Source of the DNA: Escherichia coli
Lineage (GTDB): Bacteria; Pseudomonadota; Gammaproteobacteria; Enterobacterales; Enterobacteriaceae
Length of the DNA stretch: 64,000 nucleotides
Reading direction: 5' to 3' (one strand)
Assembly (NCBI RefSeq): GCF_044324785.1
Contig: NZ_CP172127.1
Part shown: in pieces, positions 1 to 64,000 of the stretch
Layout of the letters: every line of letters starts with the position of its first letter
Numbering within the stretch: the first letter of the stretch is position 1
Notes under the pieces: model-generated
The model's input: only the letters and a program-made list of their open reading frames with translations
What the model was told of the DNA's origin: nothing
Database searches by the model: none
Position numbers and translations under genes: made by a program

Positions 1-1359
1 CTTCACCAGATCAGCATGATGCTGATAGCCATTAAAGAAGACGTTCAGCACAACGGCGCTAAGGGTTGCGAGCATAATGCCGCTATGCAGCAACGGTTGC
101 AGTACGGCCGGTAACTTAGAAAAGAAATCGTGAGAGAGCGTCGGAGTCATGCCAACGCCGAGACTGATCGCTACAATATAGAGGTTGTAACGGTTAGTGG
201 TGTAGTTACAGCGCGACAGAATTCGAATCCCTGTCGCCAGTACCATGCCGAACATCACCAGCCCAGCGCCGCCCAGCACAAATTGCGGAATGGAGGCGAC
301 CAGCACCGCCATTTTTGGCACCATGCCAAACAGGATTAATATAATTCCCGAAGAAATACACACCCAGCGGCTATGAACGCGCGTCACGCTAACCAGGCCA
401 ACGTTTTGTGAAAATGACGTGTGGGGGAAGCTGTTAAACGTTCCGCCTATCATTGTTCCTACGCCATCGACACGCAGCCCGCGAATAATATCGTGTGAAG
501 AGAGTTTACGACCGACTATTTCACCCAGTGCCAGGAACATCCCCATCGACTCGATAAACACGATGATTAACACGGCAGTCATGGTCAGAATGGAAACGGG
601 ATCGAAAATCGGCATACCAAATGACATCGGCGTGACAATCGCAAACCATGAAGCATCATGTAGCCCGGATAAATTGACTTCATTCATCATCCACGAAAGT
701 AAAAAGCCAAATACAATCCCCAGTAATACGGCGACGTTGGACATAAATCCTTTCGCATAGCGAGTAATGAGCAAGATAAAAATTAAGACGGCAAAGGAGA
801 TCCCCAAATAAACGGGATTACCATATTGCGGATTCCCTTTACCTCCGGCGGCCCAGTCAATACCCACCTGAATGATGCTAAGTCCGATAGAAGTAATAAC
901 CACACCGGTAACCAGTGGCGGGAATAAAGGCATCAAGCGACCGATAAGTGGCGCTAATAATGTGGTGATAAAACCCGCGGCGATAGTGGCACCAAATATC
1001 CCCAGCAGGCCGATATCCGGGTTCATCCCAATGGCTATCATTGGTGTTACAGCGGCGAAGGTCACCGACATAATCACCGGCAGGCGGATCCCCATAAAGC
1101 GGCCGATACCGATACATTGCAATAATGTGACGATTCCGCAGCAAAAGAGATCCGAGCTAATGAGCATCGCAATAGCTTCTTTTGAGAGGCCCAGTCGGTC
1201 ACCAATCATAAGAGGAACAGCGACTGCACCTGCGTACATGACAAGGACGTGTTGCAGACCGAGTATGATCAGCTTTCCTGGTGATAATATGCGGTCAACC
1301 TCATCAGTTGGGCGGTCTTGCCCTGAAGATGAGGAAAGTTGGGAATCTATGGCGCTCAT
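1..1359 (-). CDS. uacT: NCS2-family nucleobase (uric acid/xanthine-type) permease; C-terminus runs off the window start
   Basis: Minus-strand ORF with ATG at 1359 preceded by a GGAG-type RBS; translation MSAIDSQLSSSSGQ... is a multi-TM permease of the nucleobase:cation symporter-2 type. Position next to ygfT matches E. coli K-12 synteny. Not in the ORF track because it is truncated by the window edge. Confidence 0.8.
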   Translation of the reverse strand, partial: MSAIDSQLSSSSGQDRPTDEVDRILSPGKLIILGLQHVLVMYAGAVAVPLMIGDRLGLSKEAIAMLISSDLFCCGIVTLLQCIGIGRFMGIRLPVIMSVTFAAVTPMIAIGMNPDIGLLGIFGATIAAGFITTLLAPLIGRLMPLFPPLVTGVVITSIGLSIIQVGIDWAAGGKGNPQYGNPVYLGISFAVLIFILLITRYAKGFMSNVAVLLGIVFGFLLSWMMNEVNLSGLHDASWFAIVTPMSFGMPIFDPVSILTMTAVLIIVFIESMGMFLALGEIVGRKLSSHDIIRGLRVDGVGTMIGGTFNSFPHTSFSQNVGLVSVTRVHSRWVCISSGIILILFGMVPKMAVLVASIPQFVLGGAGLVMFGMVLATGIRILSRCNYTTNRYNLYIVAISLGVGMTPTLSHDFFSKLPAVLQPLLHSGIMLATLSAVVLNVFFNGYQHHADLVK

Positions 1360-1794
1360 CAGTGTTTCTCCTTTCGCCCGCCAGAGTAAAAAGCAACCGT
1401 TTACGTTAATGAAACTGTCTAAACACATGCTCGTGGAGTGCCAGTTTTTGCGAGGAAGGGGAGTTAGAGACAGGAATTGCGGAGGCAATCACATAATCGT
1501 GGTTAAACCACGAAAATGAGAAGAGAACCTGACAATGGAATTATCTGTAATTTTCTCATATTGATATTTCATTAATCATTCTGGCATGTCGCACTCTCGC
1601 TTTTAATCGTTTTTATCTGGATAGCGCTCTTTTGGTCGGCAATGTTGAAATAATGAAAGCGGCACAGATTGAGGGGCAATAATTTGAACTCAGTCGCAAA
1701 ATTATAATTAAAACGGTCATGCTACCTAATATATGCCCGTTTATTGCATCGCGAAATTTGAGAAGACATAACTCATTAAATGAAAGGGATGCAA

Positions 1795-3714
1795 ATGAAT
1801 AAGTTTATCGCTGCTGAAGCTGCGGAATGTATAGGCTGTCATGCTTGTGAAATTGCCTGTGCGGTGGCACATAATCAAGAAAACTGGCCGCTGAGTCACA
1901 GTGACTTTCGACCGCGTATCCACGTTGTAGGGAAAGGCCAGGCTGCGAATCCGGTGGCCTGCCATCACTGCAACAATGCTCCTTGCGTTACGGCTTGTCC
2001 GGTTAATGCTCTGACTTTCCAGCCCGATAGCGTACAACTGGACGAGCAAAAATGTATTGGTTGTAAAAGATGCGCAATCGCTTGCCCCTTTGGCGTCGTT
2101 GAGATGGTCGATACGATTGCGCAGAAATGCGACCTTTGTAACCAGCGCAGTTCCGGCACGCAAGCCTGTATTGAAGTCTGCCCAACACAGGCGTTACGGC
2201 TGATGGACGATAAAGGGTTGCAGCAGATAAAGGTGGCCCGCCAGCGCAAAACGGCAGCAGGAAAAGCGTCATCAGACGCTCAGCCATCTCGCAGTGCAGC
2301 GTTGCTCCCCGTTAACTCGCGTAAAGGCGCAGATAAAATTTCAGCGAGTGAACGGAAAACCCACTTTGGCGAAATTTATTGCGGGCTGGATCCACAACAA
2401 GCGACTTTTGAGAGTGACCGCTGTGTTTATTGCGCCGAAAAAGCTAACTGCAACTGGCATTGCCCGCTGCATAACGCTATTCCGGATTACATCCGTCTGG
2501 TGCAGGAAGGAAAGATTATTGAAGCGGCAGAACTTTGCCACCAGACCAGTTCCTTGCCAGAAATCTGCGGCAGAGTTTGCCCACAGGACCGTCTTTGTGA
2601 AGGCGCATGTACTTTGAAAGATCACTCTGGCGCAGTCTCTATCGGGAATCTGGAACGCTACATCACCGATACCGCGCTGGCGATGGGCTGGCGTCCCGAT
2701 GTCAGCAAAGTTGTTCCCCGTAGCGAAAAAGTGGCGGTGATTGGCGCAGGGCCTGCAGGGTTAGGGTGTGCTGATATTCTGGCGCGCGCAGGAGTTCAGG
2801 TTGATGTCTTTGATCGCCATCCAGAAATTGGCGGTATGCTGACTTTTGGCATACCTCCTTTCAAACTCGATAAAACGGTATTAAGCCAGCGGCGAGAGAT
2901 ATTCACCGCAATGGGAATCGACTTTCATCTTAACTGTGAAATTGGCCGCGATATTACCTTTAGCGATTTAACTTCTGAATATGATGCAGTTTTCATCGGC
3001 GTGGGGACTTACGGGATGATGCGAGCAGATCTGCCGCATGAAGATGCGCCCGGTGTCATTCAGGCTCTACCGTTCCTGACTGCCCATACCCGCCAGCTCA
3101 TGGGGTTGCCGGAGTCTGAAGAGTATCCGCTGACGGATGTGGAAGGTAAGCGAGTCGTGGTATTGGGCGGTGGCGATACGACCATGGATTGTTTGCGGAC
3201 TTCCATCCGCCTCAATGCCGCCAGCGTGACCTGCGCGTATCGTCGTGATGAAGTCAGTATGCCGGGCTCGCGCAAAGAGGTGGTCAATGCGCGCGAGGAA
3301 GGTGTTGAGTTTCAGTTCAATGTTCAGCCGCAATATATCGCTTGTGACGAAGATGGGCGTTTAACTGCGGTGGGCCTGATTCGTACAGCCATGGGTGAGC
3401 CGGGGCCGGATGGTCGCCGTCGTCCTCGTCCGGTAGCGGGTTCAGAATTTGAATTGCCCGCCGATGTTCTGATTATGGCCTTTGGTTTCCAGGCGCATGC
3501 CATGCCGTGGTTGCAGGGCAGCGGAATTAAACTCGATAAATGGGGCCTGATTCAAACCGGTGACGTTGGGTATTTACCTACCCAGACGCATCTGAAAAAA
3601 GTCTTTGCTGGTGGTGATGCAGTTCATGGCGCGGATCTGGTTGTCACTGCAATGGCCGCAGGAAGGCAGGCGGCGCGCGATATGTTAACTCTGTTTGATA
3701 CGAAGGCATCGTGA
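1795..3714 (+). CDS. ygfT: Fe-S / FAD-NAD(P)-binding oxidoreductase (glutamate synthase small-subunit-like with N-terminal ferredoxin domain)
   Basis: ORF 1780..3714; Cys clusters [11 protein letters not shown] and CxxCxxC..CP (4Fe-4S) followed by GAGPAGL dinucleotide-binding motif. Start placed at the third ATG (MNKF..., 639 aa, RBS aaaggga) to match the known length; 1780 is an alternative. Confidence 0.85.
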
Positions 3715-4202
3715 TGAAATCGTTAATTATCGTTAATCCGGCTGACTGTATTGGCTGCCGTACTTGTGAAGTGGCCTGTGTGGTCGCTCACCCTTCAGAA
3801 CAGGAGTTGAATGCCGATGTCTTTTTACCCCGGCTGAAGGTACAGCGACTGGACTGCATCAGTGCGCCGGTGATGTGCCATCAGTGTGAAAACGCCCCTT
3901 GTGTTGGCGCTTGCCCCGTGGGAGCGCTGACGATGGGCGAGCAGGTGGTGCAGGCCAATTCTGCCCGTTGTATTGGCTGTCAGAGTTGCGTCAGTGCGTG
4001 CCCGTTTGGGATGATAACCATTCAGTCGTTGCCGGGGGATACCCGGCAACAAATTGTGAAATGCGATCTCTGTGAACAGCGGGAAGAGGGGCCTGCCTGC
4101 GTTGAATCTTGCCCGACACAGGCGCTGCAGTTGCTTACTGAAAGAGAACTCAGGCGAGTCCGCCAGCAGCGTATTGTTGCCAGCGGTGAGAATCCTCTCT
4201 GA
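3711..4202 (+). CDS. ygfS: 4Fe-4S ferredoxin-type protein
   Basis: 163 aa with four CxxCxxCxxxCP-type cysteine clusters; start overlaps ygfT stop (ATGA), consistent with a ygfST operon. Confidence 0.85.
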
Positions 4203-4209
4203 AAGAAAT

Positions 4210-4231
4210 CTCCGCGCTGAAAGGCGCGGAG
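4210..4231. terminator. Hairpin between convergent ygfS and ghxQ (probable bidirectional terminator)
   Basis: Inverted repeat ctccgcgc-tgaaag-gcgcggag; T-rich run on the minus-strand side (end of the ygfK-ghxQ operon). Confidence 0.5.
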
Positions 4232-4237
4232 AATCTA

Positions 4238-5605
4238 TTAGATTGCCCAACCACCCGCGTAAAATGCGACCAGTGCGGCAGTAATGATCACCGTACCAAT
4301 ATTCAGCTTTTGCCATTCGCGTGCAAAGACGCGGCCTACGACCAGTGTCACAAAGCCCAGCATAATACCGGTAACGATATTACAAGTCAGAACGATGAAC
4401 ACGGCACACACCAGGCCAGCCATAGCGTCAATAAAATCATTGAAATCCAGCTTCGAGACGTTACTTAACATCAGCAAACCTACGTACATCAGAGCGGGTG
4501 CAGTGGCGTAACCAGGGATCAAAAATGACAGCGGTGATAAGAACAAAATCAGCAGGAATAACGCCCCCACTACGGTTGCGGTCAACCCTGTTTTACCCCC
4601 GGCGGCGGTTCCTGCCGCTGATTCGATATAAACCGCTGCGGGCGCTGCGCCCACCAGGCCGGAGAATATTGAACTTACTGAGTCACTGGTCAGGGCTTTG
4701 CCGCCGTTGATGATCTGGTTGTCTTTATCCAACAAATTCGCCTGACCGGCGACGGCACGGATGGTGCCAGTGGCGTCGAACACTGCGGTCATCACCAATG
4801 CTAGTACACTCGGAAGTACAGTTGGCTGGAGTGCGCCCATAATATCGAGGCTGAAAATCAGAGACTTACCATCTTCGCCAGTCAGGCTTGGCATCGCCAC
4901 CAGACCGTGGTATTTCACCGCTGGATCAAAGATTAAGCCGATGATCGAGATGGCAATAATCACCAACAAGATCCCGCCGGGTACGCGGCACTTTTCCAGA
5001 CCGAAGATGACCGCCAGCCCCAGCAAGCTCATCATCACCGGGAAGGAGGTAAACGCACCGAGCGCCACCGGCAAGCCTTCAATCGGGTTTTTGATAACCA
5101 TTCCCACACCGTTAGCAGCAATCAGCAGCAGAAACAGGCCGATACCGATACCTGTACCGTGAGCGATACCCATGGGCAAATTACGTAAGATCCAGGTACG
5201 CACACCGGTTACGGAAATGGCGGTGAAGATGACGCCCATCAGAAAGACCGCGCCCAGTGCGACAGGAACGCTAATTTGTTGCCCGAGTACCAGACTGAAT
5301 GCGGTAAACGCCGTCAAGGAAATCGCGCAACCAATCGCCATTGGCAAATTGGCCCATAACCCCATCAGCAACGAGCCGAAGCCCGCGACCAGACAGGTGG
5401 CAACAAACACAGCTGCGGGAGGAAAACCTGCTTTGCCCAGCATTCCCGGAACGACGATAACGGAATAAACCATGGCCAGAAAGGTCGTTAAGCCAGCCAG
5501 TACTTCCTGACGAACGGTACTGCCACGAGCGGTAATTTTAAAATAATTATCCAGCGCGCCCTGTGGCTTTGGTGCGTCCGGTGTTTGTAGGATGTCTCCA
5601 GACAT
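4238..5605 (-). CDS. ghxQ: Guanine/hypoxanthine permease (NCS2/AzgA family)
   Basis: 455 aa multi-TM protein; length and synteny match K-12 ghxQ (ygfQ). Confidence 0.85.
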
Positions 5606-5640
5606 AATGATGTCCTCACGAGGATGTTAAAGTTTTATTA

Positions 5641-6960
5641 TTAGTTGCGTTCGTACACCAGACGACCATCAACGTAGGTGCGGTAGATCGAACGGTCATC
5701 GCCCAACGTCATCATCACGAACAATTTGTCGACTAAAGAAACAGAGTTGTCATAGCGCAGCTGCTGTAGCGGAGTGGCGGTGGGTTCCATCACCACGAAA
5801 TCAGCCTCTTTGCCAGGTAAAAAGTTGCCAATCAAATCGTCAAGGCCCAGAGATTTCGCTCCGCCGAGCGTGGCCAGGTAAAATGCTTCATATGCCGAGA
5901 GGCGATAGCCTTGTAGTTGCAACACTTTGTAGGCTTCGTTTAGCGTTTGCAGCATGTTGAAAGTTGTTCCGGCACCGATATCCGTTCCCATGCCCACTTT
6001 GACTTTCTTCTGCCATGCTTTTTTCAAGTTGAATAAGCCGCTGCCGAGGTAAAGGTTGGAGGTCGGACAGAAAGCAATGCTGGATTTGGTTTCGCTGAGA
6101 CGATCCCACTCTTTTTCTTCGAGATGGACGCAGTGAGCAAAGACACAGTTTTTACCTGTCAGGCCATACTGGTGATAAACATCCAGATAGCCATCATGTT
6201 CAGGATAAAGTTCTTTCACCCAGGCAATTTCATCTTTGTTTTCACAGAGATGGGTATGTACCCACGTATCCGGATATTCTTCTTTCAGGCGTTGCGCCAT
6301 CGCCATCTGTTCAGGTGACGATGTTGGGGCGAAGCGTGGTGTAATGGCATATAACAGACGGCCATTTTTATGCCAGCGTTCGATCAGTTCTTTGCTTTGG
6401 TGATAGCTACTTTCCGCCGTGTCGAGCAGATAATCTGGCGCATTACGGTCCATCATCACTTTACCGGCAATCATTCGCATATTGATATGACTGGCGGCTT
6501 CAAACAACGCATCCACAGATTGTGGATGAACCGTACCAAACACCAGTGCCGTAGTCGTACCGTTACGTAAAAGCTGCTTGATGAAGAACGCCGACATTTC
6601 GCGGGCGTACTCTAAATCCTCATAACGACGTTCAGTAGGGAAGGTGTGTTTATTCAACCACTCCAGCAATTGCTCACCATAGGCTCCCACCATTTCACTT
6701 TGCGGATAATGGATATGTGTATCGACAAAGCCCGGTACTATCAGTTTGCCGCGATAGTCGCGCACGCGAATGGTGTCAGGAATTTGATGCTTTCCGTTTT
6801 CCCATTCGCCAAACCATTCCACTTTTCCCTGTTTAATAAGTAATAAACCATCCTCAATAAACCGCAGCGCAGAGGCAATCTCTTCCGGGTTATCGACCGT
6901 ACGGGTGACATCAATAAAACTGCCTCGTACCGCTTTTAACGTGTGTTCTCCTGACATCAT
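5641..6960 (-). CDS. guaD: Guanine deaminase (amidohydrolase superfamily)
   Basis: ORF 5641..7080 trimmed to the internal ATG (MMSGEHTLKAVRGSFIDV..., 439 aa) with AAGGAG RBS; amidohydrolase metal-binding HxH pattern. Confidence 0.85.
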   Translation of the reverse strand: MMSGEHTLKAVRGSFIDVTRTVDNPEEIASALRFIEDGLLLIKQGKVEWFGEWENGKHQIPDTIRVRDYRGKLIVPGFVDTHIHYPQSEMVGAYGEQLLEWLNKHTFPTERRYEDLEYAREMSAFFIKQLLRNGTTTALVFGTVHPQSVDALFEAASHINMRMIAGKVMMDRNAPDYLLDTAESSYHQSKELIERWHKNGRLLYAITPRFAPTSSPEQMAMAQRLKEEYPDTWVHTHLCENKDEIAWVKELYPEHDGYLDVYHQYGLTGKNCVFAHCVHLEEKEWDRLSETKSSIAFCPTSNLYLGSGLFNLKKAWQKKVKVGMGTDIGAGTTFNMLQTLNEAYKVLQLQGYRLSAYEAFYLATLGGAKSLGLDDLIGNFLPGKEADFVVMEPTATPLQQLRYDNSVSLVDKLFVMMTLGDDRSIYRTYVDGRLVYERN

Positions 6961-6974
6961 TGACTCCTTTACTG

Positions 6975-8375
6975 TTAATCCATCTCTTCCGCTGAGGTAA
7001 TACCAGGCAGAACGTTTTCCTGTCGGTAGCCACCAGGGAGGATAATATTTAATAAAATCGCAGTTAACCCGCCAGCACAAATAGGGTTTTCAACTAGTAC
7101 ATAAATAGAGGCTGGCAATATTTTAAAAATTTCGGGATCGTAGGAGACGCCAAGCCCTAAACCTAAAGAAGTGGCGACAATAAGTGTTTCTCGGCGCTTT
7201 AAACCGTTGGTGATGATGATGCGAATCCCTGCGATGGCAATCATGGAAAACATCAACGTCATTGCGCCTCCCAGAACTGCCGAGGGAATGGTCGTGAAGA
7301 AGCCGCCAATCATCGGAAACAAACCGAGGATAACCAGCATTACCGCGATGGTTCGCCCGACATAACGTGAAGCGACGCCAGTCATCTGAATAACCCCATT
7401 ATTTTGCGCAAACGTGGTTAAGGGTAATGAACCGACAGCGGAGGCGATAACAGAAACCAGACCATCTGCCAGCACGCCGCCTTTCAGTCGGGACTGATAC
7501 TCTTCCCCCTGAATGGGGCGGCGAGAAACCATTGCCGTGGCGGTGATATCGCCGACAGCTTCCAGCACGCTAAGCAAATAAATCGTGCCAACCACCAGGA
7601 ACTGATGGAAGCTGAAACTAAACCCGTATTTGAACGGATGCGGGATGGTGATTAACGGCAAATTGCGCATACTGCTGAAATCCACCATACCCAGGCATAA
7701 CGACGCGATATAACCGACGCATAGCCCAATGGCGATCCCTCCCATGCGTAGCAACGGACTGCGACAGCAGTTAAAGCCGATCACCACAATCAAAACCAAT
7801 AAACCAACGCCGAGATGTTCGTAATTGCCGAACGTACCGCTGCTTTTGGCTGCAAATCCTCCACCAAAATCGATAATGCCGACTTTAATCAGGCTTAAGC
7901 CGATCATCAGTACCACAATACCGCTGACAGTAGGCGTAATAACCCGACGTAAATAGGGCAGGATAAAAGAAGAGCCGACAACCAGAAATGCGCCAACGAA
8001 GGAGACGCCGAAGAGCGACGACATGATTAACTCTTCGTGAAAACCGTCGCTTTTCATGCTGCTGCCCAGCGCAATCATGACCGTAACAAATGAAAAATTG
8101 ACTGACTGAATTGAGAGAAGACCAGAACCGACGATGCCGTAGCGGTTTACTTGTAACCAGGTACCAATACCAGAGGCGATCATCGCCATAGAAACCAGAT
8201 AAGCGGTTGTTTCAGCGGAAAGCTGTAAGGCCGCACCCACGATTAACGCGGGGGTTACCATCGGAACGAAAATTGCCAACAGATGGGTAATGGCACCAAC
8301 GAGAGCCTGATGAAAGGGAGGGCGATCCTCCAGTTCAAATATAAGGTCAGAACCTGCATGGTTTATATCAGACAT
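6975..8375 (-). CDS. xanQ: Xanthine permease (NCS2 family)
   Basis: ORF 6975..8588 trimmed to MSDINHAGSDLIFELEDRPPF... (466 aa) with AAGGAG RBS; multi-TM permease. Confidence 0.85.
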   Translation of the reverse strand: MSDINHAGSDLIFELEDRPPFHQALVGAITHLLAIFVPMVTPALIVGAALQLSAETTAYLVSMAMIASGIGTWLQVNRYGIVGSGLLSIQSVNFSFVTVMIALGSSMKSDGFHEELIMSSLFGVSFVGAFLVVGSSFILPYLRRVITPTVSGIVVLMIGLSLIKVGIIDFGGGFAAKSSGTFGNYEHLGVGLLVLIVVIGFNCCRSPLLRMGGIAIGLCVGYIASLCLGMVDFSSMRNLPLITIPHPFKYGFSFSFHQFLVVGTIYLLSVLEAVGDITATAMVSRRPIQGEEYQSRLKGGVLADGLVSVIASAVGSLPLTTFAQNNGVIQMTGVASRYVGRTIAVMLVILGLFPMIGGFFTTIPSAVLGGAMTLMFSMIAIAGIRIIITNGLKRRETLIVATSLGLGLGVSYDPEIFKILPASIYVLVENPICAGGLTAILLNIILPGGYRQENVLPGITSAEEMD

Positions 8376-8539
8376 CCCTTCACTCCTTTTAAAGTAAATT
8401 TGATCATCTGAATCAGTAAAATAAATTCCCACGAATTTGGGGCGCAGGACGCCTTGAGAACGGCTTATCTCATTTTCGCAGTCACTATTTAGTCGTCGTT
8501 CAAACAGAGAAACAGGCCGCCGAAGCGGCCATTTATTAT

Positions 8540-11410
8540 TTATATTTTTTCTAGCGCGGTGAGTATTTTCTCCGGTGTGAAATGCCATTCGCGTAACCAG
8601 ATGCCGCAGGCATCGTGAATTGCGGTAGCAATCGCCGGAGCTGCGCCATTTACACCGATTTCCGAGATCGATTTCGCCCCGAACGGGCCGACTTTATCGT
8701 CGCTCGGCACCAGCACAGCGCGGAAATCACGCGGAATGTCACCAATTTTCGGTGCGCCGTAACTGCGTAAATCACGCGTTAACGGGTGACCTTCGGCGTC
8801 ATAAATGATCTCTTCGCTCATACTGTGGCCGATAGCTCGCAGGGTAGCACCGTAGATTTGTCCCAATGCTAATTCCGGGTTGACCGGTGTACCGCAGTCC
8901 AGCAAGGCGTAGAATTTATCCAGGCGGATTTCACCCGTACGCGTATTGACGGCAACTTCAGCGAAGTTCGCGCCATACGGGAAGGCGAAATCAGGCGTGA
9001 TATAACTGCCAGTTCCCACCAGTGAACCAAAGCCGGTGCCGGTTTCGCCTTTATGGGCAATATCCCCGAAACTAACTTCGCCTTTCTTGCCGCGAACGAC
9101 GCCCGGCGTTGCTAGTTGAACATCTGCCACTGGCTCACCCAACATTTGTGCACCGTGGAACAGAATTTTCTCCCGCAGATTTTCTGCTGCCAAACGCGCC
9201 GCGTTACCCGAGAAGCAAGTACCGGACGAGGCATATGCGCCTTTATCAAACAACGCATGATCGGTATCACCGGAGATAACATGCACGTCCTGCGGTGGGC
9301 AGTGCAGCACTTCTGCTGCCAGTTTCGTCACCACAGTATCCAAACCAGTACCAATATCCGCACCGCCAGAATGAACGATAAAGGTGCCGTCCGATTCCAG
9401 TTTGATCATGCAGTTAGCCTGATCGATATCCGGGATCCCTGATTTCTGCATGATAATGGCGACGCCACGACCGATGTGCCAGTCACCGTTTTGTGGTTTT
9501 GGTGAAGACCATTGGATCATCTCGCGACCCTGACGCAGGATCTCTTCCAGTGCGCAGCTGGCGGCGGAAGGAACGGAGGTCGGCGCTTTACCTTCACCGA
9601 TTGCACCGAGAATTTTCAGCTCTTGCCCTTCGTGTACCCGGTTACGTTCGATAATTTCCAGTTGGTCGATCTGTAACTGTTCAGCCAGTTCCGCTAATGC
9701 CATGGTGATAGCGAAGTTACCTTTCGGTGCGCCATAACCCTGATAAGCACCATTTGGGCAAATGTTGCTGTAGTAGGTGGTGACCTGAAAATCGACGTTA
9801 TCGCACGGATATAACGGCAGCGACAGCGCCGGTCCGTTACACGGTACGGTGAGTGAGTGGTTGCCGTAAGGGCCAGTGTTGGCGCGGAAATCCATCTTCA
9901 CTGCCGTCAGGCGACCATCTTTTTTCGCTCCCAGTTTGACGGTGACTTTCGCGACGTGACGAGAGGTGTTAGCAATAAACTCTTCTTCACGGGTGTAGCG
10001 GAACAGTACCGGACGCCCGGTCACGCAGGTTGCCCAGGCGCACACTTCTTCCAGCAGGATGTCCTGTTTGGAACCAAAACCGCCGCCAACTCGCTCTTTA
10101 ATGACATGAACTTTATGCTGTTTCATGCCCACGAGGCGCGCGACCTGGCGGCGTAAGTGCCATGGTACCTGGGTGGAGGCGTGGATAACCAGACGATCGC
10201 CGTCCATACGGGTAAAGCAGATATGAGTTTCAGTCGGGCACTGCTGCGCCTGCGTTGAGTTATAGGTTCGCTCAATGATCACATCGGCATCGGCAAAGCC
10301 TTTGTCCATATCGCCGATATGACCATGAATACTGGCGGCGATATTTTTACGGGGGCGAGAACCGATCGGGAAGTTGATGATCATATGCTCGCCGCGCTGG
10401 GCTGCATGGCTGTTATCGTCTTCCAGAGTATCTGGCGCACCAGCAACATACACCACCGGTTCATCGTGCACGACAGGCGCATCTTCCGCCATTGCTTCGT
10501 CGATCGACATTACAGGTTTAAGCACTTCATATTCAACGTCGATGAGCTTCAGTGCTTCGAGCGCAATTTCTTCACTTTCTGCGACGACCGCAGCAACGCG
10601 ATCGCCGACGTGACGCATTTTCTTGCCGAACATACGGCGGTCAAGCGGTGACGGTTCCGGTGCGCTCTGACCGCCCGGGGTATAGTAGATATCCGGGCAA
10701 TTCAGGTGAGTAATAACGTGAACAACGCCCGGTAAGGCTTCAGCTTTGCTGACATCCAGATGAGTAATCAGTGCGTGAGCGTGTGGGCTACGTAACATTT
10801 TAATGACGCAGGCGTCAGCCGTTACGCGGTCTTCAACATAGCAGGGTTTCGCCTGCACCATTTTCGCGGCATCAGTTTTAGGATAATGCTTACCAATGAC
10901 TTCAAGGTCATCGCGGAAAGTTGGAGCTATATCAATGGTGGCCTGCGGATTATTTTTACGTGCAACCGCCAGTTCAATGACCTGATAGTATTGTTGCCAG
11001 CCTGCATCGCGGCTGAACAAACCAGAAAGCGCGTCGTCGATCTCTTCGCGGGTCGGTGCGGCAATGCGATCGAGAAGATCGGTGATAATCAGAGCCGCAG
11101 CTGGATCGTTATAACCAGACTGCACCACGCCAACATCAACCATTGCCTGTTGAACCAGACTTAACTCGTTCCATTTGCCCAGAGACTCTGCGGTACGAAT
11201 ATCTGCCTTCTCTAACTGTGCGGCGATAAGCAAGGACGCGTTAACGATATTACCGTTACAGATAATTGCGTCAGAACCGGCAAACCCGAATCCATCATCG
11301 CTGTTGCGTACAGAGTGCATTCCCATGTTAAACAACAGCTTTTGCACGTTTTCGCCTGGATTAACGGTTAGCTCCTGAGGCGCGCCATTTAAAGTAAAGT
11401 GGATGATCAT
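8540..11410 (-). CDS. xdhD: Molybdenum-containing hydroxylase, fused [2Fe-2S] and Mo-cofactor-binding subunit (xanthine dehydrogenase family)
   Basis: 956 aa; N-terminal 2Fe-2S cysteine pattern and aldehyde oxidase/xanthine dehydrogenase-like body; length and synteny match K-12 xdhD. Confidence 0.85.
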   Translation of the reverse strand: MIIHFTLNGAPQELTVNPGENVQKLLFNMGMHSVRNSDDGFGFAGSDAIICNGNIVNASLLIAAQLEKADIRTAESLGKWNELSLVQQAMVDVGVVQSGYNDPAAALIITDLLDRIAAPTREEIDDALSGLFSRDAGWQQYYQVIELAVARKNNPQATIDIAPTFRDDLEVIGKHYPKTDAAKMVQAKPCYVEDRVTADACVIKMLRSPHAHALITHLDVSKAEALPGVVHVITHLNCPDIYYTPGGQSAPEPSPLDRRMFGKKMRHVGDRVAAVVAESEEIALEALKLIDVEYEVLKPVMSIDEAMAEDAPVVHDEPVVYVAGAPDTLEDDNSHAAQRGEHMIINFPIGSRPRKNIAASIHGHIGDMDKGFADADVIIERTYNSTQAQQCPTETHICFTRMDGDRLVIHASTQVPWHLRRQVARLVGMKQHKVHVIKERVGGGFGSKQDILLEEVCAWATCVTGRPVLFRYTREEEFIANTSRHVAKVTVKLGAKKDGRLTAVKMDFRANTGPYGNHSLTVPCNGPALSLPLYPCDNVDFQVTTYYSNICPNGAYQGYGAPKGNFAITMALAELAEQLQIDQLEIIERNRVHEGQELKILGAIGEGKAPTSVPSAASCALEEILRQGREMIQWSSPKPQNGDWHIGRGVAIIMQKSGIPDIDQANCMIKLESDGTFIVHSGGADIGTGLDTVVTKLAAEVLHCPPQDVHVISGDTDHALFDKGAYASSGTCFSGNAARLAAENLREKILFHGAQMLGEPVADVQLATPGVVRGKKGEVSFGDIAHKGETGTGFGSLVGTGSYITPDFAFPYGANFAEVAVNTRTGEIRLDKFYALLDCGTPVNPELALGQIYGATLRAIGHSMSEEIIYDAEGHPLTRDLRSYGAPKIGDIPRDFRAVLVPSDDKVGPFGAKSISEIGVNGAAPAIATAIHDACGIWLREWHFTPEKILTALEKI

Positions 11411-12186
11411 ACGGCTTCCTCCCCAGCCTGTTGGCAGTCGGCATACAGGTCGGCTACCAGAACTCCCGTGATATAGCGTTTATAGGCCACGCTGCCCCGC
11501 AAATCTTCCTGCGGGAAAATGGCGTTGGCGACAGCCTGTTCAAGTGCATTGCCTTCCAGATTTTGTTTTTCAACATCGTGCAGACGCAGGGCTTTACTGG
11601 CGACGCCATCCAGCGCAATTCGCATACCGTCGTGGTCTGTCATTGCAACGGCTGCCGTCACGACGGTTAAACCTGCCTGAGAACGGCTAATTTTGCGGGT
11701 CGCACAGGTGCGATACGGATCTTTAATGATAATTTCGGTTAGCAGGCGATCGCATGGGCAGGCCAGGTACTCTTCGATTGACAGTGTTTCGCCATTGCCA
11801 AAAACCAGTTCAGCATCCAGTGCCAGCAGGACGGGAAGCAGCACAGACTCTTCCTGCCGGGCGGCGATTTCACCACCAATGGTCGACTGATTACGAACAT
11901 GGCGAGAGTAGACAAAGCCGAGGGCTTCACGCAGTGCTGCAGGAATAAATCGCGCATCACGCAGTGGCTGCAAGCGAGACATTGCGCCAATCCGCAGTGC
12001 ACCGTTATCCCAGTCAACCCAGTCCAGTTCCAGATCCTGTAAGGAAATGGCAATCTTTTTATCGGTACGGGTTGGTGTAGCGTTGAGTTTGCTGCCCCCG
12101 GCGAACCAGACGGCTTCATCCTGGTAGCGGCGCTTCAGTTCCAGCGCCTGTTCGACAGAGTCGGGCCTGAAAAATTGTTCAATCAT
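11407..12186 (-). CDS. ygfM: FAD-binding subunit of molybdenum hydroxylase (CoxM/XdhB-like)
   Basis: 259 aa; start overlaps xdhD region (operon); synteny. Confidence 0.8.
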   Translation of the reverse strand: MIEQFFRPDSVEQALELKRRYQDEAVWFAGGSKLNATPTRTDKKIAISLQDLELDWVDWDNGALRIGAMSRLQPLRDARFIPAALREALGFVYSRHVRNQSTIGGEIAARQEESVLLPVLLALDAELVFGNGETLSIEEYLACPCDRLLTEIIIKDPYRTCATRKISRSQAGLTVVTAAVAMTDHDGMRIALDGVASKALRLHDVEKQNLEGNALEQAVANAIFPQEDLRGSVAYKRYITGVLVADLYADCQQAGEEAV

Positions 12187-12236
12187 CTTCTTTCCTTATT
12201 TAACCCTCTTCCCAGCGGGAAGAGGGTATTTGTCAT

Positions 12237-13565
12237 TTATGCCAACGCATCCATCCGACGCCACATACTGGCAGCGGCTTTTCTGGCTTGCGCATAAATG
12301 GAATCGCAATCGAAGTTAAACTGACGGTCTTCATAGACCATCACGCCATTGACCATCACGCTATGAACGCTGCCTGAGCCCATACCGAAAGCGATATGCC
12401 CGGCGATATTGTCTGCCAGCAGCGGTGTCGGCGAGTTGTAATCGCAAATGGTTAAATCGGCTTTGTAACCGGCTTCCAGAAGGCCAAATTTCGCGCCAAA
12501 GTTGCGGCTCATCAGTTCGTTGCCGTTAGCCAGTGCTTTGGCAAAACTGTCAGGCCACAGCGGACCACCCGCATCGCGATGTTTAAAGAAGGCAAATTTC
12601 ATCTCTTCAAACATGTCCGAACCAATGCCGTCCGTTCCCAACGCCAGATTGCGGATGTCGCTAAGGTGATGGTTGTAGCCGACATGGTTGTTCATGTTTG
12701 AACGGGCGTTATGCACCAGGAACGCATCGCGCTGATTGAGTAGGGCGATGTCATCTTTCGACAAGTACAGCCCATGAGCGACCAGCGTTTTGCTGTCGAT
12801 GAGATCGAATTGCGCCAGTCGTGCCAGCAGGTCTTTGCCGTACCAGTGGTGACTGTAGGAAACGTCATAAAGGTCTTCCGCAGCGTGAATATGCAAACCA
12901 CGACCTGTGGCTTTCACGGCTTCACGCAGCATCTCCAGACCGGCATCCGGCACGGTAAACGGCGCGTGAGCGCCGATATGTGCTTCCACCAGATACGGCT
13001 CGGTTGCTGCTTTCTTCGCCTCATCAATCTGACGGGCGAAGCGGATGTTTTCTTCTACACCTTCCTGCAACTCTTTGATGCCGTTGTTACGGTCAGTAGT
13101 TTCAAAACAGGTCATCGCGCGCAGGCCAACTTTTAAAAATGCGTTGCGCAATGTGGAGAGCGACCCGCCGATATACGCCGGAGAGGCATGGTGATCGATA
13201 ACCGATGTACATCCGCTCTTAATTGCTTCCAGGGTACAAATCAGTCCGCTGTAATAGAGCGACTCTTCATCAAGGGCGCGATCGAGTCGCCACCAGAGAT
13301 TTTTCAGCGTTGAGATGAAATCCGGGCAGGGGGCGATGTTTGCCATAATTCCGCGGGACAGCCCCGAGTAAAAATGGTTGTGCGAGCAGACAATTCCCGG
13401 CATCACAATCCGACCATGCATCTCTTTGTAGCTGGCATCGGGGTAGCGTTGCGTCAGGGCATCGCCGATAGCGACAATCACATCATTTTCGATGGCGATA
13501 TCAACGCCTTCCTGCACTTTCGCCGGGTGTAACTGCACTGCGGTGACATTCTTCAGAATCAACAT
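12237..13565 (-). CDS. ssnA: Amidohydrolase (chlorohydrolase/aminohydrolase family)
   Basis: 442 aa; HxH metal-binding motif near the N-terminus (CSHNHFYSG); synteny. Confidence 0.85.
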   Translation of the reverse strand: MLILKNVTAVQLHPAKVQEGVDIAIENDVIVAIGDALTQRYPDASYKEMHGRIVMPGIVCSHNHFYSGLSRGIMANIAPCPDFISTLKNLWWRLDRALDEESLYYSGLICTLEAIKSGCTSVIDHHASPAYIGGSLSTLRNAFLKVGLRAMTCFETTDRNNGIKELQEGVEENIRFARQIDEAKKAATEPYLVEAHIGAHAPFTVPDAGLEMLREAVKATGRGLHIHAAEDLYDVSYSHHWYGKDLLARLAQFDLIDSKTLVAHGLYLSKDDIALLNQRDAFLVHNARSNMNNHVGYNHHLSDIRNLALGTDGIGSDMFEEMKFAFFKHRDAGGPLWPDSFAKALANGNELMSRNFGAKFGLLEAGYKADLTICDYNSPTPLLADNIAGHIAFGMGSGSVHSVMVNGVMVYEDRQFNFDCDSIYAQARKAAASMWRRMDALA

Positions 13566-13567
13566 GA

Positions 13568-16500
13568 TTACACCTCCACGCGGCCCAGCAGATAATGATG
13601 ATGCTGGTGGACATGGCTAATGATGCGGCACATATCGTTCAGCTCCGGTGGTACGTTGTTGAACTGACCTTCGCTGTCGATGTTTAACACCCAGCTTTGG
13701 TTATTCAGACGTACTCGTACCCGGCAATCTTCCACAAGGAAGCCTGGGTTGCTGCTGTTATCAAAGTCTTGCGACAGGCTGAAGACGGTGATTTTGTCTT
13801 TGTACGGTTTACCGTTCCACGGACAGAACTGAGCGCAGTTGCCGCATTCGTTACAGTAAGCGTCGAGGTGCAGCGTCTGGAAACGGTTCTGGAAGCCAGG
13901 GACCGCAATGGAGACGTTGGCGCGGTTCGGGCAGACATCCACACACTTGCTGCAAACGTAGTTACATTCAAGGCAGCGAGCAGCTTCCTGCGCGACAAAC
14001 GCATCACGATCGTCACTGTTCACCAGCGTGATAGAGATATCGCCTTTACGTTGATAGATTTCCGCCGGATTGACGTTGTTCCAGTATTTATCGTTCTGGT
14101 GGGAACGGATATTTTCCCGACTAAGGATGGCATCGGTCGCCCGACGCGCGGTTCCGACAGCAGCGACAATGGAGGATGGTCCGCGCTGTACGTCGCCGAT
14201 CATAAAGACGTCAGTCAGACGAGTTTCGCCATTATGGTCGACGTCTGGCCAGCCGTTTTTGTCCAGCGGCACGCCCATCGCATTCAGGGCTTCAGTATCC
14301 TGCTGTTCACCAATGGCGGTGATCAGGCTGTCTACATGCAGTGTTACTGTTTCGTTGGTTTCAACCGGACGGCGACGACCTTTCTCATCAGGTTCGCCAA
14401 GCGACATAACGCGCAAGGTTAAGGTGCCATCAGCATCGAAACGTTCCGGATTATTCAGGAAACGGAACTCCACGCCGTCGTGCAACGCTTCTTCATACTC
14501 TTCGCGCCATGCTGGCATCTCTTGCAGTGAACGACGGTAAACGACCGTTGCTTTTTCTACGCCTGGAACGCGTAACGCCGCACGAGCGCAGTCCATTGCC
14601 GTGTTACCCGCCCCGACAACGACCACATGTTTGCCCAGCTTGAGCGCTGTGCCCTTGTTGTATTCACGCAGGAAGGGGAGTGATTTCCAGACATTTTGGT
14701 TGTCGCCCGCCAGTTTCACACCGCTATTTTTATCAGTGCCGGTGGCAATCAGAACATAGTGGAAGCCCTGATTTTTTAACTGTTCAACGGTCAAATCGGG
14801 TGAGCAGCCATACTCAAATTTCACGCCGTGAGCGGCAACAAAATCGATATCGTGCTGAATTAACTCTGCAGGAATACGGAACTGAGGAATGATATTTTTC
14901 ACCACGCCGCCCGCATTGGCTTCGCGTTCAAACAGCGTAACCGGATGGCCCGCTCTGGCAAGGAAGTAACCTGCTGCCAGACCCGCCGGACCTGCACCAA
15001 TCACGGCAACCGGATGGCGTGAACCAGAACCGGCTGGTTTGTGCCAGCGTTGCTTATATTCATCCCAACCTTTTTCCAGCGCGACTTTTTTCAGTTCGCG
15101 GATATTCAGCGCACTGTCGTAATCCAGGCGGGTACAGTTGTATTGGCACTGGTGATCGCAAATATGACCGGTAATGGCGGGCAGGGCGTTGCGTTGGTAG
15201 ATGAGTTCCAGTGCGTCGGCATAGCGGTGTTCGCCAAGCAGACGGATGTATTCCGGAATATCCTGTTTAATGGCGCAAGCAGTAACGCACGGTGCAACGT
15301 AGCAGTCGGTCAGCGGCAGGTCTTCTGCCACTTCAATACGCTCTTCTGGCTTCCAGTGTTTCTGAGTGTATTCCATGGTTAACGCGTCTGCTGCCAGTTT
15401 GTTCAGTCGTTCGACGTCAACATGGTCAAGCCCCCAGGCGTCGGAGCCTTCCAGCTCGCGCATGCAGGCACTTAAGCGCAGATAGCCGCCAGGTTTCAGC
15501 AGGTCGGTTGCCATCGTGATAGGGCGAATACCAGTATCAAAAATATCGCGGATAGTCAGCTGACTGGCACCACCGGAATAAGAAATGGGCAGTTTGCCGT
15601 CAAAGGCGCGAGAGAGAACTGCTGCAACATTGATGGAGAGCGGGAACAGCGCACGGCCTGACATATACATCTCTTCACCAGGCAGTGCGCCTTTATTGTT
15701 GATGGTGCCGAGAGTGTTAGTCAGTTTTACGCCAAAGCCGAGTGATTTTTCTTTTGCCAGTGCCATCAGACGTTCCAGCATTTCCAGTGCTTGCGTCAGC
15801 TTGAGGTCGTGATCAAATGACTCTTCTTTTAAGCCTATGTAACCGAAACCGCAGACATCGAGGATCTCACGAACACGCGCGTACCCCAGTAAGGTCGGGT
15901 TGAGTTTCACAAAGGTATTGAGCCCTTTTTCTTCCAGCATGTAGCGGCAAATGGCTTCGATTTCATGCGGAGGACAGCCGTGCATGGTGGAGAGGGTGAC
16001 GCCCTGCACCATGCTGGTGGGGATGCGAGCGGGTAAGGCTTGCAAGCTTTCGCGTTTTTCCTGCAATCCGTGGCGGGCTAAAAATGCGTCATCCTGGAGT
16101 AATTTATTCAGCGTATCGCGATATTGAGCGAATTTCGGATGGTCAGATGCGTCCATCATATTGTCGATGAACTGTTGCATCGGCGGTTGCTTAATACCTT
16201 CGAGGTTGTAACCGACGCTCATATTAAAGATGAACGATTTACCGGAATCAGAAGGCTGGAACATCGCTTCGAGAAGGTGCAGGGCAAACCAGGCTTTGAG
16301 GTATTCATCCCAGGCTTTAAGCAGGGTAAATTCGGTGGACCATTCGGTGTTAAAGCACTCGTCTTCGGCATCAATACAGGGCTTTTCCAGCTCCAGGCGG
16401 TCAAGAATTTGGACGGTTTTTAGTTCGATGAAGCGTCCGCCAGTCAGCCAGGAAGTGACAATATTTTGCGCGAGCTGCGTGTGCGGGCCAGCGGCAGGGC

Positions 16501-16666
16501 CGACGGGAGTGGCACAGGTTTCACCGAAGACGCTAACAGTTTTACCTTTTACGGGTGAGTAAAACTGTTGCTCGGGAATACCAAAGATTGAGCGTTGTTG
16601 TTGGTATTCATCAAATATGCGCGTCAAAAGTTCCTCAAACGGAATGGGACGCATAATATCCCCCAT
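13568..16666 (-). CDS. ygfK: Large Fe-S flavoprotein oxidoreductase (putative selenate reductase-type subunit)
   Basis: 1032 aa; GAGPAGL and GAGNTAMD dinucleotide-binding motifs, C-terminal 4Fe-4S Cys clusters; first gene of the minus-strand ygfK..ghxQ operon. Confidence 0.85.
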   Translation of the reverse strand: MGDIMRPIPFEELLTRIFDEYQQQRSIFGIPEQQFYSPVKGKTVSVFGETCATPVGPAAGPHTQLAQNIVTSWLTGGRFIELKTVQILDRLELEKPCIDAEDECFNTEWSTEFTLLKAWDEYLKAWFALHLLEAMFQPSDSGKSFIFNMSVGYNLEGIKQPPMQQFIDNMMDASDHPKFAQYRDTLNKLLQDDAFLARHGLQEKRESLQALPARIPTSMVQGVTLSTMHGCPPHEIEAICRYMLEEKGLNTFVKLNPTLLGYARVREILDVCGFGYIGLKEESFDHDLKLTQALEMLERLMALAKEKSLGFGVKLTNTLGTINNKGALPGEEMYMSGRALFPLSINVAAVLSRAFDGKLPISYSGGASQLTIRDIFDTGIRPITMATDLLKPGGYLRLSACMRELEGSDAWGLDHVDVERLNKLAADALTMEYTQKHWKPEERIEVAEDLPLTDCYVAPCVTACAIKQDIPEYIRLLGEHRYADALELIYQRNALPAITGHICDHQCQYNCTRLDYDSALNIRELKKVALEKGWDEYKQRWHKPAGSGSRHPVAVIGAGPAGLAAGYFLARAGHPVTLFEREANAGGVVKNIIPQFRIPAELIQHDIDFVAAHGVKFEYGCSPDLTVEQLKNQGFHYVLIATGTDKNSGVKLAGDNQNVWKSLPFLREYNKGTALKLGKHVVVVGAGNTAMDCARAALRVPGVEKATVVYRRSLQEMPAWREEYEEALHDGVEFRFLNNPERFDADGTLTLRVMSLGEPDEKGRRRPVETNETVTLHVDSLITAIGEQQDTEALNAMGVPLDKNGWPDVDHNGETRLTDVFMIGDVQRGPSSIVAAVGTARRATDAILSRENIRSHQNDKYWNNVNPAEIYQRKGDISITLVNSDDRDAFVAQEAARCLECNYVCSKCVDVCPNRANVSIAVPGFQNRFQTLHLDAYCNECGNCAQFCPWNGKPYKDKITVFSLSQDFDNSSNPGFLVEDCRVRVRLNNQSWVLNIDSEGQFNNVPPELNDMCRIISHVHQHHHYLLGRVEV

Positions 16667-16817
16667 AACCCTCTCCTTAGCTTATACAGATATCATTGAG
16701 TGACCGGTGTTGAGAAATCCGGTGGTTTAGGGGGATAGAGCAACAATCGCACCACTCTTGCCAGGTTTGGCGGGAAATATAAAAAAATGTGAGGCGGCTC
16801 GAAACTTAGGAGCTTTT

Positions 16818-16833
16818 TGTGAATGAACTCACA
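16818..16833. promoter_or_regulatory. Candidate CRP binding site upstream of ygfK
   Basis: Perfect match to the CRP consensus half-sites TGTGA-N6-TCACA (tgtgaatgaactcaca), about 150 bp upstream of the ygfK start. Confidence 0.35.
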
Positions 16834-16987
16834 GGTGCCAAATGAGAATTAAAATCACTCCTGAAAATTATTATTGCCAGCCCATTTATCACTTTTTCTC
16901 TTTTCTCAAAATCAGTGATTCCTTATCATTATGATAAAGAGAACTGGAAGGGTTAAATATTTGAACGCAATCGTTTAACTACGTTTT

Positions 16988-17566
16988 CTAAATTTCAGTA
17001 TACCTTTTTTTCGCTGTAATAAAGTCGTCCGGAGTATCAATATCTAAAATTATTTCTGCATTTTCTATTTCGACGGAATAATGTTCTCCCATAAGGAGTG
17101 CCTGACGCATATTGGTGATATTGGGACGCTGGATTGCCTGCATCAGGCATGGCTTTGACACTAAAATCGGATGGCCGGGAATGCCATTATGGAGTGGCAG
17201 TATTGCGCCATCATTTCGTAACGACCAGATTTTCCTAAAAATATCGATGGTGAGGGTAGGCATGTCACCGTGGGTGAGAAAACAATATTCTGTTTGTACC
17301 GCGGGTACTGCGGCCTTTACTGATGTTAGTAAACCCTGTGCATAATCTGGGTTATGGATAATAGTGATATTGCTCTGGTTCGCATAACGCTTGTGCAGTT
17401 CATTACCACGATAGCCGGTGACTAAAATAATTCGGCTACAAAACTGCAACGCATTTTTGATACTTGTATCAAGAATTGTTCCCTGTTGCCAGGGTAACAT
17501 CATTTTCCATTGCCCCATTCTTGATGATAATCCGGCAGCGGTAATTATACAGTCGATGGCTGACAT
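16988..17566 (-). CDS. mocA: Molybdenum cofactor cytidylyltransferase (MobA-like NTP transferase)
   Basis: 192 aa; MobA-like N-terminus (ITAAGLSSRMG); synteny with K-12 mocA (ygfJ). Confidence 0.8.
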   Translation of the reverse strand: MSAIDCIITAAGLSSRMGQWKMMLPWQQGTILDTSIKNALQFCSRIILVTGYRGNELHKRYANQSNITIIHNPDYAQGLLTSVKAAVPAVQTEYCFLTHGDMPTLTIDIFRKIWSLRNDGAILPLHNGIPGHPILVSKPCLMQAIQRPNITNMRQALLMGEHYSVEIENAEIILDIDTPDDFITAKKRYTEI

Positions 17567-17668
17567 AGTGGTTCCATTATTTATAGGGGCTAATAACGCC
17601 TGATAATTGCGTTACTTCCTGATGGATTAAGTTGGGGATAATTTATCCCAGAGAGGTCATAAAGACTC

Positions 17669-18439
17669 GTGAAAAGTATAGTTGACCCATCGGCATTATT
17701 CATTGATTTAGGCGCGCAGAAACGTCCCACTGTGATTTCTGTTGTTGGGGCTGGGGGGAAAACCAGCTTGCTTTTTTGGCTGGCAGAACTGATCCAGGCT
17801 AGCGGCAGGCGTGTGTTAATCACTACGACGACACATATGTTTATGCCAACGTCTCACTGGCCCGTGGTTTTCTGTCGTGATCCCGCCATGCTTCCTCATG
17901 CGTCTCTTACATCCCCCATTTCATTTTGTTTTCACAGCTGGAAAGCGAACCAGGGAAAAGTGCAGGGATTTATGCCAGAAGCGATTGATGCACTGGTGCA
18001 ACGACCAGAGTGTGACGTAATTCTCATTGAGGCAGATGGCTCGCGTGGAATGCCGTTAAAAGCGCCTGATGAGCACGAACCTTGCATACCCAAAAGCAGT
18101 TGCTGCGTGATTGCTGTGATGGGAGGACATATTTTGGGCGCGAAAGTGAGCACAGAAAATGTCCATCGCTGGTCGCAGTTTGCTGATATTACCGGGTTAA
18201 CACCTGATGCAACCTTGCAACTGAGCGATCTCGTTGCGCTGGTTCGCCACCCTCAGGGCGCATTTAAAAACGTACCGCAAGGTTGTCGGCGAGTCTGGTT
18301 CATTAACCGTTTTTCTCAATGTGAGAATGCGATTGCGCAAAGCGAGCTCCTTCAACCGCTGCAACAACACGACGTAGAGGCAATCTGGCTGGGCGATATA
18401 CAAGAACATCCTGCAATCGCGCGCAGATTTGTGAATTAG
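17669..18439 (+). CDS. yqeC: Putative selenium-dependent hydroxylase accessory protein (P-loop)
   Basis: 256 aa; Walker A-like VVGAGGKTS; synteny. Confidence 0.8.
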   Translation: MKSIVDPSALFIDLGAQKRPTVISVVGAGGKTSLLFWLAELIQASGRRVLITTTTHMFMPTSHWPVVFCRDPAMLPHASLTSPISFCFHSWKANQGKVQGFMPEAIDALVQRPECDVILIEADGSRGMPLKAPDEHEPCIPKSSCCVIAVMGGHILGAKVSTENVHRWSQFADITGLTPDATLQLSDLVALVRHPQGAFKNVPQGCRRVWFINRFSQCENAIAQSELLQPLQQHDVEAIWLGDIQEHPAIARRFVN

Positions 18440-18486
18440 CGGCCCGGGTATTCCGGGTTACTGAAAGGATATCCATTGAGGTTGGT

Positions 18487-20112
18487 ATGAATATTTTCAC
18501 AGAGGCTGCAAAACTCGAAGAGCAAAATTGTCCGTTTGCGATGGCGCAAATTGTTGATAGCCGAGGCTCGACTCCCCGCCATTCTGCACAAATGTTAGTG
18601 CGCGCCGATGGCTCTATCGTCGGTACAATTGGTGGCGGAATGGTTGAGCGGAAGGTGATTGAAGAGTCGCTTCAGGCATTGCAGGAGCGTAAGCCGCGAT
18701 TATTCCATGGACGTATGGCTCGTAACGGTGCGGATGCTGTCGGGTCAGATTGTGGAGGTGCAATGTCAGTATTTATCAGCGTCCATGGTATGCGTCCACG
18801 TCTGGTGTTGATTGGCGCGGGGCATGTCAACCGGGCGATAGCCCAGAGTGCGGCGCTATTAGGATTTGATATTGCCGTTGCTGATATTTATCGCGAAAGC
18901 CTCAATCCTGAACTATTCCCACCATCAACCACGCTTCTCCATGCTGAGTCGTTTGGTGCAGCAGTGGAAGCACTGGATATTCGCCCTGATAATTTTGTCC
19001 TGATTGCCACGAATAATCAGGATCGTGAAGCCCTCGACAAACTCATTGAACAGCCCATTGCATGGTTGGGGTTGCTGGCAAGTCGTCGCAAGGTTCAGCT
19101 TTTCCTGCGTCAATTGCGTGAGAAAGGCGTGGCTGAAGAACATATTGCCCGTTTACATGCGCCCGTTGGTTACAACATAGGTGCGGAAACGCCGCAGGAG
19201 ATCGCCATCAGCGTGCTGGCAGAAATATTACAGGTGAAAAATAACGCGCCGGGTGGGCTGATGATGAAACCTTCTCATCCTTCCGGACACCAGCTGGTGG
19301 TGATTCGCGGTGCGGGAGATATCGCCAGTGGTGTGGCGCTACGTCTGTATCATGCGGGTTTTAAAGTGATCATGCTGGAAGTGGAAAAACCGACAGTGAT
19401 TCGTTGTACCGTGGCGTTTGCCCAGGCCGTGTTCGATGGCGAAATGACGGTCGAAGGCGTCACTGCCCGCCTGGCAACCAGCTCTGCGGAAGCGATGAAA
19501 CTTACCGAACGCGGATTCATCCCTGTGATGGTAGATCCCGCCTGTTCATTGCTTGATGAACTGAAACCGCTTTGCGTGGTGGACGCTATTCTGGCGAAAC
19601 AGAATTTGGGTACGCGGGCAGATATGGCACCAGTAACAATCGCGCTTGGGCCGGGCTTTACTGCTGGGAAGGATTGCCATGCGGTAATTGAAACAAATCG
19701 CGGGCACTGGCTCGGTCAGGTGATTTACTCTGGTTGTGCGCAGGAGAATACCGGTGTTCCCGGCAATATTATGGGGCATACCACCCGACGGGTGATCCGT
19801 GCTCCTGCTGCAGGCATTATGCGATCCAACGTGAAATTAGGCGATCTGGTGAAAGAGGGCGATGTGATTGCCTGGATTGGTGAGCATGAAATTAAAGCAC
19901 CGTTGACGGGGATGGTGCGTGGCTTGTTGAACGACGGACTGGCGGTGGTCGGTGGTTTTAAAATTGGTGATATCGATCCACGTGGTGAAACGGCTGATTT
20001 CACCAGCGTTTCTGATAAAGCCCGGGCAATTGGCGGCGGCGTACTTGAGGCGTTAATGATGTTGATGCATCAGGGCGTGAAAGCGACAAAAGAAGTGCTG
20101 GAAGTGGCTTAA
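18487..20112 (+). CDS. yqeB: XdhC/CoxI-family molybdenum hydroxylase maturation protein
   Basis: 541 aa; Rossmann-like GAGHV and GAGDIASG motifs; synteny. Confidence 0.8.
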   Translation: MNIFTEAAKLEEQNCPFAMAQIVDSRGSTPRHSAQMLVRADGSIVGTIGGGMVERKVIEESLQALQERKPRLFHGRMARNGADAVGSDCGGAMSVFISVHGMRPRLVLIGAGHVNRAIAQSAALLGFDIAVADIYRESLNPELFPPSTTLLHAESFGAAVEALDIRPDNFVLIATNNQDREALDKLIEQPIAWLGLLASRRKVQLFLRQLREKGVAEEHIARLHAPVGYNIGAETPQEIAISVLAEILQVKNNAPGGLMMKPSHPSGHQLVVIRGAGDIASGVALRLYHAGFKVIMLEVEKPTVIRCTVAFAQAVFDGEMTVEGVTARLATSSAEAMKLTERGFIPVMVDPACSLLDELKPLCVVDAILAKQNLGTRADMAPVTIALGPGFTAGKDCHAVIETNRGHWLGQVIYSGCAQENTGVPGNIMGHTTRRVIRAPAAGIMRSNVKLGDLVKEGDVIAWIGEHEIKAPLTGMVRGLLNDGLAVVGGFKIGDIDPRGETADFTSVSDKARAIGGGVLEALMMLMHQGVKATKEVLEVA

Positions 20113-20120
20113 ATGAAAAT

Positions 20121-20150
20121 GGCCGGATGGTATTACCCACCCGGCCTTTA
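20121..20150. terminator. Hairpin between convergent yqeB and yqeA
   Basis: Imperfect inverted repeat ggccggatgg...ccacccggcc flanked by T-rich runs on both strands. Confidence 0.45.
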
Positions 20151-20152
20151 AA

Positions 20153-21085
20153 TTACTGACAAATCACCGTTCCGGTTTTGCCTTCAATCCCTTCTTTCGC
20201 TTTGCTCAATACGGTAATCAGTGCTTCACGACCTGCGCGAGAGCGAGCAAACGAGGCGGCAGCTTCCACTTTAGGCAGCATAGAACCTTTCGCAAAATGA
20301 CCTTCTTCGATAAAGCGTTCAGCATCACTTAATGACAGGCGATCGAGCCACTGTTCATTCTCTTTACCGAAGTTAATGGCCACTTTTTCTACCGCAGTCA
20401 GAATGATCAGCATATCGGCATCAATCATCTCTGCTAAACGGGCGCTGGCCCAGTCTTTATCAATAACCGCGCTGGCACCACGCAGATGGTTACCTTCACG
20501 AATAACAGGAATACCACCACCGCCAACGGTGATCACTACCTGGCCTGCATCTACCAGAGCTTTAACCGTTTCTTTTTCAATGATATCAACCGGTTTTGGC
20601 GAGGCAACAACACGGCGATAGCCGCGACCAGCATCTTCTTTCAGAGTGTAACCCTGTTTTGTCAGTTGCTCTGCTTCCTGCTCGGTAAAGAACGAACCGA
20701 TCGGCTTGGTCGGGTTGAGGAATGCCGGATCGTTAGCATCGACTTCGACCTGGGTAACCAGCGTTGCTACAGGTTTATTAATGCCACGAGAAAGCAGTTC
20801 TTCTCTTAAGGCGTTTTGTAGATCGTAACCAATATAGCCCTGGCTTAAGGCAACACAGACAGACATCGGCAGCATTGGCGAGTGCGCTTCAGTTTTTGCG
20901 GCAGCTTCAAAGGCCTGGTTAATCATGCCCACCTGTGGCCCGTTACCATGAGTGACGATGACCTCATGTCCCTGGGCAATTAAATCAACAATTGCCTGAG
21001 AAGTAATTTTTACCGCTTTCATTTGTCCGGCCAGGTCGTCGCCCAGCGCATTCCCGCCCAGGGCGAGAACAATTTTCTTACTCAT
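20153..21085 (-). CDS. yqeA: Carbamate kinase-like protein
   Basis: 310 aa; amino-acid kinase family N-terminus (KIVLALGGNAL); synteny. Confidence 0.85.
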   Translation of the reverse strand: MSKKIVLALGGNALGDDLAGQMKAVKITSQAIVDLIAQGHEVIVTHGNGPQVGMINQAFEAAAKTEAHSPMLPMSVCVALSQGYIGYDLQNALREELLSRGINKPVATLVTQVEVDANDPAFLNPTKPIGSFFTEQEAEQLTKQGYTLKEDAGRGYRRVVASPKPVDIIEKETVKALVDAGQVVITVGGGGIPVIREGNHLRGASAVIDKDWASARLAEMIDADMLIILTAVEKVAINFGKENEQWLDRLSLSDAERFIEEGHFAKGSMLPKVEAAASFARSRAGREALITVLSKAKEGIEGKTGTVICQ

Positions 21086-21132
21086 TTTTCCTCACTCATC
21101 ATTCTTGATTGTGTATAGATCCCTGGCAGTGG

Positions 21133-22518
21133 TTAGAGCACGGGAGGGACAAACGGTTTGCGTCGCAGGAATCGACCTCGCCCGGCTTTGCCTGTAAAGG
21201 TGCCGTCACAGAAAATCGTTTCACCACGGGATAAGGTTCTGACAATCGCGCCCTGACAGGTAAAACCCTCCCATGGCGAATAGTCAGCGTTGTCGTGGAG
21301 ATGGCGATGCTGAATTTGTTGGCTCTGACGTGGGTCGATAATCACCACGTCGCCATCGGAACCGGGCGCTAATAATCCTTTTTGCGGCCACAGGCCAAAC
21401 AGCCTGGCGGGCATCGCGCTGGTTAATTCAACAAAACGTTCCGGTGTTATACGTCCCGTCATTACGCCACTGGAAAACAGTAACTGCATGCGGTTTTCCA
21501 CACCGGGTAAGCCATTTGGGCAGCGACTGAAATCGCCTTTAGAAATTTGCAGGCGTTGAGCCATTGAGAACGTGCAGTGATCGGTCGCCACCACGTCAAT
21601 CGCACCATCGCTGATGCCACACCACAGTTTGTCCTGCTCGCGTACGTTACGCAGCGGTGGGCTAAGAATGAACTTCATGCCATCTTCTGTATCGTAACTG
21701 CGTTCGTCCAACAGGAGATATTGTGGGCAGGTTTCAACCCAGACTGGCTGGTGATTCGCACGGGCAAGACGCAGATAATCCAGACCTAAGCCGTTAGACA
21801 GGTGCACGATATAGAGCGGGGCGTTACCGGCAATTTGTGCCAGGTTAATCATGCGGGCGATGGCTTCCGCTTCGCATTCCAGAGGGCGACTCAAGGCGTG
21901 ATAGCGCGGCGCGGTTAACCCTGCGGCGATAAACTCCGCCCGCTTGCTGGCGATAGCTGCATCATTTTCCGGGTGCACGGTGGTCAGCGCGCCGGACTCA
22001 TGCAAGCGGCGTAACGCCTGCAAAACCTCGTCATCGTTGAGTTTGTATTGATAGGTTAAATAGAGTTTAAAACTGCTCAGTCCTTCTTCGACCATCATCG
22101 GAATTTCGTCGAGGATGGCGTGATTAATGTGCTGGATCACACCGTGAAAGCTGTAGTCGATGACCGCCTTATGGGCGGCATAGCCACGATAAACCTCCAG
22201 TTGATGGCGTAACCGACAGCCGTTTGGGCCAAATCCCATATGGTCAATAATGGTTGTTGTACCGCCACACGCAGCTGCGCGGGTACCGGTAAAAAAATCA
22301 TCACAACTGCGCGCGATGCCGACATCAATATTGAAATGCGTATGGACATCCACGCCGCCAGGGAAAACGTAACAGCCAGTGGCATCAATTTCTTCATACG
22401 GGAGCTGCGGCGAAATATTGTTGCCCAACTGGCGAACAATCCCGCTTTCAATCAGCAAATCCTGTTTGGCTTGTCCATCTGCGTTAACGACAGTGCCGTT
22501 TTTGATCAATACGCGCAT
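21133..22518 (-). CDS. hyuA: D-hydantoinase / cyclic amidohydrolase
   Basis: ORF 21133..22530 trimmed to MRVLIKNGTVV... (461 aa); HxH (DVHTHF) metal motif; synteny. Confidence 0.85.
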   Translation of the reverse strand: MRVLIKNGTVVNADGQAKQDLLIESGIVRQLGNNISPQLPYEEIDATGCYVFPGGVDVHTHFNIDVGIARSCDDFFTGTRAAACGGTTTIIDHMGFGPNGCRLRHQLEVYRGYAAHKAVIDYSFHGVIQHINHAILDEIPMMVEEGLSSFKLYLTYQYKLNDDEVLQALRRLHESGALTTVHPENDAAIASKRAEFIAAGLTAPRYHALSRPLECEAEAIARMINLAQIAGNAPLYIVHLSNGLGLDYLRLARANHQPVWVETCPQYLLLDERSYDTEDGMKFILSPPLRNVREQDKLWCGISDGAIDVVATDHCTFSMAQRLQISKGDFSRCPNGLPGVENRMQLLFSSGVMTGRITPERFVELTSAMPARLFGLWPQKGLLAPGSDGDVVIIDPRQSQQIQHRHLHDNADYSPWEGFTCQGAIVRTLSRGETIFCDGTFTGKAGRGRFLRRKPFVPPVL

Positions 22519-22526
22519 AGCAAACT

Positions 22527-22553
22527 CCAAAAACCCTCCGGCGAACCGGAGGG
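22527..22553 (-). terminator. Intercistronic hairpin plus T-run between ygeY and hyuA (possible attenuator)
   Basis: ccctccgg-cgaa-ccggaggg followed on the minus strand by TTTTTGGAG; the T-run overlaps the hyuA RBS. Confidence 0.4.
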
Positions 22554-22570
22554 GAATAAGTGAAGAGTAA

Positions 22571-23782
22571 TTATTCGGTTGCCAGCCAGCTTAACGGGAT
22601 TGCAGCGTACATCGCGGCACAGGTCACCAGGTGAGATTTCCAGGTTTTTTCGTTAGGTGCATGCGCTTCAGGTTCTTTACCCGGGCCAAAGCCGATCACC
22701 GGAATGCCGTGACGGCCCATGATAGATACGCCGTTAGTTGAGAAGGTCCACTTATCAACAACCGGCGCTTTGCCAAACAGCCCTTCGTAGGCATTCACCA
22801 GTGCTTTAACGGTGAAGTGATCTTCTTCCACTTTCCAGGTCGGGAAGTAGCATTCGGTTGGGTAAACCAGGCCAGTCCAGGACGGACGGTCGTAGTTGTA
22901 CATAGAAACAACCGCGTTAGCTTTCTGTACTGCAGGCAGGGCGCGGATTTCGTCCAGCGCGCCTTCCCAGGTTTCGCCCCAGGTCAGACGGCGGTCAATA
23001 GAGACGGCGCAGCTATCTGCTACTGCGCAACGGCTTGGGGATGTGAAGAAGATTTCAGAAACGGTGAGGGTGCCTTTGCCGAGGAATTCGTCATAACCCA
23101 GACGTTGGGAGAGTTCTTGTAATTCGCCAAGAATCGGACCCATTTTGAAAATGGCGTTGTCACCGCGTTCTGGTGCAGAACCGTGGCAGCTAACACCCTG
23201 AACATCAATACGAATTTCCATACGACCGCGTTGACCACGGTATACCTGGCAATCAGTCGGTTCAGTACTGACCACAAATTCCGGGCGAATGCCGGATTGT
23301 TCAATAATGTACTGCCAGCACAGACCGTCGCAGTCTTCTTCCTGCACCGTACCGGTAACCAGCAGGGTATATTCATCTTCCAGACCGAGGTCTTTAATGA
23401 TTTTACCGGCATAAACCATAGAGGCCATGCCGCCTTCCTGGTCGGAAGTACCGCGACCACCGATCAGTTCATCAGTTTCCATGCCTTCGTACGGATCGAA
23501 GTCCCAGTTTTTGATGTTGCCAATGCCGACGGTATCAATATGAGCGTCCATTGCCACCAGACGCGGGCCGTGGCCGATATAACCGAGAACGTTGCCCATC
23601 GGGTCGATTTCAACTTTATCGAAGCCGACTTTTTCCATCTCTTCTTTAATACGATGTACTACGCGTTTTTCATCGCAGCTTTCACTGGGAATAGCAACCA
23701 TATCGCGCAGAAAGCGAGTCATGTCTGCCTGGTAATCTTTTGCTTTTTCAAGAATCAGTTTGAATGGAATATTCTTAGCCAT
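22571..23782 (-). CDS. ygeY: M20-family peptidase (ArgE/DapE-like)
   Basis: 403 aa; M20 metal-binding pattern; synteny. Confidence 0.85.
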
Positions 23783-23839
23783 TATTTTTCTCCAGATTTT
23801 TTACTCCCCGTTTTGCGGGGAGCAGTTCCAATAGGGTGA

Positions 23840-25036
23840 TTAAGGTGCTACAGCGTGTTTGCCTTCCCAGACAACTTCGCGGTAGTGCTTCACGTCTGTG
23901 TCGCCTTCAGTGCTGATAACCAGCACTACGGCATCTTTGTTCAGCGCCAGTTTTTCCATCAGGCTTTGACGTTGCGGGTGATAATGAACCGCTGCGAGAA
24001 CGCCCAAACCGACAGCGCCAGATTCACCGGAGATGATGCGTGGATCGTTGCCGTACGGATTACCCAGTACGCGCATACCTAATGCGGCAACGCTGTCCTG
24101 GCAGGAGATGAATTGGGTGGCGCAGTTACGTAGGATTTCCCAGCCCAGCGGGTTAGGTTCGCCACAGGCCAGGCCTGCCATGATGGTGGCCATATCACCG
24201 CCAACGTTGACGATGTCGCCTTTGACGCCAGAGCGATAAATACAGTCAGCTTTGTCAGGTTCAACAATAATGCTGTGCAGATTTTGCGGGCTGTAGACGT
24301 CGACCAGATAACCCAGCACACCACCAGCCATTGCACCGACACCGGCTTGCAGCAGAACGTGCGTCGGGGTTACGCCCATTTCACGCATTTGCTCGACGGC
24401 TTCATCTGCCAGTGTTGCGTAGCCTTGCATGATCCAGGTTGGGATTTTGGTGTAACCTTCCCAGGCGGTATCTTGCACCACTTCCCAGCCGTGCTGCTGC
24501 GCGTGTTGCATGGTCAGGCGAACGGTATCGTCATAGTTCATATCCGTGACGATGCACTCGGCACCGAGGTTCAGAATGGCGTCAACGCGTTCCTGAGCAG
24601 AACCTTTCGGCATGTAAATCACCGCATTCTGTCCGAGTTGCTGTGCTGCCCACGCCACACCGCGCCCGTGGTTGCCGTCGGTGGTGGTCGCGAAAGTCAT
24701 TTTTTCGCCGATGGCATTTTTCAGGTGCTCAAATGACAGCGTTTCGATATCAAGATGATATTTTTCGCACAATAATTGAGCGATGGCGTATGCACCGCCG
24801 AGCATTTTGAAGGCGTTCAGACCGAATCGTTTTGATTCGTCTTTGACGAGAATTTTCTTCACACCAAAAAGGTTTGCGAGATCGTCCAGCGCACAAAGCG
24901 GTGTTGGGCGATAACCAGCAATTTTCTGGTGGAACTGGCGCGCCAGTTTGGCCTGGCTTTGCGAAAAGAGCGGTGATGTTTCGCCGTTGAAAAATTTGTT
25001 ATCGGCGATATCAATCTTCAATGAGAAAACGGACAT
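23840..25036 (-). CDS. ygeX: PLP-dependent 2,3-diaminopropionate ammonia-lyase
   Basis: 398 aa; PLP-lysine region (NAFKMLGG); synteny with K-12 ygeX (dpaL). Confidence 0.85.
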   Translation of the reverse strand: MSVFSLKIDIADNKFFNGETSPLFSQSQAKLARQFHQKIAGYRPTPLCALDDLANLFGVKKILVKDESKRFGLNAFKMLGGAYAIAQLLCEKYHLDIETLSFEHLKNAIGEKMTFATTTDGNHGRGVAWAAQQLGQNAVIYMPKGSAQERVDAILNLGAECIVTDMNYDDTVRLTMQHAQQHGWEVVQDTAWEGYTKIPTWIMQGYATLADEAVEQMREMGVTPTHVLLQAGVGAMAGGVLGYLVDVYSPQNLHSIIVEPDKADCIYRSGVKGDIVNVGGDMATIMAGLACGEPNPLGWEILRNCATQFISCQDSVAALGMRVLGNPYGNDPRIISGESGAVGLGVLAAVHYHPQRQSLMEKLALNKDAVVLVISTEGDTDVKHYREVVWEGKHAVAP

Positions 25037-25093
25037 ATCCTATCCTTTTGGCCTCTGGAAATAGAGGGCCGACCAGCTGATCGGCCCGAGGGG

Positions 25094-26284
25094 TTATTTC
25101 ACGCGTTCTTGCGCTTCTTTCAGCAGTTGCTCGAGCAGTGCACCTGGTTTGGCGTATTTACGGGACAGGATCATCGCGGCGATGATATAAGGCTTCCAGC
25201 TGGCTTCTTTGTAGGTCGCGATACGGTATTTTTCGAATACGCCTTCAGTCACTTCACCTTCTTTGCAGGATACGCCGCTGATATCAGCTGGCAGGCAGTG
25301 CATGTACAGGGCTTCGCCATCACGGGTCAGTTCCATCATCTCTTCGGTGCAATGCCAGTCTTTGTGCTGAGCGTTCTGCGCCAGACACTGTTTTTCCAGT
25401 GCTTTTAAGCCTTCGTGATCGTTAGCGCGCAGCAATTCAGTACGCTCTTCCATCACTTTGTAAGGTGCCCATGACTTCGGATAAACGATGTCTGCGTCTT
25501 TGAAGGCTTCTTCCATGCTGGTGACCTGACGGAAGCTACCGCCGGAGGCTTTAGCATTGTTTTTAGCGACTTCAACGACATCCGGGATCAGGTCGTAGCC
25601 TTCCGGATGGGCCAGGGTGACATCCATACCGAAGCGAGTCATCAGACCGATGATGCCTTGTGGTACAGAGAGCGGTTTGCCATAGCTTGGGGAGTAGGCC
25701 CAGGTCATGGCGATTTTTTTACCTTTCAGGTTTTCCAGTGAACCAAAGTGTTCACGTAACCATGCGAGGTCAGCCATTGACTGAGTCGGGTGGTCAATAT
25801 CGCATTGCAGGTTCACTAAAGCCGGACGCTGCGGCAGTACGCCCTGCTTGTAGCCGTCATCAAGTGCAGCGCCAACTTCACGCATATAAGCGTTGCCTGC
25901 GCCCAGATACATATCGTCACGAATACCGATGGCATCGGCGCAGAAGGAGATCATATTGGCGGTTTCACGCACGGTTTCGCCGTGAGCGATTTGTGATTTG
26001 CCTTCGTCGAGATCTTGCTGTGCAAGGCCGAGCAGGTTAAGCGCGGAAGCATAAGAGAAGCGGGTACGGGTGGAGTTGTCGCGGAATACGGAAATACCTA
26101 ATCCACTATTAAAGACTTTGGTTGAGATGTTTTCAGCACGCAGTGCTTTTAATGCTGCGGCAACGTCCAGTACTTGTTTCAGTTCATCTGGCGTCTGTTC
26201 CCACGTTAACAAAAAATCTTTCTCGTGAAGGTGAGAGGTCAGCGAATTGATATCCTTAATCAGCTCATTAACAGTTTTCATCAT
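25094..26284 (-). CDS. ygeW: Carbamoyltransferase (ATCase/OTCase family)
   Basis: 396 aa; carbamoyl-phosphate binding STRTR and HCLP motifs present. Confidence 0.85.
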   Translation of the reverse strand: MMKTVNELIKDINSLTSHLHEKDFLLTWEQTPDELKQVLDVAAALKALRAENISTKVFNSGLGISVFRDNSTRTRFSYASALNLLGLAQQDLDEGKSQIAHGETVRETANMISFCADAIGIRDDMYLGAGNAYMREVGAALDDGYKQGVLPQRPALVNLQCDIDHPTQSMADLAWLREHFGSLENLKGKKIAMTWAYSPSYGKPLSVPQGIIGLMTRFGMDVTLAHPEGYDLIPDVVEVAKNNAKASGGSFRQVTSMEEAFKDADIVYPKSWAPYKVMEERTELLRANDHEGLKALEKQCLAQNAQHKDWHCTEEMMELTRDGEALYMHCLPADISGVSCKEGEVTEGVFEKYRIATYKEASWKPYIIAAMILSRKYAKPGALLEQLLKEAQERVK

Positions 26285-26376
26285 AAAGTCCCGGTAGTGG
26301 AATGACAGGCAAAGAGGTTTATTTCACTGTGACTTGCCAAAAGTGATTGGTCTTTTCACAGCTATACCTGGGACTA

Positions 26377-26391
26377 ACAATAACTATGCCA
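26377..26391 (-). promoter_or_regulatory. Candidate sigma54 (-24/-12) promoter for ygeW
   Basis: Minus-strand TGGCAT-N5-TTGT (consensus TGGCAC-N5-TTGC; one mismatch in the -12 element) about 95 bp upstream of ygeW, next to the divergently encoded sigma54 activator ygeV. Confidence 0.3.
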
Positions 26392-26760
26392 GAATTATCC
26401 AAGCGGCTGCAAAAGACTAATTTGACGGGTAATGTGTGGGGTTGATCACAAATTGATGCCAGCTTCTGGTTGTTTGTAAAATACGAAAACGTTTGGCTTT
26501 TTTTATCGCGTTATTTATTTGCTGCTAAGTATCAGAAATAAGATAAAGGGGCAGGTTATCCCTCGTCAGTTTGATAAACTCACCGCCGTAATTCTCATAT
26601 TGATATAGAAATGTGATATCTCTTCCATAATTTCATTAGAAAGTGATAAAAATCTTATGTTTTTATCAAAGCCAATTTCGTCTGAGTTAATATCATCATG
26701 ATCTGTGAACCATCAACGTCTTCAATGATCGACTTTTAAGTAAGTCTGGAAGGTAAAGCT

Positions 26761-28539
26761 ATGGAGCTTGCTACTACGCAGTCAGTACTGATGCAAATTC
26801 AACCGACAATTCAGCGTTTTGCCAGAATGCTTGCCAGCGTTTTGCAGCTTGAGGTTGAGATCGTTGATGAAAACTTGTGTCGCGTCGCCGGAACGGGCGC
26901 GTATGGGAAGTTTCTTGGTCGCCAGTTGAGCGGCAACTCACGCCTGCTCCGCCACGTCCTGGAAACGAAAACTGAAAAAGTTGTGACACAATCTCGCTTC
27001 GATCCCCTTTGCGAAGGTTGCGATAGTAAAGAAAATTGCCGTGAAAAAGCATTTCTGGGTACGCCTGTCATTTTACAGGATCGTTGTGTTGGGGTGATAA
27101 GTTTGATTGCCGTTACCCACGAGCAACAAGAACATATCAGTGATAATTTACGCGAATTTTCTGATTACGTTCGCCATATATCCACCATTTTTGTTTCGAA
27201 ACTTCTGGAGGATCAGGGGCCAGGAGATAACATCAGTAAAATATTCGCGACCATGATCGATAATATGGATCAGGGCGTATTAGTTGTTGATGATGAAAGT
27301 CGGGTTCAGTTTGTTAATCAGACTGCCTTAAAAACACTCGGTGTTGTGCAAAATAATATTATTGGGAAACCTATCCGTTTCAGACCATTAACATTTGAGA
27401 GTAATTTTACCCATGGACATATGCAGCATATTGTTTCGTGGGACGATAAAAGTGAATTAATCATTGGTCAATTGCATAACATTCAGGGCCGACAATTATT
27501 TTTAATGGCGTTTCACCAATCGCATACCAGTTTTTCTGTAGCAAATGCACCTGATGAACCGCATATTGAACAATTGGTTGGCGAGTGCCGTGTTATGCGG
27601 CAATTAAAACGACTCATTAGCCGTATTGCACCCAGCCCATCCAGCGTTATGGTGGTTGGTGAAAGCGGCACGGGTAAAGAAGTCGTCGCCCGTGCAATCC
27701 ATAAGTTGAGCGGAAGACGGAATAAACCTTTTATTGCTATCAACTGTGCCGCGATTCCGGAGCAGCTTCTGGAGAGCGAACTGTTCGGTTATGTTAAAGG
27801 CGCATTTACTGGCGCTTCTGCCAACGGTAAAACAGGGTTGATTCAGGCGGCGAATACGGGCACGCTGTTTCTCGATGAAATAGGTGATATGCCATTAATG
27901 TTGCAGGCTAAATTACTGCGCGCTATTGAGGCGCGTGAAATTCTGCCGATTGGTGCCAGTAGCCCAATACAAGTCGACATCCGCATCATTTCTGCAACTA
28001 ATCAGAATTTGGCCCAGTTCATTGCCGAAGGTAAATTCCGCGAAGATCTCTTCTACCGACTTAATGTTATCCCGATAACTCTTCCACCGCTGCGTGAACG
28101 TCAGGAAGATATTGAACTACTAGTGCATTACTTTTTACATCTGCATACCCGTCGTCTGGGATCGGTTTATCCTGGCATTGCTCCTGATGTCGTCGAAATA
28201 TTGCGTAAGCATCGTTGGCCCGGAAACCTGCGCGAGTTAAGCAATTTGATGGAATATCTGGTTAACGTTGTTCCTTCAGGTGAAGTTATCGATAGCACGC
28301 TATTGCCGCCAAATCTGCTGAATAATGGCACAACGGAACAAAGTGATGTAACAGAGGTCAGCGAGGCGCACCTCGCACTCGATGATGCGGGCGGCACGGC
28401 GCTGGAGGAGATGGAAAAGCAAATGATCCGCGAGGCGCTTTCACGTCATAACAGCAAGAAGCAAGTTGCTGATGAACTGGGCATCGGCATTGCTACGCTC
28501 TATCGCAAGATTAAAAAATATGAGTTGTTAAACACATAA
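26761..28539 (+). CDS. ygeV: Sigma54-dependent transcriptional activator (enhancer-binding protein)
   Basis: 592 aa; AAA+ core with Walker A GESGTGKE and the sigma54-contact GAFTGA motif; C-terminal HTH. Confidence 0.85.
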   Translation: MELATTQSVLMQIQPTIQRFARMLASVLQLEVEIVDENLCRVAGTGAYGKFLGRQLSGNSRLLRHVLETKTEKVVTQSRFDPLCEGCDSKENCREKAFLGTPVILQDRCVGVISLIAVTHEQQEHISDNLREFSDYVRHISTIFVSKLLEDQGPGDNISKIFATMIDNMDQGVLVVDDESRVQFVNQTALKTLGVVQNNIIGKPIRFRPLTFESNFTHGHMQHIVSWDDKSELIIGQLHNIQGRQLFLMAFHQSHTSFSVANAPDEPHIEQLVGECRVMRQLKRLISRIAPSPSSVMVVGESGTGKEVVARAIHKLSGRRNKPFIAINCAAIPEQLLESELFGYVKGAFTGASANGKTGLIQAANTGTLFLDEIGDMPLMLQAKLLRAIEAREILPIGASSPIQVDIRIISATNQNLAQFIAEGKFREDLFYRLNVIPITLPPLRERQEDIELLVHYFLHLHTRRLGSVYPGIAPDVVEILRKHRWPGNLRELSNLMEYLVNVVPSGEVIDSTLLPPNLLNNGTTEQSDVTEVSEAHLALDDAGGTALEEMEKQMIREALSRHNSKKQVADELGIGIATLYRKIKKYELLNT

Positions 28540-28550
28540 CCTCAGTGAAT

Positions 28551-28570
28551 CCGGCCTGAATTCAGGCCGG
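28551..28570. terminator. Perfect palindrome between convergent ygeV and xdhC
   Basis: ccggcctgaa|ttcaggccgg followed by atatcctttt. Confidence 0.5.
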
Positions 28571-28578
28571 ATATCCTT

Positions 28579-29058
28579 TTACTTCGTTTTCTCGCAATCC
28601 AGAACTGTATTTACAATCATCTGATACCCCGTGCAGCGACAAAGATTTCCCGCCAGACCGCGACGAATTTCCGTAATGGTTAATGGCTTCTCGCGTGGTT
28701 TCGCCAACATTGCCGTGGTAGCCATAATCAGGCCTGGCGTACAAAACCCGCACTGCACCGCGCCGGATTTCGCATAAGCCTGCTGAACATGAGAAAGTTT
28801 TCCGCCTTTCGCTTCACCTTCCAGCGTGCGGATCTCTTTTCCTTCAGCCCAGGCGGCAAGGTATAAGCAACTGTCTATTGCTGTGCCGTCGACCAGCACC
28901 GTACAGGCACCACATTCACCCACGCAGCACCCTTGTTTGACACTTAACAGTCCTTGATCGCGGAGTAATTCCGAGAGCGGCATGCCTGGTGCGGCGTGAA
29001 GCTGAAAAGGCATCCCGTTAATGGTGCATTCGATGGTAATTGTTTCGCTGTGATTCAT
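28579..29058 (-). CDS. xdhC: Xanthine dehydrogenase [2Fe-2S] subunit
   Basis: 159 aa; two 2Fe-2S Cys clusters (CxxGxCGxCxV..C and CGFCTPG..C..C). Confidence 0.85.
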
Positions 29059-29933
29059 TGCAATTTTCCCCCCGCCGCGGCGACGGCTTCGCTAATCACT
29101 TTTTTGGTCATCGTCTGGATGAGATGCAGACGAAACTCTTTACTGGCCCGCCATGAAGAACGCGGGGCGACATCTTGCAGGACAGATTCGCTGATAGCTT
29201 CCAGCGTTTGCAGGTTTAATGGCGCATTTTGTGCAGTCTGTTCGGCATGTTGGCAGCGAATCGGCGTTGGCGCGGCAACACCAAATGCCAGACGTAATTC
29301 GCTGAAATTGCCGTTATCCAGTCGGCAATGTGCGGCGCAGCCAATCGTTGAAATATCCATTGCGTCGCGCATGGCATATTTAAAATGCGCGCTGCCCGCG
29401 TGTTCTTTCGGCTGGGGCGGAAAATGAAAGGCGACAAGGATTTCGTCATGCTCAAGAGACACTTTGCCCGGCCCAGTGTGAAAGCCATTAATCGGGACGA
29501 AACGAACACCGCGCGGGGAGTGAATCTCCAGTTTCGCGTCATAAATTAGCGTTGGCGTGGCAGAATCTGCGCTGGTAGCACCGTTGCAAATATTTCCACC
29601 GTAGGTAGCGACGTTACGGATCTGCGGTCCGGCAATGGATGAGGCCGCAGCACATAACGCCGGGAGATGACGTTGAGTTACAGGATCTTCAATGAGCTGG
29701 GTAAATGTCGTTGCAGAGCCGATACGTAGCGAGCCATCTTCCGCCAGCGTAATTCCCCGCAGCTCCGCCAGATTGTGAATATCAACAATATGGCGATAAC
29801 GGTCATTGTGATGGTGGAGCTGAATCAGTACGTCAGTGCCACCGGCGAGCAGTTTGGCCTGCGGGTTGTCAGCCAGCAGGTTGATGGCATCGGCAAGGGT
29901 TGCTGCGCGATGGTAAGAAGCAAAATCAAACAT
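29055..29933 (-). CDS. xdhB: Xanthine dehydrogenase FAD-binding subunit
   Basis: 292 aa; FAD-binding (AGGTD) motif; overlaps xdhC start by 4 nt. Confidence 0.85.
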
Positions 29934-29943
29934 GATGTTATCC

Positions 29944-32202
29944 TCAAATCAATCCTGCCAGATGGAACTCTTCATATAACCGTTTTGGCGTCAGCGGCAG
30001 TGTATTGATTGCAACACCGGTAGCCATCTTCACCGCGTTACGAATAGCAGCGGCAACAGGAATTATGGGTGGCTCACCCAGTGACTTATGTCCGTATGCG
30101 GATTGCGGCTCATTGATTTCGACGAACGCGCTTTCCAGTTGTGGCAGATCCGGCATGGTCGGCATTTTGTAATCCAGCAGATTGGGGTTACGGACCACGC
30201 CGCTTTTCGCATCAATGATCATCTCTTCAAATAGCGCCCAGCCAATGCCCATTCCCATTCCGCCGTGTACCTGACCTTCTGCCAGTAGCGGATTAAGAAT
30301 ATGGCCCGAATCATGAACGTTGAGGATGCGGTTGATGGTGACTTTGCACAGCGCAATATCGATCGTCAGATCAACAAAGGTACAGCCAAATGCCGGTGGG
30401 TTAGTGGTGGTTTTGATGGAGCTTTCAGCAGAGAGCTGCCCGCCGCGTTCAGGGTGGTAGAAAGCGTCCATCGCCAAATCTTTTAACGACATTAACGGCT
30501 CTTCCGGTCGTTCAATCAGCACGATATGGCCTTTTATCAGGGTCAGATTCATCGCTGACTGATGTAGCATGACTGCGGCGTGAGCGATGATTTTCTCTTT
30601 TAATAACAGTGCCGCACTGCGCAGCGCAGGCGCGGCAACATAGCTCTGGCGTGAGGCAAATGCGCCGGGATCGAACGGCGTAACGTCGGTATCTTGTGTT
30701 GAAATAACGCGAACGTCGCTGACCGGAACCCCCACGGTTTCTGCCACCATTTGCGAGAAGACAGTGTCGGCACCCTGACCGATTTCTGTCGCGCCGCTTT
30801 GCACGTTGATGGTTCCATCCTGATTCATCAACAGGCGCGCGCCTGCTATTTCTACGCCGACAGGCCAGGTGTTAGAGGTGTAGCTAAAACAGGCGACGCC
30901 AACGCCGCGGCGTAAATTGCCTTGCTGGTTCTGGCACTCTGCACGGCGTTTTTCCCATTCAAAGATTTTCCGGCCTTTTTCAAGACACTCCGGCAACCCT
31001 GCGCTGTAAATACGTTTGCCTGTGAGCGGATTAGCATCTCCTTCGCGGGCGGCGTTGCGTAAACGAATTTCAACAGGATCAATACCTAACGCTGTCGCGG
31101 CGTCATCAAGCATAGACTCAACGGCAAATACGACTTGTGGCGCGCCATAACCACGCATCGCACCAGCCGAGGGGAGGTTGGTATAGCAGGTCTTTGAACT
31201 GTAAGCGTAGGCACAACGAGGATAAAGGTAAGCGACTTTATTCCCCCCCGCAGAAGCGATGGAGTGCCCGTGAGATGCATAAGCGCCGGTGTTAGACAGA
31301 ACATCCAGACTATAACCTTTCAATGTTCCGTCGCGGTTCACGCCCATTTGCCCGTCAATAGTGAAAGCGTGGCGGGTTCGGGTTGCGAGGAAACATTCTT
31401 CACGACTAAGGGAAACTTTCACCGGAATGCCGCCAAGCTTGCTGGTCAGGAATGCCGCCATTGGCTCTTCCAGAACATCCTGTTTATTACCAAAACCGCC
31501 ACCGACAAACGGTTTGATAACTCGTACGCATGACCAGGGAATATCCAGCGCCTGACCAACGACGCGGCGAACAATGTGCGGGATCTGGGTGCTGGAAACG
31601 ATGGTAATTCGAGAGTCATCCTCCATCCATGCCAGCGATGTCACGCTTTCCATGTGACAATGTTGAATGACCGGCGTCTGATAGTGCCCCTGTACCTGGT
31701 AGTCGGCGGCATCGATTGTTTGTTGGACATTACCCGTCGACATCGTGCTTTGTTTTAGTAAATTGCCGCCGTTATGGATTGGTGCAGCGTCATCTGCCAG
31801 CGCCGCTTCTGGCGTGGTGATAACGGGTAATTCTTGCCACTCAATGCTGACCAATTGCGCCGCTTTTTCTGCCGTGAGTTCATCACGGGCCACGACGATG
31901 GCAACGGCGTCACCATGATGACGAACATGGCGAGTTAGCAGTGCGCGATCGGCGGTATCGCGCTTGTTTTCGTCAAGTGTCCAGGCATGCCCAGCTGTAG
32001 CGAATGGGATATCAGGTACATCTTCCCAGGTAAAAATCGCCAGTACGCCTGGTAAACTTCTGGCTTGTTCATCATTAATACTTACGGCATAACCATGTGC
32101 GATAGGGCTACGTACATATTTCGCGTAACACATGCCCGCCATAACATAATCGTCAGTATATCGTGCCCGCCCGGTGACCTTAGCAATGGCATCGACGCGC
32201 AT
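29944..32202 (-). CDS. xdhA: Xanthine dehydrogenase molybdenum-binding subunit
   Basis: ORF 29944..32241 trimmed to MRVDAIAKVTG... (752 aa); an in-frame ATG at 32241 with a stronger SD (GAGGGGA) is an alternative start. Confidence 0.85.
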   Translation of the reverse strand: MRVDAIAKVTGRARYTDDYVMAGMCYAKYVRSPIAHGYAVSINDEQARSLPGVLAIFTWEDVPDIPFATAGHAWTLDENKRDTADRALLTRHVRHHGDAVAIVVARDELTAEKAAQLVSIEWQELPVITTPEAALADDAAPIHNGGNLLKQSTMSTGNVQQTIDAADYQVQGHYQTPVIQHCHMESVTSLAWMEDDSRITIVSSTQIPHIVRRVVGQALDIPWSCVRVIKPFVGGGFGNKQDVLEEPMAAFLTSKLGGIPVKVSLSREECFLATRTRHAFTIDGQMGVNRDGTLKGYSLDVLSNTGAYASHGHSIASAGGNKVAYLYPRCAYAYSSKTCYTNLPSAGAMRGYGAPQVVFAVESMLDDAATALGIDPVEIRLRNAAREGDANPLTGKRIYSAGLPECLEKGRKIFEWEKRRAECQNQQGNLRRGVGVACFSYTSNTWPVGVEIAGARLLMNQDGTINVQSGATEIGQGADTVFSQMVAETVGVPVSDVRVISTQDTDVTPFDPGAFASRQSYVAAPALRSAALLLKEKIIAHAAVMLHQSAMNLTLIKGHIVLIERPEEPLMSLKDLAMDAFYHPERGGQLSAESSIKTTTNPPAFGCTFVDLTIDIALCKVTINRILNVHDSGHILNPLLAEGQVHGGMGMGIGWALFEEMIIDAKSGVVRNPNLLDYKMPTMPDLPQLESAFVEINEPQSAYGHKSLGEPPIIPVAAAIRNAVKMATGVAINTLPLTPKRLYEEFHLAGLI

Positions 32203-32653
32203 GCAAGATTCACCCGTAGCGGTTGCTTCCCGCGCTTCCATAGAAATCCCCTCGATTTGAACATTTGGTTCTTATGGCAAAGATTTAGTCTAAGCAGGCA
32301 AGATTTACGCCAGAAACGACGATAAGCGTTAGGGGAGGAAGGAAGTGTGATGACGTTAAAAAAACACAGATATGATACGAAACAGGACCCTGAATAGGGA
32401 CAGTGATACGTATCAATATGAGTGGCGATAAAATCAATGTGATAAATCAGGATTATTACGCATCAGGATGGAAATAGGGTAAAAGTCAGGAACTTCGATA
32501 CCTCTGCAGCGAATATTTTGCTGATGATACTTCCCTTTGCCAAATGAAATTAACCTCTTTCTCTATTACCGCGTTTTTCCAGAAGCAAGAGATTGGGTAT
32601 CCAGAGGCTGGCTGCTATGATATGGCGTCTTGTTTTTTAAGCGAGGAAAGATT

Positions 32654-33409
32654 TTGAGTGCGGGACGCCTGAATAAAAAATCTCTGGGTATCGTGATGTT
32701 GTTATCGATTGGACTGCTTTTGGCGGGCTGTTCGGGTAGCAAATCATCCGATACAGGAACGTATTCCGGCTCCGTTTACACCGTGAAACGGGGGGATACG
32801 CTATATCGTATTTCGCGCACCACGGGAACCAGCGTAAAAGAACTTGCGCGACTGAACGGCATTTCACCCCCTTACACCATTGAAGTTGGTCAGAAACTAA
32901 AACTGGGTGGGGCGAAAAATAGCAGTAGTACACGTAAATCAACCGCCAAATCAACGACCAAAACCGCATCGGTTACACCGTCATCAGCGGTACCGAAATC
33001 TTCCTGGCCGCCAGTAGGCCAACGTTGTTGGTTATGGCCAACGACAGGGAAAGTTATCATGCCGTATTCGACAGCTGATGGCGGCAATAAAGGGATTGAT
33101 ATCTCTGCTCCACGGGGTACACCTATTTACGCCGCGGGTGCAGGAAAGGTGGTGTATGTGGGCAACCAGCTGCGTGGCTACGGTAATCTCATCATGATTA
33201 AACACAGTGAAGATTACATTACGGCTTACGCCCATAATGACACGATGCTGGTAAATAATGGGCAAAGCGTGAAGGCTGGGCAAAAAATCGCCACTATGGG
33301 GAGCACTGATGCGGCATCTGTTCGCCTGCATTTCCAGATTCGTTACCGTGCTACGGCAATTGATCCGCTGCGTTACTTGCCGCCTCAGGGCAGCAAGCCA
33401 AAATGCTGA
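32654..33409 (+). CDS. ygeR: LysM / M23-peptidase-domain lipoprotein
   Basis: Signal peptide with lipobox LLAGC; LysM segment (YTVKRGDTLYRISR) and M23 peptidase-like C-terminus; start assigned to TTG at 32654 after RBS GAGGAAAG (251 aa); the ORF-track ATG at 32630 is an alternative. Confidence 0.75.
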   Translation: MSAGRLNKKSLGIVMLLSIGLLLAGCSGSKSSDTGTYSGSVYTVKRGDTLYRISRTTGTSVKELARLNGISPPYTIEVGQKLKLGGAKNSSSTRKSTAKSTTKTASVTPSSAVPKSSWPPVGQRCWLWPTTGKVIMPYSTADGGNKGIDISAPRGTPIYAAGAGKVVYVGNQLRGYGNLIMIKHSEDYITAYAHNDTMLVNNGQSVKAGQKIATMGSTDAASVRLHFQIRYRATAIDPLRYLPPQGSKPKC

Positions 33410-33442
33410 TGGCGAATTAATCAGCAGTCAGCAGCGCGGCAC

Positions 33443-33470
33443 TTGCTAAGGAGAGCGTAAGGTTTATAAT
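33443..33470 (+). promoter_or_regulatory. Probable sigma70 promoter of glyU
   Basis: -35 TTGCTA, 16-bp spacer, perfect -10 TATAAT, GC-rich discriminator; about 18 bp upstream of the mature tRNA 5' end. Confidence 0.5.
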
Positions 33471-33487
33471 GCCTTACGCATCTCGAA

Positions 33488-33561
33488 GCGGGCGTAGTTC
33501 AATGGTAGAACGAGAGCTTCCCAAGCTCTATACGAGGGTTCGATTCCCTTCGCCCGCTCCA
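33488..33561 (+). tRNA. glyU: tRNA-Gly (anticodon CCC)
   Basis: 74-nt sequence GCGGGCGTAGTTCAATGGTAGAAC...TTCGATTCCCTTCGCCCGCTCCA with cloverleaf stems, anticodon loop cTTCCCAAg and encoded 3' CCA. Confidence 0.9.
33544..33561 (+). repeat. attL core (3' end of glyU)
   Basis: Exact 18-bp copy of the sequence at 52689-52706. Confidence 0.75.
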
Positions 33562-33725
33562 AACAAACATTTCTCAACGTCTACTGAAGTCCATCAAATC
33601 CACGAATATCAAGCCTTTCAGCCATTTTCATAGCTTATTAACGTCTACTCACAACTACCAGAATCTACACACAGAAGTGTATAGTAATGCGTATAGGACA
33701 AAATTTATTTTTTGGAGCTATACAC

Positions 33726-34940
33726 ATGCTGCTTTCAGACCTTGCTATCAGGCGCGCGAAGCCGAAAGAAAAGGCTTATACACTCAATGACGGTAACGGG
33801 CTTTCGTTACTCATTGAGCCGAACGGCTCGAAAGGGTGGCGACTACGTTACAGATTTGCAGGAAAGCCCAAAATGTTGTCGTTGGGCGTGTACCCTGATG
33901 TGTCTCTGTCTGATGCCAGAGCGGCAAGGGATGAGGCTAAAAGGCTTCTTGCTGGTGGTATAAATCCAAGTGAGGCCAGAAAAGCTCAAAAGCGAGAACA
34001 GGCGAGCAAATTTGGCAATACTTTTGAGGGTATCGCTCGCGAATGGTATGAAAAGCGGATCGACAGGTGGTCATCGTCATACGCCGAGGAAATGATCGAG
34101 ACGTTTGAAAAAGACGTTTTTCCGTACATTGGCGGCAGGCCGATCGCAGAAATTAAGCCAATGGAGTTGCTTGCGGTTCTCTCCCGTCTTAATGACCGTG
34201 GGGCGACCGAAAAATTGCGTAAGGTTCGCCAGCGATGCGGCGAGGTGTTCCGGTACGCAATCATCACCGGACGCGCTGAATATAACCCCGCACCAGATCT
34301 GGCAAGCGCATTTGCTCCACACAAAAAAGAGCATTATGCCTATTTGAAGGCCGACGAACTGCCGGAATTTTTCCGCGTTCTTAATACGTACACCGGAAGC
34401 CAGATCGTCAAGCTGGGTATGCGATTATTGATTCTGACAGGGCTCCGGCCAGGGGAATTACGACAGGCAGAATGGCAGGAGATCGATTTTGATAATCGTT
34501 TGTGGGAAGTGCCTAAAGAACGAATGAAGATGCGCCGTCCTCATTGTGTGCCGCTTTCAGAACAGGCGATCGCTATTCTGGAACAGTTAAAACACATGAC
34601 GGGGCAGTATCAGTTTATTTTCCCTGGTCGAATCCAGCACAGTAAGCCGATGAGTGAAATGGCGATGAACGTGCTTATTCGTCGTATTGGCTATTCTGGG
34701 CGCGTTACTGGTCATGGGTTCCGGCACACGATGAGCACGATTTTACATGAGCAGGGCTATAACACCGCGTGGATAGAAACGCAGCTTGCACACGTTGATA
34801 AGAACTCAATTCGTGGCACGTACAATCATGCGCAATATCTGGACGGGCGGCGCGAGATGCTCCAGTGGTACGCCGACTATATGGACTCACTGGAACAGGG
34901 CGGCAACGTGGTGCATGGCAAGTTCGGAAAATGTGGATGA
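33726..34940 (+). CDS. int: Tyrosine recombinase, P4-family integrase
   Basis: N-terminus MLLSDLAIRRAKPKEKAYTLNDGNGLSLLIEPNGSKGWRLRYRFAGKPKMLSLGVYPDVSLSDAR is the P4-type integrase arm-binding signature; C-terminal catalytic residues (R..HGFRHT..Y); ATG at 33726 with GGAG RBS preferred over the ORF-track start at 33687. Confidence 0.85.
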   Translation: MLLSDLAIRRAKPKEKAYTLNDGNGLSLLIEPNGSKGWRLRYRFAGKPKMLSLGVYPDVSLSDARAARDEAKRLLAGGINPSEARKAQKREQASKFGNTFEGIAREWYEKRIDRWSSSYAEEMIETFEKDVFPYIGGRPIAEIKPMELLAVLSRLNDRGATEKLRKVRQRCGEVFRYAIITGRAEYNPAPDLASAFAPHKKEHYAYLKADELPEFFRVLNTYTGSQIVKLGMRLLILTGLRPGELRQAEWQEIDFDNRLWEVPKERMKMRRPHCVPLSEQAIAILEQLKHMTGQYQFIFPGRIQHSKPMSEMAMNVLIRRIGYSGRVTGHGFRHTMSTILHEQGYNTAWIETQLAHVDKNSIRGTYNHAQYLDGRREMLQWYADYMDSLEQGGNVVHGKFGKCG

Positions 34941-35062
34941 CTGGTTGAGTATACAGTAGTAGACTTTGAGCGACGAAAGAAAAAGCTGTGTCTAGGGTCG
35001 CTCCCGAAAAACCGTATACCTCGACGGGCTGGCACAGCCACTACAGTAGAGGACGCTGAGGT

Positions 35063-35866
35063 GTGCGTATGATTGATATTCATGCCGAATTAAACGAATA
35101 CAAAAAAGATTTTATTTCTTTACGTGAATTTCTTGAGGTCGTGCTTAAGGTCGCTGGTGATGATTATGATGTTTCAGATCTCATAACTTGGATACTCAGG
35201 AGAATAAGCGGAGAACATATCCGCCTGTACACAGTAAATGAATTTAAGCTGTTGGAATCTTTTTGTAACCCGTATCGGGATGAATTTGATTATGATGTTC
35301 TTTATAGAAATCTGGATGCGGTTCGGAAACATGGTTGTTTACCTGGTGAGAGGGATGAAAATGGTTTTCTGGTGTCCGGTTATTGGGAAGATCCCGAATT
35401 TGAGAACATTGGATTTATAAGGGGTGAAATTTTCGCAATTTTTCCCGATGTCCTTGACGCGTTAACGAAGCTGGAAGGCGCTAACTCTTCTGAAAATGAC
35501 GAGGTACAAGGACGCGATATTGAAAAGAAAGAGTTGCGTACAGAGGATGATTTATTATCCCAAATCGCAATGCTGGAAAGAGAAAACGCAGAGTTAAGGG
35601 CAAGGATAGAGCAGTTAGAGCAAGAGCGCCCGATACACTTATATAAATACTGGGATAAAGACCCATTAGCTAAGGCTATTGAGATTAGAAACAGAGAGTG
35701 GGCCAATTACGATCCAGAAAATGATTTTGCCACCAGGGGAAATCAAGAAGCGATAACCAGGGAGCTTAAGCAGTGGGGGGCAAGTAATGCTCTTGCAACG
35801 CTCATAGAGAGGACTGCCTGCCCTATTAACCGAGACAACAGCCAAAAGAACGCAAAGCCGGATTAA
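35063..35866 (+). CDS. Hypothetical protein (coiled-coil C-terminus), integrase-adjacent
   Basis: 267-aa ORF; acidic, with a heptad-like segment (LLSQIAMLERENAELRARIEQLEQE); no recognisable catalytic motif. Confidence 0.45.
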   Translation: MRMIDIHAELNEYKKDFISLREFLEVVLKVAGDDYDVSDLITWILRRISGEHIRLYTVNEFKLLESFCNPYRDEFDYDVLYRNLDAVRKHGCLPGERDENGFLVSGYWEDPEFENIGFIRGEIFAIFPDVLDALTKLEGANSSENDEVQGRDIEKKELRTEDDLLSQIAMLERENAELRARIEQLEQERPIHLYKYWDKDPLAKAIEIRNREWANYDPENDFATRGNQEAITRELKQWGASNALATLIERTACPINRDNSQKNAKPD

Positions 35867-35881
35867 CGCACCATACCGCAT

Positions 35882-36024
35882 ACCCTGAGGGTGATTTACT
35901 GTTACCCTGAGGGTATTTTTTTATCTTCCCCGTCAATTTTACCATCACCCTTAGGGTAGATTTCCTCCCGATTACCATCACCCTTAGGGTTAATTTCCTT
36001 CCGGTAACCATTAGGCCTGAGGGT
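35882..36024. repeat. Cluster of five near-palindromic 11-bp repeats (ACCCTGAGGGT / ACCCTTAGGGT) upstream of alpA
   Basis: Copies at 35882, 35904, 35947, 35980 and 36016 (the last as CCTGAGGGT); two copies sit inside a 17-bp direct repeat ACCATCACCCTTAGGGT. Confidence 0.5.
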
Positions 36025-36093
36025 ATGAAAATATTCGTTATTTCTGTGCCATGATTACCTCGTCAAATTGAGTAGACGTTATGAGGTAAATAG

Positions 36094-36291
36094 ATGTCAA
36101 ATACGCTTATTCGTTTAACAGAAGTTCAGCGTAGAACTGGATATAGCAAGGCATGGATTTATCGCCTTATGGGGCAAGGTAAATTTCCTGCATCAGTTAA
36201 AATTGGCTCGCGAGCGATTGCTTTCGTTGAAAGTGAAATTGACGAATGGATCAATCAGCGTATTGCCGAATCACGCGGAACGGCTGCCTGA
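36094..36291 (+). CDS. alpA: AlpA-family phage regulatory protein (excisionase/transcriptional regulator-like HTH)
   Basis: 65 aa; MSNTLIRLTEVQRRTGYSKAWIYRLMGQGKFPASVKIGSRAIAFVESEIDEWI matches the AlpA/Vis-type HTH pattern; RBS present. Confidence 0.8.
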   Translation: MSNTLIRLTEVQRRTGYSKAWIYRLMGQGKFPASVKIGSRAIAFVESEIDEWINQRIAESRGTAA

Positions 36292-36366
36292 TTAAATAGC
36301 TACGGGTTATTGCCCAAGCTATCCACTAGCAAATAAAAAGTAACTTAATTCGATAGCGGAGTTTTT

Positions 36367-37191
36367 ATGAAACTGCGAAAAACGCCCGTACAGGGGCAGG
36401 GCTTTGTTCGGCCTGAAAACCAGAATCTGCAAAATTTCGGCGAAATTATCCCGGTTATTTCCGGCGTTATTGGCGGGCGTGAAGCCGCTGTTGTTAGCGC
36501 AAAAGCGTTACACAAAGCGTTGGGCGTGGGAAAAGACTTCTCTACATGGATCACTGATCGTATCTCTGAATATGACTTCACCATTGGGTACGATTACTCA
36601 GTCCATAAAACAATTTCCCCAAATTTGGGGAAAAGCCCGAATGGCGAGGCTTACAGCAAGATTAAGCACTCTGGCAGACCCGGTAAAGACTATCTGTTAA
36701 GTGTCGGAATGGCGAAAGAACTGGCAATGATCGAACGCACCGAACAGGGCCGCGCCGTTCGTCAGTACTTCATCAAATGCGAGGAGGAGCTACACAAAGT
36801 AGCGCCAGTGCGTTCCGCAGCGTTACGCCGTGAACTGAAAGCCCGTATCACCGTTGCCAGCTACTTTAAGCCGATGTGTGCCGCGCTGGAGGCGTACCGC
36901 GCTGAACTGGGTAAAAACACGCTCCAGCACCACTACACCACGGAAGCCAATATGCTGGCGCGTATCGTGCTGGGTGGCATGACTGCAAAACAGTGGGCGC
37001 AGGCGAACGGCATCACAGGCGAACCACGCGACCACATGAGCACGCTGCAGCTTGAGCACCTTTCTTACCTTGAGCAGAGCAATATCACGCTGATTGAGTT
37101 AGGCCAGGACTACCACCAGCGGAAAGCTGAATTAATTCGTCTTTCGCAACGCTGGTTAGCCCGCCGCATGGAGGTGAGCAGCCATGCGTAA
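36367..37191 (+). CDS. Phage antirepressor-like regulatory protein
   Basis: 274 aa; N-terminal segment (VVSAKALHKALGVGKDFSTWITDRI) resembles AntA/Rha-type phage regulatory domains. Confidence 0.5.
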   Translation: MKLRKTPVQGQGFVRPENQNLQNFGEIIPVISGVIGGREAAVVSAKALHKALGVGKDFSTWITDRISEYDFTIGYDYSVHKTISPNLGKSPNGEAYSKIKHSGRPGKDYLLSVGMAKELAMIERTEQGRAVRQYFIKCEEELHKVAPVRSAALRRELKARITVASYFKPMCAALEAYRAELGKNTLQHHYTTEANMLARIVLGGMTAKQWAQANGITGEPRDHMSTLQLEHLSYLEQSNITLIELGQDYHQRKAELIRLSQRWLARRMEVSSHA

Positions 37192-37741
37192 ACCTGTCTT
37201 TTATGCCGGGCGCACTGAAATCTCTGTCATTAAATTCGATGACATTCAGGTGCGCATAGTGAGTATCAACGGCGAGCCGTGGTTTGTTGGCGCTGATGTG
37301 TGTGCTGCGCTGGAAATCAGCAATGTTACTGATGCTGTTTCAGTTCTGGATAACGACGAGGTAATGACCCTAGCTTTAACCGAGGGGCATTCCGGTAAGC
37401 GTGGTGGTGCCAGAAGCTGGAATGTTGTCTCTGAATCAGGTTTCTACAAACTGATCGCCCGCAGCCGTAAAGCTTCCACACCTGGCACATTTGCGCACCG
37501 TTTCAGTAACTGGGTATTCCGCGAGGTTATTCCTTCAATCCGCAAAACGGGGAGTTATGGTGTTCCGTTTGCCATGCTGAATGATTTCAGTAAACGCCAG
37601 GCTGCATATCAACAGGAAGCCAGCAAACGCGGTTACAGGTTACAGCAATGCAAAGAGGCAAAAGATGCACTGGAACGAGAAGAGCGGGCGCTATGGCGTA
37701 AATATCAGCCTGATTTTCTGGAGGGTGAAAGCAATGTGTAA
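37184..37741 (+). CDS. Bro-N domain protein (phage antirepressor family)
   Basis: 185 aa; GEPWFVGADVCAALEISNV...VLDNDE...ESGFYKLIARSRK...FSNWVFREVIPSIRKTGSYG is the Bro-N signature. Confidence 0.7.
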   Translation: MRKPVFYAGRTEISVIKFDDIQVRIVSINGEPWFVGADVCAALEISNVTDAVSVLDNDEVMTLALTEGHSGKRGGARSWNVVSESGFYKLIARSRKASTPGTFAHRFSNWVFREVIPSIRKTGSYGVPFAMLNDFSKRQAAYQQEASKRGYRLQQCKEAKDALEREERALWRKYQPDFLEGESNV

Positions 37742-37909
37742 CGATCCGAACGTTACAGAAAGAAAAAGCGCCCCGTTGCTGGATAACAGGCAAAACAAAG
37801 GCGACCGGGATAGGTCGCCAGTGGGAACAAAGGAAATCAAACGCATCGCCAACAATGCCAGATTTGCGGCTGGTGGGCAATGTGATCAGTGTGCTGGCTT
37901 GCTGGTGGG

Positions 37910-38107
37910 CTATTCCTGCTCTTTAGCATCGCCATACTGCGATGTTTTCCAGGTATGCGATCCCATTTTTGTGCGCCTGTACTCTTTTAAGAACTTCTCA
38001 AGGACAAACGCACATGGCGCAAATCTTTCCTGTTCTTGTTCGCTTACCGCATTTTTGCGTTGTTTTTTCCTGGATGAGGATAATTTCTTTAATGATTTGT
38101 CAGTCAT
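37910..38107 (-). CDS. Small hypothetical protein (paralogue of 38165..38362)
   Basis: 65-aa minus-strand ORF in a region where the overlapping plus-strand ORF looks non-coding; shares the C-terminal KEQE ending and a basic/acidic pattern with its neighbour. Confidence 0.3.
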   Translation of the reverse strand: MTDKSLKKLSSSRKKQRKNAVSEQEQERFAPCAFVLEKFLKEYRRTKMGSHTWKTSQYGDAKEQE

Positions 38108-38164
38108 CGTAGATACCTGTAACCCTGTGCGCCACAGTTCACCGCACCACGGCGCTGGTGATGG

Positions 38165-38362
38165 TTACTCCTGCTCTTTGGCCTTCCGGCGCTGTTCATA
38201 TTTTAATTTGCGTCCACAGGCATCTAAGACCCATGCGGAAAAATTAGCACTAGGATTAGTTAATTTTTCTTGTTCAACACTGGCATCAATCCCATCTATA
38301 AGCTCGTGCGGGAATCGAATATTTTTCTTTGCTGATTTGTTGTTTGTGTTTCCGCTAGACAT
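38165..38362 (-). CDS. Small hypothetical protein, candidate regulator divergent from the replication operon
   Basis: 65-aa minus-strand ORF whose 5' end abuts the operator-like palindromes at 38391-38469. Confidence 0.3.
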   Translation of the reverse strand: MSSGNTNNKSAKKNIRFPHELIDGIDASVEQEKLTNPSANFSAWVLDACGRKLKYEQRRKAKEQE

Positions 38363-38390
38363 TGGTACACCTCACTTAAATGGATTTGAT

Positions 38391-38469
38391 GGGCGCACAC
38401 AATACAGCAAAAAAAGTGAGAAGTTAAGTATTGACATGTGCGCACACATGATTTTAATCTGTGCGCACA
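38391..38469 (+). promoter_or_regulatory. Sigma70-like promoter overlapped by three GTGCGCAC palindromic operator-like sites
   Basis: -35 TTGACA (38431-38436), 16-bp spacer, -10 TTTAAT (38453-38458); palindrome GCGCACA at 38393-38399, TGTGCGCACACA within the spacer (38437-38448) and GTGCGCACA at 38461-38469. Confidence 0.45.
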
Positions 38470-38567
38470 GTTTGGGTTGCATTGCTCAAATTAAGCAACG
38501 CCCCGCAGTGCTCGCAACACATGCAGGGCGTCTAACCACCAACGATAGAAAGCGTATCGAGGTAGCT

Positions 38568-38771
38568 ATGTTAAATCATACCACACACCCGCAAGGGCGG
38601 GACTCGCACAACCTGAATAAATACATCTGGCGTTTTATCGCCCTGAGCACCGCACAACCACGCGTAATACACATCGAGGCCGCCAGCGAACAGGAAGCCC
38701 GTCAGCAATCCCCGGCTGGCTGCGTGATGGTATTTACTGCCCGCATCCGTCAGGGGGAATACTATGCGTGA
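38568..38771 (+). CDS. Small hypothetical protein (first ORF downstream of the operator-controlled promoter)
   Basis: 67 codons (MLNHTTHPQGRDSHNLNKYIWRF...) with GAGG RBS; corresponds to the only plausible coding part of ORF-track entry 37581..38771. Confidence 0.3.
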   Translation: MLNHTTHPQGRDSHNLNKYIWRFIALSTAQPRVIHIEAASEQEARQQSPAGCVMVFTARIRQGEYYA

Positions 38772-39021
38772 TGAACGATTTATTCTTCTGGAGCAAAAAT
38801 TCAGTGAAGCGCCAAAAAATGAAATTGATGCTCTTTTGCATATCGCGAATATGCTAAAAGTAGCAACGTTCCTTATAGTTTCGAATCTGGAGCATGAAAC
38901 GGCGTTAGATATACTGAACAGTGCTGTCGATTATTCTGAATATATTGCCGAGGATAAATACAGGCAATTACCAGATTTGTTAGCCCATAAATATAAAGAA
39001 GAACCTCACACCGGGAAATAA
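38764..39021 (+). CDS. Hypothetical protein
   Basis: 85-aa ORF in the same orientation and tightly packed with the replication gene. Confidence 0.4.
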   Translation: MRDERFILLEQKFSEAPKNEIDALLHIANMLKVATFLIVSNLEHETALDILNSAVDYSEYIAEDKYRQLPDLLAHKYKEEPHTGK

Positions 39022-39023
39022 AC

Positions 39024-39326
39024 ATGAAGAAGATTAAATTTACTGGCTTAAATGCCAGCGGACAGACTCACCCGAAAATCAGGATCGGGGATATTTTCCG
39101 GGATAAATATGGTGACAGCGTGGTTATTAATTCCGTGTATGAACGGCACATTACATACCGCCGCGCAGGGTACGACTATGACTGTGTGATGCCCGTTCAT
39201 CAGTTCCGGCGTGATTTTTCACTGGTATGTGCAGTACCACGCAGTAAGCCCACCAGTAAAGAGAAAGCACGGGCAAATATTCAGGTAATAAAGAACATGA
39301 TTAACGCATTCAGGGGCAAGAAATGA
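39024..39326 (+). CDS. Hypothetical protein
   Basis: 100-aa ORF; stop overlaps the start of the 708-aa replication gene (ATGA). Confidence 0.4.
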   Translation: MKKIKFTGLNASGQTHPKIRIGDIFRDKYGDSVVINSVYERHITYRRAGYDYDCVMPVHQFRRDFSLVCAVPRSKPTSKEKARANIQVIKNMINAFRGKK

Positions 39327-48273: not shown

Positions 48274-51029
48274 TGAAACAGGCATGTGTTGAAGCTATTG
48301 CGCAGACACTTGGTCGCCAGCCAAAGGCTGATGAGCTGAAAAATATCGAAGATCGTATCAAAGAAGCAGTGCAACATGTGCACAGAAAGAATGCAAAAGA
48401 AGGCAAAAGTGGTATTCCTGATGCTCAAACATACATGGATGCTGCAGAACTGGTACGCCAGCGTGTGGTTCATGATGTGTACAAGAAAAGACAGCGTGTT
48501 GCCCAGAATGCGATCGCCATCAGTAAAATTACTGACACTCTCGATGCTAACATCCCGCCTGATCAGCAGACACCTGTTAATTTGCAGCAGTTTATTTTTG
48601 CTGGCCGACGATCGAGAGACAAAGCTGATATCTCCGTTGCTTCTGCTGAAGAGCTTGCAATTGGGGCATATCAGGACTGGTCCCGTCAGCTCAGTGCTGA
48701 ACTTCTAAAAGCAGGTGATGACGTCCGCAAATTCTTCGAGCAGAGCAGGGCGCTTGGAGAGCAGCGGTTTCGGAGTGTATTCGACAGGCAGGCGGCAAAG
48801 TCTGCACAACTCCAGATCCTGAAAGAAATATATGGCGAAGATACCGGGAATCCCCTGGCGAAGAAAATTGCACAGATTTGGAAGGATGTAACAGGCCGTG
48901 TTCGTCATGAGATGAACGACAATGGCTTTGACATAGGCCTGCGAGAAGACTGGCATACGCCATATGTGGATGATGCTGACCTTATTCGCAATGCCGGGCG
49001 CGAAGAATGGCTGGCATCGTTACCAGTGGCAGAGCAAGCTACAGCACGTCTTTCAGGTCGCCAGCCACCGATTGAGTTTGCCCGCCAGAAATGGGTTGAT
49101 GACGCTTACAACACGCAGGATCGCAGCAATTACGTTAATCCTGACGGCAGCATTATGAATGACGTCGAGTACCGTCAGGCACTGGAAGCGATCTTTGAAA
49201 CGAAGGCCACTGATGGGGCAAACAAAATTGAGCCTGGTACATTTATGGGAGCCGGAGGAATAAAGAGCCGTGGTTCTCAGCACAGGGTGATGGCGTTCAA
49301 GGATGCGCAGTCACACTTCGCCTATATGGAACGATACACTCAGCAGCCGCTGGTGGGGGTGATGATGTCGCACCTGCAATCATCATCCAGGGATTTGGGC
49401 GTCGTTAAAGCCTTTGGTCCGGACGCCGAAAGAAACTTTTCCCTGGTACTGGATCGCATCTATAAGCGCGCAGTAACAGGCGGGAAACGCAAAAAAGAAA
49501 TGGAGGATGAGGCCAAATTAGTTGCCCGTATGTTCAACTCAATGGCTGGCCTAAATGGTGTCGCTTCATCGAGTGTGTTCTCTTCAGCAGTTGGTGGTCT
49601 GCGTAACCTGATGACCAGCGCCATGCTTGGCACCAGCGTACTGACAGCAACCAGCGACCAGGCAATTATGCGGGCAAATGCGCAGGCGCTGGGCTTTACC
49701 CGTGGTGGAATGCGGCTTTCCGTTAACACTATCAAAAACCTGTTTAGTGGAGATGCCAAAAAGGCGAATGCTGAACTCGGTCTGCTGGTGGATTCACATG
49801 CTGCTGTGGTTTCGAAAATGGGCGGGTTTGACTTGTCTCGCGGCATAACTGGCTGGTTCGCAGAGAAGACACTGAAGTGGTCCGGGCTGATCGCTATGGA
49901 CCGCGCAAACAAAGCGTCGTTTGGTCTCCTGATGTACAAAAACATTGGCGAGCTGACCAGAAAATTTAAGACGCTGGACGATATGAAAGGAACCGATAAA
50001 ACCATTCTGGCTAACAAGGGATGGAGCAATGAGGACTGGGCCATCATGGCAGCGGCAGAACTCAGGCCGATGACTACTGCCGGGCATATGGGGATGACGC
50101 CAGACGCGATTTACGCTGTGCCCGATAACGTAATAGCCGACATTATGGCAGACCGTATTACCCGGATTCGTGCCGGGAGTGAAAAGGCACTGGCAGCCCT
50201 TGGAGATCTCCCTCCAGAACGCCTGAAACGGATGAAAGAAGCATTCGACGCTGAGGCTGAGCAGACCATCACGCGCATGATTCGTAATGCACGCGCTGAA
50301 GCAGCCCAGAAATTGCTGGGAATTACGCACGGTGAGATGACCAATGCTGTGACCACCGCTACGGGTATTGATACATATGCCCGTGATGATGCTGGCGAGT
50401 TAATGAAGAGCTTCATGCTCTTCAAAACAACCCCATTTGCTGGATTTCGGCAACTTGTTAACAGAACACGGGATTTGGACACCGTTCCGGCCATTAAATT
50501 TCTGGCCTCATATATCGGGGGAACAACTCTTGCTGGTATGTTTGCGATCCAGATGAACAGTTTGTTAAATGGTAATGATCCGCTGGATATGACAAAACCA
50601 ACCACATGGGTTCAGGCTTTACTGAAAGGTGGTTCGTTCGGTATCTACGGTGATTTTATTTTCCAGGACCATACGCAATATGGCTCCAGAATCGGTGCCA
50701 CTATGGGTGGCCCTGTGTTGAGCTTTGCAGAGCAGTTAACAAAATTACTGATTACTAACCCACAGAAGGCTCTACAGGGTGAAGAAACATCATTCGGTGC
50801 CGATGCACTGAAAACAGCCCGCATGATCACCCCATTCGCAAACCTGTGGTATGCGAAAGCGATAACCAATCACCTGATATTGCAACAACTTCAGGAGATG
50901 GCAAACCCTGGTTACAATGATCGAGTAAGGGACCGCGCGCAACGGGAGTTCGACATAACGAGTTGGTGGGAACCGGGTGCTATTGCGCCACGTAGAGCAC
51001 CGGATTTTGGAAAGGCGGTGGGGAACTGA
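48273..51029 (+). CDS. Large hypothetical protein (918 aa), cargo operon gene 3
   Basis: ATG at 48273 overlaps the upstream stop (TAATG) with a GAGGA RBS; the ORF-track start at 48252 is a GTG in the same frame; no recognisable catalytic motif. Confidence 0.6.
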   Translation: MKQACVEAIAQTLGRQPKADELKNIEDRIKEAVQHVHRKNAKEGKSGIPDAQTYMDAAELVRQRVVHDVYKKRQRVAQNAIAISKITDTLDANIPPDQQTPVNLQQFIFAGRRSRDKADISVASAEELAIGAYQDWSRQLSAELLKAGDDVRKFFEQSRALGEQRFRSVFDRQAAKSAQLQILKEIYGEDTGNPLAKKIAQIWKDVTGRVRHEMNDNGFDIGLREDWHTPYVDDADLIRNAGREEWLASLPVAEQATARLSGRQPPIEFARQKWVDDAYNTQDRSNYVNPDGSIMNDVEYRQALEAIFETKATDGANKIEPGTFMGAGGIKSRGSQHRVMAFKDAQSHFAYMERYTQQPLVGVMMSHLQSSSRDLGVVKAFGPDAERNFSLVLDRIYKRAVTGGKRKKEMEDEAKLVARMFNSMAGLNGVASSSVFSSAVGGLRNLMTSAMLGTSVLTATSDQAIMRANAQALGFTRGGMRLSVNTIKNLFSGDAKKANAELGLLVDSHAAVVSKMGGFDLSRGITGWFAEKTLKWSGLIAMDRANKASFGLLMYKNIGELTRKFKTLDDMKGTDKTILANKGWSNEDWAIMAAAELRPMTTAGHMGMTPDAIYAVPDNVIADIMADRITRIRAGSEKALAALGDLPPERLKRMKEAFDAEAEQTITRMIRNARAEAAQKLLGITHGEMTNAVTTATGIDTYARDDAGELMKSFMLFKTTPFAGFRQLVNRTRDLDTVPAIKFLASYIGGTTLAGMFAIQMNSLLNGNDPLDMTKPTTWVQALLKGGSFGIYGDFIFQDHTQYGSRIGATMGGPVLSFAEQLTKLLITNPQKALQGEETSFGADALKTARMITPFANLWYAKAITNHLILQQLQEMANPGYNDRVRDRAQREFDITSWWEPGAIAPRRAPDFGKAVGN

Positions 51030-51343
51030 TGACGAGAGATAAAATTGAATATATTGCTTCTCTTAAATATGAAGCTGAGAAATGGAGAAGGATTGGCGGG
51101 TGGGGAACATTAATATCACTCTCTGCTTTACTTATAGACTCCTGGTTCAGACATATTGATGCAGCATCATTACTTTTTGAATCAGCAGTACTTGGTGGAT
51201 TCATTTGCTGTTGGGGTGGTAATTATGATCGGGCGTCCAAACATAAGAGAGAACTTGACGCGATATGTTTTGCTTTATTCGGTAAGGATTACGAAAGTTC
51301 TGACCTTGATATAATTGAATTCAACAAAACGGAACTATCGTGA
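51029..51343 (+). CDS. Small protein with one hydrophobic segment (104 aa), cargo operon gene 4
   Basis: TGATG coupling to gene 3; predicted membrane-spanning stretch (LISLSALLIDSWF...VLGGFICCWGG); followed by a terminator. Confidence 0.45.
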   Translation: MTRDKIEYIASLKYEAEKWRRIGGWGTLISLSALLIDSWFRHIDAASLLFESAVLGGFICCWGGNYDRASKHKRELDAICFALFGKDYESSDLDIIEFNKTELS

Positions 51344-51351
51344 CATGTCAC

Positions 51352-51376
51352 AGGCCGCTTTCGCGGCCTTGTTTTT
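51352..51376 (+). terminator. Rho-independent terminator of the cargo operon
   Basis: Stem aggccgc / gcggcct with loop tttc, followed by TGTTTTT; 9 nt after the stop of the 104-aa gene. Confidence 0.6.
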
Positions 51377-52045
51377 AACGAATGCCACCGCCGCCCGGGC
51401 GGGAATTCGCAGATAAAAAAGCACGCTGCACGGTTTTATTAATACTTATACCATTAGGATTGATCCTTCAATGGACAATCCTTCCATCGTGTGGCCAGCC
51501 ATTCATATTCTTTGTCTTTTCTTCAGTATCGGCTTTGCATCTTCTACACCCTGAAAGATGTCGTTTTATGGTGTATCTGATGATTTATTCCCTAACAATA
51601 GATATTCGAAAAATTAATCAGTTAAAACAATTATTTGGATAATTTCAGGTAAAACTATCTTAATCTTCTGGTGGATCTCAATGCGTAGTGACGGTATCGG
51701 GATTAAGGGCGTGGATATTCGCGATATATGCCGCTACACCCCTCAACAGTAATAGATATGAGCTTTTCACGCTCTCCTTTCACTGCTGAGAACGGCAACA
51801 ACGTGCCACAGGAACGCGCTGTAATCGATTCTGACGCACTTAATTGCGTTGGGTAATGGTTTTTGCCAGCCTGTGGGGGTAACTCTGTTTTATGAGGCTT
51901 TGGCTATAGTGCAAAAATACACTTTGTCTTGCCTCTCAATTTGATGAGACTGGAACGACAACAGGACAGACCACCAGCAACAGTTACCGTATTCAGCCGT
52001 TCTGTGGCACCAGTGGAACTATCAACCCCTGCTTTCAGCAATGTG

Positions 52046-52203
52046 TTTGCGGGTTATTTTGGGGCGTTTGCGGGTTATTTGGGATGTTTTGCGGGTTATG
52101 TGATGCTTGAATAATGAACAGTGTATTTTGCAACATATTGATACTAAAGAACAAAAAATAGTTAGCATACTAAGATAACCCGGTAACCCGCATAACCCGC
52201 ACT
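52046..52203. repeat. Iteron cluster B: three inverted and three direct copies of the same (A/G)TAACCCGC motif
   Basis: TTTGCGGGTTAT at 52046, 52067 and 52088; ATAACCCGG at 52175, GTAACCCGCA at 52183, ATAACCCGCAC at 52193; same motif as cluster A, ~10.5 kb away, just inside attR. Confidence 0.55.
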
Positions 52204-52688
52204 GTTTTGTATATATATACGAAAAATTGCATTCAGGAGGGGGGGAGCGAAATCCCTACAATCCATTGCTTATGGGACCGCCCGCCTCGTCAAATTTTTA
52301 CACCCGCGAAATAAAAAAATACTTCACGCTGGTGGGCATGATGCTGATATGGGAGGCTTCCATAACGCCACCATTCGGAACTATGCAAATCTGCATAGAA
52401 AAGGGGATGCCTGATACAATACCCTCGCCCGATAAAATCACACCGATAAACTCATCTGCCACGAGTAGAAAGAGCGAACGAACCCGATACGCAGTAATGC
52501 TTGTCGGGTACAGCTTTTTAAGGCGGCTGTAGATATCAGGCCATCCGTGATCATCCACCAGCGAGATAGCCGATAACGATGACGCATAACCCTCAAGCGA
52601 GGGATAAATGTGTATAGAAATGTGTATAGAATTGATTTTAGAACTCGCAGGATTCGCGCTATTACTGGCCTTGTGTGATGTTGTATTG

Positions 52689-52706
52689 TTCCCTTCGCCC
52701 GCTCCA
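52689..52706 (+). repeat. attR core (duplicated glyU 3' end)
   Basis: Exact 18-bp copy of the glyU 3' end, 19.1 kb downstream of the tRNA. Confidence 0.75.
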
Positions 52707-52938
52707 ATTTATCTTCACCTCATCAACCTGTCATTTTTGTTGTATCTGATTTTCTATATTATCTTAATTCAATCGCTTCAGACTTTTCGCAATCGCCGAA
52801 ATACTTCCCCATTTTTTTGTAAATAAAAGCGTTTACGCAATGCAATCCATTTGTAACAACCCAGGTAAAATACCTTATTTTCAAGTTGTTAAATAAGTGG
52901 TTATCTACGCTTTTAACAAACGATTGATGGAATCTTTT

Positions 52939-54549
52939 ATGAAAGGGAAATCTACATTAACTCTTCTGCTCGCTGGTATATTTTCATGCGGCACATGCCA
53001 GGCGACAGGGGCAGAAGTGACGAGTGAATCTGTATTTAACATTCTTAATTCCACGAGGGCAGTAACAGATAAAAGTTATTTATCGTTAAATCCAGATAAG
53101 TATCCTAATTATCGTCTTCTGATTCACTCAGCCAAATTACAAAATGAAATAAAGAGCCACTATACCAAAGACGAAATTCAAGGATTGTTTACATTAACAG
53201 AAAACACACGAAAGTTAGCGTTGACGGAGAAACCCTGGGGAACGTTTATTCTTGCTTCTACTTTCGAAGATGACAAAACAGCGGCAGAAACCCACTATGA
53301 TGCTGTCTGGCTGAGGGATAGTTTATGGGGCTATATGGCATTAGTATCAGATCAGGAAAATAGGGTAGCTGCAAAAAAGATTCTGCTCACCCTGTGGGAT
53401 TATATGTCTACGCCCGACCAGATTAAGCGGATGCAGGATGTCATTAGCAACCCAAAACGACTGGATGGAATTCCCGGGCAAATGAATGCTGTGCATATCC
53501 GATTTGACAGCAACTCCCCCGTGATGGCAGATGTGCAGGAAGAAGGCAAGCCGCAGCTGTGGAACCATAAACAAAATGATGCTTTAGGTCTTTATCTTGA
53601 TCTCCTTATACAAGCAATCGACACTGGTACTATTAACGCTGAAGACTGGGAAAAAGGTGACCGATTAAAATCGATTGCGCTGTTGGTTGCTTATCTGGAT
53701 AAAGCCAATTTCTATGTTATGGAAGATTCTGGAGCGTGGGAAGAAGATGCCCGATTAAACACATCTTCAGTTGCACTGGTGACCTCTGGACTGGAACGTT
53801 TGTCAAACCTACTCTCGAAGAAAGACTCTGTTTTTGTCTCTGATTTACTACGCGAAGCTAAAGCCAATGAACTGGATGAACCTCTTTCAACAACGAGGTT
53901 GAACCATCTCATAGATAAAGGGTATGAAAGAATAACGCTACAGCTTGATTTAGGGGGAGAATCCCCTGGTTATCTGGAAAAAGATAAACATTACAGAGAA
54001 GCTGATGCGGCCTTACTTAATGTTATTTATCCTGCAAATCTTTCAAAGATAAACACCAGAAGAAAAGAGCAAGTTCTAAAAATAGTTAAAAAACTAGCAG
54101 GTCCGTATGGTATAAAAAGATACGAGAAGGATAATTATCAGTCGGCAAATTTTTGGTTCAATGATATTAAAACTGATACCGATCAAAATTCACATGCGAA
54201 AAGAGAAAAGAGCTTCATTCCATCAACAGAAGCAGAATGGTTTTTTGACTCATGGTATGCAAAATCAGCAGCAATTGTTTATAAAGAATCAAGAAAAGAA
54301 GAATATTTGAATGACTCAGTGCAATTTATGAATAGATCATTGGCCCAAATAACAGGCGAGAATATGATTGGTGCAAATGGCAGGAGCGTACCTGAAATGG
54401 CACTTCCCGAAAGCTATAACTATATCCACAAGTCAGGAACTTTGCATGAAGCGCCAAGCCCTATCATTCCGCTAAACTGGTCGAAAGCCTCAATGACTCT
54501 TATGTTGAAAGAAATGTCCAACCTTATCAATGATGAGGGAAATAAATAG
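52939..54549 (+). CDS. Secreted (possibly lipo-) protein with glucoamylase-like (GH15-type) motifs
   Basis: Signal peptide MKGKSTLTLLLAGIFSCGTCQA; glucoamylase-type motifs WLRDS (W-x-R-D) and GAWEE (general-acid region); AT-rich like the neighbouring T3SS genes; the ORF-track start at 52897 is an alternative. Confidence 0.55.
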   Translation: MKGKSTLTLLLAGIFSCGTCQATGAEVTSESVFNILNSTRAVTDKSYLSLNPDKYPNYRLLIHSAKLQNEIKSHYTKDEIQGLFTLTENTRKLALTEKPWGTFILASTFEDDKTAAETHYDAVWLRDSLWGYMALVSDQENRVAAKKILLTLWDYMSTPDQIKRMQDVISNPKRLDGIPGQMNAVHIRFDSNSPVMADVQEEGKPQLWNHKQNDALGLYLDLLIQAIDTGTINAEDWEKGDRLKSIALLVAYLDKANFYVMEDSGAWEEDARLNTSSVALVTSGLERLSNLLSKKDSVFVSDLLREAKANELDEPLSTTRLNHLIDKGYERITLQLDLGGESPGYLEKDKHYREADAALLNVIYPANLSKINTRRKEQVLKIVKKLAGPYGIKRYEKDNYQSANFWFNDIKTDTDQNSHAKREKSFIPSTEAEWFFDSWYAKSAAIVYKESRKEEYLNDSVQFMNRSLAQITGENMIGANGRSVPEMALPESYNYIHKSGTLHEAPSPIIPLNWSKASMTLMLKEMSNLINDEGNK

Positions 54550-54614
54550 TTTTCATAATGAGGCGGTCCTGGATTAAAAGGACCGCTCAAAGAGAAATCG
54601 TAAGGGAGGTAAAA

Positions 54615-54794
54615 GTGATCAATAAATTACTGTTAGCTTACCTGATAGGTCTGGTTGTGACATCGACCTTAATATTTATCTTCTCGGAAGAAAAAGTAAC
54701 ATATCGGTTGTTTGCTGCAGTAATTACAGGGTTGACCTGGCCGCTTAGCCTCATTCCATCCATCATAAGTCTCATGATTCGTAAATCCGACTAA
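54615..54794 (+). CDS. Small membrane protein (two predicted TM segments)
   Basis: GTG start at 54615 preceded by strong RBS GGGAGGT; hydrophobic segments LLLAYLIGLVVTSTLIFIF and LFAAVITGLTWPLSLIPSIISL. Confidence 0.35.
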   Translation: MINKLLLAYLIGLVVTSTLIFIFSEEKVTYRLFAAVITGLTWPLSLIPSIISLMIRKSD

Positions 54795-55139
54795 CAAGAA
54801 AATTATATGAACGATTAAGAAAAATAGAATCGAAAAAGAGAATAAAATATATGAGGGGAGTAACAAAACACTCGCAGTGCGTTAATGTGTAACTAACAAA
54901 TATGATTTTTATTGAAAATAGTCACCAAACAAGTGTTATAAGAAATACGGGGTATGTTTAAGTAAAACATATCAACCGTTGCAATTCTGTATATGGACAG
55001 GATGACTTACTACTGTAAGTGGCTGATAGCTATTCGCTCATAACAAAATCATTATTTTATAAATAGGAATCATCACTTTTTAATCATGTTTTTATTGCAA
55101 GTTTATGGAGAATGAGAATATGGAATAAGGAGATGAAAC

Positions 55140-55889
55140 ATGATTGAAGAAGGGCTGTTACTTCCAATGAATGTTTTGCTTCAAGGACAGAAGTTAACCC
55201 TACTGGATCCTGAAATGTGGTTCTTACGGGGAAATGAAAACAAGGATGTAACCCTTGTTATTACGATTGGTAATAACCATCAAAAATTAATGGTAGTGGA
55301 AGACATATTACTGCTCATTGACCGAAGCCAAATTGAGGTAACTGCAGGGAAAGTAATTTATCATCCACTTCGCATTGATATCCTGAGTAAATTATTAGCT
55401 TTTATAGATGAATCAACGGGGAGTGTGGAAAGGGAACACCATGAGTTGTTTGCTGATGCCTTGCCCTTTGCATCAGAAGTTGTGCTATTCAGTAAAGTTG
55501 CAAGTGAAGCCTGGTTTTTAGCCACTTATCTGAGCAGCGATAATATTAATGAAATTCTGTTTCAGCATCTAAGAAAAACAGAATGCTATAAACTGGTTCG
55601 CTATTTATTATCGCAATCGCTCATACAGACTTCACTCTATGATCTTGGTGAGCTTTACGGCGTATCGTATTCACATTTTCGCCGTTTATGTAGTTATGCA
55701 TTGGGTGGTAAAGTTAAAACGGAATTATGTGGCTGGAGAGTTGCCAGAGCCGTGTTGGAAATCATTGAAGGAAACAGTGATATGACAACAATTGCGCATA
55801 AATATGGCTACTCATCCTCATCACACTTTTCAGCCGAAGTAAAAAGCCGGTTAGGAAAAACACCGAGAGAACTATGTAAAAAGTTATGA
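55140..55889 (+). CDS. eivF: AraC-family T3SS transcriptional activator (InvF homologue)
   Basis: 249 aa; C-terminal AraC-type HTH (SYSHFRRLC...IAHKYGYSSSSHFSAEVKSRLGKTP); first gene of an inv-like operon; AT-rich. Confidence 0.8.
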   Translation: MIEEGLLLPMNVLLQGQKLTLLDPEMWFLRGNENKDVTLVITIGNNHQKLMVVEDILLLIDRSQIEVTAGKVIYHPLRIDILSKLLAFIDESTGSVEREHHELFADALPFASEVVLFSKVASEAWFLATYLSSDNINEILFQHLRKTECYKLVRYLLSQSLIQTSLYDLGELYGVSYSHFRRLCSYALGGKVKTELCGWRVARAVLEIIEGNSDMTTIAHKYGYSSSSHFSAEVKSRLGKTPRELCKKL

Positions 55890-57589
55890 AAATAAAATTA
55901 TGCATTACTATTATATTAATTTCAGCCTTATGCATTTTTAATGGATTATTGACTCCTGGTGCATATGCCGCAACAGCGAATGGATACGTAGCAAATAAAG
56001 AAAATCTACGTAGTTTTTTTGAAACGGTTTCATCATATGCGGGTAAGCCTACAATAGTAAGTAAGCTTGCCATGAAGAAACAGATCAGCGGAAATTTTGA
56101 TTTAACCGAACCCTATGCCTTGATTGAACGCCTGTCGGCGCAGATGGGACTTATTTGGTATGATGATGGCAAAGCTATTTATATCTATGACTCATCAGAG
56201 ATGCGTAATGCTCTGATTAATCTGAGAAAGGTATCGACTAATGAGTTTAATAATTTCTTAAAAAAATCGGGTCTGTATAACTCTCGTTATGAAATTAAAG
56301 GGGGCGGCAATGGTACTTTCTATGTATCGGGGCCACCGGTTTATGTTGACCTGGTCGTTAATGCTGCGAAATTAATGGAGCAAAACAGCGATGGCATCGA
56401 GATCGGACGCAATAAAGTAGGGATTATTCACCTGGTCAACACATTCGTTAATGATCGGACTTATGAATTACGTGGCGAAAAGATAGTTATTCCTGGCATG
56501 GCAAAAGTACTATCAACATTGTTAAATAATAACATTAAGCAAAGCACAGGGGTGAACGTACTTTCTGAAATTTCAAGTCGTCAACAACTAAAAAACGTAT
56601 CACGTATGCCTCCTTTTCCTGGTGCTGAAGAAGATGATGACCTACAAGTAGAGAAAATAATATCGACAGCTGGAGCGCCAGAGACTGACGATATACAAAT
56701 TATTGCATATCCTGATACCAACAGTTTACTTGTTAAAGGAACAGTATCTCAGGTTGATTTTATCGAGAAGTTAGTAGCTACGCTCGATATTCCAAAGCGA
56801 CATATTGAATTATCTTTATGGATAATAGATATTGATAAGACTGATCTAGAACAGTTAGGAGCTGACTGGTCGGGCACGATAAAAATTGGATCCAGCCTAA
56901 GTGCATCATTTAATAATTCAGGTTCAATTAGTACCCTGGATGGGACACAGTTTATTGCAACAATACAGGCACTTGCGCAAAAAAGAAGAGCCGCCGTTGT
57001 TGCTCGTCCTGTCGTTTTAACACAGGAGAATATTCCTGCTATATTTGATAATAACCGTACTTTCTATACTAAATTAGTCGGCGAGCGTACTGCGGAGTTG
57101 GATGAAGTAACCTATGGTACGATGATTAGCGTGCTACCACGATTTGCTTCGCGAAATCAAATTGAATTACTCTTGAATATTGAAGATGGCAATGAAATCA
57201 ATTCCGACAAGACCAATGTTGATGATCTGCCTCAGGTTGGTAGAACGCTAATAAGTACTATTGCGCGCGTGCCTCAAGGGAAAAGTCTTTTGATTGGTGG
57301 ATATACACGAGATACGAATACCTATGAAAGTCGCAAGATCCCAATATTAGGCAGTATTCCATTTATTGGTAAATTATTTGGATATGAAGGAACAAATGCG
57401 AATAACATCGTTCGTGTCTTTCTTATTGAGCCAAGAGAGATCGATGAGCGCATGATGAATAATGCGAATGAGGCTGCGGTTGACGCCAGAGCAATAACAC
57501 AGCAAATGGCAAAAAATAAAGAAATCAACGATGAATTACTGCAGAAATGGATAAAAACTTACCTGAATCGTGAAGTCGTCGGAGGATAG
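55886..57589 (+). CDS. eivG: T3SS outer-membrane secretin (InvG/SctC homologue)
   Basis: 567 aa; signal peptide; long collinear similarity to Salmonella InvG (e.g. LIWYDDGKAIYIYDSSEMRNA, GTFYVSGPPVYVDLVVNAA); ATGA overlap with eivF. Confidence 0.85.
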   Translation: MKIKLCITIILISALCIFNGLLTPGAYAATANGYVANKENLRSFFETVSSYAGKPTIVSKLAMKKQISGNFDLTEPYALIERLSAQMGLIWYDDGKAIYIYDSSEMRNALINLRKVSTNEFNNFLKKSGLYNSRYEIKGGGNGTFYVSGPPVYVDLVVNAAKLMEQNSDGIEIGRNKVGIIHLVNTFVNDRTYELRGEKIVIPGMAKVLSTLLNNNIKQSTGVNVLSEISSRQQLKNVSRMPPFPGAEEDDDLQVEKIISTAGAPETDDIQIIAYPDTNSLLVKGTVSQVDFIEKLVATLDIPKRHIELSLWIIDIDKTDLEQLGADWSGTIKIGSSLSASFNNSGSISTLDGTQFIATIQALAQKRRAAVVARPVVLTQENIPAIFDNNRTFYTKLVGERTAELDEVTYGTMISVLPRFASRNQIELLLNIEDGNEINSDKTNVDDLPQVGRTLISTIARVPQGKSLLIGGYTRDTNTYESRKIPILGSIPFIGKLFGYEGTNANNIVRVFLIEPREIDERMMNNANEAAVDARAITQQMAKNKEINDELLQKWIKTYLNREVVGG

Positions 57590-57593
57590 TGAA

Positions 57594-64000: not shown

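Follow-up and report, generated by a model that had tools for sequence, protein, structure and literature searches.

Known pathways of anaerobic purine degradation

The reductive uricolytic pathway, in which urate is degraded by way of 2,8-dioxopurine, is already known, having been worked out experimentally in 2023-2025 in published papers and one 2025 preprint. The best described system is the b2866-b2888 locus of Escherichia coli K-12 MG1655 (Li et al., Life Metab 2025; Liu et al., bioRxiv 2025). With the K-12 proteins, the pathway was rebuilt stepwise in vitro, the HyuA, YgeW, YgeY and YgeX steps reaching pyruvate. Labelled urate is no longer turned into acetate when any one of ygeW, ygeX, ygeY and hyuA, or either of ygfK and ssnA, is deleted; a strain deleted for ygeW-arcC no longer grows anaerobically on either urate or adenine, and such growth needs both molybdenum and selenium.

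The uric acid clusters of Clostridium sporogenes and Clostridioides difficile perform the same chemistry with homologous XdhD-type hydroxylase, SsnA, HyuA, YgeY, YgeX, YqeB and YqeC, and sigma-54 control is predicted there too (the 'DioR' regulon). The clostridial hydroxylase, however, lacks the YgfM FAD subunit and, unlike that of E. coli, does not use NAD(P)H; in C. difficile, a PydA-like reductase (UacX) takes the place of YgfK, and a hydrolase (UacY) that of YgeW and YqeA, so that no ATP is formed at that step. Classical clostridial purine fermentation is likewise an anaerobic process that ferments purines with selenium-dependent molybdenum hydroxylases, but its intermediates and genes differ and it lacks a carbamoyl phosphate step; Liu et al. 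report the two as entirely distinct.

Two further pathways share parts of this logic. In the arginine deiminase pathway (catabolic ornithine carbamoyltransferase and carbamate kinase), phosphorolysis of a ureido group is similarly followed by the carbamate kinase reaction, so that two enzymes together achieve substrate-level phosphorylation, a parallel drawn by Liu et al., and YgeW has the carbamoyltransferase motifs; the E. coli locus, however, lacks arginine deiminase, and the ureido donor is 2,3-diureidopropionate instead of citrulline. The solved structures most closely related to YgeW, a knotted transcarbamylase, are those of N-acetylornithine carbamoyltransferases. Reductive pyrimidine degradation (dihydropyrimidine dehydrogenase, dihydropyrimidinase and beta-ureidopropionase) follows the same sequence of reduction, hydrolysis and ureido cleavage, as pointed out by Li et al.; the Fe-S/FAD module of dihydropyrimidine dehydrogenase is matched by the middle portion of YgfK, and HyuA is scored as a dihydropyrimidinase (NCBIfam). 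In contrast, the uricolytic route starts from a bicyclic purine, begins with a dehydroxylation, opens a ring twice and cleaves a ureido group twice, with energy conserved at one of these cleavages.

Extent and conservation of the locus

The window (the whole 64,000-nucleotide stretch of DNA that was analysed) contains the E. coli ygeV/xdh/ygf purine locus (Table 1). Ten intact open reading frames fill positions 12237-26284, hereafter the interval; every one of them scores above the curated NCBIfam cut-off for the family to which it belongs, and all ten proteins align with their K-12 counterparts over the full length and gap-free at 96.9-100% identity (tblastn). The functional unit is wider (positions ~1-32650) and adds uacT, ygfT-ygfS, ghxQ, guaD, xanQ, xdhD-ygfM, ygeV and xdhABC. 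All 22 genes of this locus are intact and collinear with K-12 MG1655, in identical order and orientation (96.9-100% protein identity), and four sigma-54 sites and five palindromes are common to both strains, whereas the convergent yqeA/yqeB spacer measures 40 bp here versus ~220 bp in K-12. The gene list of the earlier note on this DNA holds insofar as the ten interval genes are real and as named, but xdhD-ygfM, which it included, adjoin the left side of the interval and lie outside it, and its account left unmentioned ygfK, the predicted dearomatising reductase, which at 3.1 kb makes up 22% of the interval.

Of the 5426 complete E. coli genomes, 5151 carry the block at a coverage of 80% or more. 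No complete RefSeq E. coli genome is more than 99.3% identical to this DNA, which thus belongs to a somewhat divergent lineage. More than 30 other genera show synteny of the ygeW-ygeX-ygeY-hyuA-yqeA module, far above chance; together with ygeV in some cases, it is retained in Enterobacterales, Aeromonas, Photobacterium and betaproteobacteria, and a variant cluster is present in a Bacteroidales genome.

Among the flanking genes, ghxQ, guaD and xanQ are predicted to serve purine uptake and feed-in. XdhABC is a xanthine dehydrogenase, as judged from Pfam domains, identity to K-12 and mutant phenotypes, and feeds (hypo)xanthine into the pathway as urate. YgfT and YgfS are, by their role in the literature, candidate Fe-S/flavin oxidoreductase components of formate-dependent urate utilisation.

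Table 1. Genes and predicted regulatory features of the locus (window positions; identities are to K-12 proteins)
Feature	Position	Strand	Evidence
uacT, urate/H+ symporter	1..1359	-	residues 1-453 of 482, 3' end beyond window edge; 99.8% to UacT (tblastn)
Predicted sigma-54-like -24/-12 element TGGCACTCCACGAGCA, ~70 nt upstream of uacT	1428..1443	-	consensus scan
Palindrome TCTCATATTGATA, candidate YgeV enhancer common to divergent uacT and ygfT promoters	1554..1566	.	same site in K-12
Sigma-54 site TATGCCCGTTTATTGCA upstream of ygfT	1732..1748	+	same as K-12 ChIP-seq site (Bonocora et al., 2015)
ygfT (1795-3714), ygfS (3714-4202)	1795..4202	+	Pfam Fer4_20, Pyr_redox_2, 4Fe-4S dicluster; 99.7%, 98.8%
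ghxQ (4238-5605), guaD, guanine deaminase (5641-6960), xanQ (6975-8375)	4238..8375	-	tblastn, 99.3-100%
Likely terminator of the ygfK-ssnA-ygfM-xdhD transcript	8515..8530	-	terminator scan; GC-rich hairpin then T-rich tail, directly past xdhD stop
xdhD, Mo/Fe-S subunit (8540-11410), ygfM, FAD subunit (11407-12186)	8540..12186	-	Pfam Fer2_2, Ald_Xan_dh_C, MoCoBD_1/2, FAD_binding_5; 99.9%, 99.6%
ssnA, amidohydrolase	12237..13565	-	TIGR03314, 739 bits (cut-off 455.5); 98.2%
ygfK	13568..16666	-	TIGR03315 (Se_ygfK), 1781.8 bits (cut-off 835.3); Pfam Fer4_20, Pyr_redox_2; C-terminal Cys clusters
ygfK sigma-54 promoter GTGGTGCGATTGTTGCT	16739..16755	-	same as K-12 ChIP-seq site
Perfect CRP-consensus palindrome TGTGAATGAACTCACA, upstream of ygfK promoter	16818..16833	.	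CRP scan
Perfect palindrome TATCATTATGATA, candidate YgeV enhancer for ygfK	16924..16936	.	motif scan and conservation
mocA (16988-17566, -), yqeC (17669-18439, +), yqeB (18487-20112, +)	16988..20112		TIGR03310, TIGR03172, TIGR03309, each above cut-off
Predicted terminator of the ygeW-yqeA operon	20121..20146	-	terminator scan; strong hairpin, 10 pairs (8 G-C) and T-run, adjoining yqeA stop
yqeA (arcC), carbamate kinase	20153..21085	-	TIGR00746, 385.6 bits (cut-off 358.25); 100%
hyuA, D-hydantoinase	21133..22518	-	TIGR02033, 675 bits; 99.8%
ygeY, M20 amidase	22571..23782	-	TIGR03526, 721.6 bits; 100%
ygeX (dpaL), PLP-dependent diaminopropionate ammonia-lyase	23840..25036	-	TIGR03528, 651 bits; 100%
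ygeW, knotted catabolic carbamoyltransferase	25094..26284	-	NF005538, 825.2 bits (cut-off 453); 100%
ygeW sigma-54 promoter CTGGCATAGTTATTGTT	26376..26392	-	2 bases off K-12 ChIP site CTGGCACACTTATTGTT
CRP-like site tgtgatcaaccccaca (ygeW strand)	26435..26450	.	CRP scan
Palindrome TCTCATATTGATA, candidate YgeV enhancer, ygeV-ygeW spacer	26593..26605	.	motif scan
Second palindrome-like site TATCATCATGATC, closer to ygeV	26691..26703	.	in K-12 too
ygeV, sigma-54 enhancer-binding activator (PAS, AAA+, Fis-type HTH)	26761..28539	+	Pfam Sigma54_activat, AAA_lid_14, HTH_8, PAS_8; 99.7%
xdhC (28579-29058), xdhB (29055-29933), xdhA (29944-32202)	28579..32202	-	Pfam; 98.7-99.6%
xdhA sigma-54 promoter CTGGCGTAAATCTTGCC	32297..32313	-	K-12 ChIP-seq site matched exactly
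Palindrome-like AATCAATGTGATA, candidate YgeV enhancer for xdhA	32432..32444	.	motif scan

Predicted reactions

The interval is very probably the central part of a reductive uricolytic (2,8-dioxopurine) pathway locus, a judgement that covers mechanism and regulation jointly. All seven steps have been demonstrated with the K-12 proteins and, at 98-100% identity, are expected here as well.

In the first step, XdhD-YgfM, a putative urate 6-dehydroxylase (2,8-dioxopurine dehydrogenase), would act as a molybdenum hydroxylase in reverse and remove the C6 oxygen of urate, as the purified K-12 enzyme does when it forms 2,8-dioxopurine from urate with NADH. The catalytic motif check located Glu606 in XdhD, and the nearest solved structure is 4-hydroxybenzoyl-CoA reductase (PDB 1rm6, E 4e-80), with xanthine dehydrogenases behind (~1e-53). 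4-Hydroxybenzoyl-CoA reductase is a reductive dehydroxylase of the xanthine-oxidase family, and this best match is counted in favour of the reductive direction, although the two enzymes differ in substrate, subunits and electron donor and their likeness is one of sequence score alone. As to maturation, MocA would provide the molybdenum cofactor in its cytidine dinucleotide form, going by its assignment to TIGR03310, and YqeB and YqeC appear to be accessory proteins tied to selenium-dependent maturation of the hydroxylase; all three genes have been connected with selenium-dependent molybdenum hydroxylases (Haft and Self, 2008). By analogy with the C. sporogenes enzyme (selD mutant), and given the selenium requirement of Proteobacteria for growth on urate and the co-occurrence of the genes, selenium dependence is a candidate property of E. 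coli XdhD.

The second step is attributed to YgfK, the putative key ring reductase, an NAD(P)H-dependent Fe-S flavoprotein by its domains, which would reduce 2,8-dioxopurine and thereby abolish its aromaticity; SsnA would then hydrolyse the six-membered ring of the reduced compound to give ureidomethylhydantoin. The K-12 YgfK and SsnA yield ureidomethylhydantoin with NAD(P)H, and a ygfK deletion lacks the hydantoin intermediate, the product structures of both enzymes being rated provisional by Liu et al. In the fourth step, HyuA would open the hydantoin to 2,3-diureidopropionate.

Energy would be conserved in the fifth step, in which YgeW is predicted to transfer one carbamoyl group of 2,3-diureidopropionate to phosphate, and YqeA to convert the carbamoyl phosphate and ADP to ATP, CO2 and NH3. 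YgeW contains the motifs STRTR, HPTQ and HCLP and has a full-length match in PDB 3q98 (E 6e-270). The group taken by YgeW is the 3-ureido group according to Liu et al. and the 2-ureido group, giving albizziin, according to Li et al. YgeY would hydrolyse the ureido group that is left, forming 2,3-diaminopropionate, from which YgeX would produce pyruvate and two ammonia.

The anaerobic purine route with an energy step of carbamoyltransferase and carbamate kinase, as proposed in the earlier note, is thus shown for the K-12 orthologues (98-100% identical) by reconstitution and deletions. Both of the experiments that it suggested have answers in the literature, each of them favourable to the idea: the deletion mutants fail on purines as described above, and YgeW, together with YqeA, yields ATP from 2,3-diureidopropionate and ADP. 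Its statement that the substrates of several steps are undefined is outdated, given that every step now has an assigned substrate.

Promoters and a conserved palindrome

The four sigma-54 ChIP sites of K-12, at xdhA, ygeW, ygfK and ygfT (Bonocora et al., 2015), are all recovered in this window. Among 13 orthologous loci, the ygfK element reads TGGTGYGATTGTTGCT in 10 and TGGCGCAGTTGTTGCT in 2 more, and the ygeW element (TGGCAY-N4-TTATTG) is kept in Enterobacterales, Photobacterium and one betaproteobacterium. Consensus scans of the whole window for sigma-54 and CRP sites gave match numbers at chance level, and for the uacT element position alone is therefore suggestive. The CRP-consensus palindrome of ygfK is consistent with the reported glucose repression; at the ygeW site, GTGA-N6-TCRCA is kept in Enterobacterales, and a native Crp site in the ygeV-ygeW spacer was described by Li et al. 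The likely activator, YgeV, has GAFTGA at residue 347; other work describes it as regulating virulence genes in response to indole.

The new element here is a palindrome kept in different genera, TATCA-N3-TGATA, which is probably the enhancer bound by YgeV. Every one of the four sigma-54 promoters in the locus has it 120-215 bp upstream. Across the four regulatory spacers, 5 copies were observed versus 0.093 expected, a count reached in 0 of 2000 shuffles that preserved the dinucleotide content of each spacer, the motif having been derived in part from the same sequences as were scored. Upstream of ygfK, the palindrome is found in 12 of 13 orthologous regions, with conserved arms and a variable 3-base spacer, and it is 140-183 bp upstream of the sigma-54 element in the 11 loci (of 13) with both; upstream of xdhA, it occurs in 5 of 8 regions, ~130 bp upstream of the -24 element in the 4 with both. 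The copy at 26593..26605 is the central part of a conserved module that sits ~185-230 bp upstream of the -24 element. Over 25 orthologous spacers between ygeV and ygeW, the hexamer TGATAA is enriched (73 found, 10.8 expected), and in 24 of the 25 the motif accompanies ygeV beside ygeW. The operons bearing the palindrome are those listed for the YgeV transcriptional module, and the 16 kb around aegA contain none. A perfect copy is also present within the ygeX coding sequence (24748-24760).

Alternative interpretations

The likeness to clostridial purine fermentation noted earlier extends to the clusters of C. sporogenes and C. difficile but not to the classical xanthine-to-glycine route. [quoted passage not shown] The K-12 annotations ('fused putative xanthine/hypoxanthine oxidase', 'phenylhydantoinase', '2,3-diaminopropionate ammonia-lyase') and the 30% identity of XdhD to XdhA might instead suggest a second, oxidative xanthine/hypoxanthine oxidase for salvage beside unrelated hydrolases for hydantoin use and diaminopropionate detoxification. 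This is almost certainly not the case, since an xdhD deletion still consumes xanthine and accumulates urate whereas an xdhA deletion leaves xanthine unconsumed, the purified enzyme works on urate with NADH, the reconstitution from urate to pyruvate is reported, and the genes form one transcriptional module with common sigma-54 promoters and synteny across phyla. Database names ('putative selenate reductase subunit YgfK', 'selenium metabolism protein SsnA') and a genetic connection with selenate reduction that Haft and Self cite point to YgfK-YgfM-XdhD as a selenate reductase in a locus for selenium metabolism or detoxification; this, too, is very unlikely, considering that YgfK is specific for 2,8-dioxopurine and neither requires selenate nor is stimulated by it, that Haft and Self themselves argued for cofactor maturation as the selenium link, and that, along a single linear pathway, every neighbouring enzyme has its own defined organic substrate.

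The regulatory part is the more open to another reading. The spacers are 57-63% A+T, the arms of the palindrome resemble pieces of other AT-rich operators, and the copy within ygeX lies in coding sequence, so a regulator other than YgeV, or AT-rich promoter sequence of no specific function, is an unlikely but real possibility. Against it stand the excess over dinucleotide-preserving shuffles, the retention of the arms with a free spacer at a constrained distance from the sigma-54 element, and the association with ygeV and its module.

Implications for the uricolytic pathway

With YgeV as the probable activator, the xdhABC, ygeW-yqeA, ygfK-xdhD and ygfT-ygfS units (perhaps also uacT) would start from sigma-54 promoters, the four being activated from TATCA-N3-TGATA enhancers, and glucose repression would be exerted via the CRP-like sites. 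The predicted reductive uricolytic pathway would convert urate, 4[H] and water to pyruvate, 2 CO2 and 4 NH3, and may provide the cell with one ATP via carbamoyl phosphate and more via pyruvate.

Gene content and integrity of the purine locus

In megablast searches, the interval 12237-26284 and both of its flanks match the Escherichia coli chromosome, and the 14 kb interval is present at a coverage of at least 80% in 5151 of 5426 complete E. coli genomes, with a similar result for the flanks. According to the annotation of the best match and of K-12 MG1655, the genes of the locus come in the order uacT, ygfT-ygfS, ghxQ, guaD, xanQ, xdhD-ygfM, ssnA, ygfK, mocA, yqeC-yqeB, yqeA, hyuA, ygeY, ygeX, ygeW, ygeV and xdhCBA, in an orientation inverted relative to K-12. 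A tblastn search with the K-12 proteins recovers all 22 genes at full length, ungapped and with 96.9-100% identity, except for uacT, which is cut by the window edge; YgeW, YgeX, YgeY, YqeA and YqeB are 100% identical to their K-12 counterparts. The interval itself is filled by ten ORFs, each of which passes the curated NCBIfam threshold for its own family.

The ORFs, family cut-offs and K-12 identities bear out the genes named in the earlier note, although the interval was drawn imprecisely: xdhD-ygfM, which was placed within it, lies outside, and ygfK, which lies inside, was omitted (coordinates of these and other features are listed in the table below).

At the DNA level, the purine locus (1-32000) reaches a top identity of only 98.9-99.3% among the 5426 complete RefSeq E. 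coli genomes, despite the 97-100% identity of the locus proteins to K-12, and the source strain therefore seems to belong to a somewhat divergent, poorly sampled E. coli lineage. The convergent yqeA/yqeB spacer is 40 bp long in the window vs about 220 bp in K-12, which points to an extra element of approximately 180 bp in K-12.

Features of the window discussed in the text
Feature	Coordinates	Remark
PurR-operator-like sequence	1391-1406	3 mismatches to ACGCAAACGTTTGCGT
Sigma-54 site, ygfT	1732-1748	Identical to K-12 ChIP-seq site
Predicted terminator 3' of xdhD	8515-8530	Strong hairpin and T-run
xdhD	8540-11410	
xdhD-ygfM	8540-12186	
ygfK	13568-16666	
Sigma-54 site, ygfK	16739-16755	Identical to K-12 ChIP-seq site
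yqeA/yqeB convergent spacer	20113-20152	
Predicted terminator 3' of yqeA	20121-20146	Strong hairpin and T-run
Perfect palindrome within ygeX	24748-24760	Also in K-12
Sigma-54 site, ygeW	26376-26392	TGGCATAG in window, TGGCACAC in K-12; two bases differ
PurR-operator-like sequence	26483-26498	3 mismatches to ACGCAAACGTTTGCGT
ygeV	26761-28539	
Sigma-54 site, xdhA	32297-32313	Identical to K-12 ChIP-seq site
tRNA-Gly	33488-33558	
Island	33488-52000	About 18 kb
Integrase	33687-34940	Island
int-alpA RNA	34985-35052	Island; Rfam
DUF927 primase-like protein	39323-41449	Island
Four abutting co-oriented ORFs	43682-51343	Island; 843, 686, 918 and 104 aa
Low G+C region	52000-64000	36-42% G+C

The urate-to-pyruvate pathway

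The proposal that this gene set encodes an anaerobic purine pathway with an energy-yielding carbamoyl-phosphate step is supported in substance by published experiments. Both checks suggested in the earlier note have been carried out in the literature, with favorable outcomes. In MG1655, acetate is no longer formed from labelled urate when ygeW, ygeX, ygeY, hyuA, ygfK or ssnA is deleted (Liu et al., 2022 preprint), and a ygeW-arcC deletion in E. coli MS 200-1 abolishes anaerobic growth on urate or adenine (Kasahara et al.); on the enzymatic side, YgeW together with YqeA yielded ATP from 2,3-diureidopropionate. Moreover, the pathway was reconstituted step by step with E. coli proteins by two groups in 2025, and the substrates of several steps, described in the earlier note as undefined, are now defined. 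Urate-to-pyruvate flux accompanied by ATP formation has been demonstrated for K-12 and MS 200-1; judged by its gene content, the window contains one more intact copy of a pathway cluster already known in E. coli.

In the scheme established with the E. coli proteins, XdhD-YgfM reduces urate to 2,8-dioxopurine, which YgfK and SsnA convert to ureidomethylhydantoin; HyuA then produces 2,3-diureidopropionate, from which pyruvate is formed via YgeW, YgeY and YgeX, and YgeW together with YqeA generates ATP from 2,3-diureidopropionate and ADP. The regiochemistry of YgeW has been assigned in two ways: in the version of Liu et al., YgeW acts on the 3-ureido group and YgeY on the 2-ureido group, whereas Li et al. 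report the opposite assignment, via albizziin. The knotted N-acetylornithine carbamoyltransferases use a substrate that is N-alpha-acylated and act on a distal ureido group in it, and on this analogy we lean slightly toward action of YgeW on the 3-ureido group.

The sequences of the enzymes encoded in the window agree with this scheme, and the Pfam architectures of the locus proteins match the published roles. The XdhD-type Mo/Fe-S subunit and the FAD subunit YgfM contain the expected Pfam domains, are 99.9% and 99.6% identical to the assayed K-12 proteins, respectively, and XdhD retains the active-site Glu606, for which a role in orienting urate has been proposed. The closest sequence relative of XdhD among solved structures is the alpha subunit of 4-hydroxybenzoyl-CoA reductase (1rm6, E 4e-80), with xanthine dehydrogenases following at about 1e-53. 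4-Hydroxybenzoyl-CoA reductase is a reductive dehydroxylase, and the ranking fits such a role for XdhD. The genes ygfK (TIGR03315, 1781.8 bits vs the cut-off of 835.3) and ssnA (TIGR03314, 739.3 bits vs 455.5) are adjacent, with a gap of 2 bp, and the middle part of YgfK shows a match to the Fe-S/FAD module found in NfnA, in the small subunit of glutamate synthase and in dihydropyrimidine dehydrogenase. Structural modelling of YgfK and XdhD has been published. HyuA, YgeY and YgeX score above the cut-offs of TIGR02033, TIGR03526 and TIGR03528, respectively, and are 99.8-100% identical to K-12. YgeW (NF005538, 825 bits) and the carbamate kinase YqeA (TIGR00746, 385.6 bits) are encoded on one strand, between the ygeW promoter and the predicted terminator 3' of yqeA. 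YgeW retains the STRTR, HPTQ and HCLP motifs, which pertain to carbamoyl-phosphate and the acceptor, and aligns along its entire length with the E. coli crystal entry 3q98 (E 6e-270); after the Enterococcus faecalis orthologue, its next solved relatives are N-acetylornithine carbamoyltransferases.

Adjoining the hydroxylase genes are those for YqeB (TIGR03309), YqeC (TIGR03172) and MocA/YgfJ (TIGR03310), all above curated cut-offs, a set that forms part of the definition of the selenium-dependent molybdenum hydroxylase trait (Haft and Self). The trait also includes a genomic selD and labile selenium in the enzyme; the selD gene (b1764) is located elsewhere on the E. coli chromosome, outside the window (Haft and Self). 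Molybdenum and selenium are both required for growth (Kasahara et al.); selenium dependence has been established only for the C. sporogenes enzyme and for growth, and is putative for E. coli XdhD.

Relationship to other purine and carbamoyl-phosphate pathways

The earlier note likened the gene set to clostridial purine fermentation. In the classical form of that process, the xanthine ring is opened to give imidazole intermediates and formiminoglycine, and energy is obtained via glycine and one-carbon metabolism. The locus does not follow this route: the classical intermediates were sought and not found, the locus genes are absent from C. cylindrosporum (Liu et al.), and all 22 genes are accounted for by other functions. 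The arginine deiminase pathway, which comprises arginine deiminase, catabolic ornithine carbamoyltransferase and carbamate kinase, offers a parallel in that YgeW and YqeA work like its last two steps. However, the locus is not a member of this group: the annotation of the locus genes includes no arginine deiminase, and with the model for ornithine carbamoyltransferase YgeW reaches 133 bits vs the cut-off of 280.85.

A search of the protein database with YgeW gave 120 listed matches, all at least 85% identical, and hence no distant context, so a collection with one genome per species was scanned with the same query. Among 594 confirmed relatives, the best 80 were kept and compared with the window proteins using tblastn. 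In these 80 loci, ygeW-ygeX-ygeY-hyuA-yqeA, usually together with ygeV, is found in Enterobacterales, Aeromonas, Photobacterium and betaproteobacteria. The 40 most distant of these best 80 loci (L042-L083 of the scan) belong to Bacteroidota, Riflebacteria, Lentisphaerota, Bdellovibrionota, Spirochaetota and others, and their YgeW proteins, at 67-77% identity to the query, are unusually conserved; in the more distant phyla, YgeX near YgeW seemed absent in the tblastn comparison. A different pathway in Bacteroidota was considered and rejected on the gene content of a Bacteroidales locus (L072, 3915-20363), which encodes YgeY, YgeW, a hydantoinase, an SsnA-like protein, another PLP enzyme and two Mo hydroxylases, one of the selenium-dependent type and one a classical xanthine dehydrogenase, and so represents a variant form of this cluster. 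The PLP enzyme, which is threonine-synthase-like, occupies the place of YgeX in the Bacteroidales cluster, and neither a carbamate kinase nor YgfK is encoded within 10 kb.

Sigma-54 promoters and CRP-like sites

YgeV contains the Sigma54_activat (E 8e-71) and HTH_8 Pfam domains, with the GAFTGA loop at residue 347. In K-12, sigma-54 binds at xdhA, ygeW, ygfK and ygfT (Bonocora et al.), and all four sites are recognizable in the window. A consensus scan of the whole window gave 42 matches vs 42.1 expected and by itself accordingly has no evidential value; the sites were judged instead by identity to the published ChIP-seq sites and by cross-genus conservation. The -24/-12 sites of ygeW and ygfK are conserved across genera, and an alignment of 32 orthologous ygeV-ygeW spacers shows conservation of TGGCAY-N4-TTATTG along with a CRP-like GTGA-N6-TCRCA; a perfect CRP consensus is found upstream of the ygfK promoter. 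The CRP consensus scan gave 23 matches vs 28.6 expected, and only two CRP sites, those beside sigma-54 promoters, were retained as putative; they fit the reported glucose repression. Strong hairpins followed by T-runs 3' of yqeA and of xdhD are consistent with two long predicted transcripts, ygeW-yqeA and ygfK-xdhD.

Because strain differences in urate consumption have been attributed to regulation (Liu et al.), the two-base change in the -24/-12 element of ygeW may matter for this trait. Variants with TGGCAT in the ygeW element also occur in five other loci, namely TGGCATAG in Hafnia and Photobacterium obscurum, and TGGCATGC in two Morganella loci and in Serratia oryzae.

Other regulatory signals are less telling. 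The sigma-70 promoter scan (15 matches vs 18.3 expected) is not informative, and the PurR-box scan is statistically weak (2 matches vs 0.47 expected, with 2 reached in 7 of 100 shuffles). Both PurR-operator-like sequences lie in regulatory spacers, and the one upstream of ygeW is conserved as GCCAAACG(T/A)TT(T/A)CG in Citrobacter, Atlantibacter, Klebsiella indica and Trabulsiella. An Rfam scan detected no match inside the locus, its only hits being tRNA-Gly and int-alpA RNA further right. Under the new name IsrR, YgeV has also been described in enterohaemorrhagic E. coli and Citrobacter rodentium as an indole-induced regulator that controls virulence genes, a role that stands beside its apparent activator role at the urate locus.

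A candidate YgeV enhancer

The region upstream of the ygeW promoter shows a seven-fold enrichment of the hexamer TGATAA (73 observed vs 10.8 expected in 25 orthologous spacers from about 18 genera), which can be traced to a conserved module built around the palindrome TATCA-N3-TGATA. With one mismatch allowed, the palindrome occurs 11 times in the window vs 1.76 expected. Five of these copies, all of them also in K-12, fall within the four regulatory spacers upstream of xdhA, ygeW, ygfK and ygfT (the last shared with the divergent uacT), where 0.093 are expected; none of 2000 shuffles that kept the dinucleotide content of each spacer reached five. Of 13 orthologous regions upstream of ygfK, 12 contain the palindrome, with arms that are conserved and a spacer that varies; in the 11 of these where the sigma-54 element was also detected, the palindrome is located 140-183 bp upstream of this element. 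The palindrome-bearing operons coincide with the published YgeV transcriptional module, and the palindrome is probably the YgeV enhancer; no description of it as such was found in the literature searched. A candidate further member of the regulon, aegA, was rejected, as the 16 kb around this gene contain no sites. A perfect copy of the palindrome also lies inside the ygeX coding sequence.

Taken as a regulatory map predicted from sequence, these observations make it reasonably probable that the whole purine locus is a single YgeV/sigma-54 regulon, in which each sigma-54 promoter (those of xdhA, ygeW, ygfK and ygfT, perhaps also that of uacT) has a candidate palindromic enhancer 120-215 bp upstream, in combination with CRP sites; this enhancer is conserved in Enterobacterales, Photobacterium and betaproteobacteria. 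In that case, minor changes in such elements might explain why urate is consumed at very different rates by E. coli strains with near-identical enzymes.

The region to the right of the locus

The segment 32242-57000 is present at a coverage of at least 80% in only 15 of the 5426 complete E. coli genomes. It includes an island that adjoins tRNA-Gly and also carries SSB, ProQ/FinO and PerC-like genes. None of the four abutting ORFs of the island has a match in Pfam or PADLOC; the first (843 aa) strongly matches phrog_992 ('head protein') and also transglycosylase/endolysin families, and the third (918 aa) strongly matches phrog_684 ('virion structural protein', E about 1e-290), so that large virion-type proteins are encoded on a satellite-like island. 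The low G+C region beyond it contains glycoside hydrolase 15, a GhoT-like toxin and ETT2-type type III secretion genes (sctC, gatekeeper, sctV and sctN), which are intact in the window and largely decayed in K-12.

Implications

Gut bacteria with this pathway account for a sizeable part of urate removal in humans, and E. coli engineered to overexpress the locus lowered serum urate in uricase-deficient mice. The novel part of the present analysis is modest and consists only of the inferred regulatory architecture, that is, the sigma-54 promoters, the CRP-like sites and the candidate YgeV enhancer. If confirmed, this regulatory map would offer defined points at which the native cluster could be de-repressed in probiotic strains and might help account for strain-to-strain differences in urate consumption.

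Follow-up and report, generated by a model that had tools for sequence, protein, structure and literature searches.

Conserved tandem CRP boxes between a candidate YgeV enhancer and the sigma-54 promoter of Escherichia coli ygfK, and their possible role in co-activation

Introduction

The perfect CRP palindrome that precedes ygfK in Escherichia coli is a genuine, high-affinity cAMP-CRP site, functional by the evidence of its conservation and already known as a CRP target, and the gene behind it is driven by a sigma-54 promoter, with CRP sitting at -97.5 in the interval that leads from the enhancer to that promoter. We give a probability of about 0.55 to the reading that cAMP-CRP serves at ygfK as a positive architectural co-activator of YgeV- and sigma-54-dependent transcription. 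The distal site itself adds nothing as a discovery, having been on the CRP SELEX target list since 2011; what the present analysis adds is its sigma-54 context, the phase-locked tandem arrangement to which it belongs, and the conservation of that arrangement.

When E. coli degrades uric acid anaerobically, the committing steps fall to the products of ygfK-ssnA-ygfM-xdhD. The urate pathway is being engineered into probiotics against hyperuricaemia and gout, where glucose repression is a practical obstacle (PMC12507026), and for such engineering it is useful that the ygfK promoter itself has two conserved CRP boxes, so that the ygeV-ygeW spacer, which has already been replaced, is not the only one concerned. 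The same promoter offers a natural test case for a mechanistic question, namely whether a sigma-54 promoter that depends on an enhancer can be stimulated by CRP as a DNA-bending protein.

The Distal CRP Box

The window, by which we mean the whole stretch of 64,000 nucleotides that was analysed, is E. coli chromosome in reverse orientation (Table 1). It carries TGTGAATGAACTCACA at 16818-16833, a 16-bp core TGTGA-N6-TCACA with two-fold symmetry, which reads TGTGAGTTCATTCACA on the strand of ygfK (minus) and is the only exact occurrence of that pattern in the 64 kb. The box lies inside the 321-bp spacer between mocA (16988-17566, minus strand) and ygfK, 152-167 bp upstream of the ygfK ATG (16666, minus), and its centre is 159.5 bp from it; the first-pass annotation had reported an exact core about 150 bp upstream of ygfK, and both the core and its distance were borne out. 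In 100 dinucleotide-preserving shuffles of the window exact cores appeared at a mean of 0.10, with at least one match in 9 of the 100, and the window-wide count of one is, taken alone, only weak evidence. Scaled by length, the same mean predicts ~5e-4 exact cores in the mocA-ygfK spacer, and it is this low expectation, together with half-sites conserved at a fixed position and the published binding of CRP, that marks the distal box as more than chance.

That binding was reported by Shimada et al. (2011; PMC3105977), who found ygfK among new CRP targets in a Genomic SELEX with purified cAMP-CRP. The ygfJ(mocA)-ygfK spacer made up 9 of the 160 clones and was the third most abundant, more clones having been obtained only for yecJ/yecR (59) and yibI/mtlA (38), and fewer for malE/malK (PMC3105977). 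Table S3 of that work gives exactly TGTGAGTTCATTCACA under 'ygfK-ssnA', plus a second box, TGTGAGGCGGCTCGAA (window 16788-16803), and also holds TGTGATCAACCCCACA for ygeV<>ygeW and TGCGACTGAGTTCAAA for ygfTS<>ygfU (PMC3105977). The in-vitro binding check that had been proposed for the site has in effect, then, already been published, and CRP binding at the ygfK spacer is near certain.

Table 1. Features of the ygfK promoter region and of related sites, in window coordinates; positions with a sign are relative to the respective sigma-54 start
Feature	Position	Strand	Sequence	Remarks
ygfK coding sequence	13568-16666	minus		1032 aa; flavin-dependent 2,8-dioxopurine reductase (PMC12507026)
Predicted ygfK transcription start	16728	minus		12 nt downstream of the C in the -12 GC; 62-nt leader
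Sigma-54 -24/-12 element, ygfK	16739-16755	minus	GTGGTGCGATTGTTGCT	ChIP-seq site (PMC4591121)
Proximal CRP-like box, ygfK	16788-16803	none	TTCGAGCCGCCTCACA (ygfK strand)	8/10
Distal CRP box, ygfK	16818-16833	none	TGTGAGTTCATTCACA (ygfK strand)	10/10 core positions
Conserved block 3	16842-16858	minus	GTGATTTTAATTCTCAT	-130 to -114 (~-122); TGAT and TCTCA half-sites in convergent order
Conserved block 2	16902-16911	minus	TTTTGAGAAA	~-183 to -174 (~-178); contains a TGAGA half-site
Candidate YgeV enhancer, block 1	16924-16936	none	TTATCATAATGATAA	palindrome TATCA-N3-TGATA; centre ~-202
TMTCA-N3-TGAKA, exact copies	1554-1566, 16924-16936, 18314-18326, 24748-24760, 26593-26605
TMTCA-N3-TGAKA, copies with 1 mismatch	32411-32423, 32432-32444, 26691-26703
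CRP-like box, ygfT	1683-1698	none	TGCGACTGAGTTCAAA	8/10; -68.5 from the ygfT sigma-54 promoter (1733-1748, plus); in Table S3 of PMC3105977
CRP-like box, yqeB	18011-18026		TGTGACGTAATTCTCA	9/10; -78.5 from the intragenic promoter (18071-18086, plus)
CRP box, ygeV-ygeW spacer	26435-26450	none		9/10; -77.5 from the ygeW sigma-54 promoter (26376-26391, minus); in Table S3 of PMC3105977
Weak CRP-like box, xdhA	32346-32361	none		8/10; -67.5 from the xdhA sigma-54 promoter (32297-32312, minus); sequence match only, not on the SELEX list
Terminator-like hairpin	8515-8530	minus	GGCCGCTTCGGCGGCC	GC-rich, with a T-rich (not uniform) tail; directly after xdhD

The Sigma-54 Promoter of ygfK

Upstream of ygfK a -24 GG and a -12 GC stand at the correct spacing (TGGTGCGATTGTTGCT at 16739-16754), and the sigma-54 ChIP-seq of Bonocora et al. 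(2015; PMC4591121) placed a peak, OS31, on GTGGTGCGATTGTTGCT, 62 bp upstream of the gene, with further sites at xdhA, ygeW and ygfT. The start of transcription was positioned by the convention for sigma-54 promoters, and the value of 62 that the ChIP-seq study tabulates as the distance is consistent with it (PMC4591121); relative to this predicted start, the centre of the distal box falls at -97.5.

A consensus scan of the ygfK strand gave no sigma-70-like promoter downstream of the distal box, and a sigma-70 -35/-10 pair that would place CRP near -41.5, -61.5, -71.5, -82.5 or -92.5 does not occur at ygfK. The sole minus-strand candidate of the scan lies upstream of the box. This match, TTAACC-17-CATAAT at 16928-16956, runs into TTATCATAATGATAA, the palindrome of the candidate enhancer, and is probably a by-product of the palindrome's sequence, since other genera have different bases there. 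The nearest -10-like hexamer, TATATT, occurs 44.5 bp downstream of the distal box centre and would put CRP near -56.5; its -35 region matches at 3 of 6 positions, and only close relatives share the hexamer.

The Proximal Box and Conservation of the Tandem

Between the distal box and the core promoter stands a second, CRP-like box, centred at -67.5 and 30 bp from the distal one, whose left half is conserved but non-consensus. Both boxes sit between the enhancer candidates (-202, -178 and -122) and the core promoter (-26 to -10). At CytR-type promoters tandem CRP sites are ~52 bp apart; that architecture was considered for ygfK and set aside on the spacing of 30 bp, no CytR-like repeat being seen by eye between the boxes.

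Conservation was examined in 80 loci encoding YgfK relatives, and their upstream regions were anchored on the sigma-54 element, which was recognisable and conserved in 74. About 30 Enterobacterales loci have a box that matches at least 9 of 10 positions and is centred exactly at -97.5 or -98.5, among them loci of Escherichia, Citrobacter, Klebsiella indica, Trabulsiella, Kluyvera, Pluralibacter, Buttiauxella, Yokenella, Enterobacter, Serratia and Edwardsiella; in Morganella the distal box is further upstream, at -99.5 to -110.5. Across the 29 Enterobacterales loci whose distal box scores 8/10 or better, the information content is 1.6-2.0 bits in GTGA and TCACA, 0.9 bits at the first T and 0.2-1.2 bits at five of the six positions of the spacer. 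Among 7 Escherichia sequences the half-sites do not vary, the differences within the genus falling in the spacers, and of 5426 complete E. coli genomes 5168 have the 136-bp promoter segment at an identity of 95% or higher.

The proximal box is conserved as TT[AC]GA-N6-TCAC[AG] at -67.5 or -68.5, 30 bp downstream of the distal box. Box positions in the main group vary by at most 1 bp, and where they depart from this they do so in larger steps: in Morganella morganii both boxes are displaced by 11-13 bp, and in Vibrio and Photobacterium the whole module is displaced by +11 bp. The displacements are thus of ~11 bp, about one helical turn, with both boxes and the enhancer moving together, and the conserved and the shifted positions alike keep to one helical phase with respect to the core promoter.

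Aeromonas, Vibrio, Photobacterium and Shewanella also keep TCACG, the right half of the proximal box, and this element is older than the consensus distal CRP box. The right half with its flank (TCACGAAAT) was seen at -67.5 or -78.5 in loci of Aeromonas, Vibrio, Photobacterium, Aliivibrio and Shewanella (L030-L040 and L053-L078; ~-60 to -80), in which the left half is degenerate (TnnGA). The distal box has been lost (7/10 or less), with the proximal box and the sigma-54 promoter kept, in K. oxytoca (L012), Cedecea neteri (L016), Enterobacter genomosp. O (L025) and Raoultella terrigena (L043) and in Pantoea/Erwinia (L064-L067), and lineages of this kind are natural variants that can be used to test the contribution of the distal box. 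In one half of the box TGCGA replaces TGTGA in Morganella (L044, L046 and L047), in the same Pantoea/Erwinia loci and at window 1683-1698. A C at the third position of the half-site is the hallmark of Sxy-dependent 'CRP-S' sites.

A Candidate Enhancer for YgeV

Three conserved blocks upstream of the CRP boxes were defined from an anchored stack of 39 Enterobacterales upstream regions. The pattern to which the first of them belongs, TMTCANNNTGAKA (TMTCA-N3-TGAKA), has 5 exact copies in the window against 0.27 expected, and of the four intergenic regions in the cluster that hold a sigma-54 promoter, three (ygfT/uacT, ygfK and ygeV/ygeW) have exact copies, the upstream region of xdhA having copies with one mismatch. 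In 68 of the 74 loci, from gamma- and beta-proteobacteria, there is an exact copy ahead of the ygfK sigma-54 element, and these loci include ones from Aeromonas, Vibrio, Shewanella and a beta-proteobacterium in which the distal CRP box is lacking. The distances of the motif are quantised, at -181/-182, -191 to -194, -201 to -203 and -214/-215, that is, in steps of ~10-11 bp.

YgeV, which is encoded in the cluster, has PAS, Sigma54_activat and HTH_8 domains, and the TMTCA-N3-TGAKA blocks are presumably its enhancer; the literature search returned no published description of a YgeV binding site. Two other assignments were tried and rejected. A resemblance of TTATCATAATGATAA to a Fur box did not hold up, other genera having TATCAAAGTGATA or TCTCATATTGATA, and the distal palindrome was itself judged unlikely to be the YgeV enhancer, a role that the more widely conserved TMTCA-N3-TGAKA fits better.

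CRP-like Boxes at the Other Sigma-54 Promoters of the Cluster

Boxes resembling that of ygfK stand upstream of the other sigma-54 promoters of the cluster, those of ygeW, ygfT, xdhA and yqeB (Table 1), the last of which is intragenic, inside yqeC, and has been experimentally validated (PMC4591121). The yqeB box TGTGACGTAATTCTCA also resembles the ygfK block GTGATTTTAATTCTCAT with one base fewer, and its assignment is ambiguous. CRP-like boxes with at most 2 mismatches are not enriched across the window (23 against 28.6 expected). Six of the 23 stand ahead of the cluster's five sigma-54 promoters, at distances of 67-98 bp, where the overall box density predicts ~0.07 in the ~180 positions from 65 to 100 bp upstream; the enrichment is positional only.

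The positions at which these boxes stand, -97.5, -77.5/-78.5 and -67.5/-68.5, are 46, 26 and 16 bp further upstream than the CRP position of glnAp2 (-51.5), which amounts to 4.4, 2.5 and 1.5 turns. The CRP boxes of the cluster are therefore roughly on the face opposite the -51.5 position of glnAp2.

Operon Extent, Pathway and Glucose Repression

The genes ygfK-ssnA-ygfM-xdhD have been assigned to reductive uric-acid degradation, whose first steps they encode and in which XdhD-YgfM makes 2,8-dioxopurine and YgfK-SsnA dearomatise and open it (PMC12507026). In the 164-bp gap between xdhD and xanQ lies a terminator-like hairpin, GGCCGCTTCGGCGGCC, at which the ygfK-ssnA-ygfM-xdhD unit probably ends, and its presence speaks against a simple co-transcription of xanQ-guaD-ghxQ with ygfK. 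The list of the YgeV iModulon includes ygfK, ssnA, ygfM and xdhD, stops at xdhD, and omits xanQ, guaD and ghxQ. The first-pass annotation had described a single operon of seven genes from ygfK to ghxQ, which the hairpin and the iModulon list together make doubtful, and had taken its function to be purine salvage, where the genes are in fact those of reductive urate catabolism (PMC12507026). The xdhA gene is annotated as frameshifted in the closest complete genome, that of strain N3 (L001, 4811-7107); in the window (29944-32241) it is an intact ORF of 765 aa, and the window is hence not the exact sequence of that strain.

In wild-type E. coli glucose represses urate degradation and slows the degradation of yanthine, which is the YgfK-SsnA step (PMC12507026). 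The same work uses the term 'native Crp-binding site' for the site in the ygeV-ygeW spacer, and replacing that spacer alone, with the ygfK boxes intact, bypassed the repression by glucose (PMC12507026). Because this replacement sufficed, the glucose effect could run mainly via ygeV/ygeW or via inducer uptake. The literature search found no paper in which crp directly affects the transcription of ygfK in vivo, nor any expression data for the gene in crp or cya strains. As for the catabolite control of the ygfK operon that had been proposed from the palindrome, what stands is that the site is a genuine CRP target and that glucose represses the pathway; what does not is the ordinary CRP-activated promoter that such control would usually imply, its place being taken by a sigma-54 promoter.

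A Model for CRP at ygfK and Its Rivals

The distal and proximal CRP boxes stand in the interval in which IHF sits at many sigma-54 promoters. When glucose is absent, cAMP-CRP would bind and bend the DNA at the ygfK boxes, and the bends would help YgeV on its enhancer to reach, by looping, that face of the closed Esigma54 complex which is free, with the result that urate catabolism would need the YgeV signal and carbon limitation together. The parts of this model that we infer are the position of the start, YgeV as the protein that binds the enhancer, the positive sign of the CRP effect and the mechanism of bending. Bending has precedents, as cAMP-CRP can act on sigma-54 promoters by DNA bending together with alpha-CTD contact (PMC3900584, PMC1865078), and the activator approaches from the face opposite the CRP position that lies on the Esigma54 side (PMC3900584). 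The positive sign is probable because glucose represses urate degradation (PMC12507026), and it is this repression, along with the opposite-face position of the boxes, that makes co-activation the best supported reading.

We extend it only tentatively, at a little under even odds, to the whole YgeV urate regulon, in which ygfK, ygeW, xdhA, ygfT and yqeB would form a natural class of sigma-54 promoters with cAMP-CRP as a positive, phase-locked architectural co-activator in the place of IHF, and with two in-phase CRP bends at ygfK. Such a class, if it is real, contrasts with the published cases that we found, in which CRP only represses, and would explain why glucose represses the degradation of urate by E. 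coli in the gut.

The main rival to co-activation is that CRP binds the ygfK boxes but inhibits, either by contacting the alpha-CTD of promoter-bound Esigma54 or by misdirecting the loop; YgeV would then be prevented from activating, and carbon limitation would damp urate catabolism. That CRP binds in vitro is established (PMC3105977), and the characterised natural interactions of CRP with sigma-54 promoters that we found, at dctA, glnAp2, glnHp2, ast, nif and Pu, are all inhibitory (PMC3900584, PMC1865078); at glnAp2 repression comes from CRP centred at -51.5, on the side of the helix that Esigma54 occupies, and the enhancer is bent away from the face accessible to the activator (PMC1865078). 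Glucose, however, which lowers cAMP, represses rather than stimulates the degradation of urate and yanthine (PMC12507026). Relative to the repressive position at -51.5, moreover, the ygfK boxes are offset in phase by about half a turn of the helix. For a catabolic pathway that yields pyruvate, ammonia and ATP, positive catabolite control is the expectation, and inhibition by CRP is on balance unlikely. It is highly improbable that CRP acts at ygfK by canonical class I or class II activation of a sigma-70 promoter, independently of sigma-54: a perfect core upstream of and co-directional with the gene would suit such a promoter, as would TATATT, but the hexamer puts CRP on the wrong helical face for class I, besides its poor -35 match and conservation, the consensus scan gave nothing sigma-70-like downstream of the box on the ygfK strand, and it is the sigma-54 element, occupied in vivo, that stays at a fixed distance (PMC4591121).

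Another protein, either YgeV or a factor of the CRP/FNR family, might instead be the main user of the palindrome in vivo, the match to CRP then being secondary. The boxes are at typical enhancer distances, their 30-bp tandem resembles the arrays of enhancer-binding proteins, and none of the cluster's sigma-54 promoters is without a CRP-like box; in Photobacterium the same position holds TTGA-N7-TCACA, and the proximal TCACG is conserved beyond the range of the CRP palindrome. Since that right half persists in lineages without a recognisable CRP palindrome, another protein may use the proximal box. As an account of the palindrome itself the proposal is improbable, given that purified CRP alone strongly selects the ygfK spacer (PMC3105977), that TMTCA-N3-TGAKA, present in 68 of 74 loci and in lineages without the distal box, is the better enhancer candidate, and that a variable first T beside an invariant GTGA fits recognition by CRP. 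We give almost no credence to a chance match, bound by CRP in vitro and devoid of a regulatory role: 9% of the shuffled windows do hold an exact core, but the half-sites and their position are conserved across several Enterobacterales families in which the spacer and flanks diverge. Many SELEX targets, it is true, have no effect in vivo.

Comparison with Known Systems

Co-activation at ygfK would place CRP where it is found at glnAp2, Sinorhizobium dctA and Pseudomonas Pu (in E. coli), acting on an enhancer-dependent sigma-54 promoter from between enhancer and core, with an effect that at those promoters depends on DNA bending and helical face (PMC1865078, PMC3900584). There, however, CRP has a weak site or none and must be recruited by Esigma54, and what results is repression, whereas the site of ygfK matches the consensus perfectly, is bound by CRP unaided, belongs to a tandem, lies further upstream and on approximately the opposite face, and belongs to a pathway whose physiology points to activation. 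The arrangement is also like that of the IHF-assisted sigma-54 promoters such as Pu and nifH, in which a bending protein sits under a phase constraint between the enhancer and the -24/-12 element (PMC3900584, PMC2709558), although at ygfK the bending protein would be CRP, which is responsive to a signal. A scan for the IHF consensus, limited to non-Enterobacterales, found no matches in the corresponding interval of the Aeromonas, Vibrio and Shewanella relatives without CRP boxes, and the idea that IHF replaces CRP in these relatives gained no support.

The recognition sequence at ygfK is that of class I sigma-70 promoters such as lac P1 (TGTGA-N6-TCACT, with CRP at -61.5), but unlike lac P1 ygfK has no sigma-70 core at the required distance, and the promoter downstream, being sigma-54, is not one that can be activated by recruitment alone. 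A further counterpart may be prpBCDE (propionate), whose sigma-54 promoter is said to have CRP-dependent expression (Lee, Newman and Keasling, 2005, J Bacteriol), and which would be, like ygfK, a catabolic operon served by sigma-54 and an enhancer-binding protein under positive catabolite control via CRP. Another relative is the set of engineered glnAp2 promoters of Huo et al. (2006, Mol Microbiol 59:168), in which consensus CRP sites reportedly stimulate or inhibit according to helical face, with stimulation from the face opposite Esigma54; what later papers quote of that work (PMC3900584, PMC1865078, PMC2709558) is consistent with this. In those constructs, as at ygfK, a consensus CRP site stands between the enhancer and a sigma-54 core; they were synthetic, and ygfK would be a natural case.

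Follow-up and report, generated by a model that had tools for sequence, protein, structure and literature searches.

A conserved RNA hairpin between ygeY and hyuA in the anaerobic urate operon of Escherichia coli: a candidate leaky terminator and exonuclease barrier

Leaky terminators inside operons are known from T1 of rpsU-dnaG-rpoD and from the rplL-rpoB attenuator. Frameworks for internal terminators and for protective intercistronic hairpins in E. coli have also been published (PMC5927463, PMC10667835). In the decay barriers of malE-malF, Rhodobacter puf, and menBCE, a stable and structurally conserved stem-loop lies 3' of the proximal cistrons (PMC5927463, PMC10667835). The papBA hairpin precedes the distal ribosome-binding site (RBS) by a few nucleotides, and for it a model of 5' protection after RNase E cleavage is documented (PMC5927463).

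The pathway by which gut bacteria degrade urate anaerobically (the 2,8-dioxopurine pathway) was solved recently, and strains that lower urate are now being engineered with it; its lower half is encoded by the ygeW-yqeA operon. Kasahara et al. described ygeW-arcC as one operon, and a published table assigns hyuA, like ygeW, ygeX, and ygeY, to the YgeV iModulon (PMC12133099); other literature speaks of a 'ygeWXY operon' (PMC10602906). Such disagreement would be expected from a leaky internal stop, and an internal stop would likewise explain why databases differ between a ygeWXY and a ygeW-yqeA operon. In the present study, we analysed a hairpin in the spacer between ygeY and hyuA. The element is new and uncharacterised; its kind, operon punctuation, is ordinary and well known. 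We consider it about an even bet (probability roughly 0.5) that this constitutive hairpin forms the 3' end of the ygeWXY mRNA, acting as a leaky terminator in Escherichia and as an exonuclease barrier generally, and that it lowers the level of hyuA-yqeA mRNA relative to that of ygeWXY.

In the window (the whole stretch of 64,000 nt that was analysed), ygeW, ygeX (dpaL), ygeY, hyuA, and yqeA (arcC) are minus-strand genes spanning 26284 to 20153. According to the open reading frames and the RefSeq annotation of identical loci, ygeY is 23782..22571 (-) and the ATG of hyuA begins at 22518; positions 22519-22570 are exactly the 52-nt spacer between them. A TTG at 22530, proposed as the hyuA start by an ORF finder, was rejected because it is neither annotated nor conserved. 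The coding strand reads UAA-UUACUCUUCACUUAUUC-CCCUCCGG-UUCG-CCGGAGGG-UUUUU-GGAG-UUUGCU-AUG, with the following parts:

22571..22573 (-), stop codon TAA of ygeY, from the RefSeq annotation of identical loci
22554..22570 (-), single-stranded pyrimidine/AU-rich segment of 17 nt, UUACUCUUCACUUAUUC, from the stop codon to the hairpin
22546..22553 (-), 5' arm of the hairpin, CCCTCCGG as DNA and CCCUCCGG as RNA
22542..22545 (-), loop UUCG (DNA TTCG), the site of variation among E. coli alleles
22534..22541 (-), 3' arm of the hairpin, CCGGAGGG, containing an SD-like GGAGG sequestered by the stem
22529..22533 (-), U5 tract (TTTTT), abutting the stem
22525..22528 (-), Shine-Dalgarno (SD) sequence GGAG of hyuA, 6 nt 5' of the ATG and not part of the hairpin
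22519..22524 (-), TTTGCT, from the SD to the ATG
22516..22518 (-), start codon ATG of hyuA

The 3-kb region around the junction has a match in 5170 of 5426 complete E. coli genomes, and the spacer occurs at one place per genome in 5164 of the 5426. The junction is 100% identical to that of O157:H7 strains, and its intergenic part is identical in K-12 MG1655.

The hairpin at 22553..22534 (-) has 8 bp, seven of them GC pairs, and a UUCG loop. Its folding energy is -16.6 kcal/mol and its ensemble frequency 96% (z = -3.84; none of 200 shuffles folded equally well). The stem is of the kind found in intrinsic terminators (GC-rich, about 5-14 bp, short loop), and a consensus scan listed the hairpin as terminator-like. 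When the spacer was shuffled, a hairpin of -11 kcal/mol or lower with at least five U in the next 8 nt arose in 14 of 20,000 cases; about nine sites in the 64-kb window, counting both strands, have this combination. The hairpin with its U-run is not a product of chance, and the earlier note was right in describing a GC-rich hairpin followed by a U-run and the GGAG of hyuA. Membership in the REP/BIME family or another class of dispersed palindromes was ruled out, because the covariance model described below (R1) gives one sense-strand match in the window; the sequence is also, presumably, unlike the REP consensus.

To follow the element across species, we scanned one genome per species and obtained 80 loci with hyuA, 74 of which have ygeY directly upstream. 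These 74 junctions come from Enterobacterales, Aeromonas, Photobacterium, and one betaproteobacterial metagenome-assembled genome; about 55 other genomes, mostly Enterobacterales, entered the comparison of hairpins and tails. A hairpin of -12 kcal/mol or lower is present at 84% of the 74 junctions. In nearly all Enterobacterales genomes, the spacer is 43-64 nt long and contains a perfect GC hairpin of 8-12 bp (-15 to -24 kcal/mol), which starts 8-17 nt past the stop codon and ends 11-21 nt ahead of the ATG. The distance from the hairpin end to the ATG is nearly fixed in Enterobacteriaceae, at 12-16 nt; with a range of 11-16 nt nearly all members of the family are covered, and their linker from hairpin to SD is 1-6 nt. 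The stems themselves are diverse (CCCUCCGG/CCGGAGGG, UCCCGCCGC/GCGGCGGGA, GCCCCGCAC/GUGCGGGGC, and AACCCCGAAGG/CCUUCGGGGUU).

A MAFFT alignment of 39 junctions analysed with RNAalifold gave no structure, as the stems were out of register; therefore, we used a covariance model with ten in-register seeds, to which 34 Enterobacterales junctions were aligned. Paired cells amounted to 97%, compared with 76.5% in shuffles, a pairing somewhat inflated because the alignment was fitted to the structure, and both the slid controls and the stems found independently in each species agree with it. Eight of the nine pairs had changed on both sides, that is, in a compensatory manner, and the covariation score was 0.504, against 0.164 for shuffles and at most 0.073 for slid partners. 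At the base of the stem, three C-G pairs hardly vary (conserved in 30, 33, and 34 of 34 junctions), the upper stem covaries, and neither the loop nor the upper stem has a conserved sequence. The wobble cells comprise 11 U·G or G·U against 2 C·A, which indicates that the folded molecule is the sense-strand RNA; a DNA palindrome or an antisense-strand structure is disfavoured by the same count and by the plus strand, which has no U-run at this junction. Among the sampled E. coli alleles, which are about 6% apart in the flanking codons, changes in the element are confined to the loop (UUCG, UUCA, UUUA, and UUUG) with one exception, a G-to-U change at the stem base that makes the U-run longer. Judged by its pattern of substitutions, the hairpin is under selection as an RNA structure, and it has what characterises a decay barrier, namely a stable, structurally conserved stem-loop 3' of a proximal cistron.

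Inserted sequence enlarges the spacer to 215-363 nt in four species: Escherichia sp. E1V33 (locus L007, 3771-4000), E. whittamii (L056, 3783-4000), Klebsiella indica (L013, 3741-4000), and Serratia oryzae (L053, a 363-nt spacer). Three of these inserts contain palindromic repeats of the CCCTCTCCC...GGGAGAGGG(TTAGGGTGAGGGG) type; the fourth, in K. indica, shows no evident repeat of this type and apparently lies within the hairpin loop. In E1V33 and E. whittamii, the hairpin still adjoins the SD. We also observed that YgeY is far more conserved than HyuA of the same genome (for example, about 86% versus 69% identity in Aeromonas and 84% versus 66% in Photobacterium; tblastn, L007-L086).

The U-run is the variable part of the element. 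Tails were compared by counting U within 8 nt 3' of the last G-C pair, and the hairpin after yqeA served as an internal comparison:

ygeY-hyuA hairpin: median 4 U in 8 nt, at least 5 U in 14 of 55
ygeW-ygeX hairpin: median 3 U in 8 nt, at least 5 U in 6 of 50
hairpin after yqeA (operon end): median 5 U in 8 nt, at least 5 U in 31 of 50

Three or fewer U follow 27 of the 55 ygeY-hyuA hairpins, several genera having 1-3 U, so that a U tract is not kept at the orthologous sites. The tail is AACAUGGAG in Citrobacter sp. R56, UCAUGGAG in C. freundii, CCGGAG in Trabulsiella, CUGGAG in Yokenella, and UCUGGAG in the Kluyvera/Raoultella group. Escherichia has U5-6, with U6 in BH100 (one sampled E. coli allele) and E. 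whittamii, and the tail of Escherichia sp. E1V33 is UUUUCU. Outside Enterobacteriaceae, the hairpin is accompanied by U4-6 in Morganella (U5-6), Hafnia (U6), Enterobacillus (U5), and Serratia sp. Ag1 (U5, 3 nt off the stem). In Morganella morganii FAM24679 (L048, about 3960-4000), the U-run and SD form a unit, TTTTTCAGGAGTACC, that is tandemly duplicated directly 3' of the hairpin.

Intrinsic terminators have a U-rich tract of about 7-9 nt directly 3' of the stem; in E. coli the tail is UUUUU followed by GGAGUUUG, with five U in the first 8 nt. Its tail score is 4.71, the highest among the Enterobacteriaceae junction hairpins listed, and the median for hairpins after yqeA in the same genomes is 3.37; the E. 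coli junction and operon-end hairpins look equally terminator-like (UUUUUGGA versus AUUUUCAU). Since the U-run is not conserved across Enterobacteriaceae, termination cannot be the conserved function. At most, it would have been added in particular lineages, or it would be an ancestral trait that decayed as the spacer shortened up to the RBS. G residues at tail positions 6-7 should stabilise the RNA:DNA hybrid, and with a run of five U and then GGAG, termination may be weak or negligible. The proposal in the earlier note that a terminator stops transcription here is thus sustained only in part: terminator anatomy at a place inside an apparent operon makes a drop in transcription plausible, but the U-run is not the part conserved across genera.

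The other half of that proposal, that the terminator masks the RBS of hyuA, is contradicted by the predicted folds. The GGAG begins 5 nt past the stem and lies outside the hairpin, and in partition-function folds of the orthologous junctions the pairing between SD and hairpin is 0.00 in 38 of 38 species; a functional SD or start codon paired within the structure, the mark of an SD-sequestering element, was not found. Pairing of the SD with the upstream spacer is below that of shuffled-spacer controls in 33 of the 38 species, so the sequence looks selected for a free SD and not for masking. Single folds had suggested an outer helix between the SD and sequence after the ygeY stop codon, as for translational coupling; this was ruled out because native spacers pair with the SD less than shuffles do. 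A role of the hairpin as a general opener of the SD was not upheld across the 38 species either, the median SD accessibility being 0.28 for native sequences and 0.30 and 0.21 for two arm mutants (in silico). When the 3' arm was mutated in silico, 10 of the 38 species lost more than 0.2 in SD accessibility, among them E. coli, where it fell from 0.52 to 0.01.

The folds also bear on regulation. The hairpin forms with P of at least 0.96 in all upstream contexts tested, from -60 to -400 nt, and forcing its 3' arm open costs 13.4 kcal/mol. The sequence 5' of it consists of the ygeY coding region and the 17-nt spacer segment, with no leader ORF apparent by eye, and no Rfam match at E <= 1 was found in 20000-27000. 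As there is no competing antiterminator fold and no sensor, a regulated switch or attenuator is unsupported, and the regulated attenuation put forward in the earlier note does not survive these results.

Comparable hairpins are present elsewhere in the cluster:

25066..25087 (-), ygeW-ygeX hairpin, GGGCCGAUC-AGCU-GGUCGGCCC, 9-bp GC, -16.9 kcal/mol, no U tract
23802..23824 (-), ygeX-ygeY hairpin, UGCUCCCCG-CAAAA-CGGGGAGUA, -15.2 kcal/mol, then A5 and the SD
20121..20146 (-), operon-end terminator-like hairpin, GGCCGGGUGG-GUAAUA-CCAUCCGGCC then AUUUUCAUUU, between convergent yqeA and yqeB
12204..12226 (-), ssnA-ygfM hairpin, CCCUCUUCCC-GCU-GGGAAGAGGG, about -19 kcal/mol, no U-run

The ygeW-ygeX hairpin lies 6 nt past the ygeW stop codon and 29 nt ahead of the ygeX ATG. 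A hairpin of -12 kcal/mol or lower is found there in 73% of 70 genomes, mostly without a U-run, and the orthologous stems are visibly compensatory (GGCCGGCC, GGCUGGCC/GGCCAGCC, and CUCUGGCC/GGCCAGAG). At ygeX-ygeY the hairpin is less conserved, with a comparable one in 34% of genomes. The ssnA-ygfM hairpin, 10 nt past the stop codon and 17 nt ahead of the ATG, has the same geometry as that of ygeY-hyuA, with a C-rich 5' arm and a G-rich 3' arm; the hyuA-yqeA spacer contains no such hairpin. When the pathway was reconstituted in vitro, YgeW and YgeY were used 10-fold above HyuA, YgeX, and SsnA, and ygeW and ygeY each precede a conserved hairpin. This excess is compatible with a greater need for the upstream products, but it is only suggestive. 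That the hairpins at ygeW-ygeX, ygeX-ygeY, ygeY-hyuA, and ssnA-ygfM together constitute a decay/termination code setting stoichiometry in the urate cluster, perhaps read by a common RNA-binding factor that recognises the CCC/GGG base of the stem, is a speculative and rather unlikely extension.

Two further observations concern hairpins in the window. The convergent yqeA and yqeB genes end 40 nt apart (20113-20152) with one common hairpin at 20121-20146, and the corresponding gap in K-12 (3012394-3012613) is 220 nt, which means that K-12 has extra sequence there. A GGCCGC-loop-GCGGCC hairpin at 8515-8530, with U-rich tails on both strands, resembles a bidirectional terminator and is oddly placed, in or at the end of the overlapping minus-strand ORFs 6975..8588 and 8540..11410.

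How hyuA is transcribed bears on what the ygeY-hyuA hairpin can do. Searches with sigma70 and sigma54 promoter patterns gave no match in the 3' part of ygeY; together with the 52-nt spacer and the shared iModulon, this suggests that hyuA needs read-through from upstream. The best sigma54-like match in the region, a -24/-12 type sequence (TGGCATAGTTATTGTT, 26391..26376, minus strand, two mismatches), is located some 90 nt 5' of the ygeW ATG, which agrees with a published report of sigma54 binding between ygeV and ygeW (PMC8743547). We found neither the genes of the operon nor K-12 positions close to the junction in the supplements of three studies that mapped RNA ends in E. coli (Adams 2021, Dar & Sorek 2018, and the study on selective RNA processing and stabilization); this would be expected, since the operon is silent in standard media and under the published Term-seq and SEnd-seq conditions. 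A degenerate RNase E consensus, RN↓WUU, follows the hairpin in 19 of 38 species and precedes it in 3 of 38; E. coli has no match upstream. This asymmetry weakly favours protection of ygeWXY (malE type) over 5' protection of hyuA (papBA type), although it may merely mirror the U-rich sequence 3' of the hairpin.

From these results, we infer the following course of events. On the ygeW-ygeX-ygeY-hyuA-yqeA transcript, the stem-loop would set a 3' end for the ygeW-ygeX-ygeY part. With U5-6 after the 8-bp GC stem, RNA polymerase in Escherichia would terminate part of the time; termination would be leaky because of the short U-run and the GGA behind it, which should strengthen the RNA:DNA hybrid. Transcripts that read through would carry hyuA-yqeA, the folded hairpin leaving the SD free. 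On transcripts cut downstream, the hairpin would stop 3'-5' exonucleases in the manner of malE-malF or puf; in genera with an eroded U-run, this barrier function probably predominates. By either route, ygeWXY mRNA would exceed hyuA-yqeA mRNA, with no switch and no masking of the RBS. The ribosome footprint is such that the 17-nt gap should let the hairpin form clear of a ribosome terminating at the ygeY stop codon.

Other explanations look in part to hyuA itself. The hairpin may serve this gene by insulating the SD, by shaping a standby site, or by 5' protection after RNase E cleavage as in papBA, a possibility that we regard as unlikely but that deserves weight. The nearly fixed distance to the ATG in Enterobacteriaceae, with the SD linker of 1-6 nt, would fit a role tied to hyuA translation equally well; in the insert-enlarged spacers L007, L056, and L027 the hairpin still adjoins the SD; and the reduced pairing of native spacers with the SD (33 of 38 species), the loss of accessibility in 3' arm mutants (10 of 38, E. 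coli included), and the documented papBA model point the same way (PMC5927463). However, the insulation is not general (the medians of 0.28, 0.30, and 0.21), upstream RN↓WUU sites are rare (3 of 38), and the three upstream insertions are what chance predicts from the target sizes. In Hafnia, Aeromonas, Rahnella, and Buttiauxella, 20-38 nt separate the hairpin from the ATG, and the companion at ygeW-ygeX adjoins the stop codon, about 30-40 nt from the next ATG. It is improbable that the hairpin is instead an efficient terminator marking a true operon boundary, with hyuA-yqeA expressed from their own promoter. The term 'ygeWXY operon' (PMC10602906) and the result of the terminator scan are in keeping with this, and in Photobacterium and Aeromonas a spacer of 100-365 nt with one or two terminator-like hairpins leaves space for a promoter; but in E. 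coli much of the 52 nt between the genes is taken by hairpin and RBS, the 3' part of ygeY has no sigma70-like or sigma54-like match, hyuA shares the YgeV iModulon with ygeWXY, and the U-run is short and runs into GGAG.

If a small RNA or an RNA-binding protein, pathway-specific or global, used the hairpin as a binding site to control hyuA-yqeA, this would account for the nearly invariant basal C-G pairs below a covarying upper stem and for the similar hairpins with C-rich 5' arms in several spacers of the cluster. Yet the loop and upper stem carry no conserved sequence, and terminators too typically have GC-rich stem bases; we know of no candidate factor for this hairpin, and we judge such a site very improbable. 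Still less probable is a relic or neutral palindrome with no present function: erosion of the U-run in many genera would suit it, whereas the many compensatory changes that maintain the structure across families, and the near failure of spacer shuffles to yield such a motif, would not. Least probable of all is the regulated attenuator of the earlier note, stopping transcription and masking the hyuA RBS. A terminator-like motif does overlap the 5' edge of the RBS region, but the SD is outside the structure, no alternative fold or Rfam family was found, and the post-stop gap of 17 nt should leave the hairpin clear of the terminating ribosome; this model is largely refuted by the in silico folds.

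A constitutive 3'-end element for ygeWXY, whether by stopping transcription or by stabilising the message, would set the ratio of YgeW, YgeX, and YgeY to HyuA and YqeA. When the cluster is refactored or over-expressed, the element should be kept or removed deliberately. It also provides a clean case of a terminator-like hairpin in which the stem is conserved by covariation and the U-run comes and goes.

Compared with the systems described above, the ygeY-hyuA hairpin resembles the leaky internal terminators in combining an intercistronic GC hairpin with a U-run, in leaving the distal genes to read-through, and in a reduction that would be constitutive; unlike them, it is a candidate terminator, with a U-run of 5 nt that abuts the SD and is conserved in few genera. 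It resembles papBA in lying a few nucleotides upstream of the distal RBS with an AU/pyrimidine-rich single-stranded stretch before it, but E. coli has no upstream RN↓WUU site and just 3 of 38 species have one. With SD-sequestering operators and thermometers it shares a position near an RBS and an SD-like GGAGG in the stem, but that GGAGG is not the functional SD, and the real GGAG is predicted to be free. As in the decay-barrier operons (malE-malF, puf, and menBCE), a stable stem-loop follows the proximal cistrons, several hairpins occur per operon, and RNase E-like motifs lie downstream, here in half of the species examined (PMC5927463, PMC10667835); the malE-malF element is a REP repeat, whereas the ygeY-hyuA hairpin is single-copy in the window. 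The pattern in the cluster as a whole resembles that of multi-hairpin operons subject to programmed differential decay (PMC5927463) and to selective RNA processing and stabilization (PMC10667835).

Follow-up and report, generated by a model that had tools for sequence, protein, structure and literature searches.

A conserved sigma-54 promoter element, palindromic enhancer candidates and CRP sites in the divergent ygeV-ygeW control region of Escherichia coli

Within the 64,000-nucleotide stretch of Escherichia coli chromosome analysed here (the window), which is closest to strain PCN033 and whose orientation is opposite to that of K-12, a 476-bp spacer (26285-26760) separates ygeW on the minus strand (25094..26284) from ygeV (isrR) on the plus strand (26761..28539). 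ygeW is the first gene of the co-directional block ygeW-ygeX(dpaL)-ygeY-hyuA-yqeA(arcC) (20153-26284), in which the gaps from ygeW to yqeA measure 47-57 bp. On the minus strand, GC-rich hairpins follow ygeW (25087-25066), ygeY (22553-22534, then a T-run) and yqeA (20146-20121, the strongest of them and terminator-like). It is plausible that ygeW to yqeA constitute one operon, within whose five genes the internal hairpins may attenuate read-through; literature and database listings give ygeW or ygeWXY as the unit (quoted in PMC10602906 and PMC8743547). The genes xdhCBA lie on the other side of ygeV, and further left are yqeB, yqeC, mocA, ygfK-ssnA-ygfM-xdhD, xanQ, guaD, ghxQ, ygfS, ygfT and uacT. 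The right half of the window (~33500-64000), unrelated to the ygeW promoter, carries a tRNA-Gly-linked island with an integrase and IS100 and then a nearly intact ETT2 type III secretion cluster that contains one frameshifted sctQ-like gene and ends at ygeH.

An earlier note on this DNA, made from the letters of the sequence, had labelled the ygeW block a carbamate pathway, a label now superseded, as these genes have since been assigned to the lower part of reductive uric-acid (2,8-dioxopurine) degradation (PMC12507026). YgeW cleaves the 2-ureido group by phosphorolysis, yielding carbamoyl phosphate that supports ATP generation together with the carbamate kinase YqeA (PMC12507026). The operon is part of uric-acid removal by gut bacteria, a process of relevance to gout and hyperuricaemia. 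Differences between strains in urate consumption have been put down to regulation (2025 preprint), and in a 2025 study the ygeV/ygeW spacer was swapped for constitutive promoters to escape glucose repression.

The ygeV product comprises an N-terminal region, a PAS domain, an AAA+ domain with the GAFTGA motif and an HTH_8 domain. The 'YVKGAFTGASANG' of its translation and its Pfam domains (PF00158, Sigma54_activat, 8e-71; PF02954, HTH_8, 1e-13; AAA-lid; PAS) bear out the earlier identification of a sigma-54 enhancer-binding protein, and the best PDB matches of the AAA+ core are NtrC, FleQ, ZraR and PspF. YgeV/IsrR has been described as an 'orphan response regulator' (PMC9426417), and Kumar et al. 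tied it to indole and LEE genes, not to purines. A Response_reg receiver domain gave no Pfam match, residues 1-160 being without Pfam assignment and followed by PAS; judged by its domains, YgeV resembles an activator that senses a ligand more than it does a member of a two-component pair. The N-terminal sensor had no relative in a PDB sequence search, which thus offered no clue to the ligand.

The candidate -24/-12 element of ygeW, which the earlier note had described as TGGCAT-N5-TTGT, is present on the minus strand at 26376..26392 as CTGGCATAGTTATTGTT, and its assignment draws on a weight matrix, on the position of a K-12 ChIP-seq site and on conservation. Its GG occupies 26390-26389 and its -12 'GT' 26378-26377, so that the -12 motif reads TTGT, not TTGC; the predicted start is at ~26365, 80-81 nt from the ATG. 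The distance of ~95 bp to ygeW was likewise accurate: counted from the 3' end of the element, the first ATG (26284) is 92 bp away and the RefSeq start (26281) 95 bp. The count of one mismatch to the consensus holds only if TGGCAY is allowed; against TGGCAC-N5-TTGCW there are two. In layout the element conforms to sigma-54 promoters, with GG at -24/-25 in TGGCA, TTG at -14 to -12 and 10 nt from the GG to the -12 dinucleotide. At -12, T replaces the canonical C, which is typical, not obligatory: among 135 bound E. coli sites this base is C in 125, A in six and T in four. The four bound sites with T are those of pspA, pspG and ygeW and one antisense site, and pspA and pspG are confirmed promoters.

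Consensus matches with two or fewer mismatches numbered 42 in the window, vs 42.1 expected from shuffled sequence; as plain consensus counting cannot tell the ygeW site from chance, a weight matrix of ChIP sites was used instead. This was built from 130 ChIP-seq sites, the ygeW site and four other cluster sites having been omitted from the 135 of Bonocora et al. (2015). With it, the ygeW element scored 14.2 bits and ranked second of 127,968 positions, and the three highest matches in the window were the xdhA, ygeW and ygfK promoters. Approximately 2.1 sites with such a score are expected per 64 kb, and the probability of finding one on the right strand of the 476-bp spacer is P = 0.004. When only the ygeW site was omitted (134-site matrix), 40% of the ChIP sites that went into the matrix scored below the ygeW element. 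A second TGGCAT in the spacer (GCTGGCATCAATTTGTG, ~26454-26470, minus strand) was rejected as a promoter, as its spacing (N4) is wrong, its score is low and it overlaps a CRP site. A hairpin in the ygeW leader was not significant (z = -0.98). Elsewhere in the window, the sigma-54 matrix gave 14.0 bits for CTGGCGCGTTATGTGCA (42458-42474, plus strand), which is located within a glycoside hydrolase family 15 gene of a strain-specific island, in the sense direction, and is absent from the K-12 ChIP tables.

Both the sigma-54 site and the idea of control by YgeV are already known from the literature. Table 1 of Bonocora et al. (2015) lists ChIP-seq site OS30 (peak 3,004,190; motif CTGGCACACTTATTGTT; ygeW; 80 nt upstream; FAT 3; PMC4591121), and genomic SELEX with RpoN holoenzyme gave an in vitro peak in the ygeV/ygeW spacer at 3,004,270 (53-55%; Shimada et al. 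2021, PMC8743547). ChIP occupancy (FAT) was 3 at ygeW vs 11 at xdhA and 26 at ygfK, and Bonocora et al. caution that many sigma-54 binding sites may be unproductive as promoters (PMC4591121). Sigma-54 promoters upstream of xdhABC and ygeWXY were attributed to Reitzer & Schneider (2001), as cited in PMC10602906. Lamoureux et al. (2023) described a 'YgeV iModulon' in which xdhABC, ygeWXY, hyuA, ygfK, ssnA, ygfM, xdhD, ygfT and uacT co-vary, proposed YgeV as its activator and found it almost never active under laboratory conditions (PMC10602906). Lower ygfT expression in a ygeV mutant has been reported. Urate use is stated to require ygeV (Iwadate & Kato 2019, as cited by another paper). In the searchable literature we found no report of rpoN or ygeV dependence of ygeW, no mapped start and no YgeV binding site.

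The published site and the one studied here are the same, the K-12 and window spacers being 99% identical over a 506-column alignment. The promoter alleles differ at two positions (CAT-AG in the window vs CAC-AC in K-12) and have the GG and TTGTT core in common. The window allele, CTGGCATAGTTATTGTT, is a minority form: of 5,426 complete E. coli genomes, 193 have the exact 45-mer (26362-26406), vs 4,862 with the K-12-type 45-mer, which contains CTGGCACACTTATTGTT. The sigma-54 binding data (ChIP-seq and gSELEX) refer to the K-12 allele. The TGGCATAGTTATTGTT core of the window allele was also observed in Hafnia.

For comparison, 80 ygeW loci from other species were collected. TTGGCAY-N5-TTG[T/A]T was found upstream of ygeW in all 18 gammaproteobacterial loci, which include Edwardsiella, Pluralibacter, Serratia, Enterobacter, Hafnia, Kosakonia, Cedecea, Erwinia, Aeromonas, Photobacterium and one MAG labelled Rhodocyclaceae, with scores of 12.4-15.4 bits and a distance to ygeW of 68-112 bp (231 bp in one locus). 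Most of these 18 loci also carried a divergent ygeV orthologue (52-76% identity). The -12 base was never C; most Enterobacterales have T there, whereas Aeromonas, most Photobacterium, Erwinia and Serratia oryzae have A. Therefore, what the earlier note had counted as a mismatch is a conserved feature of the promoter and not decay. A weak closed complex at ygeW would fit the low ChIP occupancy (FAT 3). Outside Gammaproteobacteria, recurrent motifs upstream of ygeW in Bacteroidota (TTGGnCCGGGAAATGAA) and Firmicutes (GTGCCGCnGTATATGCA) were considered as a riboswitch or operator and rejected, as they are the coding 3' end of ygeY (GFGPG.E..AHAPNE); no Rfam family was found at these sequences. The same ygeY 3' end precedes ygeW in loci L027-L080, where it gives rise to a sigma-54 matrix artefact 57-400 bp upstream of ygeW.

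Alignment of 15 ygeV-ygeW spacers revealed four conserved blocks upstream of the promoter: two candidate upstream activating sequences (UAS1 and UAS2), a CRP site and a CRP-like block. UAS1, the candidate YgeV enhancer, is ATATCAATATGAGAA on the minus strand and TTCTCATATTGATAT on the plus strand (26592..26606, centre ~-234, 19.6 bits), and its alignment block reads TATCA-N3-TGATAA. UAS2, a half-conserved palindrome 29 bp downstream of UAS1, is TTATCAAACTGACGA on the minus strand (26563..26577, centre ~-205, 8.6 bits), and its TTATCA-N3-TG is conserved in 13 species. Both lie within the usual ~80-250 bp upstream of a sigma-54 promoter. A third, UAS-like palindrome, ATATCATCATGATCT (26690..26704, 10.8 bits), overlaps a conserved candidate ygeV -10 (TAATAT/TATCAT) and has positional counterparts at -332 in L008 and L010; its position over the presumed ygeV -10 may provide autoregulation. 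The inverted repeats that the earlier note had suggested looking for upstream of ygeW were thus found, and they are conserved, common to the other sigma-54 promoters of the cluster and a match to the motif predicted for the clostridial regulator DioR.

Each of the four sigma-54 promoters in the cluster (ygeW, xdhA, ygfK and ygfT) has a conserved TTATCA-N3-TGATAA palindrome 130-235 bp upstream. The ygfK promoter, GTGGTGCGATTGTTGCT (16739..16755, minus strand), is preceded at ~-201 by the perfect palindrome TTATCATTATGATAA (16923..16937), the best match of the whole window at 22.7 bits. Upstream of the xdhA promoter, CTGGCGTAAATCTTGCC (32297..32313, minus strand), two palindromes, TTATCACATTGATTT and CACTCATATTGATAC on the minus strand (32410..32445; ~-151 and ~-130), stand 21 bp apart, a spacing that differs from the 29 bp at ygeW. 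The ygfT sigma-54 site, TATGCCCGTTTATTGCA (1732..1748, plus strand; ChIP-seq OS32), has at ~-198, in the uacT-ygfT spacer, a 15-mer identical to ygeW UAS1, TTCTCATATTGATAT (1553..1567). When a palindrome matrix trained solely on non-E. coli UAS1 sites was scanned over the window, its three best matches fell upstream of ygfK, ygfT and ygeW, with xdhA at ranks 8 and 10, and there were eight matches of at least 12 bits vs 1.5 expected. Intragenic palindrome matches were also observed in yqeC (TTCTCAATGTGAGAA, 18313-18327, near the intragenic sigma-54 ChIP site at 18070-18086), ygeX (ATATCAAGATGATAT, 24747-24761) and guaD (TTCGCATATTGATAT, 6474-6488). On the uacT side of its spacer, CTGGCACTCCACGAGCA (1428-1444, minus strand, 69 nt upstream of uacT) keeps GG-N10-GC and scores only 5.9 bits; the 1553-1567 palindrome would be at ~-144 from it, so that uacT and ygfT might share one enhancer.

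The pairing of promoter and palindrome extends to every gammaproteobacterial locus with enough upstream DNA. In loci on which the matrix had not been trained (two Aeromonas, the Rhodocyclaceae MAG and Erwinia), the palindrome was the single best match of 9 kb and lay 175-255 bp upstream of the promoter. Outside Gammaproteobacteria, one locus alone carried a YgeV homologue, that of Desulfosporosinus (35% identity along the whole protein), in which the activator gene is followed by GTCTCAAAATGAGAC, ATCTCAATTTGAGAC and the near-consensus promoter TTGGCATTGTTCTTGCA. Among the approximately 60 other ygeW loci of the 80 scanned, none carried the pair. TTATCA-N3-TGATAA is very probably the YgeV/DioR operator, judging from this co-occurrence and from its identity to the DioR enhancer motif predicted on the same genes.

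Between the ygeW enhancer and promoter lies the CRP site TGTGATCAACCCCACA, read on the minus strand (26435..26450, centre ~-77.5), with one mismatch to TGTGA-N6-TCACA and conserved in the alignment as cGTGA-N6-TCaCA; its position fits no standard class. TGTGA-N6-TCACA with at most one mismatch has only four matches in the 64 kb, two of which are located between an enhancer and a promoter, at ygeW and at ygfK. The latter, TGTGAATGAACTCACA (16818..16833, ~-96), is a perfect site, and at xdhA no convincing CRP site was found. Adjoining UAS1, a CRP-like site, TGTGATATCTCTTCCA on the plus strand (26612..26627), sits at ~-82 from the putative ygeV start; it is conserved as TGCAA-N6-TCACA in the 15-spacer alignment, which suggests a regulatory role. 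CRP gSELEX targets include ygeV<>ygeW, ygfT<>ygfU and ygfK (Shimada et al. 2011), and going by their sequences, 26435-26450 and 16818-16833 would be the exact sites bound. A 'native Crp-binding site' in the ygeV/ygeW spacer has been mentioned and urate degradation is glucose-repressed (PMC12507026). An IHF core (WATCAANNNNTTR) was absent between enhancer and promoter at ygeW, ygfK and ygfT. On the strength of the CRP sites, the glucose repression and the lack of an IHF core, we propose CRP as the bending element.

We consider it probable that the element serves ygeW and the co-directional genes downstream of it as a sigma-54 promoter, activated by YgeV through the palindromes, with CRP acting between enhancer and promoter. 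Sigma-54 RNA polymerase, whose binding itself is documented in K-12, would rest on the element as a weak closed complex, and transcription would require the divergently encoded YgeV. On sensing a purine-derived ligand through its N-terminal/PAS region, YgeV would bind the palindromes at ~-234 and ~-205, form an AAA+ ring and loop to the promoter, which its GAFTGA loops would then melt. CRP-cAMP at ~-77.5 may supply the DNA bend, as IHF does at other sigma-54 promoters; this part is a guess, and such a role would account for the glucose repression of urate degradation. As the palindrome-CRP-promoter arrangement recurs at ygfK and the palindrome-promoter arrangement at xdhA and ygfT, the cluster appears to behave as one YgeV regulon. 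Sigma-54 binding in K-12 and conservation across genera together with a divergent ygeV support, and do not prove, the control of the ygeW operon by YgeV and sigma-54 that the earlier note had suggested. Against this reading speak the low ChIP occupancy and the caution of Bonocora et al., the missing C at -12, the unequal spacing of the paired palindromes at ygeW and xdhA, the unusual CRP position, the lack of a convincing CRP site at xdhA and the link of YgeV to indole and LEE genes.

The best-surviving alternative, which we nevertheless regard as unlikely, is that the sigma-54 site is poised or non-productive and that ygeW is transcribed by sigma-70 from a CRP-activated promoter in the spacer. 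It would accommodate the low ChIP occupancy and its authors' warning that binding is not promoter (PMC4591121), the CRP site and the glucose repression on record, and an iModulon that is almost never active in the laboratory; there is also a GATAAT hexamer (26399-26394) just upstream of the -24 element. However, upstream of the -24 element a sigma-70 scan gave no -35/-10 pair of acceptable quality that points to ygeW; its sole minus-strand candidate lies in the leader and ends within the first ygeW codons, and for ygeV it gave only weak candidates. Other genera do not keep the GATAAT; they do keep the -24/-12 element, at a conserved distance from the palindromes, and the module of palindrome and sigma-54 promoter recurs at three other promoters and in Firmicutes.

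Less probable again is a functional sigma-54 promoter served by another enhancer-binding protein, e.g. NtrC under nitrogen limitation, with the palindromes belonging to a different factor. Urate serves as a nitrogen source, roughly a dozen enhancer-binding activators exist in E. coli and the YgeV site is a predicted one; the AT-rich palindrome, moreover, we take to be loosely like Fur-type boxes. Its half-sites are, however, everted relative to the Fur 7-1-7 box, and across phyla the promoter-palindrome pair goes together with a YgeV/DioR-type gene, ygeW loci without such a gene lacking the pair. In the available text of the RpoN promoter table of Shimada 2021 (PMC8743547), which gives an NtrC class for some peaks, the ygeV/ygeW row carries no NtrC-class mark, unlike, for example, the 'II-B' at mutM. 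The published binding in ChIP-seq and gSELEX effectively refutes a chance match in an AT-rich spacer, which the shuffled-sequence frequency of consensus matches might suggest; the matrix rank (P = 0.004) and retention in 18 genomes at a fixed distance also speak against it.

The proposed activation of the sigma-54 promoter by YgeV has a close counterpart in the DioR regulon of Clostridiales, a computational prediction (Nie et al. 2019, PMC6615313) with UAS sites predicted as ATTTATCAAAGTGATAAGT, ATTTATCATAATGATAAGG and TATTATCATTTTGATAATA, and AATTCTCGTATTGATAAAA in C. difficile (PMC6615313 supplement). DioR has the same targets (dpaL, ygeW-ygfK-ssnA-ygeY, yqeC..xdhC and xdhABC) with sigma-54 promoters, a UAS of TTATCA-N3-TGATAA or TTCTCA-N3-TGAGAA located 175-390 bp upstream in Clostridia, and the same regulator layout of sensor, PAS, AAA+ (GAFTGA) and HTH_8. 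The systems differ in their promoters, which are near-consensus in Clostridia (TTGGCAT-N5-TTGCT) and at gammaproteobacterial ygeW always have TTGT or TTGA, in that no CRP is involved in Clostridia, and in that DioR is GAF-PAS-AAA-HTH_8, whereas Pfam calls PAS but no GAF in YgeV. The kinship of the two regulators was gauged indirectly, through the Desulfosporosinus homologue next to ygeW (35% identity, full length).

Within enteric bacteria, prpR-prpBCDE of E. coli and Salmonella likewise has an activator gene that diverges from a sigma-54 catabolic operon across a single spacer, with a metabolite-sensing, non-receiver activator and positive input from cAMP-CRP. As it needs PrpR, cAMP-CRP and IHF, by analogy it is the closest precedent for CRP at ygeW; unlike ygeW, where the IHF core is absent, it uses IHF too, and its ligand and UAS are different. 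The pspF-pspA pair is similar in its divergent activator and in a sigma-54 promoter with the rare TTGT at -12. There, the enhancer sites overlap the activator's own promoter, resulting in autoregulation, an arrangement suggested likewise for ygeV by the palindrome at 26690-26704. PspF, however, is without a sensory domain and controlled by PspA, and the system is IHF-dependent and of unrelated function.

More tentatively, and with the balance leaning somewhat against it, YgeV and DioR may be one ancient family that moved with the anaerobic urate cluster across phyla and kept the operator TTATCA-N3-TGATAA. Under this proposal, the gammaproteobacterial lineage would have been rewired, with CRP replacing IHF at ygeW and ygfK and the ygeW -12 fixed as TTGT/TTGA (never TTGC), tuning closed-complex strength or leakiness. 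If true, the palindrome would define the full YgeV regulon (ygeW, xdhA, ygfK, ygfT and possibly uacT) and would offer a direct way to track down the inducing purine and to engineer probiotics that lower urate. To the existing record the present analysis adds the conserved non-canonical -12, the palindromic candidate enhancer that links YgeV to the clostridial DioR regulon and the CRP sites at two of the four promoters; the palindrome and the CRP sites constitute concrete, testable targets in the native regulation.

As a further observation in the spacer, the PurR operator ACGCAAACGTTTGCGT, with three or fewer mismatches, had only two matches in the window vs 0.47 expected, and ygeW has been placed in a putative PurR regulon by a 2015 computational paper (PMC4576408). 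One match, AGCCAAACGTTTTCGT on the minus strand (26483-26498), lies between the ygeW enhancer and the CRP site and is found in E. coli and not conserved in other genera; the other (1391-1406) is situated 32-47 bp upstream of uacT.

Follow-up and report, generated by a model that had tools for sequence, protein, structure and literature searches.

At the 3′ end of the tRNA-Gly(CCC) gene glyU (33488–33561; ARAGORN, Rfam tRNA; all features are on the plus strand unless stated otherwise), a unit of 19,145 bp is inserted between two direct repeats. The repeat core, TTCCCTTCGCCCGCTCCA, occurs exactly twice in the window (the whole 64-kb stretch of DNA analysed), as the last 18 nt of glyU (attL core, 33544–33561) and, repeating that gene end exactly, at 52689–52706 (attR core). 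Identity runs one base beyond this core, to 19 bp, and none was expected by chance, as judged from 100 shuffles in which up to 2 mismatches were tolerated. A preliminary description of this DNA had proposed an insertion bounded by exact 18-bp repeats and had suggested a comparison with genomes lacking it. For this comparison, a synthetic empty site was assembled from the 400 bp left of attL and the 400 bp right of attR, and a match was defined as one contiguous place with at least 80% of the query covered. The uninterrupted site, annotated as actS, tRNA-Gly and GH15, was found in 3,392 of 5,426 complete E. coli genomes, and the segment is therefore an insertion rather than ancestral core. Past attR lie the T3SS genes of ETT2 (InvF-like regulator, SctC, SctV and SctN) in DNA of 34–46% G+C, compared with about 50% in the element, confirming the position first given for the element between glyU and that island. 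ETT2 also abuts glyU in genomes with the empty site, as island stacking would have it, but a second integration at the same site is unsupported, there being no third repeat in the window. As strain AH19D088 carries the satellite at glyU without ETT2 (yqeG comes after attR), and as the 17-kb body of the element also occurs at yicC-dinD, ETT2 is incidental to the element.

The gene adjoining the tRNA encodes a P4-type tyrosine integrase (33687–34940; PHROG phrog_1 integrase, E=7e-79), whose Pfam architecture of Arm-DNA-bind_3, Phage_int_M and Phage_integrase agrees with the family first assigned to it, and whose start in RefSeq copies is the methionine corresponding to 33726. It is followed by an int-alpA RNA motif (Rfam RF02996, 34985–35052; cmscan 46.9 bits, gathering score 35.8), a gene for a 267-aa coiled-coil protein (35063–35866) without a match in PHROG, NCBIfam, PADLOC or PDB, and an AlpA-family excisionase/regulator (36094–36291; phrog_2790 and phrog_66; HTH regulator in RefSeq). 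The coiled-coil gene is part of an exchangeable integrase module, being swapped along with int and alpA in the copies at yicC-dinD. The next slot (36367–37741; PHROG Ant families) holds anti-repressor-like genes of AntA/AntB type (36367–37191) and BRO-N type (37184–37741), the BRO-N part sharing about 56% aa identity with p23 of phiV10, and differs among copies, with Rha or GIY-YIG elsewhere. Two small genes of 65 aa each (37910–38362, minus strand), known from the ORF list and the RefSeq annotation of a copy 99.3% identical to the element (L002), are divergent from the replication operon; the one at 38165–38362 belongs to the YlcI/YnfO family.

Next come an Icd-like cell-division inhibitor (38568–38771; NCBIfam phage_ICD_like at 68.6 bits, cut-off 25), an 85-aa protein (38764–39021) and a DUF4222 protein (39024–39326); PHROG matches and RefSeq names also served for this segment (38568–39326). 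A DUF927 primase/replication initiator (Pri-Rep, 39323–41449; phrog_1139 DNA primase, E=4e-174), an SSB (41660–42082) and a ProQ/FinO-like protein (42119–42616), the last two assigned by PHROG and NCBIfam, are followed by a 138-aa protein (42597–43013) with no Pfam or PDB match. After these stands a frameshifted PerC-family gene with an intrinsic terminator (43025–43273, terminator at 43252–43273; terminator scan), and RefSeq calls the gene frameshifted in five other copies examined (L002, L003, L004, L013 and L014). Near the other end of the element, a repeat finder located a putative replication origin (52045–52201, no strand assigned), in which three copies of the iteron GTTTGCGGGTTAT, 21 bp apart at 52045–52099, precede an A+T-rich spacer and inverted iteron copies (52172–52201). 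The surroundings of the iterons (51992–52565) are kept in the cfPICI L010 and the PICI L011, both of which share the primase. Together with AlpA, the Icd-like, DUF4222, primase, SSB and ProQ genes bear out the satellite- or PICI-like regulation and replication backbone recognised at first reading.

Between this backbone and the origin lies an operon headed by a gene for a 68-aa ribbon-helix-helix-looking protein (43379–43585; phrog_4934). A 90% aa identical homologue stands in PICI locus L037 upstream of a prohead protease-major capsid fusion gene, whose 637-aa product starts MNRWYTIKA and matches phrog_133 and phrog_4523. In the element, only a 20-codon 5′ remnant of that fusion gene is left (MNRWYSIKAEG..., 43585–43647), and positions 43264–43610 are 88% identical to L037 6882–7228. 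This stub marks the left recombination joint of a module that occupies the slot where related islands hold capsid genes. Similarity to phiV10 begins at 43671, and the edges of the module fall 11 nt ahead of the next gene and at a phage terminator. The module, which corresponds to the final part of a Uetakevirus late operon, comprises full-length homologues of epsilon15 gp15 (43682–46213; internal virion protein with a transglycosylase-like domain, phrog_992, E=5e-291; 80% aa identical), gp16 (46213–48273; 83% and 74% aa in two conserved flanks) and gp17 (48273–51029; virion structural/ejection protein, phrog_684, E=1e-294; 89% aa to epsilon15 gp17 and only 27% aa to phiV10 p20). A 104-aa small membrane protein with two hydrophobic stretches (51029–51343), 82% aa identical to the protein encoded directly downstream of gp17 in a Uetakevirus prophage of Erwinia dacicola, and a Uetakevirus late-operon terminator region (51339–51413, stem-loop 51352–51369; terminator scan) complete it. 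Over 75 bp the terminator region matches a Uetakevirus prophage of E. coli at 98.7% identity, and over 59 bp it matches phiV10 at 96.6%. By homology, gp15, gp16 and gp17 are internal core/ejection proteins of Uetakevirus podophages (epsilon15/phiV10 group); Guichard et al. 2013 (cited in PMC12391199) place epsilon15 gp15 and gp17 in the tail tube, which makes their exact structural role provisional. Capsid, terminase and lysis genes are indeed missing, as first described, but the three large genes taken at that time for a cargo operon are virion genes, so the element does carry morphogenetic genes, which alters its likely role.

A mosaic profile showed the gp15 gene to be chimeric, phiV10-like from nt 1 to about 1540 and epsilon15-like in the remainder, with the break at nt 1500–1540. 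The phiV10-like N-terminal 510 residues are mosaic between copies and, in one copy, 99.1% nt identical to phiV10. Residues ~265–490 of gp16 (nt 47005–47682) form an orphan cassette of 40% G+C that contains the motif HEALH, has no similarity to epsilon15 gp16, and drew no homologue from either a set of 1.84 billion representatives or the phage collection. The module genes are intact and under purifying selection, with open reading frames intact in all six copies examined and dN/dS against epsilon15 of about 0.05–0.06. Copies differ in gp16 by 15–19 synonymous and 0–1 non-synonymous changes, and pN/pS for gp17 is mostly 0.06–0.3, with values up to 0.9 in comparisons that have under 10 differing sites.

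Carriers of the E. coli lineage number 36 of the 5,426 complete genomes, with primases 99–100% identical. The occurrence of the 17-kb body behind a different integrase at yicC-dinD, one body with two integrases and two att sites, indicates that the element is mobile, and a metagenome contig bearing the same int module contains the exact attP junction. The primase has 80 relatives in IMG/VR, of which about 45 come with the capsid module known from cfPICI L010 and 3 with gp15-17. A second, diverged lineage (primase 61% aa, gp17 87% aa) carries the same gp15-to-gp18 unit with a different upstream junction, and one of its contigs, of 19,241 bp, is circularly permuted with attP internal; circular contigs could in principle stem from tandem integrated copies. 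The 19-kb glyU insertion is a real mobile PICI-type phage satellite.

In Gram-negative PICIs such as EcCICFT073 (Fillol-Salom et al., PMC6739421), as in the element, an integrase at one end precedes alpA, which points rightward, the Pri-Rep is accompanied by an origin of its own, a slot for morphogenesis or interference genes follows the replication genes, and capsid, tail and lysis genes are absent. Unlike these islands, the element has no detected Rpp, TerS or cos, carries three large podophage virion genes, and has as its presumed helper a podophage, not a lambdoid siphophage. The small PICI L011, of about 8 kb against 19.1 kb, has primase, SSB and ProQ in common with it at about 82% nt identity. 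The closest backbone is that of the cfPICIs (bioRxiv 10.1101/2022.09.08.507074), with shared primase (86–89% aa), SSB, ProQ and 3′ iteron region; cfPICI L010 has Icd, DUF4222, DUF927 primase (87% nt), SSB and ProQ in common with the element and, in the slot equal to its module, MCP, protease, portal, connector, HNH, TerS and TerL. The principle that a satellite encodes part of its own virion while the helper gives the rest is the same, but cfPICIs encode those seven functions and take only tails, whereas the element has none of them. As it encodes only internal/ejection proteins, it would take capsid, tail and packaging machinery from its helper. With P4-like satellites the element has in common a P4-type integrase that targets a tRNA, reliance on a temperate helper, and anti-repressor-type genes for possible helper cross-talk. 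PHROG scans of all ORFs gave no sign of Sid, Psu, Delta or cos, nor of a P4 alpha-type organisation, and a podophage, not P2, is the presumed helper; the element is neither a P4 satellite nor a complete prophage, in agreement with the preliminary description. Uetakevirus prophages (epsilon15, phiV10) have homologous gp15, gp16, gp17, small membrane protein gene and late terminator, and likewise carry P4-type integrase, AlpA, PerC and BRO-N genes. The element differs from them in lacking terminase, portal, capsid, gp11-gp14, tailspike, lysis and lambdoid replication genes, in its integration site (glyU versus guaA-yfgI for Uetakevirus phage), and in its gp16 cassette, absent from all phages searched.

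A link to such phages is also seen among the carriers, as the phiV10-type gp12 tail gene occurs in 24 of the 36, compared with 522 of 5,390 other genomes (9.7%; odds ratio 18.7, p=3e-16, clonal relatedness ignored); it is absent from the other 12. A complete Uetakevirus prophage was confirmed in AH19D088, where the N-terminal part of the prophage gp15 is only 90.7% identical to that of the satellite, so that recent exchange with the resident prophage is unsupported. The gp16 and gp17 of the satellite are only about 27–31% aa identical to those of co-resident phiV10-type prophages. No pac or cos site, TerS, Rpp homologue or terminase-redirecting gene was found in the element. Helper genomes measure 39.1–39.7 kb, about twice the length of the element, which makes two copies per headful plausible.

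Taken together, these observations somewhat favor a PICI-family satellite, integrated at glyU, that has temperate Uetakevirus (epsilon15/phiV10 group) helpers and supplies its own ejection apparatus; we found no description of intact podophage ejection-protein genes as the payload of any other satellite. Infection by the helper or its induction would turn on AlpA, after which the element would excise, replicate from its own origin, and be packaged by the helper into capsids with tails of helper make, in which the distal part of the ejection apparatus would be satellite-supplied. The chimeric gp15 could act as an adaptor: if the T7 core stack is a guide, docking on the gp14/portal core of the helper would fall to its N-terminal 510 residues, which are phiV10-like, and its epsilon15-type C-terminus would pair with the satellite's own gp16 and gp17. 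Satellite-bearing particles would then use a channel specified by the satellite to enter cells; this could evade blocks against helper ejection proteins and bring the orphan cassette of gp16 into recipient cells. Any helper virions with the foreign ejection set may be impaired, giving interference as a by-product.

Interference or defence might instead be the main role, with the non-cognate ejection set entering helper procapsids to yield virions unable to deliver DNA, so that the host population is protected and the satellite spreads without needing these proteins. Blocking of helpers by means of morphogenesis proteins is known for PICIs (PMC6739421), and both the strong co-occurrence with Uetakevirus prophages and the joining of a helper-like gp15 N-terminus to foreign partners fit this account. 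Yet one poison subunit would be enough for a dominant-negative effect, and the element keeps three full-length genes (7.3 kb) under strong purifying selection along with the membrane protein gene and terminator, a complete unit that is found in the second lineage as well and has no PADLOC match; we consider this reading rather unlikely, and interference is compatible with a self-supplied ejection apparatus as its side effect. Less probable still is a recombination reservoir, in which helper-homologous arms let satellites and Uetakeviruses swap ejection-protein cassettes and the satellite is a shuttle rather than a user. The arms would be 1.5 kb of gp15 on the left and the 75-bp terminator on the right. 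Flank homology to phiV10-type phages (85–99% left, 98.7% right), the mosaic gp15 N-termini, and a satellite gp17 closer to some phage-context gp17 (91% aa) than to that of the second satellite lineage are in line with such exchange. Against it, E. coli satellite copies hardly differ in the interior (gp15 C-terminus, gp16 and gp17), and gp16 with the cassette is in no phage searched, so no transfer of the interior to phages is seen, and selection within the satellite is left unexplained.

The capsid-gene stub and the frameshifted PerC gene testify to past rearrangement, and the E. coli lineage is narrow, as would suit an accidental chimera of a PICI and a defective Uetakevirus prophage fragment with virion genes as non-functional baggage. 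Intact reading frames in all copies, the scarcity of non-synonymous change in gp16, precise module edges that include the terminator, movement between two att sites, and a second, independent lineage that turned up excised make such decay very improbable. Already at odds with the homology results, and given least credence of all, is a satellite-like replicon carrying an unrelated operon of benefit to the host, such as a defence or virulence system. Defence cargo is frequent in satellites, and the 267-aa and 138-aa proteins are without assignment; however, the only PADLOC defence match was a weak and partial one, for the Ant-like protein, and the operon shares 77–79% nt and 80–89% aa identity with gp15-17, the virion genes of epsilon15.

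The tRNA-Gly(CCC) gene glyU was located at 33488-33561 by ARAGORN, and a search of the window showed that TTCCCTTCGCCCGCTCCA, the last 18 nt of this gene (33544-33561), occurs as an exact second copy at 52689-52706, with no further copy found when two mismatches were permitted and none expected by chance. The repeat identity extends by one base to 19 bp, and the unit measures 19,145 bp. A synthetic empty site, in which the 400 bp left of attL were fused to the 400 bp right of attR, matched as a single contiguous place in 3,392 of the 5,426 complete E. coli genomes, where the annotation reads actS, tRNA-Gly and GH15. The presence of this contiguous empty site identifies the segment as an insertion, and the element is an att-bounded integrative replicon of the PICI type. 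The preliminary description had proposed both the exact glyU duplication and an insertion rather than ancestral core, and its expectation that uninterrupted genomes would show glyU followed by the GH15 gene was borne out. It had also placed a P4-family integrase beside the tRNA and a T3SS island past attR; the adjoining gene does encode a P4-type domain set, and the DNA past attR, at 34-46% G+C, carries the GH15 gene and the ETT2 genes for an InvF-like regulator, SctC, SctV and SctN. In strain AH19D088 (L013, 19662-21342), yqeG directly follows the satellite attR, with neither ETT2 nor the GH15 gene present, so that glyU is occupied by the satellite independently of ETT2.

All major genes of the element lie on the + strand. 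As in PICIs, the integrase gene (33687-34940) stands at one end, next to the tRNA and within the att direct repeats, and alpA (36094-36291, +) lies downstream of it, co-directional with the replication genes. Between the two are an int-alpA RNA motif just after the integrase gene (34985-35052; Rfam RF02996, 46.9 bits against a gathering score of 35.8) and the gene for a 267-aa coiled-coil protein. AlpA is followed by anti-repressor-like proteins of the AntA/B and BRO-N types and a pair of small leftward genes, of which one belongs to the YlcI/YnfO family. Next come an Icd-like division inhibitor, an 85-aa protein, a DUF4222 protein, a DUF927 primase of 708 aa, SSB, a ProQ/FinO-like protein, a 138-aa protein, and a frameshifted PerC gene (43025-43250) with a terminator downstream of it. 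A 68-aa protein then precedes three large genes (843, 686 and 918 aa), after which come the gene for a 104-aa membrane protein and another terminator; the final 1.3 kb up to attR contains no convincing genes. A 396-aa ORF at 37581-38771 was rejected as spurious, only its final ~67 codons (Icd-like) being real. Three GTTTGCGGGTTAT iterons at 21-bp spacing, an A+T-rich spacer and inverted iteron copies occupy 52045-52201, a layout as expected for a replication origin. This putative origin is kept in a capsid-forming relative (L010) and in a small PICI relative that ends after PerC (L011), as would be expected of an origin matched to the primase common to them.

The three large proteins match PHROG head or virion structural families with E values down to 1e-294, and their genes (43682-46213, 46213-48273 and 48273-51029) are 77-78% identical to DNA of Salmonella phage epsilon15 across 87% of their length, corresponding to epsilon15 gp15, gp16 and gp17. 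Amino acid identity to epsilon15 is 80% for gp15, 83% and 74% for the two gp16 flanks, and 89% for gp17; Pfam matched neither the gp16 homologue nor the 138-aa protein, and NCBIfam matched none of the satellite gp15-17 proteins. In epsilon15 and phiV10, gp11/gp12 (T7 tail-tubular-like), gp13 and gp14 (T7 gp14 family) precede gp15-gp17. One review regards gp15-gp17 as equivalents in epsilon15 of the T7 ejection proteins and mentions the epsilon15 core stack (PMC8954989), and older genetic work cited in PMC12391199 assigned gp15 and gp17 to the tail tube. Wherever exactly they sit in the virion, the three proteins are components of its DNA delivery. The preliminary description was right about the satellite/PICI-like backbone and about the lack of capsid, terminase and lysis genes, but it missed these three virion internal-protein genes, and what it had called a cargo operon is this homologous virion module rather than unrelated cargo.

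The module has sharply defined edges. On the left, phiV10 similarity begins at 43671, 11 nt ahead of the gp15 start codon; on the right, a 75-bp stretch (51339-51413) matches the late-operon terminator region of an E. coli Uetakevirus prophage at 98.7% identity and that of phiV10 at 96.6%. The 104-aa gene product has 82% amino acid identity to that of the same-position gene after gp17 in an Erwinia dacicola Uetakevirus prophage. Both edges and this homologue show that the captured unit runs from gp15 through gp16, gp17 and the small membrane protein gene to the terminator. About a dozen E. coli genomes carry an epsilon15-type gp15-17 set with 78% nucleotide identity to that of the satellite (hits H189-H201); these loci are presumably prophages, and are candidates for the module source or for alternative helpers.

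Some predicted PICIs have proved to be intact Uetakevirus prophages (PMC10121019), and a gp17 search of genome contigs returned three loci only, all true prophages. True Uetakevirus prophages carry gp11-gp14 directly upstream of gp15-17. In the element, no homologues of terminase, portal, capsid, gp11-gp14, tailspike or lysis genes were found, lambdoid replication genes are also absent, and Uetakevirus homology is confined to the module and terminator. Nor does the element match a P4-like satellite: PHROG scans of all ORFs detected no sid, psu, delta, epsilon or alpha families and no P2-type cos. No c4/CI antisense RNA of the P1/P4 type was found near the Icd-like gene; Rfam at E<=0.1 returned the tRNA and the int-alpA motif only. 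Defence-system cargo was rejected because PADLOC matched none of the operon proteins, its sole hit being a weak partial PDC-S22 match to the Ant-like protein.

A decaying remnant was rejected on the basis of intact reading frames and a purifying pattern in gp16 and gp17 among six satellite copies, namely the window, three copies at yicC-dinD (L003, L004 and L014) and two others at glyU (L002 and L013). The ORFs are intact in all six, and between copies gp16 differs by 15-19 synonymous and 0-1 non-synonymous changes. For gp17, pN/pS between copies is mostly 0.06-0.3, broadly like that of the primase, and reaches 0.6-0.9 only among the closest copies, which have fewer than 10 differing sites. 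Relative to epsilon15, gp15 has a dN/dS of 0.06 and gp17 one of 0.045, synonymous sites being almost saturated. Judging from these substitution patterns, the module genes are evidently maintained by selection.

Icd, DUF4222, the DUF927 primase (87% nucleotide identity), SSB and ProQ are common to the element and locus L010 of strain AST262, in which genes for a major capsid protein, protease, portal, connector, HNH, TerS and TerL lie downstream of ProQ, identifying it as a capsid-forming PICI (cfPICI). Of 80 IMG/VR loci with primase relatives, approximately 45 have this capsid module, three have gp15-17 (with primases 99-100% identical to that of the element), and most others have neither. Searches by tblastn with the L010 proteins found none of the cfPICI set (MCP, protease, portal, connectors, HNH, TerS, TerL) in the gp15-17 loci. 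The only capsid-gene remnant in the element is a stub of 20 codons. Window positions 43264-43610 are 88% identical to a PICI locus (L037) in which the 68-aa protein precedes a fusion of prohead protease and major capsid protein (637 aa, starting MNRWYTIKA), and the 20-codon ORF at 43585-43647, which begins MNRWYSIKAEG, is by this resemblance evidently a stub of an L037-type capsid gene. The L037-like flank and the stub show that the ejection module entered the morphogenetic operon of a capsid-bearing PICI, and lies behind the same promoter region and small regulator as the former capsid genes. The slot holds a complete, selected gp15-gp18 unit of Uetakevirus origin.

We regard the element as a satellite of the PICI family whose payload is a set of ejection proteins. 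It resembles Gram-negative PICIs in its integrase and att sites, its alpA, and its own primase with a putative cognate origin, but differs from them in carrying structural genes, although capsid, terminase, tail and lysis genes are absent, and in having no detectable packaging-redirecting device. It differs from cfPICIs, which have their own capsid set, in carrying ejection proteins in that position. Distant DUF927 primase relatives (62-70% amino acid identity) were also seen beside other large phage-like ORFs (L084, L088-L092 and L094), several of them on contigs of 22-58 kb, and this primase family may not be confined to satellites.

The 17-kb body of the element (window 36709-52563) recurs at 98-99% identity behind another integrase/AlpA module at yicC-dinD in many genomes, indicating that the family is mobile. 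The predicted attP (attR arm, core and attL arm; 37 nt, exact) was absent from IMG/VR and was found once in the metagenome collection, on contig Ga0209547_100127, where its right arm is contiguous with an integrase 97.6% identical in amino acid sequence to that of the element. The contig represents a relative whose body differs, not the window element, and its junction demonstrates excision or tandem formation of this int/att module in nature. The same contig (L098; 372-4967 and 14392-14428), glyU-type with a 100% identical AlpA and the attP junction, carries another, different virion-like set consisting of a 680-aa phrog_7694 protein, head-protease-like pieces and a TerS-like HTH protein. The 680-aa protein contains the same RGIRNNNPGNL transglycosylase-like domain as gp15, and virion-protein payloads may be more varied in this family of islands.

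An IMG/VR scan with gp17 gave 71 loci, 55 in a phage context (gp11-gp14 upstream), six in a satellite context and 10 too short to assign. Besides the E. coli lineage, it included a second lineage (L139, L141 and L149), with a primase 61% (amino acid) and an SSB 70% identical to those of the element, and a four-gene module of gp15 (74%), gp17 (87%), a gp18-like membrane protein, and a gp16 with flanks at 75% and 68% and a different middle. DNA upstream of gp15 in this lineage is unrelated to that of the window. As the window gp17 is nearer to some phage-context gp17 proteins (91%) than to that of the second lineage (87%), the module was probably captured or refreshed separately by the two lineages. 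One member, IMGVR_UViG_3300014936_000057, rebuilt from L171 and L141, is 19,241 bp long and circularly permuted, in the order alpA, primase, gp15-18, accessory genes, internal attP and int; its attP core is CCCTTCACCCGCTCCA, with one mismatch to glyU, and its ends have a 45-nt imperfect repeat in common. The simplest reading is that it represents an excised circle or concatemer of approximately 19.2 kb. Between its module and attP, five leftward genes (13977-16407, - strand; 171, 113, 58, 83 and 197 aa) could have accessory or defence roles.

Phages of the phiV10 and epsilon15 types have very dissimilar gp16 and gp17, and the satellite gp16, gp17 and gp15 C-terminus are of the epsilon15 type (31% and 27% amino acid identity of gp16 and gp17 to phiV10 p19 and p20). 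The first 1,500-1,540 nt of gp15 are phiV10-like, with an identity to phiV10 of 84.5% in the window, 88-89% in the three yicC-dinD copies and 99.1% in AH19D088, and a sharp fall to ~40% past nt 1540 in all copies. Between copies, this part is mosaic (69-100% in 150-nt windows), while most of the remaining module is 97-100% identical. We read this pattern as repeated recombination with phiV10-type phages, apparently restricted to the N-terminal part of gp15, which would mean that the DNA of satellite and phage comes together within single cells; it also suggests a need for this part to fit the helper. Against the resident AH19D088 prophage the identity is only 90.7%, which does not support recent gene conversion between the two.

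Co-occurrence was measured with a chimeric query that joined 2.5 kb from satellite gp16/gp17 to 2.0 kb from the phiV10 tail gene gp12, which is absent from the satellite. A satellite-type module at >=96% identity was present in 36 complete genomes, 24 of which gave a second place with the query, against any match in 522 of 5,390 other genomes (odds ratio 18.7, Fisher p 3e-16, a statistic that ignores clonal relatedness; 1e-12 after notional collapse of near-duplicate genomes). Direct verification of the second place covered one carrier, AH19D088. There the satellite occupies glyU (3.281-3.300 Mb), and guaA and yfgI flank a complete Uetakevirus prophage that encodes a terminase, portal, capsid, gp11-gp14, gp15-17 of the phiV10 type, an endosialidase tailspike and a lysis cassette. 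ExPEC XM would be another strain with both elements. This family appears to recombine with phiV10-type Uetakeviruses and is enriched alongside them, with relatives apparently present in excised form; the co-occurrence and the attP-bearing contigs of relatives are indirect evidence for induction and transfer by a helper phage. The AH19D088 prophage (L096/L097; NZ_CP196239.1 3,710,560-3,750,044) contains a tRNA-Arg gene, and its endosialidase-type tailspike suggests K1-capsule specificity.

Packaging is the weakest link of the proposed mechanism. No PICI packaging device (cos, TerS or Rpp) and no similarity to Uetakevirus terS or upstream regions was found, blastn and blastn-short comparison with phiV10, epsilon15 and the E. 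coli Uetakevirus prophage gave no match beyond the module and terminator, and the small proteins had no PDB match, RppA included. The element may contain a short pac site. At 19.1 kb it is about half the length of a helper genome (39.1-39.7 kb), which would fit two copies per headful.

P4, SaPIs and PICIs resize or steal helper capsids; cfPICIs build their own capsids and steal tails, and PICMIs carry almost nothing. In the full-text literature, mostly outside subscription journals, we found no description of a satellite that brings DNA-delivery proteins only, and the SatelliteFinder paper is silent on ejection, virion and structural proteins. Uetakeviruses would be the helpers here. By analogy with the T7 gp14-gp15-gp16 core stack, the helper-like gp15 N-terminus would allow the satellite proteins to be incorporated into capsids built by the helper, such that satellite particles would use an ejection apparatus specified by the satellite. 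This would probably permit entry despite blocks against helper ejection proteins, deliver the gp16 cassette and interfere with helper virions. In its fullest form, which we advance tentatively and consider rather unlikely as a whole, this would be a satellite class that re-arms helper podophage particles with its own ejection apparatus, in which a recombining gp15 adaptor domain tracks changing helpers and an injected gp16 orphan domain acts as an anti-exclusion or anti-defence effector. Such a satellite could enter cells, including helper lysogens, that block helper DNA delivery. If this reading, drawn from comparative evidence, is right, the ejection step would be a target of satellite-helper conflict, and the E. 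coli helpers would be Uetakevirus-group podophages. The mosaic gp15 N-terminus would offer a natural experiment separating the part of an ejection protein bound to match the capsid core from the part free to differ, with a bearing on recently described DNA-entry defences (e.g. PMC13128918, PMC13190303) and on engineered transducing particles with altered entry properties.

The cassette in question spans gp16 residues ~265-490, in place of the unrelated middle of epsilon15 gp16, and has a G+C content of 40% against ~50% around it. A word-indexed protein search found no homologue, an exhaustive search of 1.84 billion representative proteins returned its own 74-aa fragment only, tblastn against 50,697 phage records returned none, and in IMG/VR it occurs in the E. 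coli satellite lineage only. It contains a HEALH motif, a hint of a zincin-like fold; the single-sequence AlphaFold model (pLDDT 52) was too poor for a fold search. That the cassette is an injected effector is a possibility.

Finally, upstream of the module, the PerC-family gene also carries a frameshift annotation in L002, L003, L004, L013 and L014, and is either an old shared pseudogene or a case of programmed frameshifting; Uetakeviruses have an intact PerC-type activator. The slot after alpA (36323-37741) holds a variable anti-repressor-like cassette, consisting of AntA/B and BRO-N in the window and, among the yicC-dinD copies compared (L003, L004 and L014), of either Rha, AntA/B and BRO-N or Rha, a GIY-YIG nuclease and BRO-N, with the BRO-N gene frameshifted in L014. 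The TUM9803 copy has an ISVsa5 transposase within the ejection module, and the copy in NZ_CM163382.1 carries an insertion of an InsQ/TnpB-family gene.

Follow-up and report, generated by a model that had tools for sequence, protein, structure and literature searches.

The host island

The window, that is, the whole stretch of 64,000 nucleotides analysed here, includes 1.4 kb that is 100% identical to several complete genomes of E. coli. A 19-bp direct repeat, corresponding to the 3' end of tRNA-Gly(CCC), occurs at positions 33544 and 52689 and bounds an island of 19 kb; the first copy (33544-33562), at tRNA-Gly, represents attL, and the second, at 52689, attR. The island begins with int, which encodes a P4-type integrase (33726-34940, plus strand), followed by orf2, an array of palindromes, alpA, and the AntA and Bro-N genes. 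Downstream of Bro-N lie two small minus-strand genes (one of the YlcI/YnfO family), an Icd-like gene, and DUF4222, and the island ends with genes for a DUF927 primase (39323-41449, plus strand), SSB, ProQ/FinO, and PerC, and with large hypothetical cargo genes. The plus-strand int-alpA-primase backbone, the end repeats, and the size (within approx. 10-20 kb) are those of Gram-negative PICIs, and the gene order agrees with that of EcCICFT073. Judged by these sequence features, the island is a Gram-negative PICI-type phage satellite integrated at tRNA-Gly.

Other elements of the island are of interest in their own right. The int-alpA RNA motif (Rfam RF02996) is found at 34985-35052 on the plus strand (46.9 bits, compared with a gathering score of 35.8); its position, past the integrase stop codon and before the orf2 start, is immediately 5' of orf2, not of alpA. 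Iterons of the TAACCCGCA/TGCGGGTTA family occur at 41473-41600, directly 3' of the primase gene, and again at 52045-52201, just inside attR, with 9- and 21-bp periods. The former are likely to be the satellite origin and the latter a second cluster, an arrangement reminiscent of ori and crr of P4. Gram-negative PICI origins have been reported downstream of pri (PMC10111431). At the cargo end (approx. 43685-51000, plus strand), three consecutive large hypothetical genes encode proteins of about 840, 690, and 900 or more amino acids (sizes taken from the RefSeq annotation of an identical island); they could constitute a defence system, which is a frequent finding in satellite hotspots.

The palindrome array

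The intergenic region between orf2 (35069-35866, alternative start at 35063, plus strand), the integrase-adjacent gene, and alpA (36094-36291, plus strand) is where an earlier note on this DNA had correctly located a group of near-palindromic repeats. The 11-bp palindrome ACCCTNAGGGT occurs there in four exact copies, which start at 35882, 35904, 35947, and 35980. Sites 1 (35882-35892) and 2 (35904-35914) read ACCCTGAGGGT with G as the central base, and site 2 is followed by a run of seven T residues; sites 3 (35947-35957) and 4 (35980-35990) read ACCCTTAGGGT with T at the centre. The fifth, promoter-proximal site (36014-36024) is the degenerate GGCCTGAGGGT, whose counterpart in most other lineages reads TGCCTGAGGGT. 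The note had counted five copies of one motif: five sites are indeed present, but they are not equal, as the fifth carries two mismatches, both in its left half. The 17-bp direct repeat that it described understates the repetition in the region, since sites 3 and 4 are embedded in the first and second copies of a 33-bp tandem unit (35939-36011, plus strand; 2.2 copies, 87% match) that has an exact core of 19 nt, TTACCATCACCCTTAGGGT. Sites 1 and 2 have a 17-nt repeat in common, with an 88% match. The start-to-start spacings of the five sites are 22, 43, 33, and 34 bp, that is, near multiples of 11; on this lattice of approx. 11/33 bp, all sites would face the same side of the helix.

Four exact copies and one degenerate copy within 143 bp make this dyad-symmetric motif clearly over-represented in the promoter-proximal intergenic region. 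When one mismatch at most is allowed, the 64-kb window contains a single match outside the array, at 18249; dinucleotide shuffles yield 0.91 ± 0.89 matches per 64 kb, and none of 100 shuffles gave five or more. The repeats are therefore real. No further copy of ACCCTNAGGGT was found in the island outside the array in the scan of the 64-kb window, and a single promoter is therefore the expected target.

The array was compared among 42 distinct alpA upstream regions, obtained from a pattern scan of viral contigs and from loci fetched through AlpA and orf2 homologues, in which AlpA is 72-100% identical. The spacers of these regions are unalignable; nevertheless, the ten specified bases of ACCCTNAGGGT are kept, while the central base takes all four values. 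Spacings of 22/32/43/34 persist, as do site centres at -109, -142 or -151, -174, and -206 from the alpA ATG and a degenerate proximal site at -75. In particular, -109, occupied in the window by the centre of site 4, is the position most conserved among lineages, and site 5 is centred at -75. Among E. coli islands (L002-L005), the 33-bp unit is present in one, two, three, or four copies, and one length variant lacks the 22-bp unit; the total thus ranges from three to seven sites per array, and such changes by whole units keep the helical phase. Conservation of core, spacing, and position amid diverged flanks is what the footprint of a symmetric (dimeric) DNA-binding protein would leave, and the array is in all likelihood a genuine protein-binding operator. 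The general idea of the earlier note, that alpA is regulated through a group of protein-binding sites, finds good support in the persistence of palindrome, spacing, and distance from the ATG. Of 5426 complete E. coli genomes, at least 147 carry the orf2/array module, which also occurs in Salmonella, Serratia, Yersinia, and less closely related hosts.

Copies of the same 11-mer occur in another setting. Pairs of ACCCTNAGGGT about 55 bp apart form a dispersed repeat in Chloroflexota MAGs among the matches listed (L053-L129), including Ca. Leptovillus, Ca. Leptofilum, and Ardenticatenaceae, with dozens of copies per genome, and a 127-kb viral contig (L047) holds 21 copies in 14 kb. These copies are unrelated to the PICI module.

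The orf2 protein and its family

The orphan gene orf2 encodes a protein of 265 amino acids, the proposed binder of the array, which is labelled 'hypothetical' or 'coiled-coil domain-containing' in RefSeq. It consists of a variable N-terminal domain, a coiled coil (approx. residues 160-188), and a conserved C-terminal domain (codons at 35618-35833, plus strand; ERP...W...A.AIE.VACPI.R). Its homologues are 33-98% identical overall and have the C-terminal module alone in common, the pattern of which is ERPIL..Y..DDPL..AI..R...W..Y......P.Q..I...L.......A.AIE.VACPI.R. A profile search of 1.84 billion representatives recovered the module in 143 clusters at 50% identity; it is always C-terminal, in proteins of 150-400 residues whose N-termini are unrelated.

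None of 65 members of the C-terminal-domain family has a Pfam match, and a PDB sequence profile search gave E = 0.009 to an unrelated coiled coil. Comparison of the orf2 protein with Pfam, PHROGs, and PDB sequences returned coiled-coil noise only. One homologue is labelled 'bZIP transcription factor' in RefSeq, an artefact of the coiled coil, since the segment preceding the zipper is acidic. According to AlphaFold2, a structured yet variable N-terminal domain is followed by a long helix and then by four short helices packed into a compact C-terminal bundle; the pLDDT is 72 for the full-length protein and 87 for the C-terminal 95 residues. The long helix corresponds to the coiled coil that is also flagged by the Pfam noise matches and the RefSeq names. 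In such a model, a parallel coiled coil preceding the domain would hold two copies of it close together, which is compatible with abutting 5-bp half-sites. Neither the orf2 family nor the palindrome motif is described in the literature searched.

The palindromes accompany orf2 and not AlpA

Sites are found within 250 nt after the stop codon (at least one site) for 27 of 34 distinct orf2-family C-termini. On average, the 250 nt 3' of orf2-family stop codons contain 2.33 sites, compared with 0.0023 in controls, an approx. 1000-fold difference (48 distinct downstream regions and 34 distinct C-termini, with one mismatch at most; 879 control windows from the same loci). The motif follows orf2-family genes in Enterobacterales, in low-GC Pasteurellaceae-like contigs, and in high-GC contigs. 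Moreover, distant relatives of orf2 (approx. 20-25% identical) at five loci in other bacterial groups (L039, L236, L239, L240, and L290) also have it: these proteins are of the AVERVACPI[ND]R type and come from higher-GC hosts, and ACCCTNAGGGT-like sites begin a few bases past the stop codon. In L238-L240, the gene after the distant orf2 relative encodes a divergent AlpA type, and in L239 and L240 the motif precedes this AlpA, which has a different recognition helix. No alpA comes next in L236, where the motif precedes a 500-bp gap and phage genes, or in L039, where a convergent cI-like repressor gene follows the motif.

The reverse situation is also found. The invariant helix and wing residues of AlpA (TGYSKAWIYRL...KIGSRAIAF) accompany the array in the window and in L172, and the same residues are present without an array in Salmonella (L175-177) and E. 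coli (L229, L230, L232, and L233) islands. In the Salmonella islands, where AlpA is 82% identical, the intergenic region is shorter, its repeats are different, and ACCCTNAGGGT is absent; the motif is also absent from E. coli islands that encode an approx. 80%-identical AlpA and have no orf2-family gene. In these motif-less E. coli islands, the int-alpA slot is either empty or occupied by a gene for a DUF6387 protein or for another orphan. In EcCICFT073, the slot is empty, and both orf2 and ACCCTNAGGGT are absent. Since orf2 and alpA are almost always adjacent in PICIs, most co-occurrence data are uninformative in this respect, and the separation of the two proteins rests on about ten discordant lineages. 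In these, co-occurrence links the motif to the orf2 C-terminal domain and not to AlpA.

Canonical sites are missing for 7 of the 34 C-termini, namely the AIEI[VI]ACPINRN group, a Salmonella ..VASPINR variant, and L238. The AIEI[VI]ACPINRN group has related half-sites in the form of AGGGTGATAG inverted units, and the Salmonella variant has ACAGTAA/ATAGTA half-sites; ACCGT/ACGGT half-sites occur in L252 and L254. In all of these cases the half-sites are arranged differently from those of the canonical palindromes. Compared only by inspection, such variants look like what would be expected of a co-evolving protein-operator pair.

Other E. coli PICI lineages (L228-L231, L233, and L234) contain unrelated orphans in the int-alpA slot, each followed by inverted or direct repeats of its own. 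These include a DUF6387 protein (L228, L230, and L234), a GK.TA.K.IAG.AIAL family, and a 239-amino-acid protein with a C-terminus distantly similar to the orf2 one. The int-alpA slot may generally house lineage-specific regulators.

The alpA promoter region

AlpA (Pfam Phage_AlpA, E = 2.4e-19), the product of the gene proposed to be regulated, is the master activator in Gram-negative PICIs (PMC6092414). The alpA gene is silent until the helper phage is induced, and the trigger is a phage factor that is yet to be identified (PMC6092414); nor has a repressor of alpA been identified in these islands (PMC6092414). In both EcCICFT073 and EcCIMP1, AlpA has been shown to be an activator of the promoter of its own gene (PMC6092414, PMC11773190).

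A scan of 35700-36400 detected no consensus sigma-70 promoter. A candidate extended -10 element of the alpA promoter (PalpA), TGcCATGAT (TGCCATGAT), is located at 36047-36055 on the plus strand, and its consensus, aTGccATcAt, is kept in 17 lineages. The proximal palindrome adjoins the region 5' of this conserved TGnCATCAT element; if the candidate serves as the -10, site 5 would be centred at about -43 relative to the transcription start. In addition, a weak terminator-like hairpin after orf2 is scored at site 2, where a stem of 5 pairs closes a 3-nt loop and the T7 run follows; a U-run is absent at the four other sites.

Two further elements lie close to the alpA start. In a conserved hairpin, TTACCTCGT (36055-36063) pairs with ATGAGGTAA (36081-36089, both plus strand) and sequesters the alpA Shine-Dalgarno sequence; 10 pairs are formed in 12 lineages, and changes are one-sided (wobble), with zero double compensations. 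Were transcription to start after the candidate -10 element, the 5' arm would be present only on transcripts that read through from int/orf2, which would then be translationally silent; such silencing would resemble fold-back inhibition. The second element, TAGACGTTA, occurs in exact form only twice in the 64 kb: at 33639-33647 (minus strand), in the attL-int interval, and at 36073-36081 (plus strand), 13 nt 5' of the alpA ATG. A TAGACGTTG copy is found at 33575-33583 (minus strand), 64 bp from the TAGACGTTA copy at 33639-33647. This pair 5' of int recurs in several related islands and is absent from thrW-integrated islands, whose AlpA is the same but whose integrase differs. The TAGACGTTA/TAGACGTTG copies may serve either the integrase, as arm sites, or AlpA.

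Alternative explanations for the array

The earlier note had suggested a recombination directionality factor (RDF) or a transcriptional regulator as the binder, or else an accessory site for excision. That the palindromes are AlpA's own sites, serving positive autoregulation of PalpA and/or a role as excision factor, would accord with the self-activation of alpA in EcCICFT073 and EcCIMP1 (PMC6092414, PMC11773190) and with the fixed distance at which the array, wherever a PICI lineage has one, lies 5' of alpA. However, AlpA proteins with the same helix and wing residues are found both with and without the array, and lack the motif where orf2 is lacking; conversely, the array persists beside other AlpA types (L239 and L240) or with none (L039 and L236), where it follows distant orf2 genes. 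AlpA/Xis-type winged-helix proteins are, moreover, characteristically monomers on direct repeats, which also counts against AlpA as the binder, and this explanation appears quite improbable. An accessory excision site is not supported by location, as 2.3 kb separate the array from attL and 16.7 kb from attR, which puts it far outside the att arms. A protein from outside the island, either a helper-phage activator or a host transcription factor, could also bind the sites, in which case orf2 would be an unrelated accessory gene. Helper phages do induce PICI alpA via an unnamed phage factor (PMC6092414), the alpA promoter looks activator-dependent, and the orf2 domain has no recognisable DNA-binding fold; on the other hand, where closely related PICIs of the same E. 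coli hosts are without orf2, they are also without the motif, mention of the motif is absent from the literature searched, and the presence of the motif after orf2 in very different hosts makes one common host or helper factor unlikely. Binding by such an external factor is accordingly given little probability.

Explanations that do without a regulatory protein fare worse. The array could work as an RNA or DNA structure, with hairpins that terminate orf2 transcription or form another RNA element: site 2 with its T7 run scores as terminator-like, the array region folds as RNA better than shuffled sequences (z = -3.6), and symmetric outer changes (GCCCTNAGGGC) are seen at two distant loci. Yet each palindrome allows just 4-5 pairs around a 3-nt loop, a single site of the five has a U-run, and the low folding energy reflects pairing between palindromes, which any repeated palindrome would show. 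Variants mostly break the symmetry (GCCCT..AGGGT, ACCCT..AGGGC, and ACCCT.ATAGT) with no compensation, and no Rfam 15 family matches 35867-36093 at its gathering score, the nearest match being the int-alpA RNA at 34985-35052. A structural role is therefore very improbable, and a role of the repeats as replication iterons of a satellite origin is more improbable still. The varying copy number of the tandem 33-bp units and a modestly AT-rich stretch between sites 2 and 3 would suit iterons, but the island has its separate TAACCCGCA/TGCGGGTTA family beside the primase gene, and the palindromes track orf2 and not the primase type (primases are 42-58% identical across motif-bearing loci). The repeats that would be expected of origin iterons, adjoining the primase gene and tracking its type, are thus not those of the palindrome array.

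Several further candidates were considered and rejected. The YlcI/YnfO-family protein (38165-38362, minus strand) lacks the motif near its own promoter and is undetected in some motif-bearing loci, and the AntA, Bro, and Rha proteins encoded 3' of alpA are swapped among islands in which orf2-array-alpA is 98-100% identical. The 'AlpA binding element' of P. aeruginosa (GGGACG) is irrelevant, as that AlpA is a Q-like antiterminator with a different fold. Clustering of a CCTNAGG restriction site (Bsu36I/Eco81I type) is unsupported, and the conserved outer bases favour a longer recognition sequence.

A possible switch controlling alpA

The orf2 protein is thus the preferred candidate: on the evidence of co-occurrence and site architecture, it is probably the binder of the array, and the palindromes probably make up an operator array with docking sites for orf2 dimers. 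The coiled coil would bring two orf2 C-terminal domains together, and domains paired in this way fit the abutting half-sites (5-1-5) and the unread central base. Dimers would then, probably in a cooperative manner, fill the phased sites that begin just past the end of orf2 and extend into the -35 region of PalpA. As the array reaches about -43 of the putative promoter, cooperative assembly would cover the RNA polymerase binding region; as int, orf2, and alpA are co-oriented, with only a weak terminator-like hairpin between them, the occupied array could both occlude PalpA and block read-through.

The sign of the regulation is less certain. Because the master activator gene alpA is silent before helper induction, the most likely role of the array/orf2 pair would be that of a gate that keeps alpA off, and repression by orf2 is a plausible, though tentative, assignment. 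Alternatively, orf2 might be a class II-type activator of alpA, as a site centred near -43 is equally typical for such activators. If orf2 is a repressor, the signal from the helper phage would probably be received by its variable N-terminal domain: a helper-phage product would act on this domain and relieve repression, alpA would fire, and AlpA autoactivation would then lock the switch.

In its most extended form, this proposal makes the orf2 family the missing master repressor of a Gram-negative PICI clade, functionally similar to Stl. The phased ACCCTNAGGGT array would be coated, and alpA silenced, by a coiled-coil dimer whose DNA-binding domain is of a kind not known before; the hypervariable N-terminus would be a receptor for the different helper-phage proteins that induce the satellite; and the other orphans of the int-alpA slot (DUF6387 and others), with their own repeats, would be alternative sensors. 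With all of these parts taken together, the proposal is speculative and somewhat doubtful.

How helper phages switch Gram-negative PICIs has been a standing question since 2018, and alpA of these islands still has no defined repressor, operator, or phage inducer (PMC6092414). The array and orf2 offer a testable cis/trans pair that is widespread among enterobacterial satellites. The cis element itself is a classical operator array, a known kind; what is new is its tie to an uncharacterised family without a known DNA-binding fold, at the point where induction of Gram-negative PICIs is controlled. Should orf2 prove to bind the array, its C-terminal module would represent a new type of DNA-binding domain, with an 11-bp palindrome as its target, the protein would be a modular sensor whose N-terminal diversity could account for helper specificity, and the natural series of one to four 33-bp units would be ready-made for studies of cooperativity. 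If orf2 is not the binder, the array would still be a handle for finding the true regulator of alpA.

Comparison with known regulatory systems

The accessory sites of RDFs (lambda Xis X1/X2, KplE1 TorI, and P4 Vis) resemble the array in that they are found near a gene of the AlpA/Xis family in an integrative element. However, they are direct repeats inside the att arms and would be expected within approx. 200 bp of the att core, whereas the array consists of palindromes located 2.3 and 16.7 kb from the two att sites. Nor do the palindromes track the AlpA protein as RDF sites would track their RDF, given that the same AlpA residues occur with and without the motif.

In its architecture, the array may resemble the phased operator arrays of cooperative plasmid and phage repressors, such as the heptads of the omega repressor, the iterons of ParR/ParG, and the Arc/Mnt operators of P22. 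These share with the array of the window short symmetric sites on one helical face in variable copy number, and they adjoin the gene of their own regulator, as the array adjoins orf2. The omega, ParR/ParG, and Arc/Mnt proteins are, however, of the ribbon-helix-helix type, and the orf2 C-terminal domain, which is predicted to be all-helical, matches none of them.

The AlpA-autoregulated promoters of EcCICFT073 and EcCIMP1 concern the same regulated gene, and these PICIs share with the island a backbone of int, alpA, YlcI/Icd-like, DUF4222, primase, SSB, and PerC genes. Compared with EcCICFT073, the array/orf2 module is an extra layer that is confined to a subset of lineages.

A functional parallel may be the master repressor Stl of the SaPIs (Gram-positive PICIs) and its operators. 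Stl, as is proposed for orf2, is a satellite-encoded regulator whose gene adjoins int and whose sites precede the gene that starts the satellite cycle; both proteins differ greatly in sequence from island to island, which would be expected of a sensor for different helper-phage proteins. Unlike Stl, orf2 has no HTH-XRE or any other recognisable DNA-binding fold, is co-oriented with the regulated gene and not divergent from it, and would control the activator gene alpA and not str/xis directly. Repression by orf2 and derepression by the phage, as proposed here, would therefore amount to the logic of Stl built from unrelated parts.
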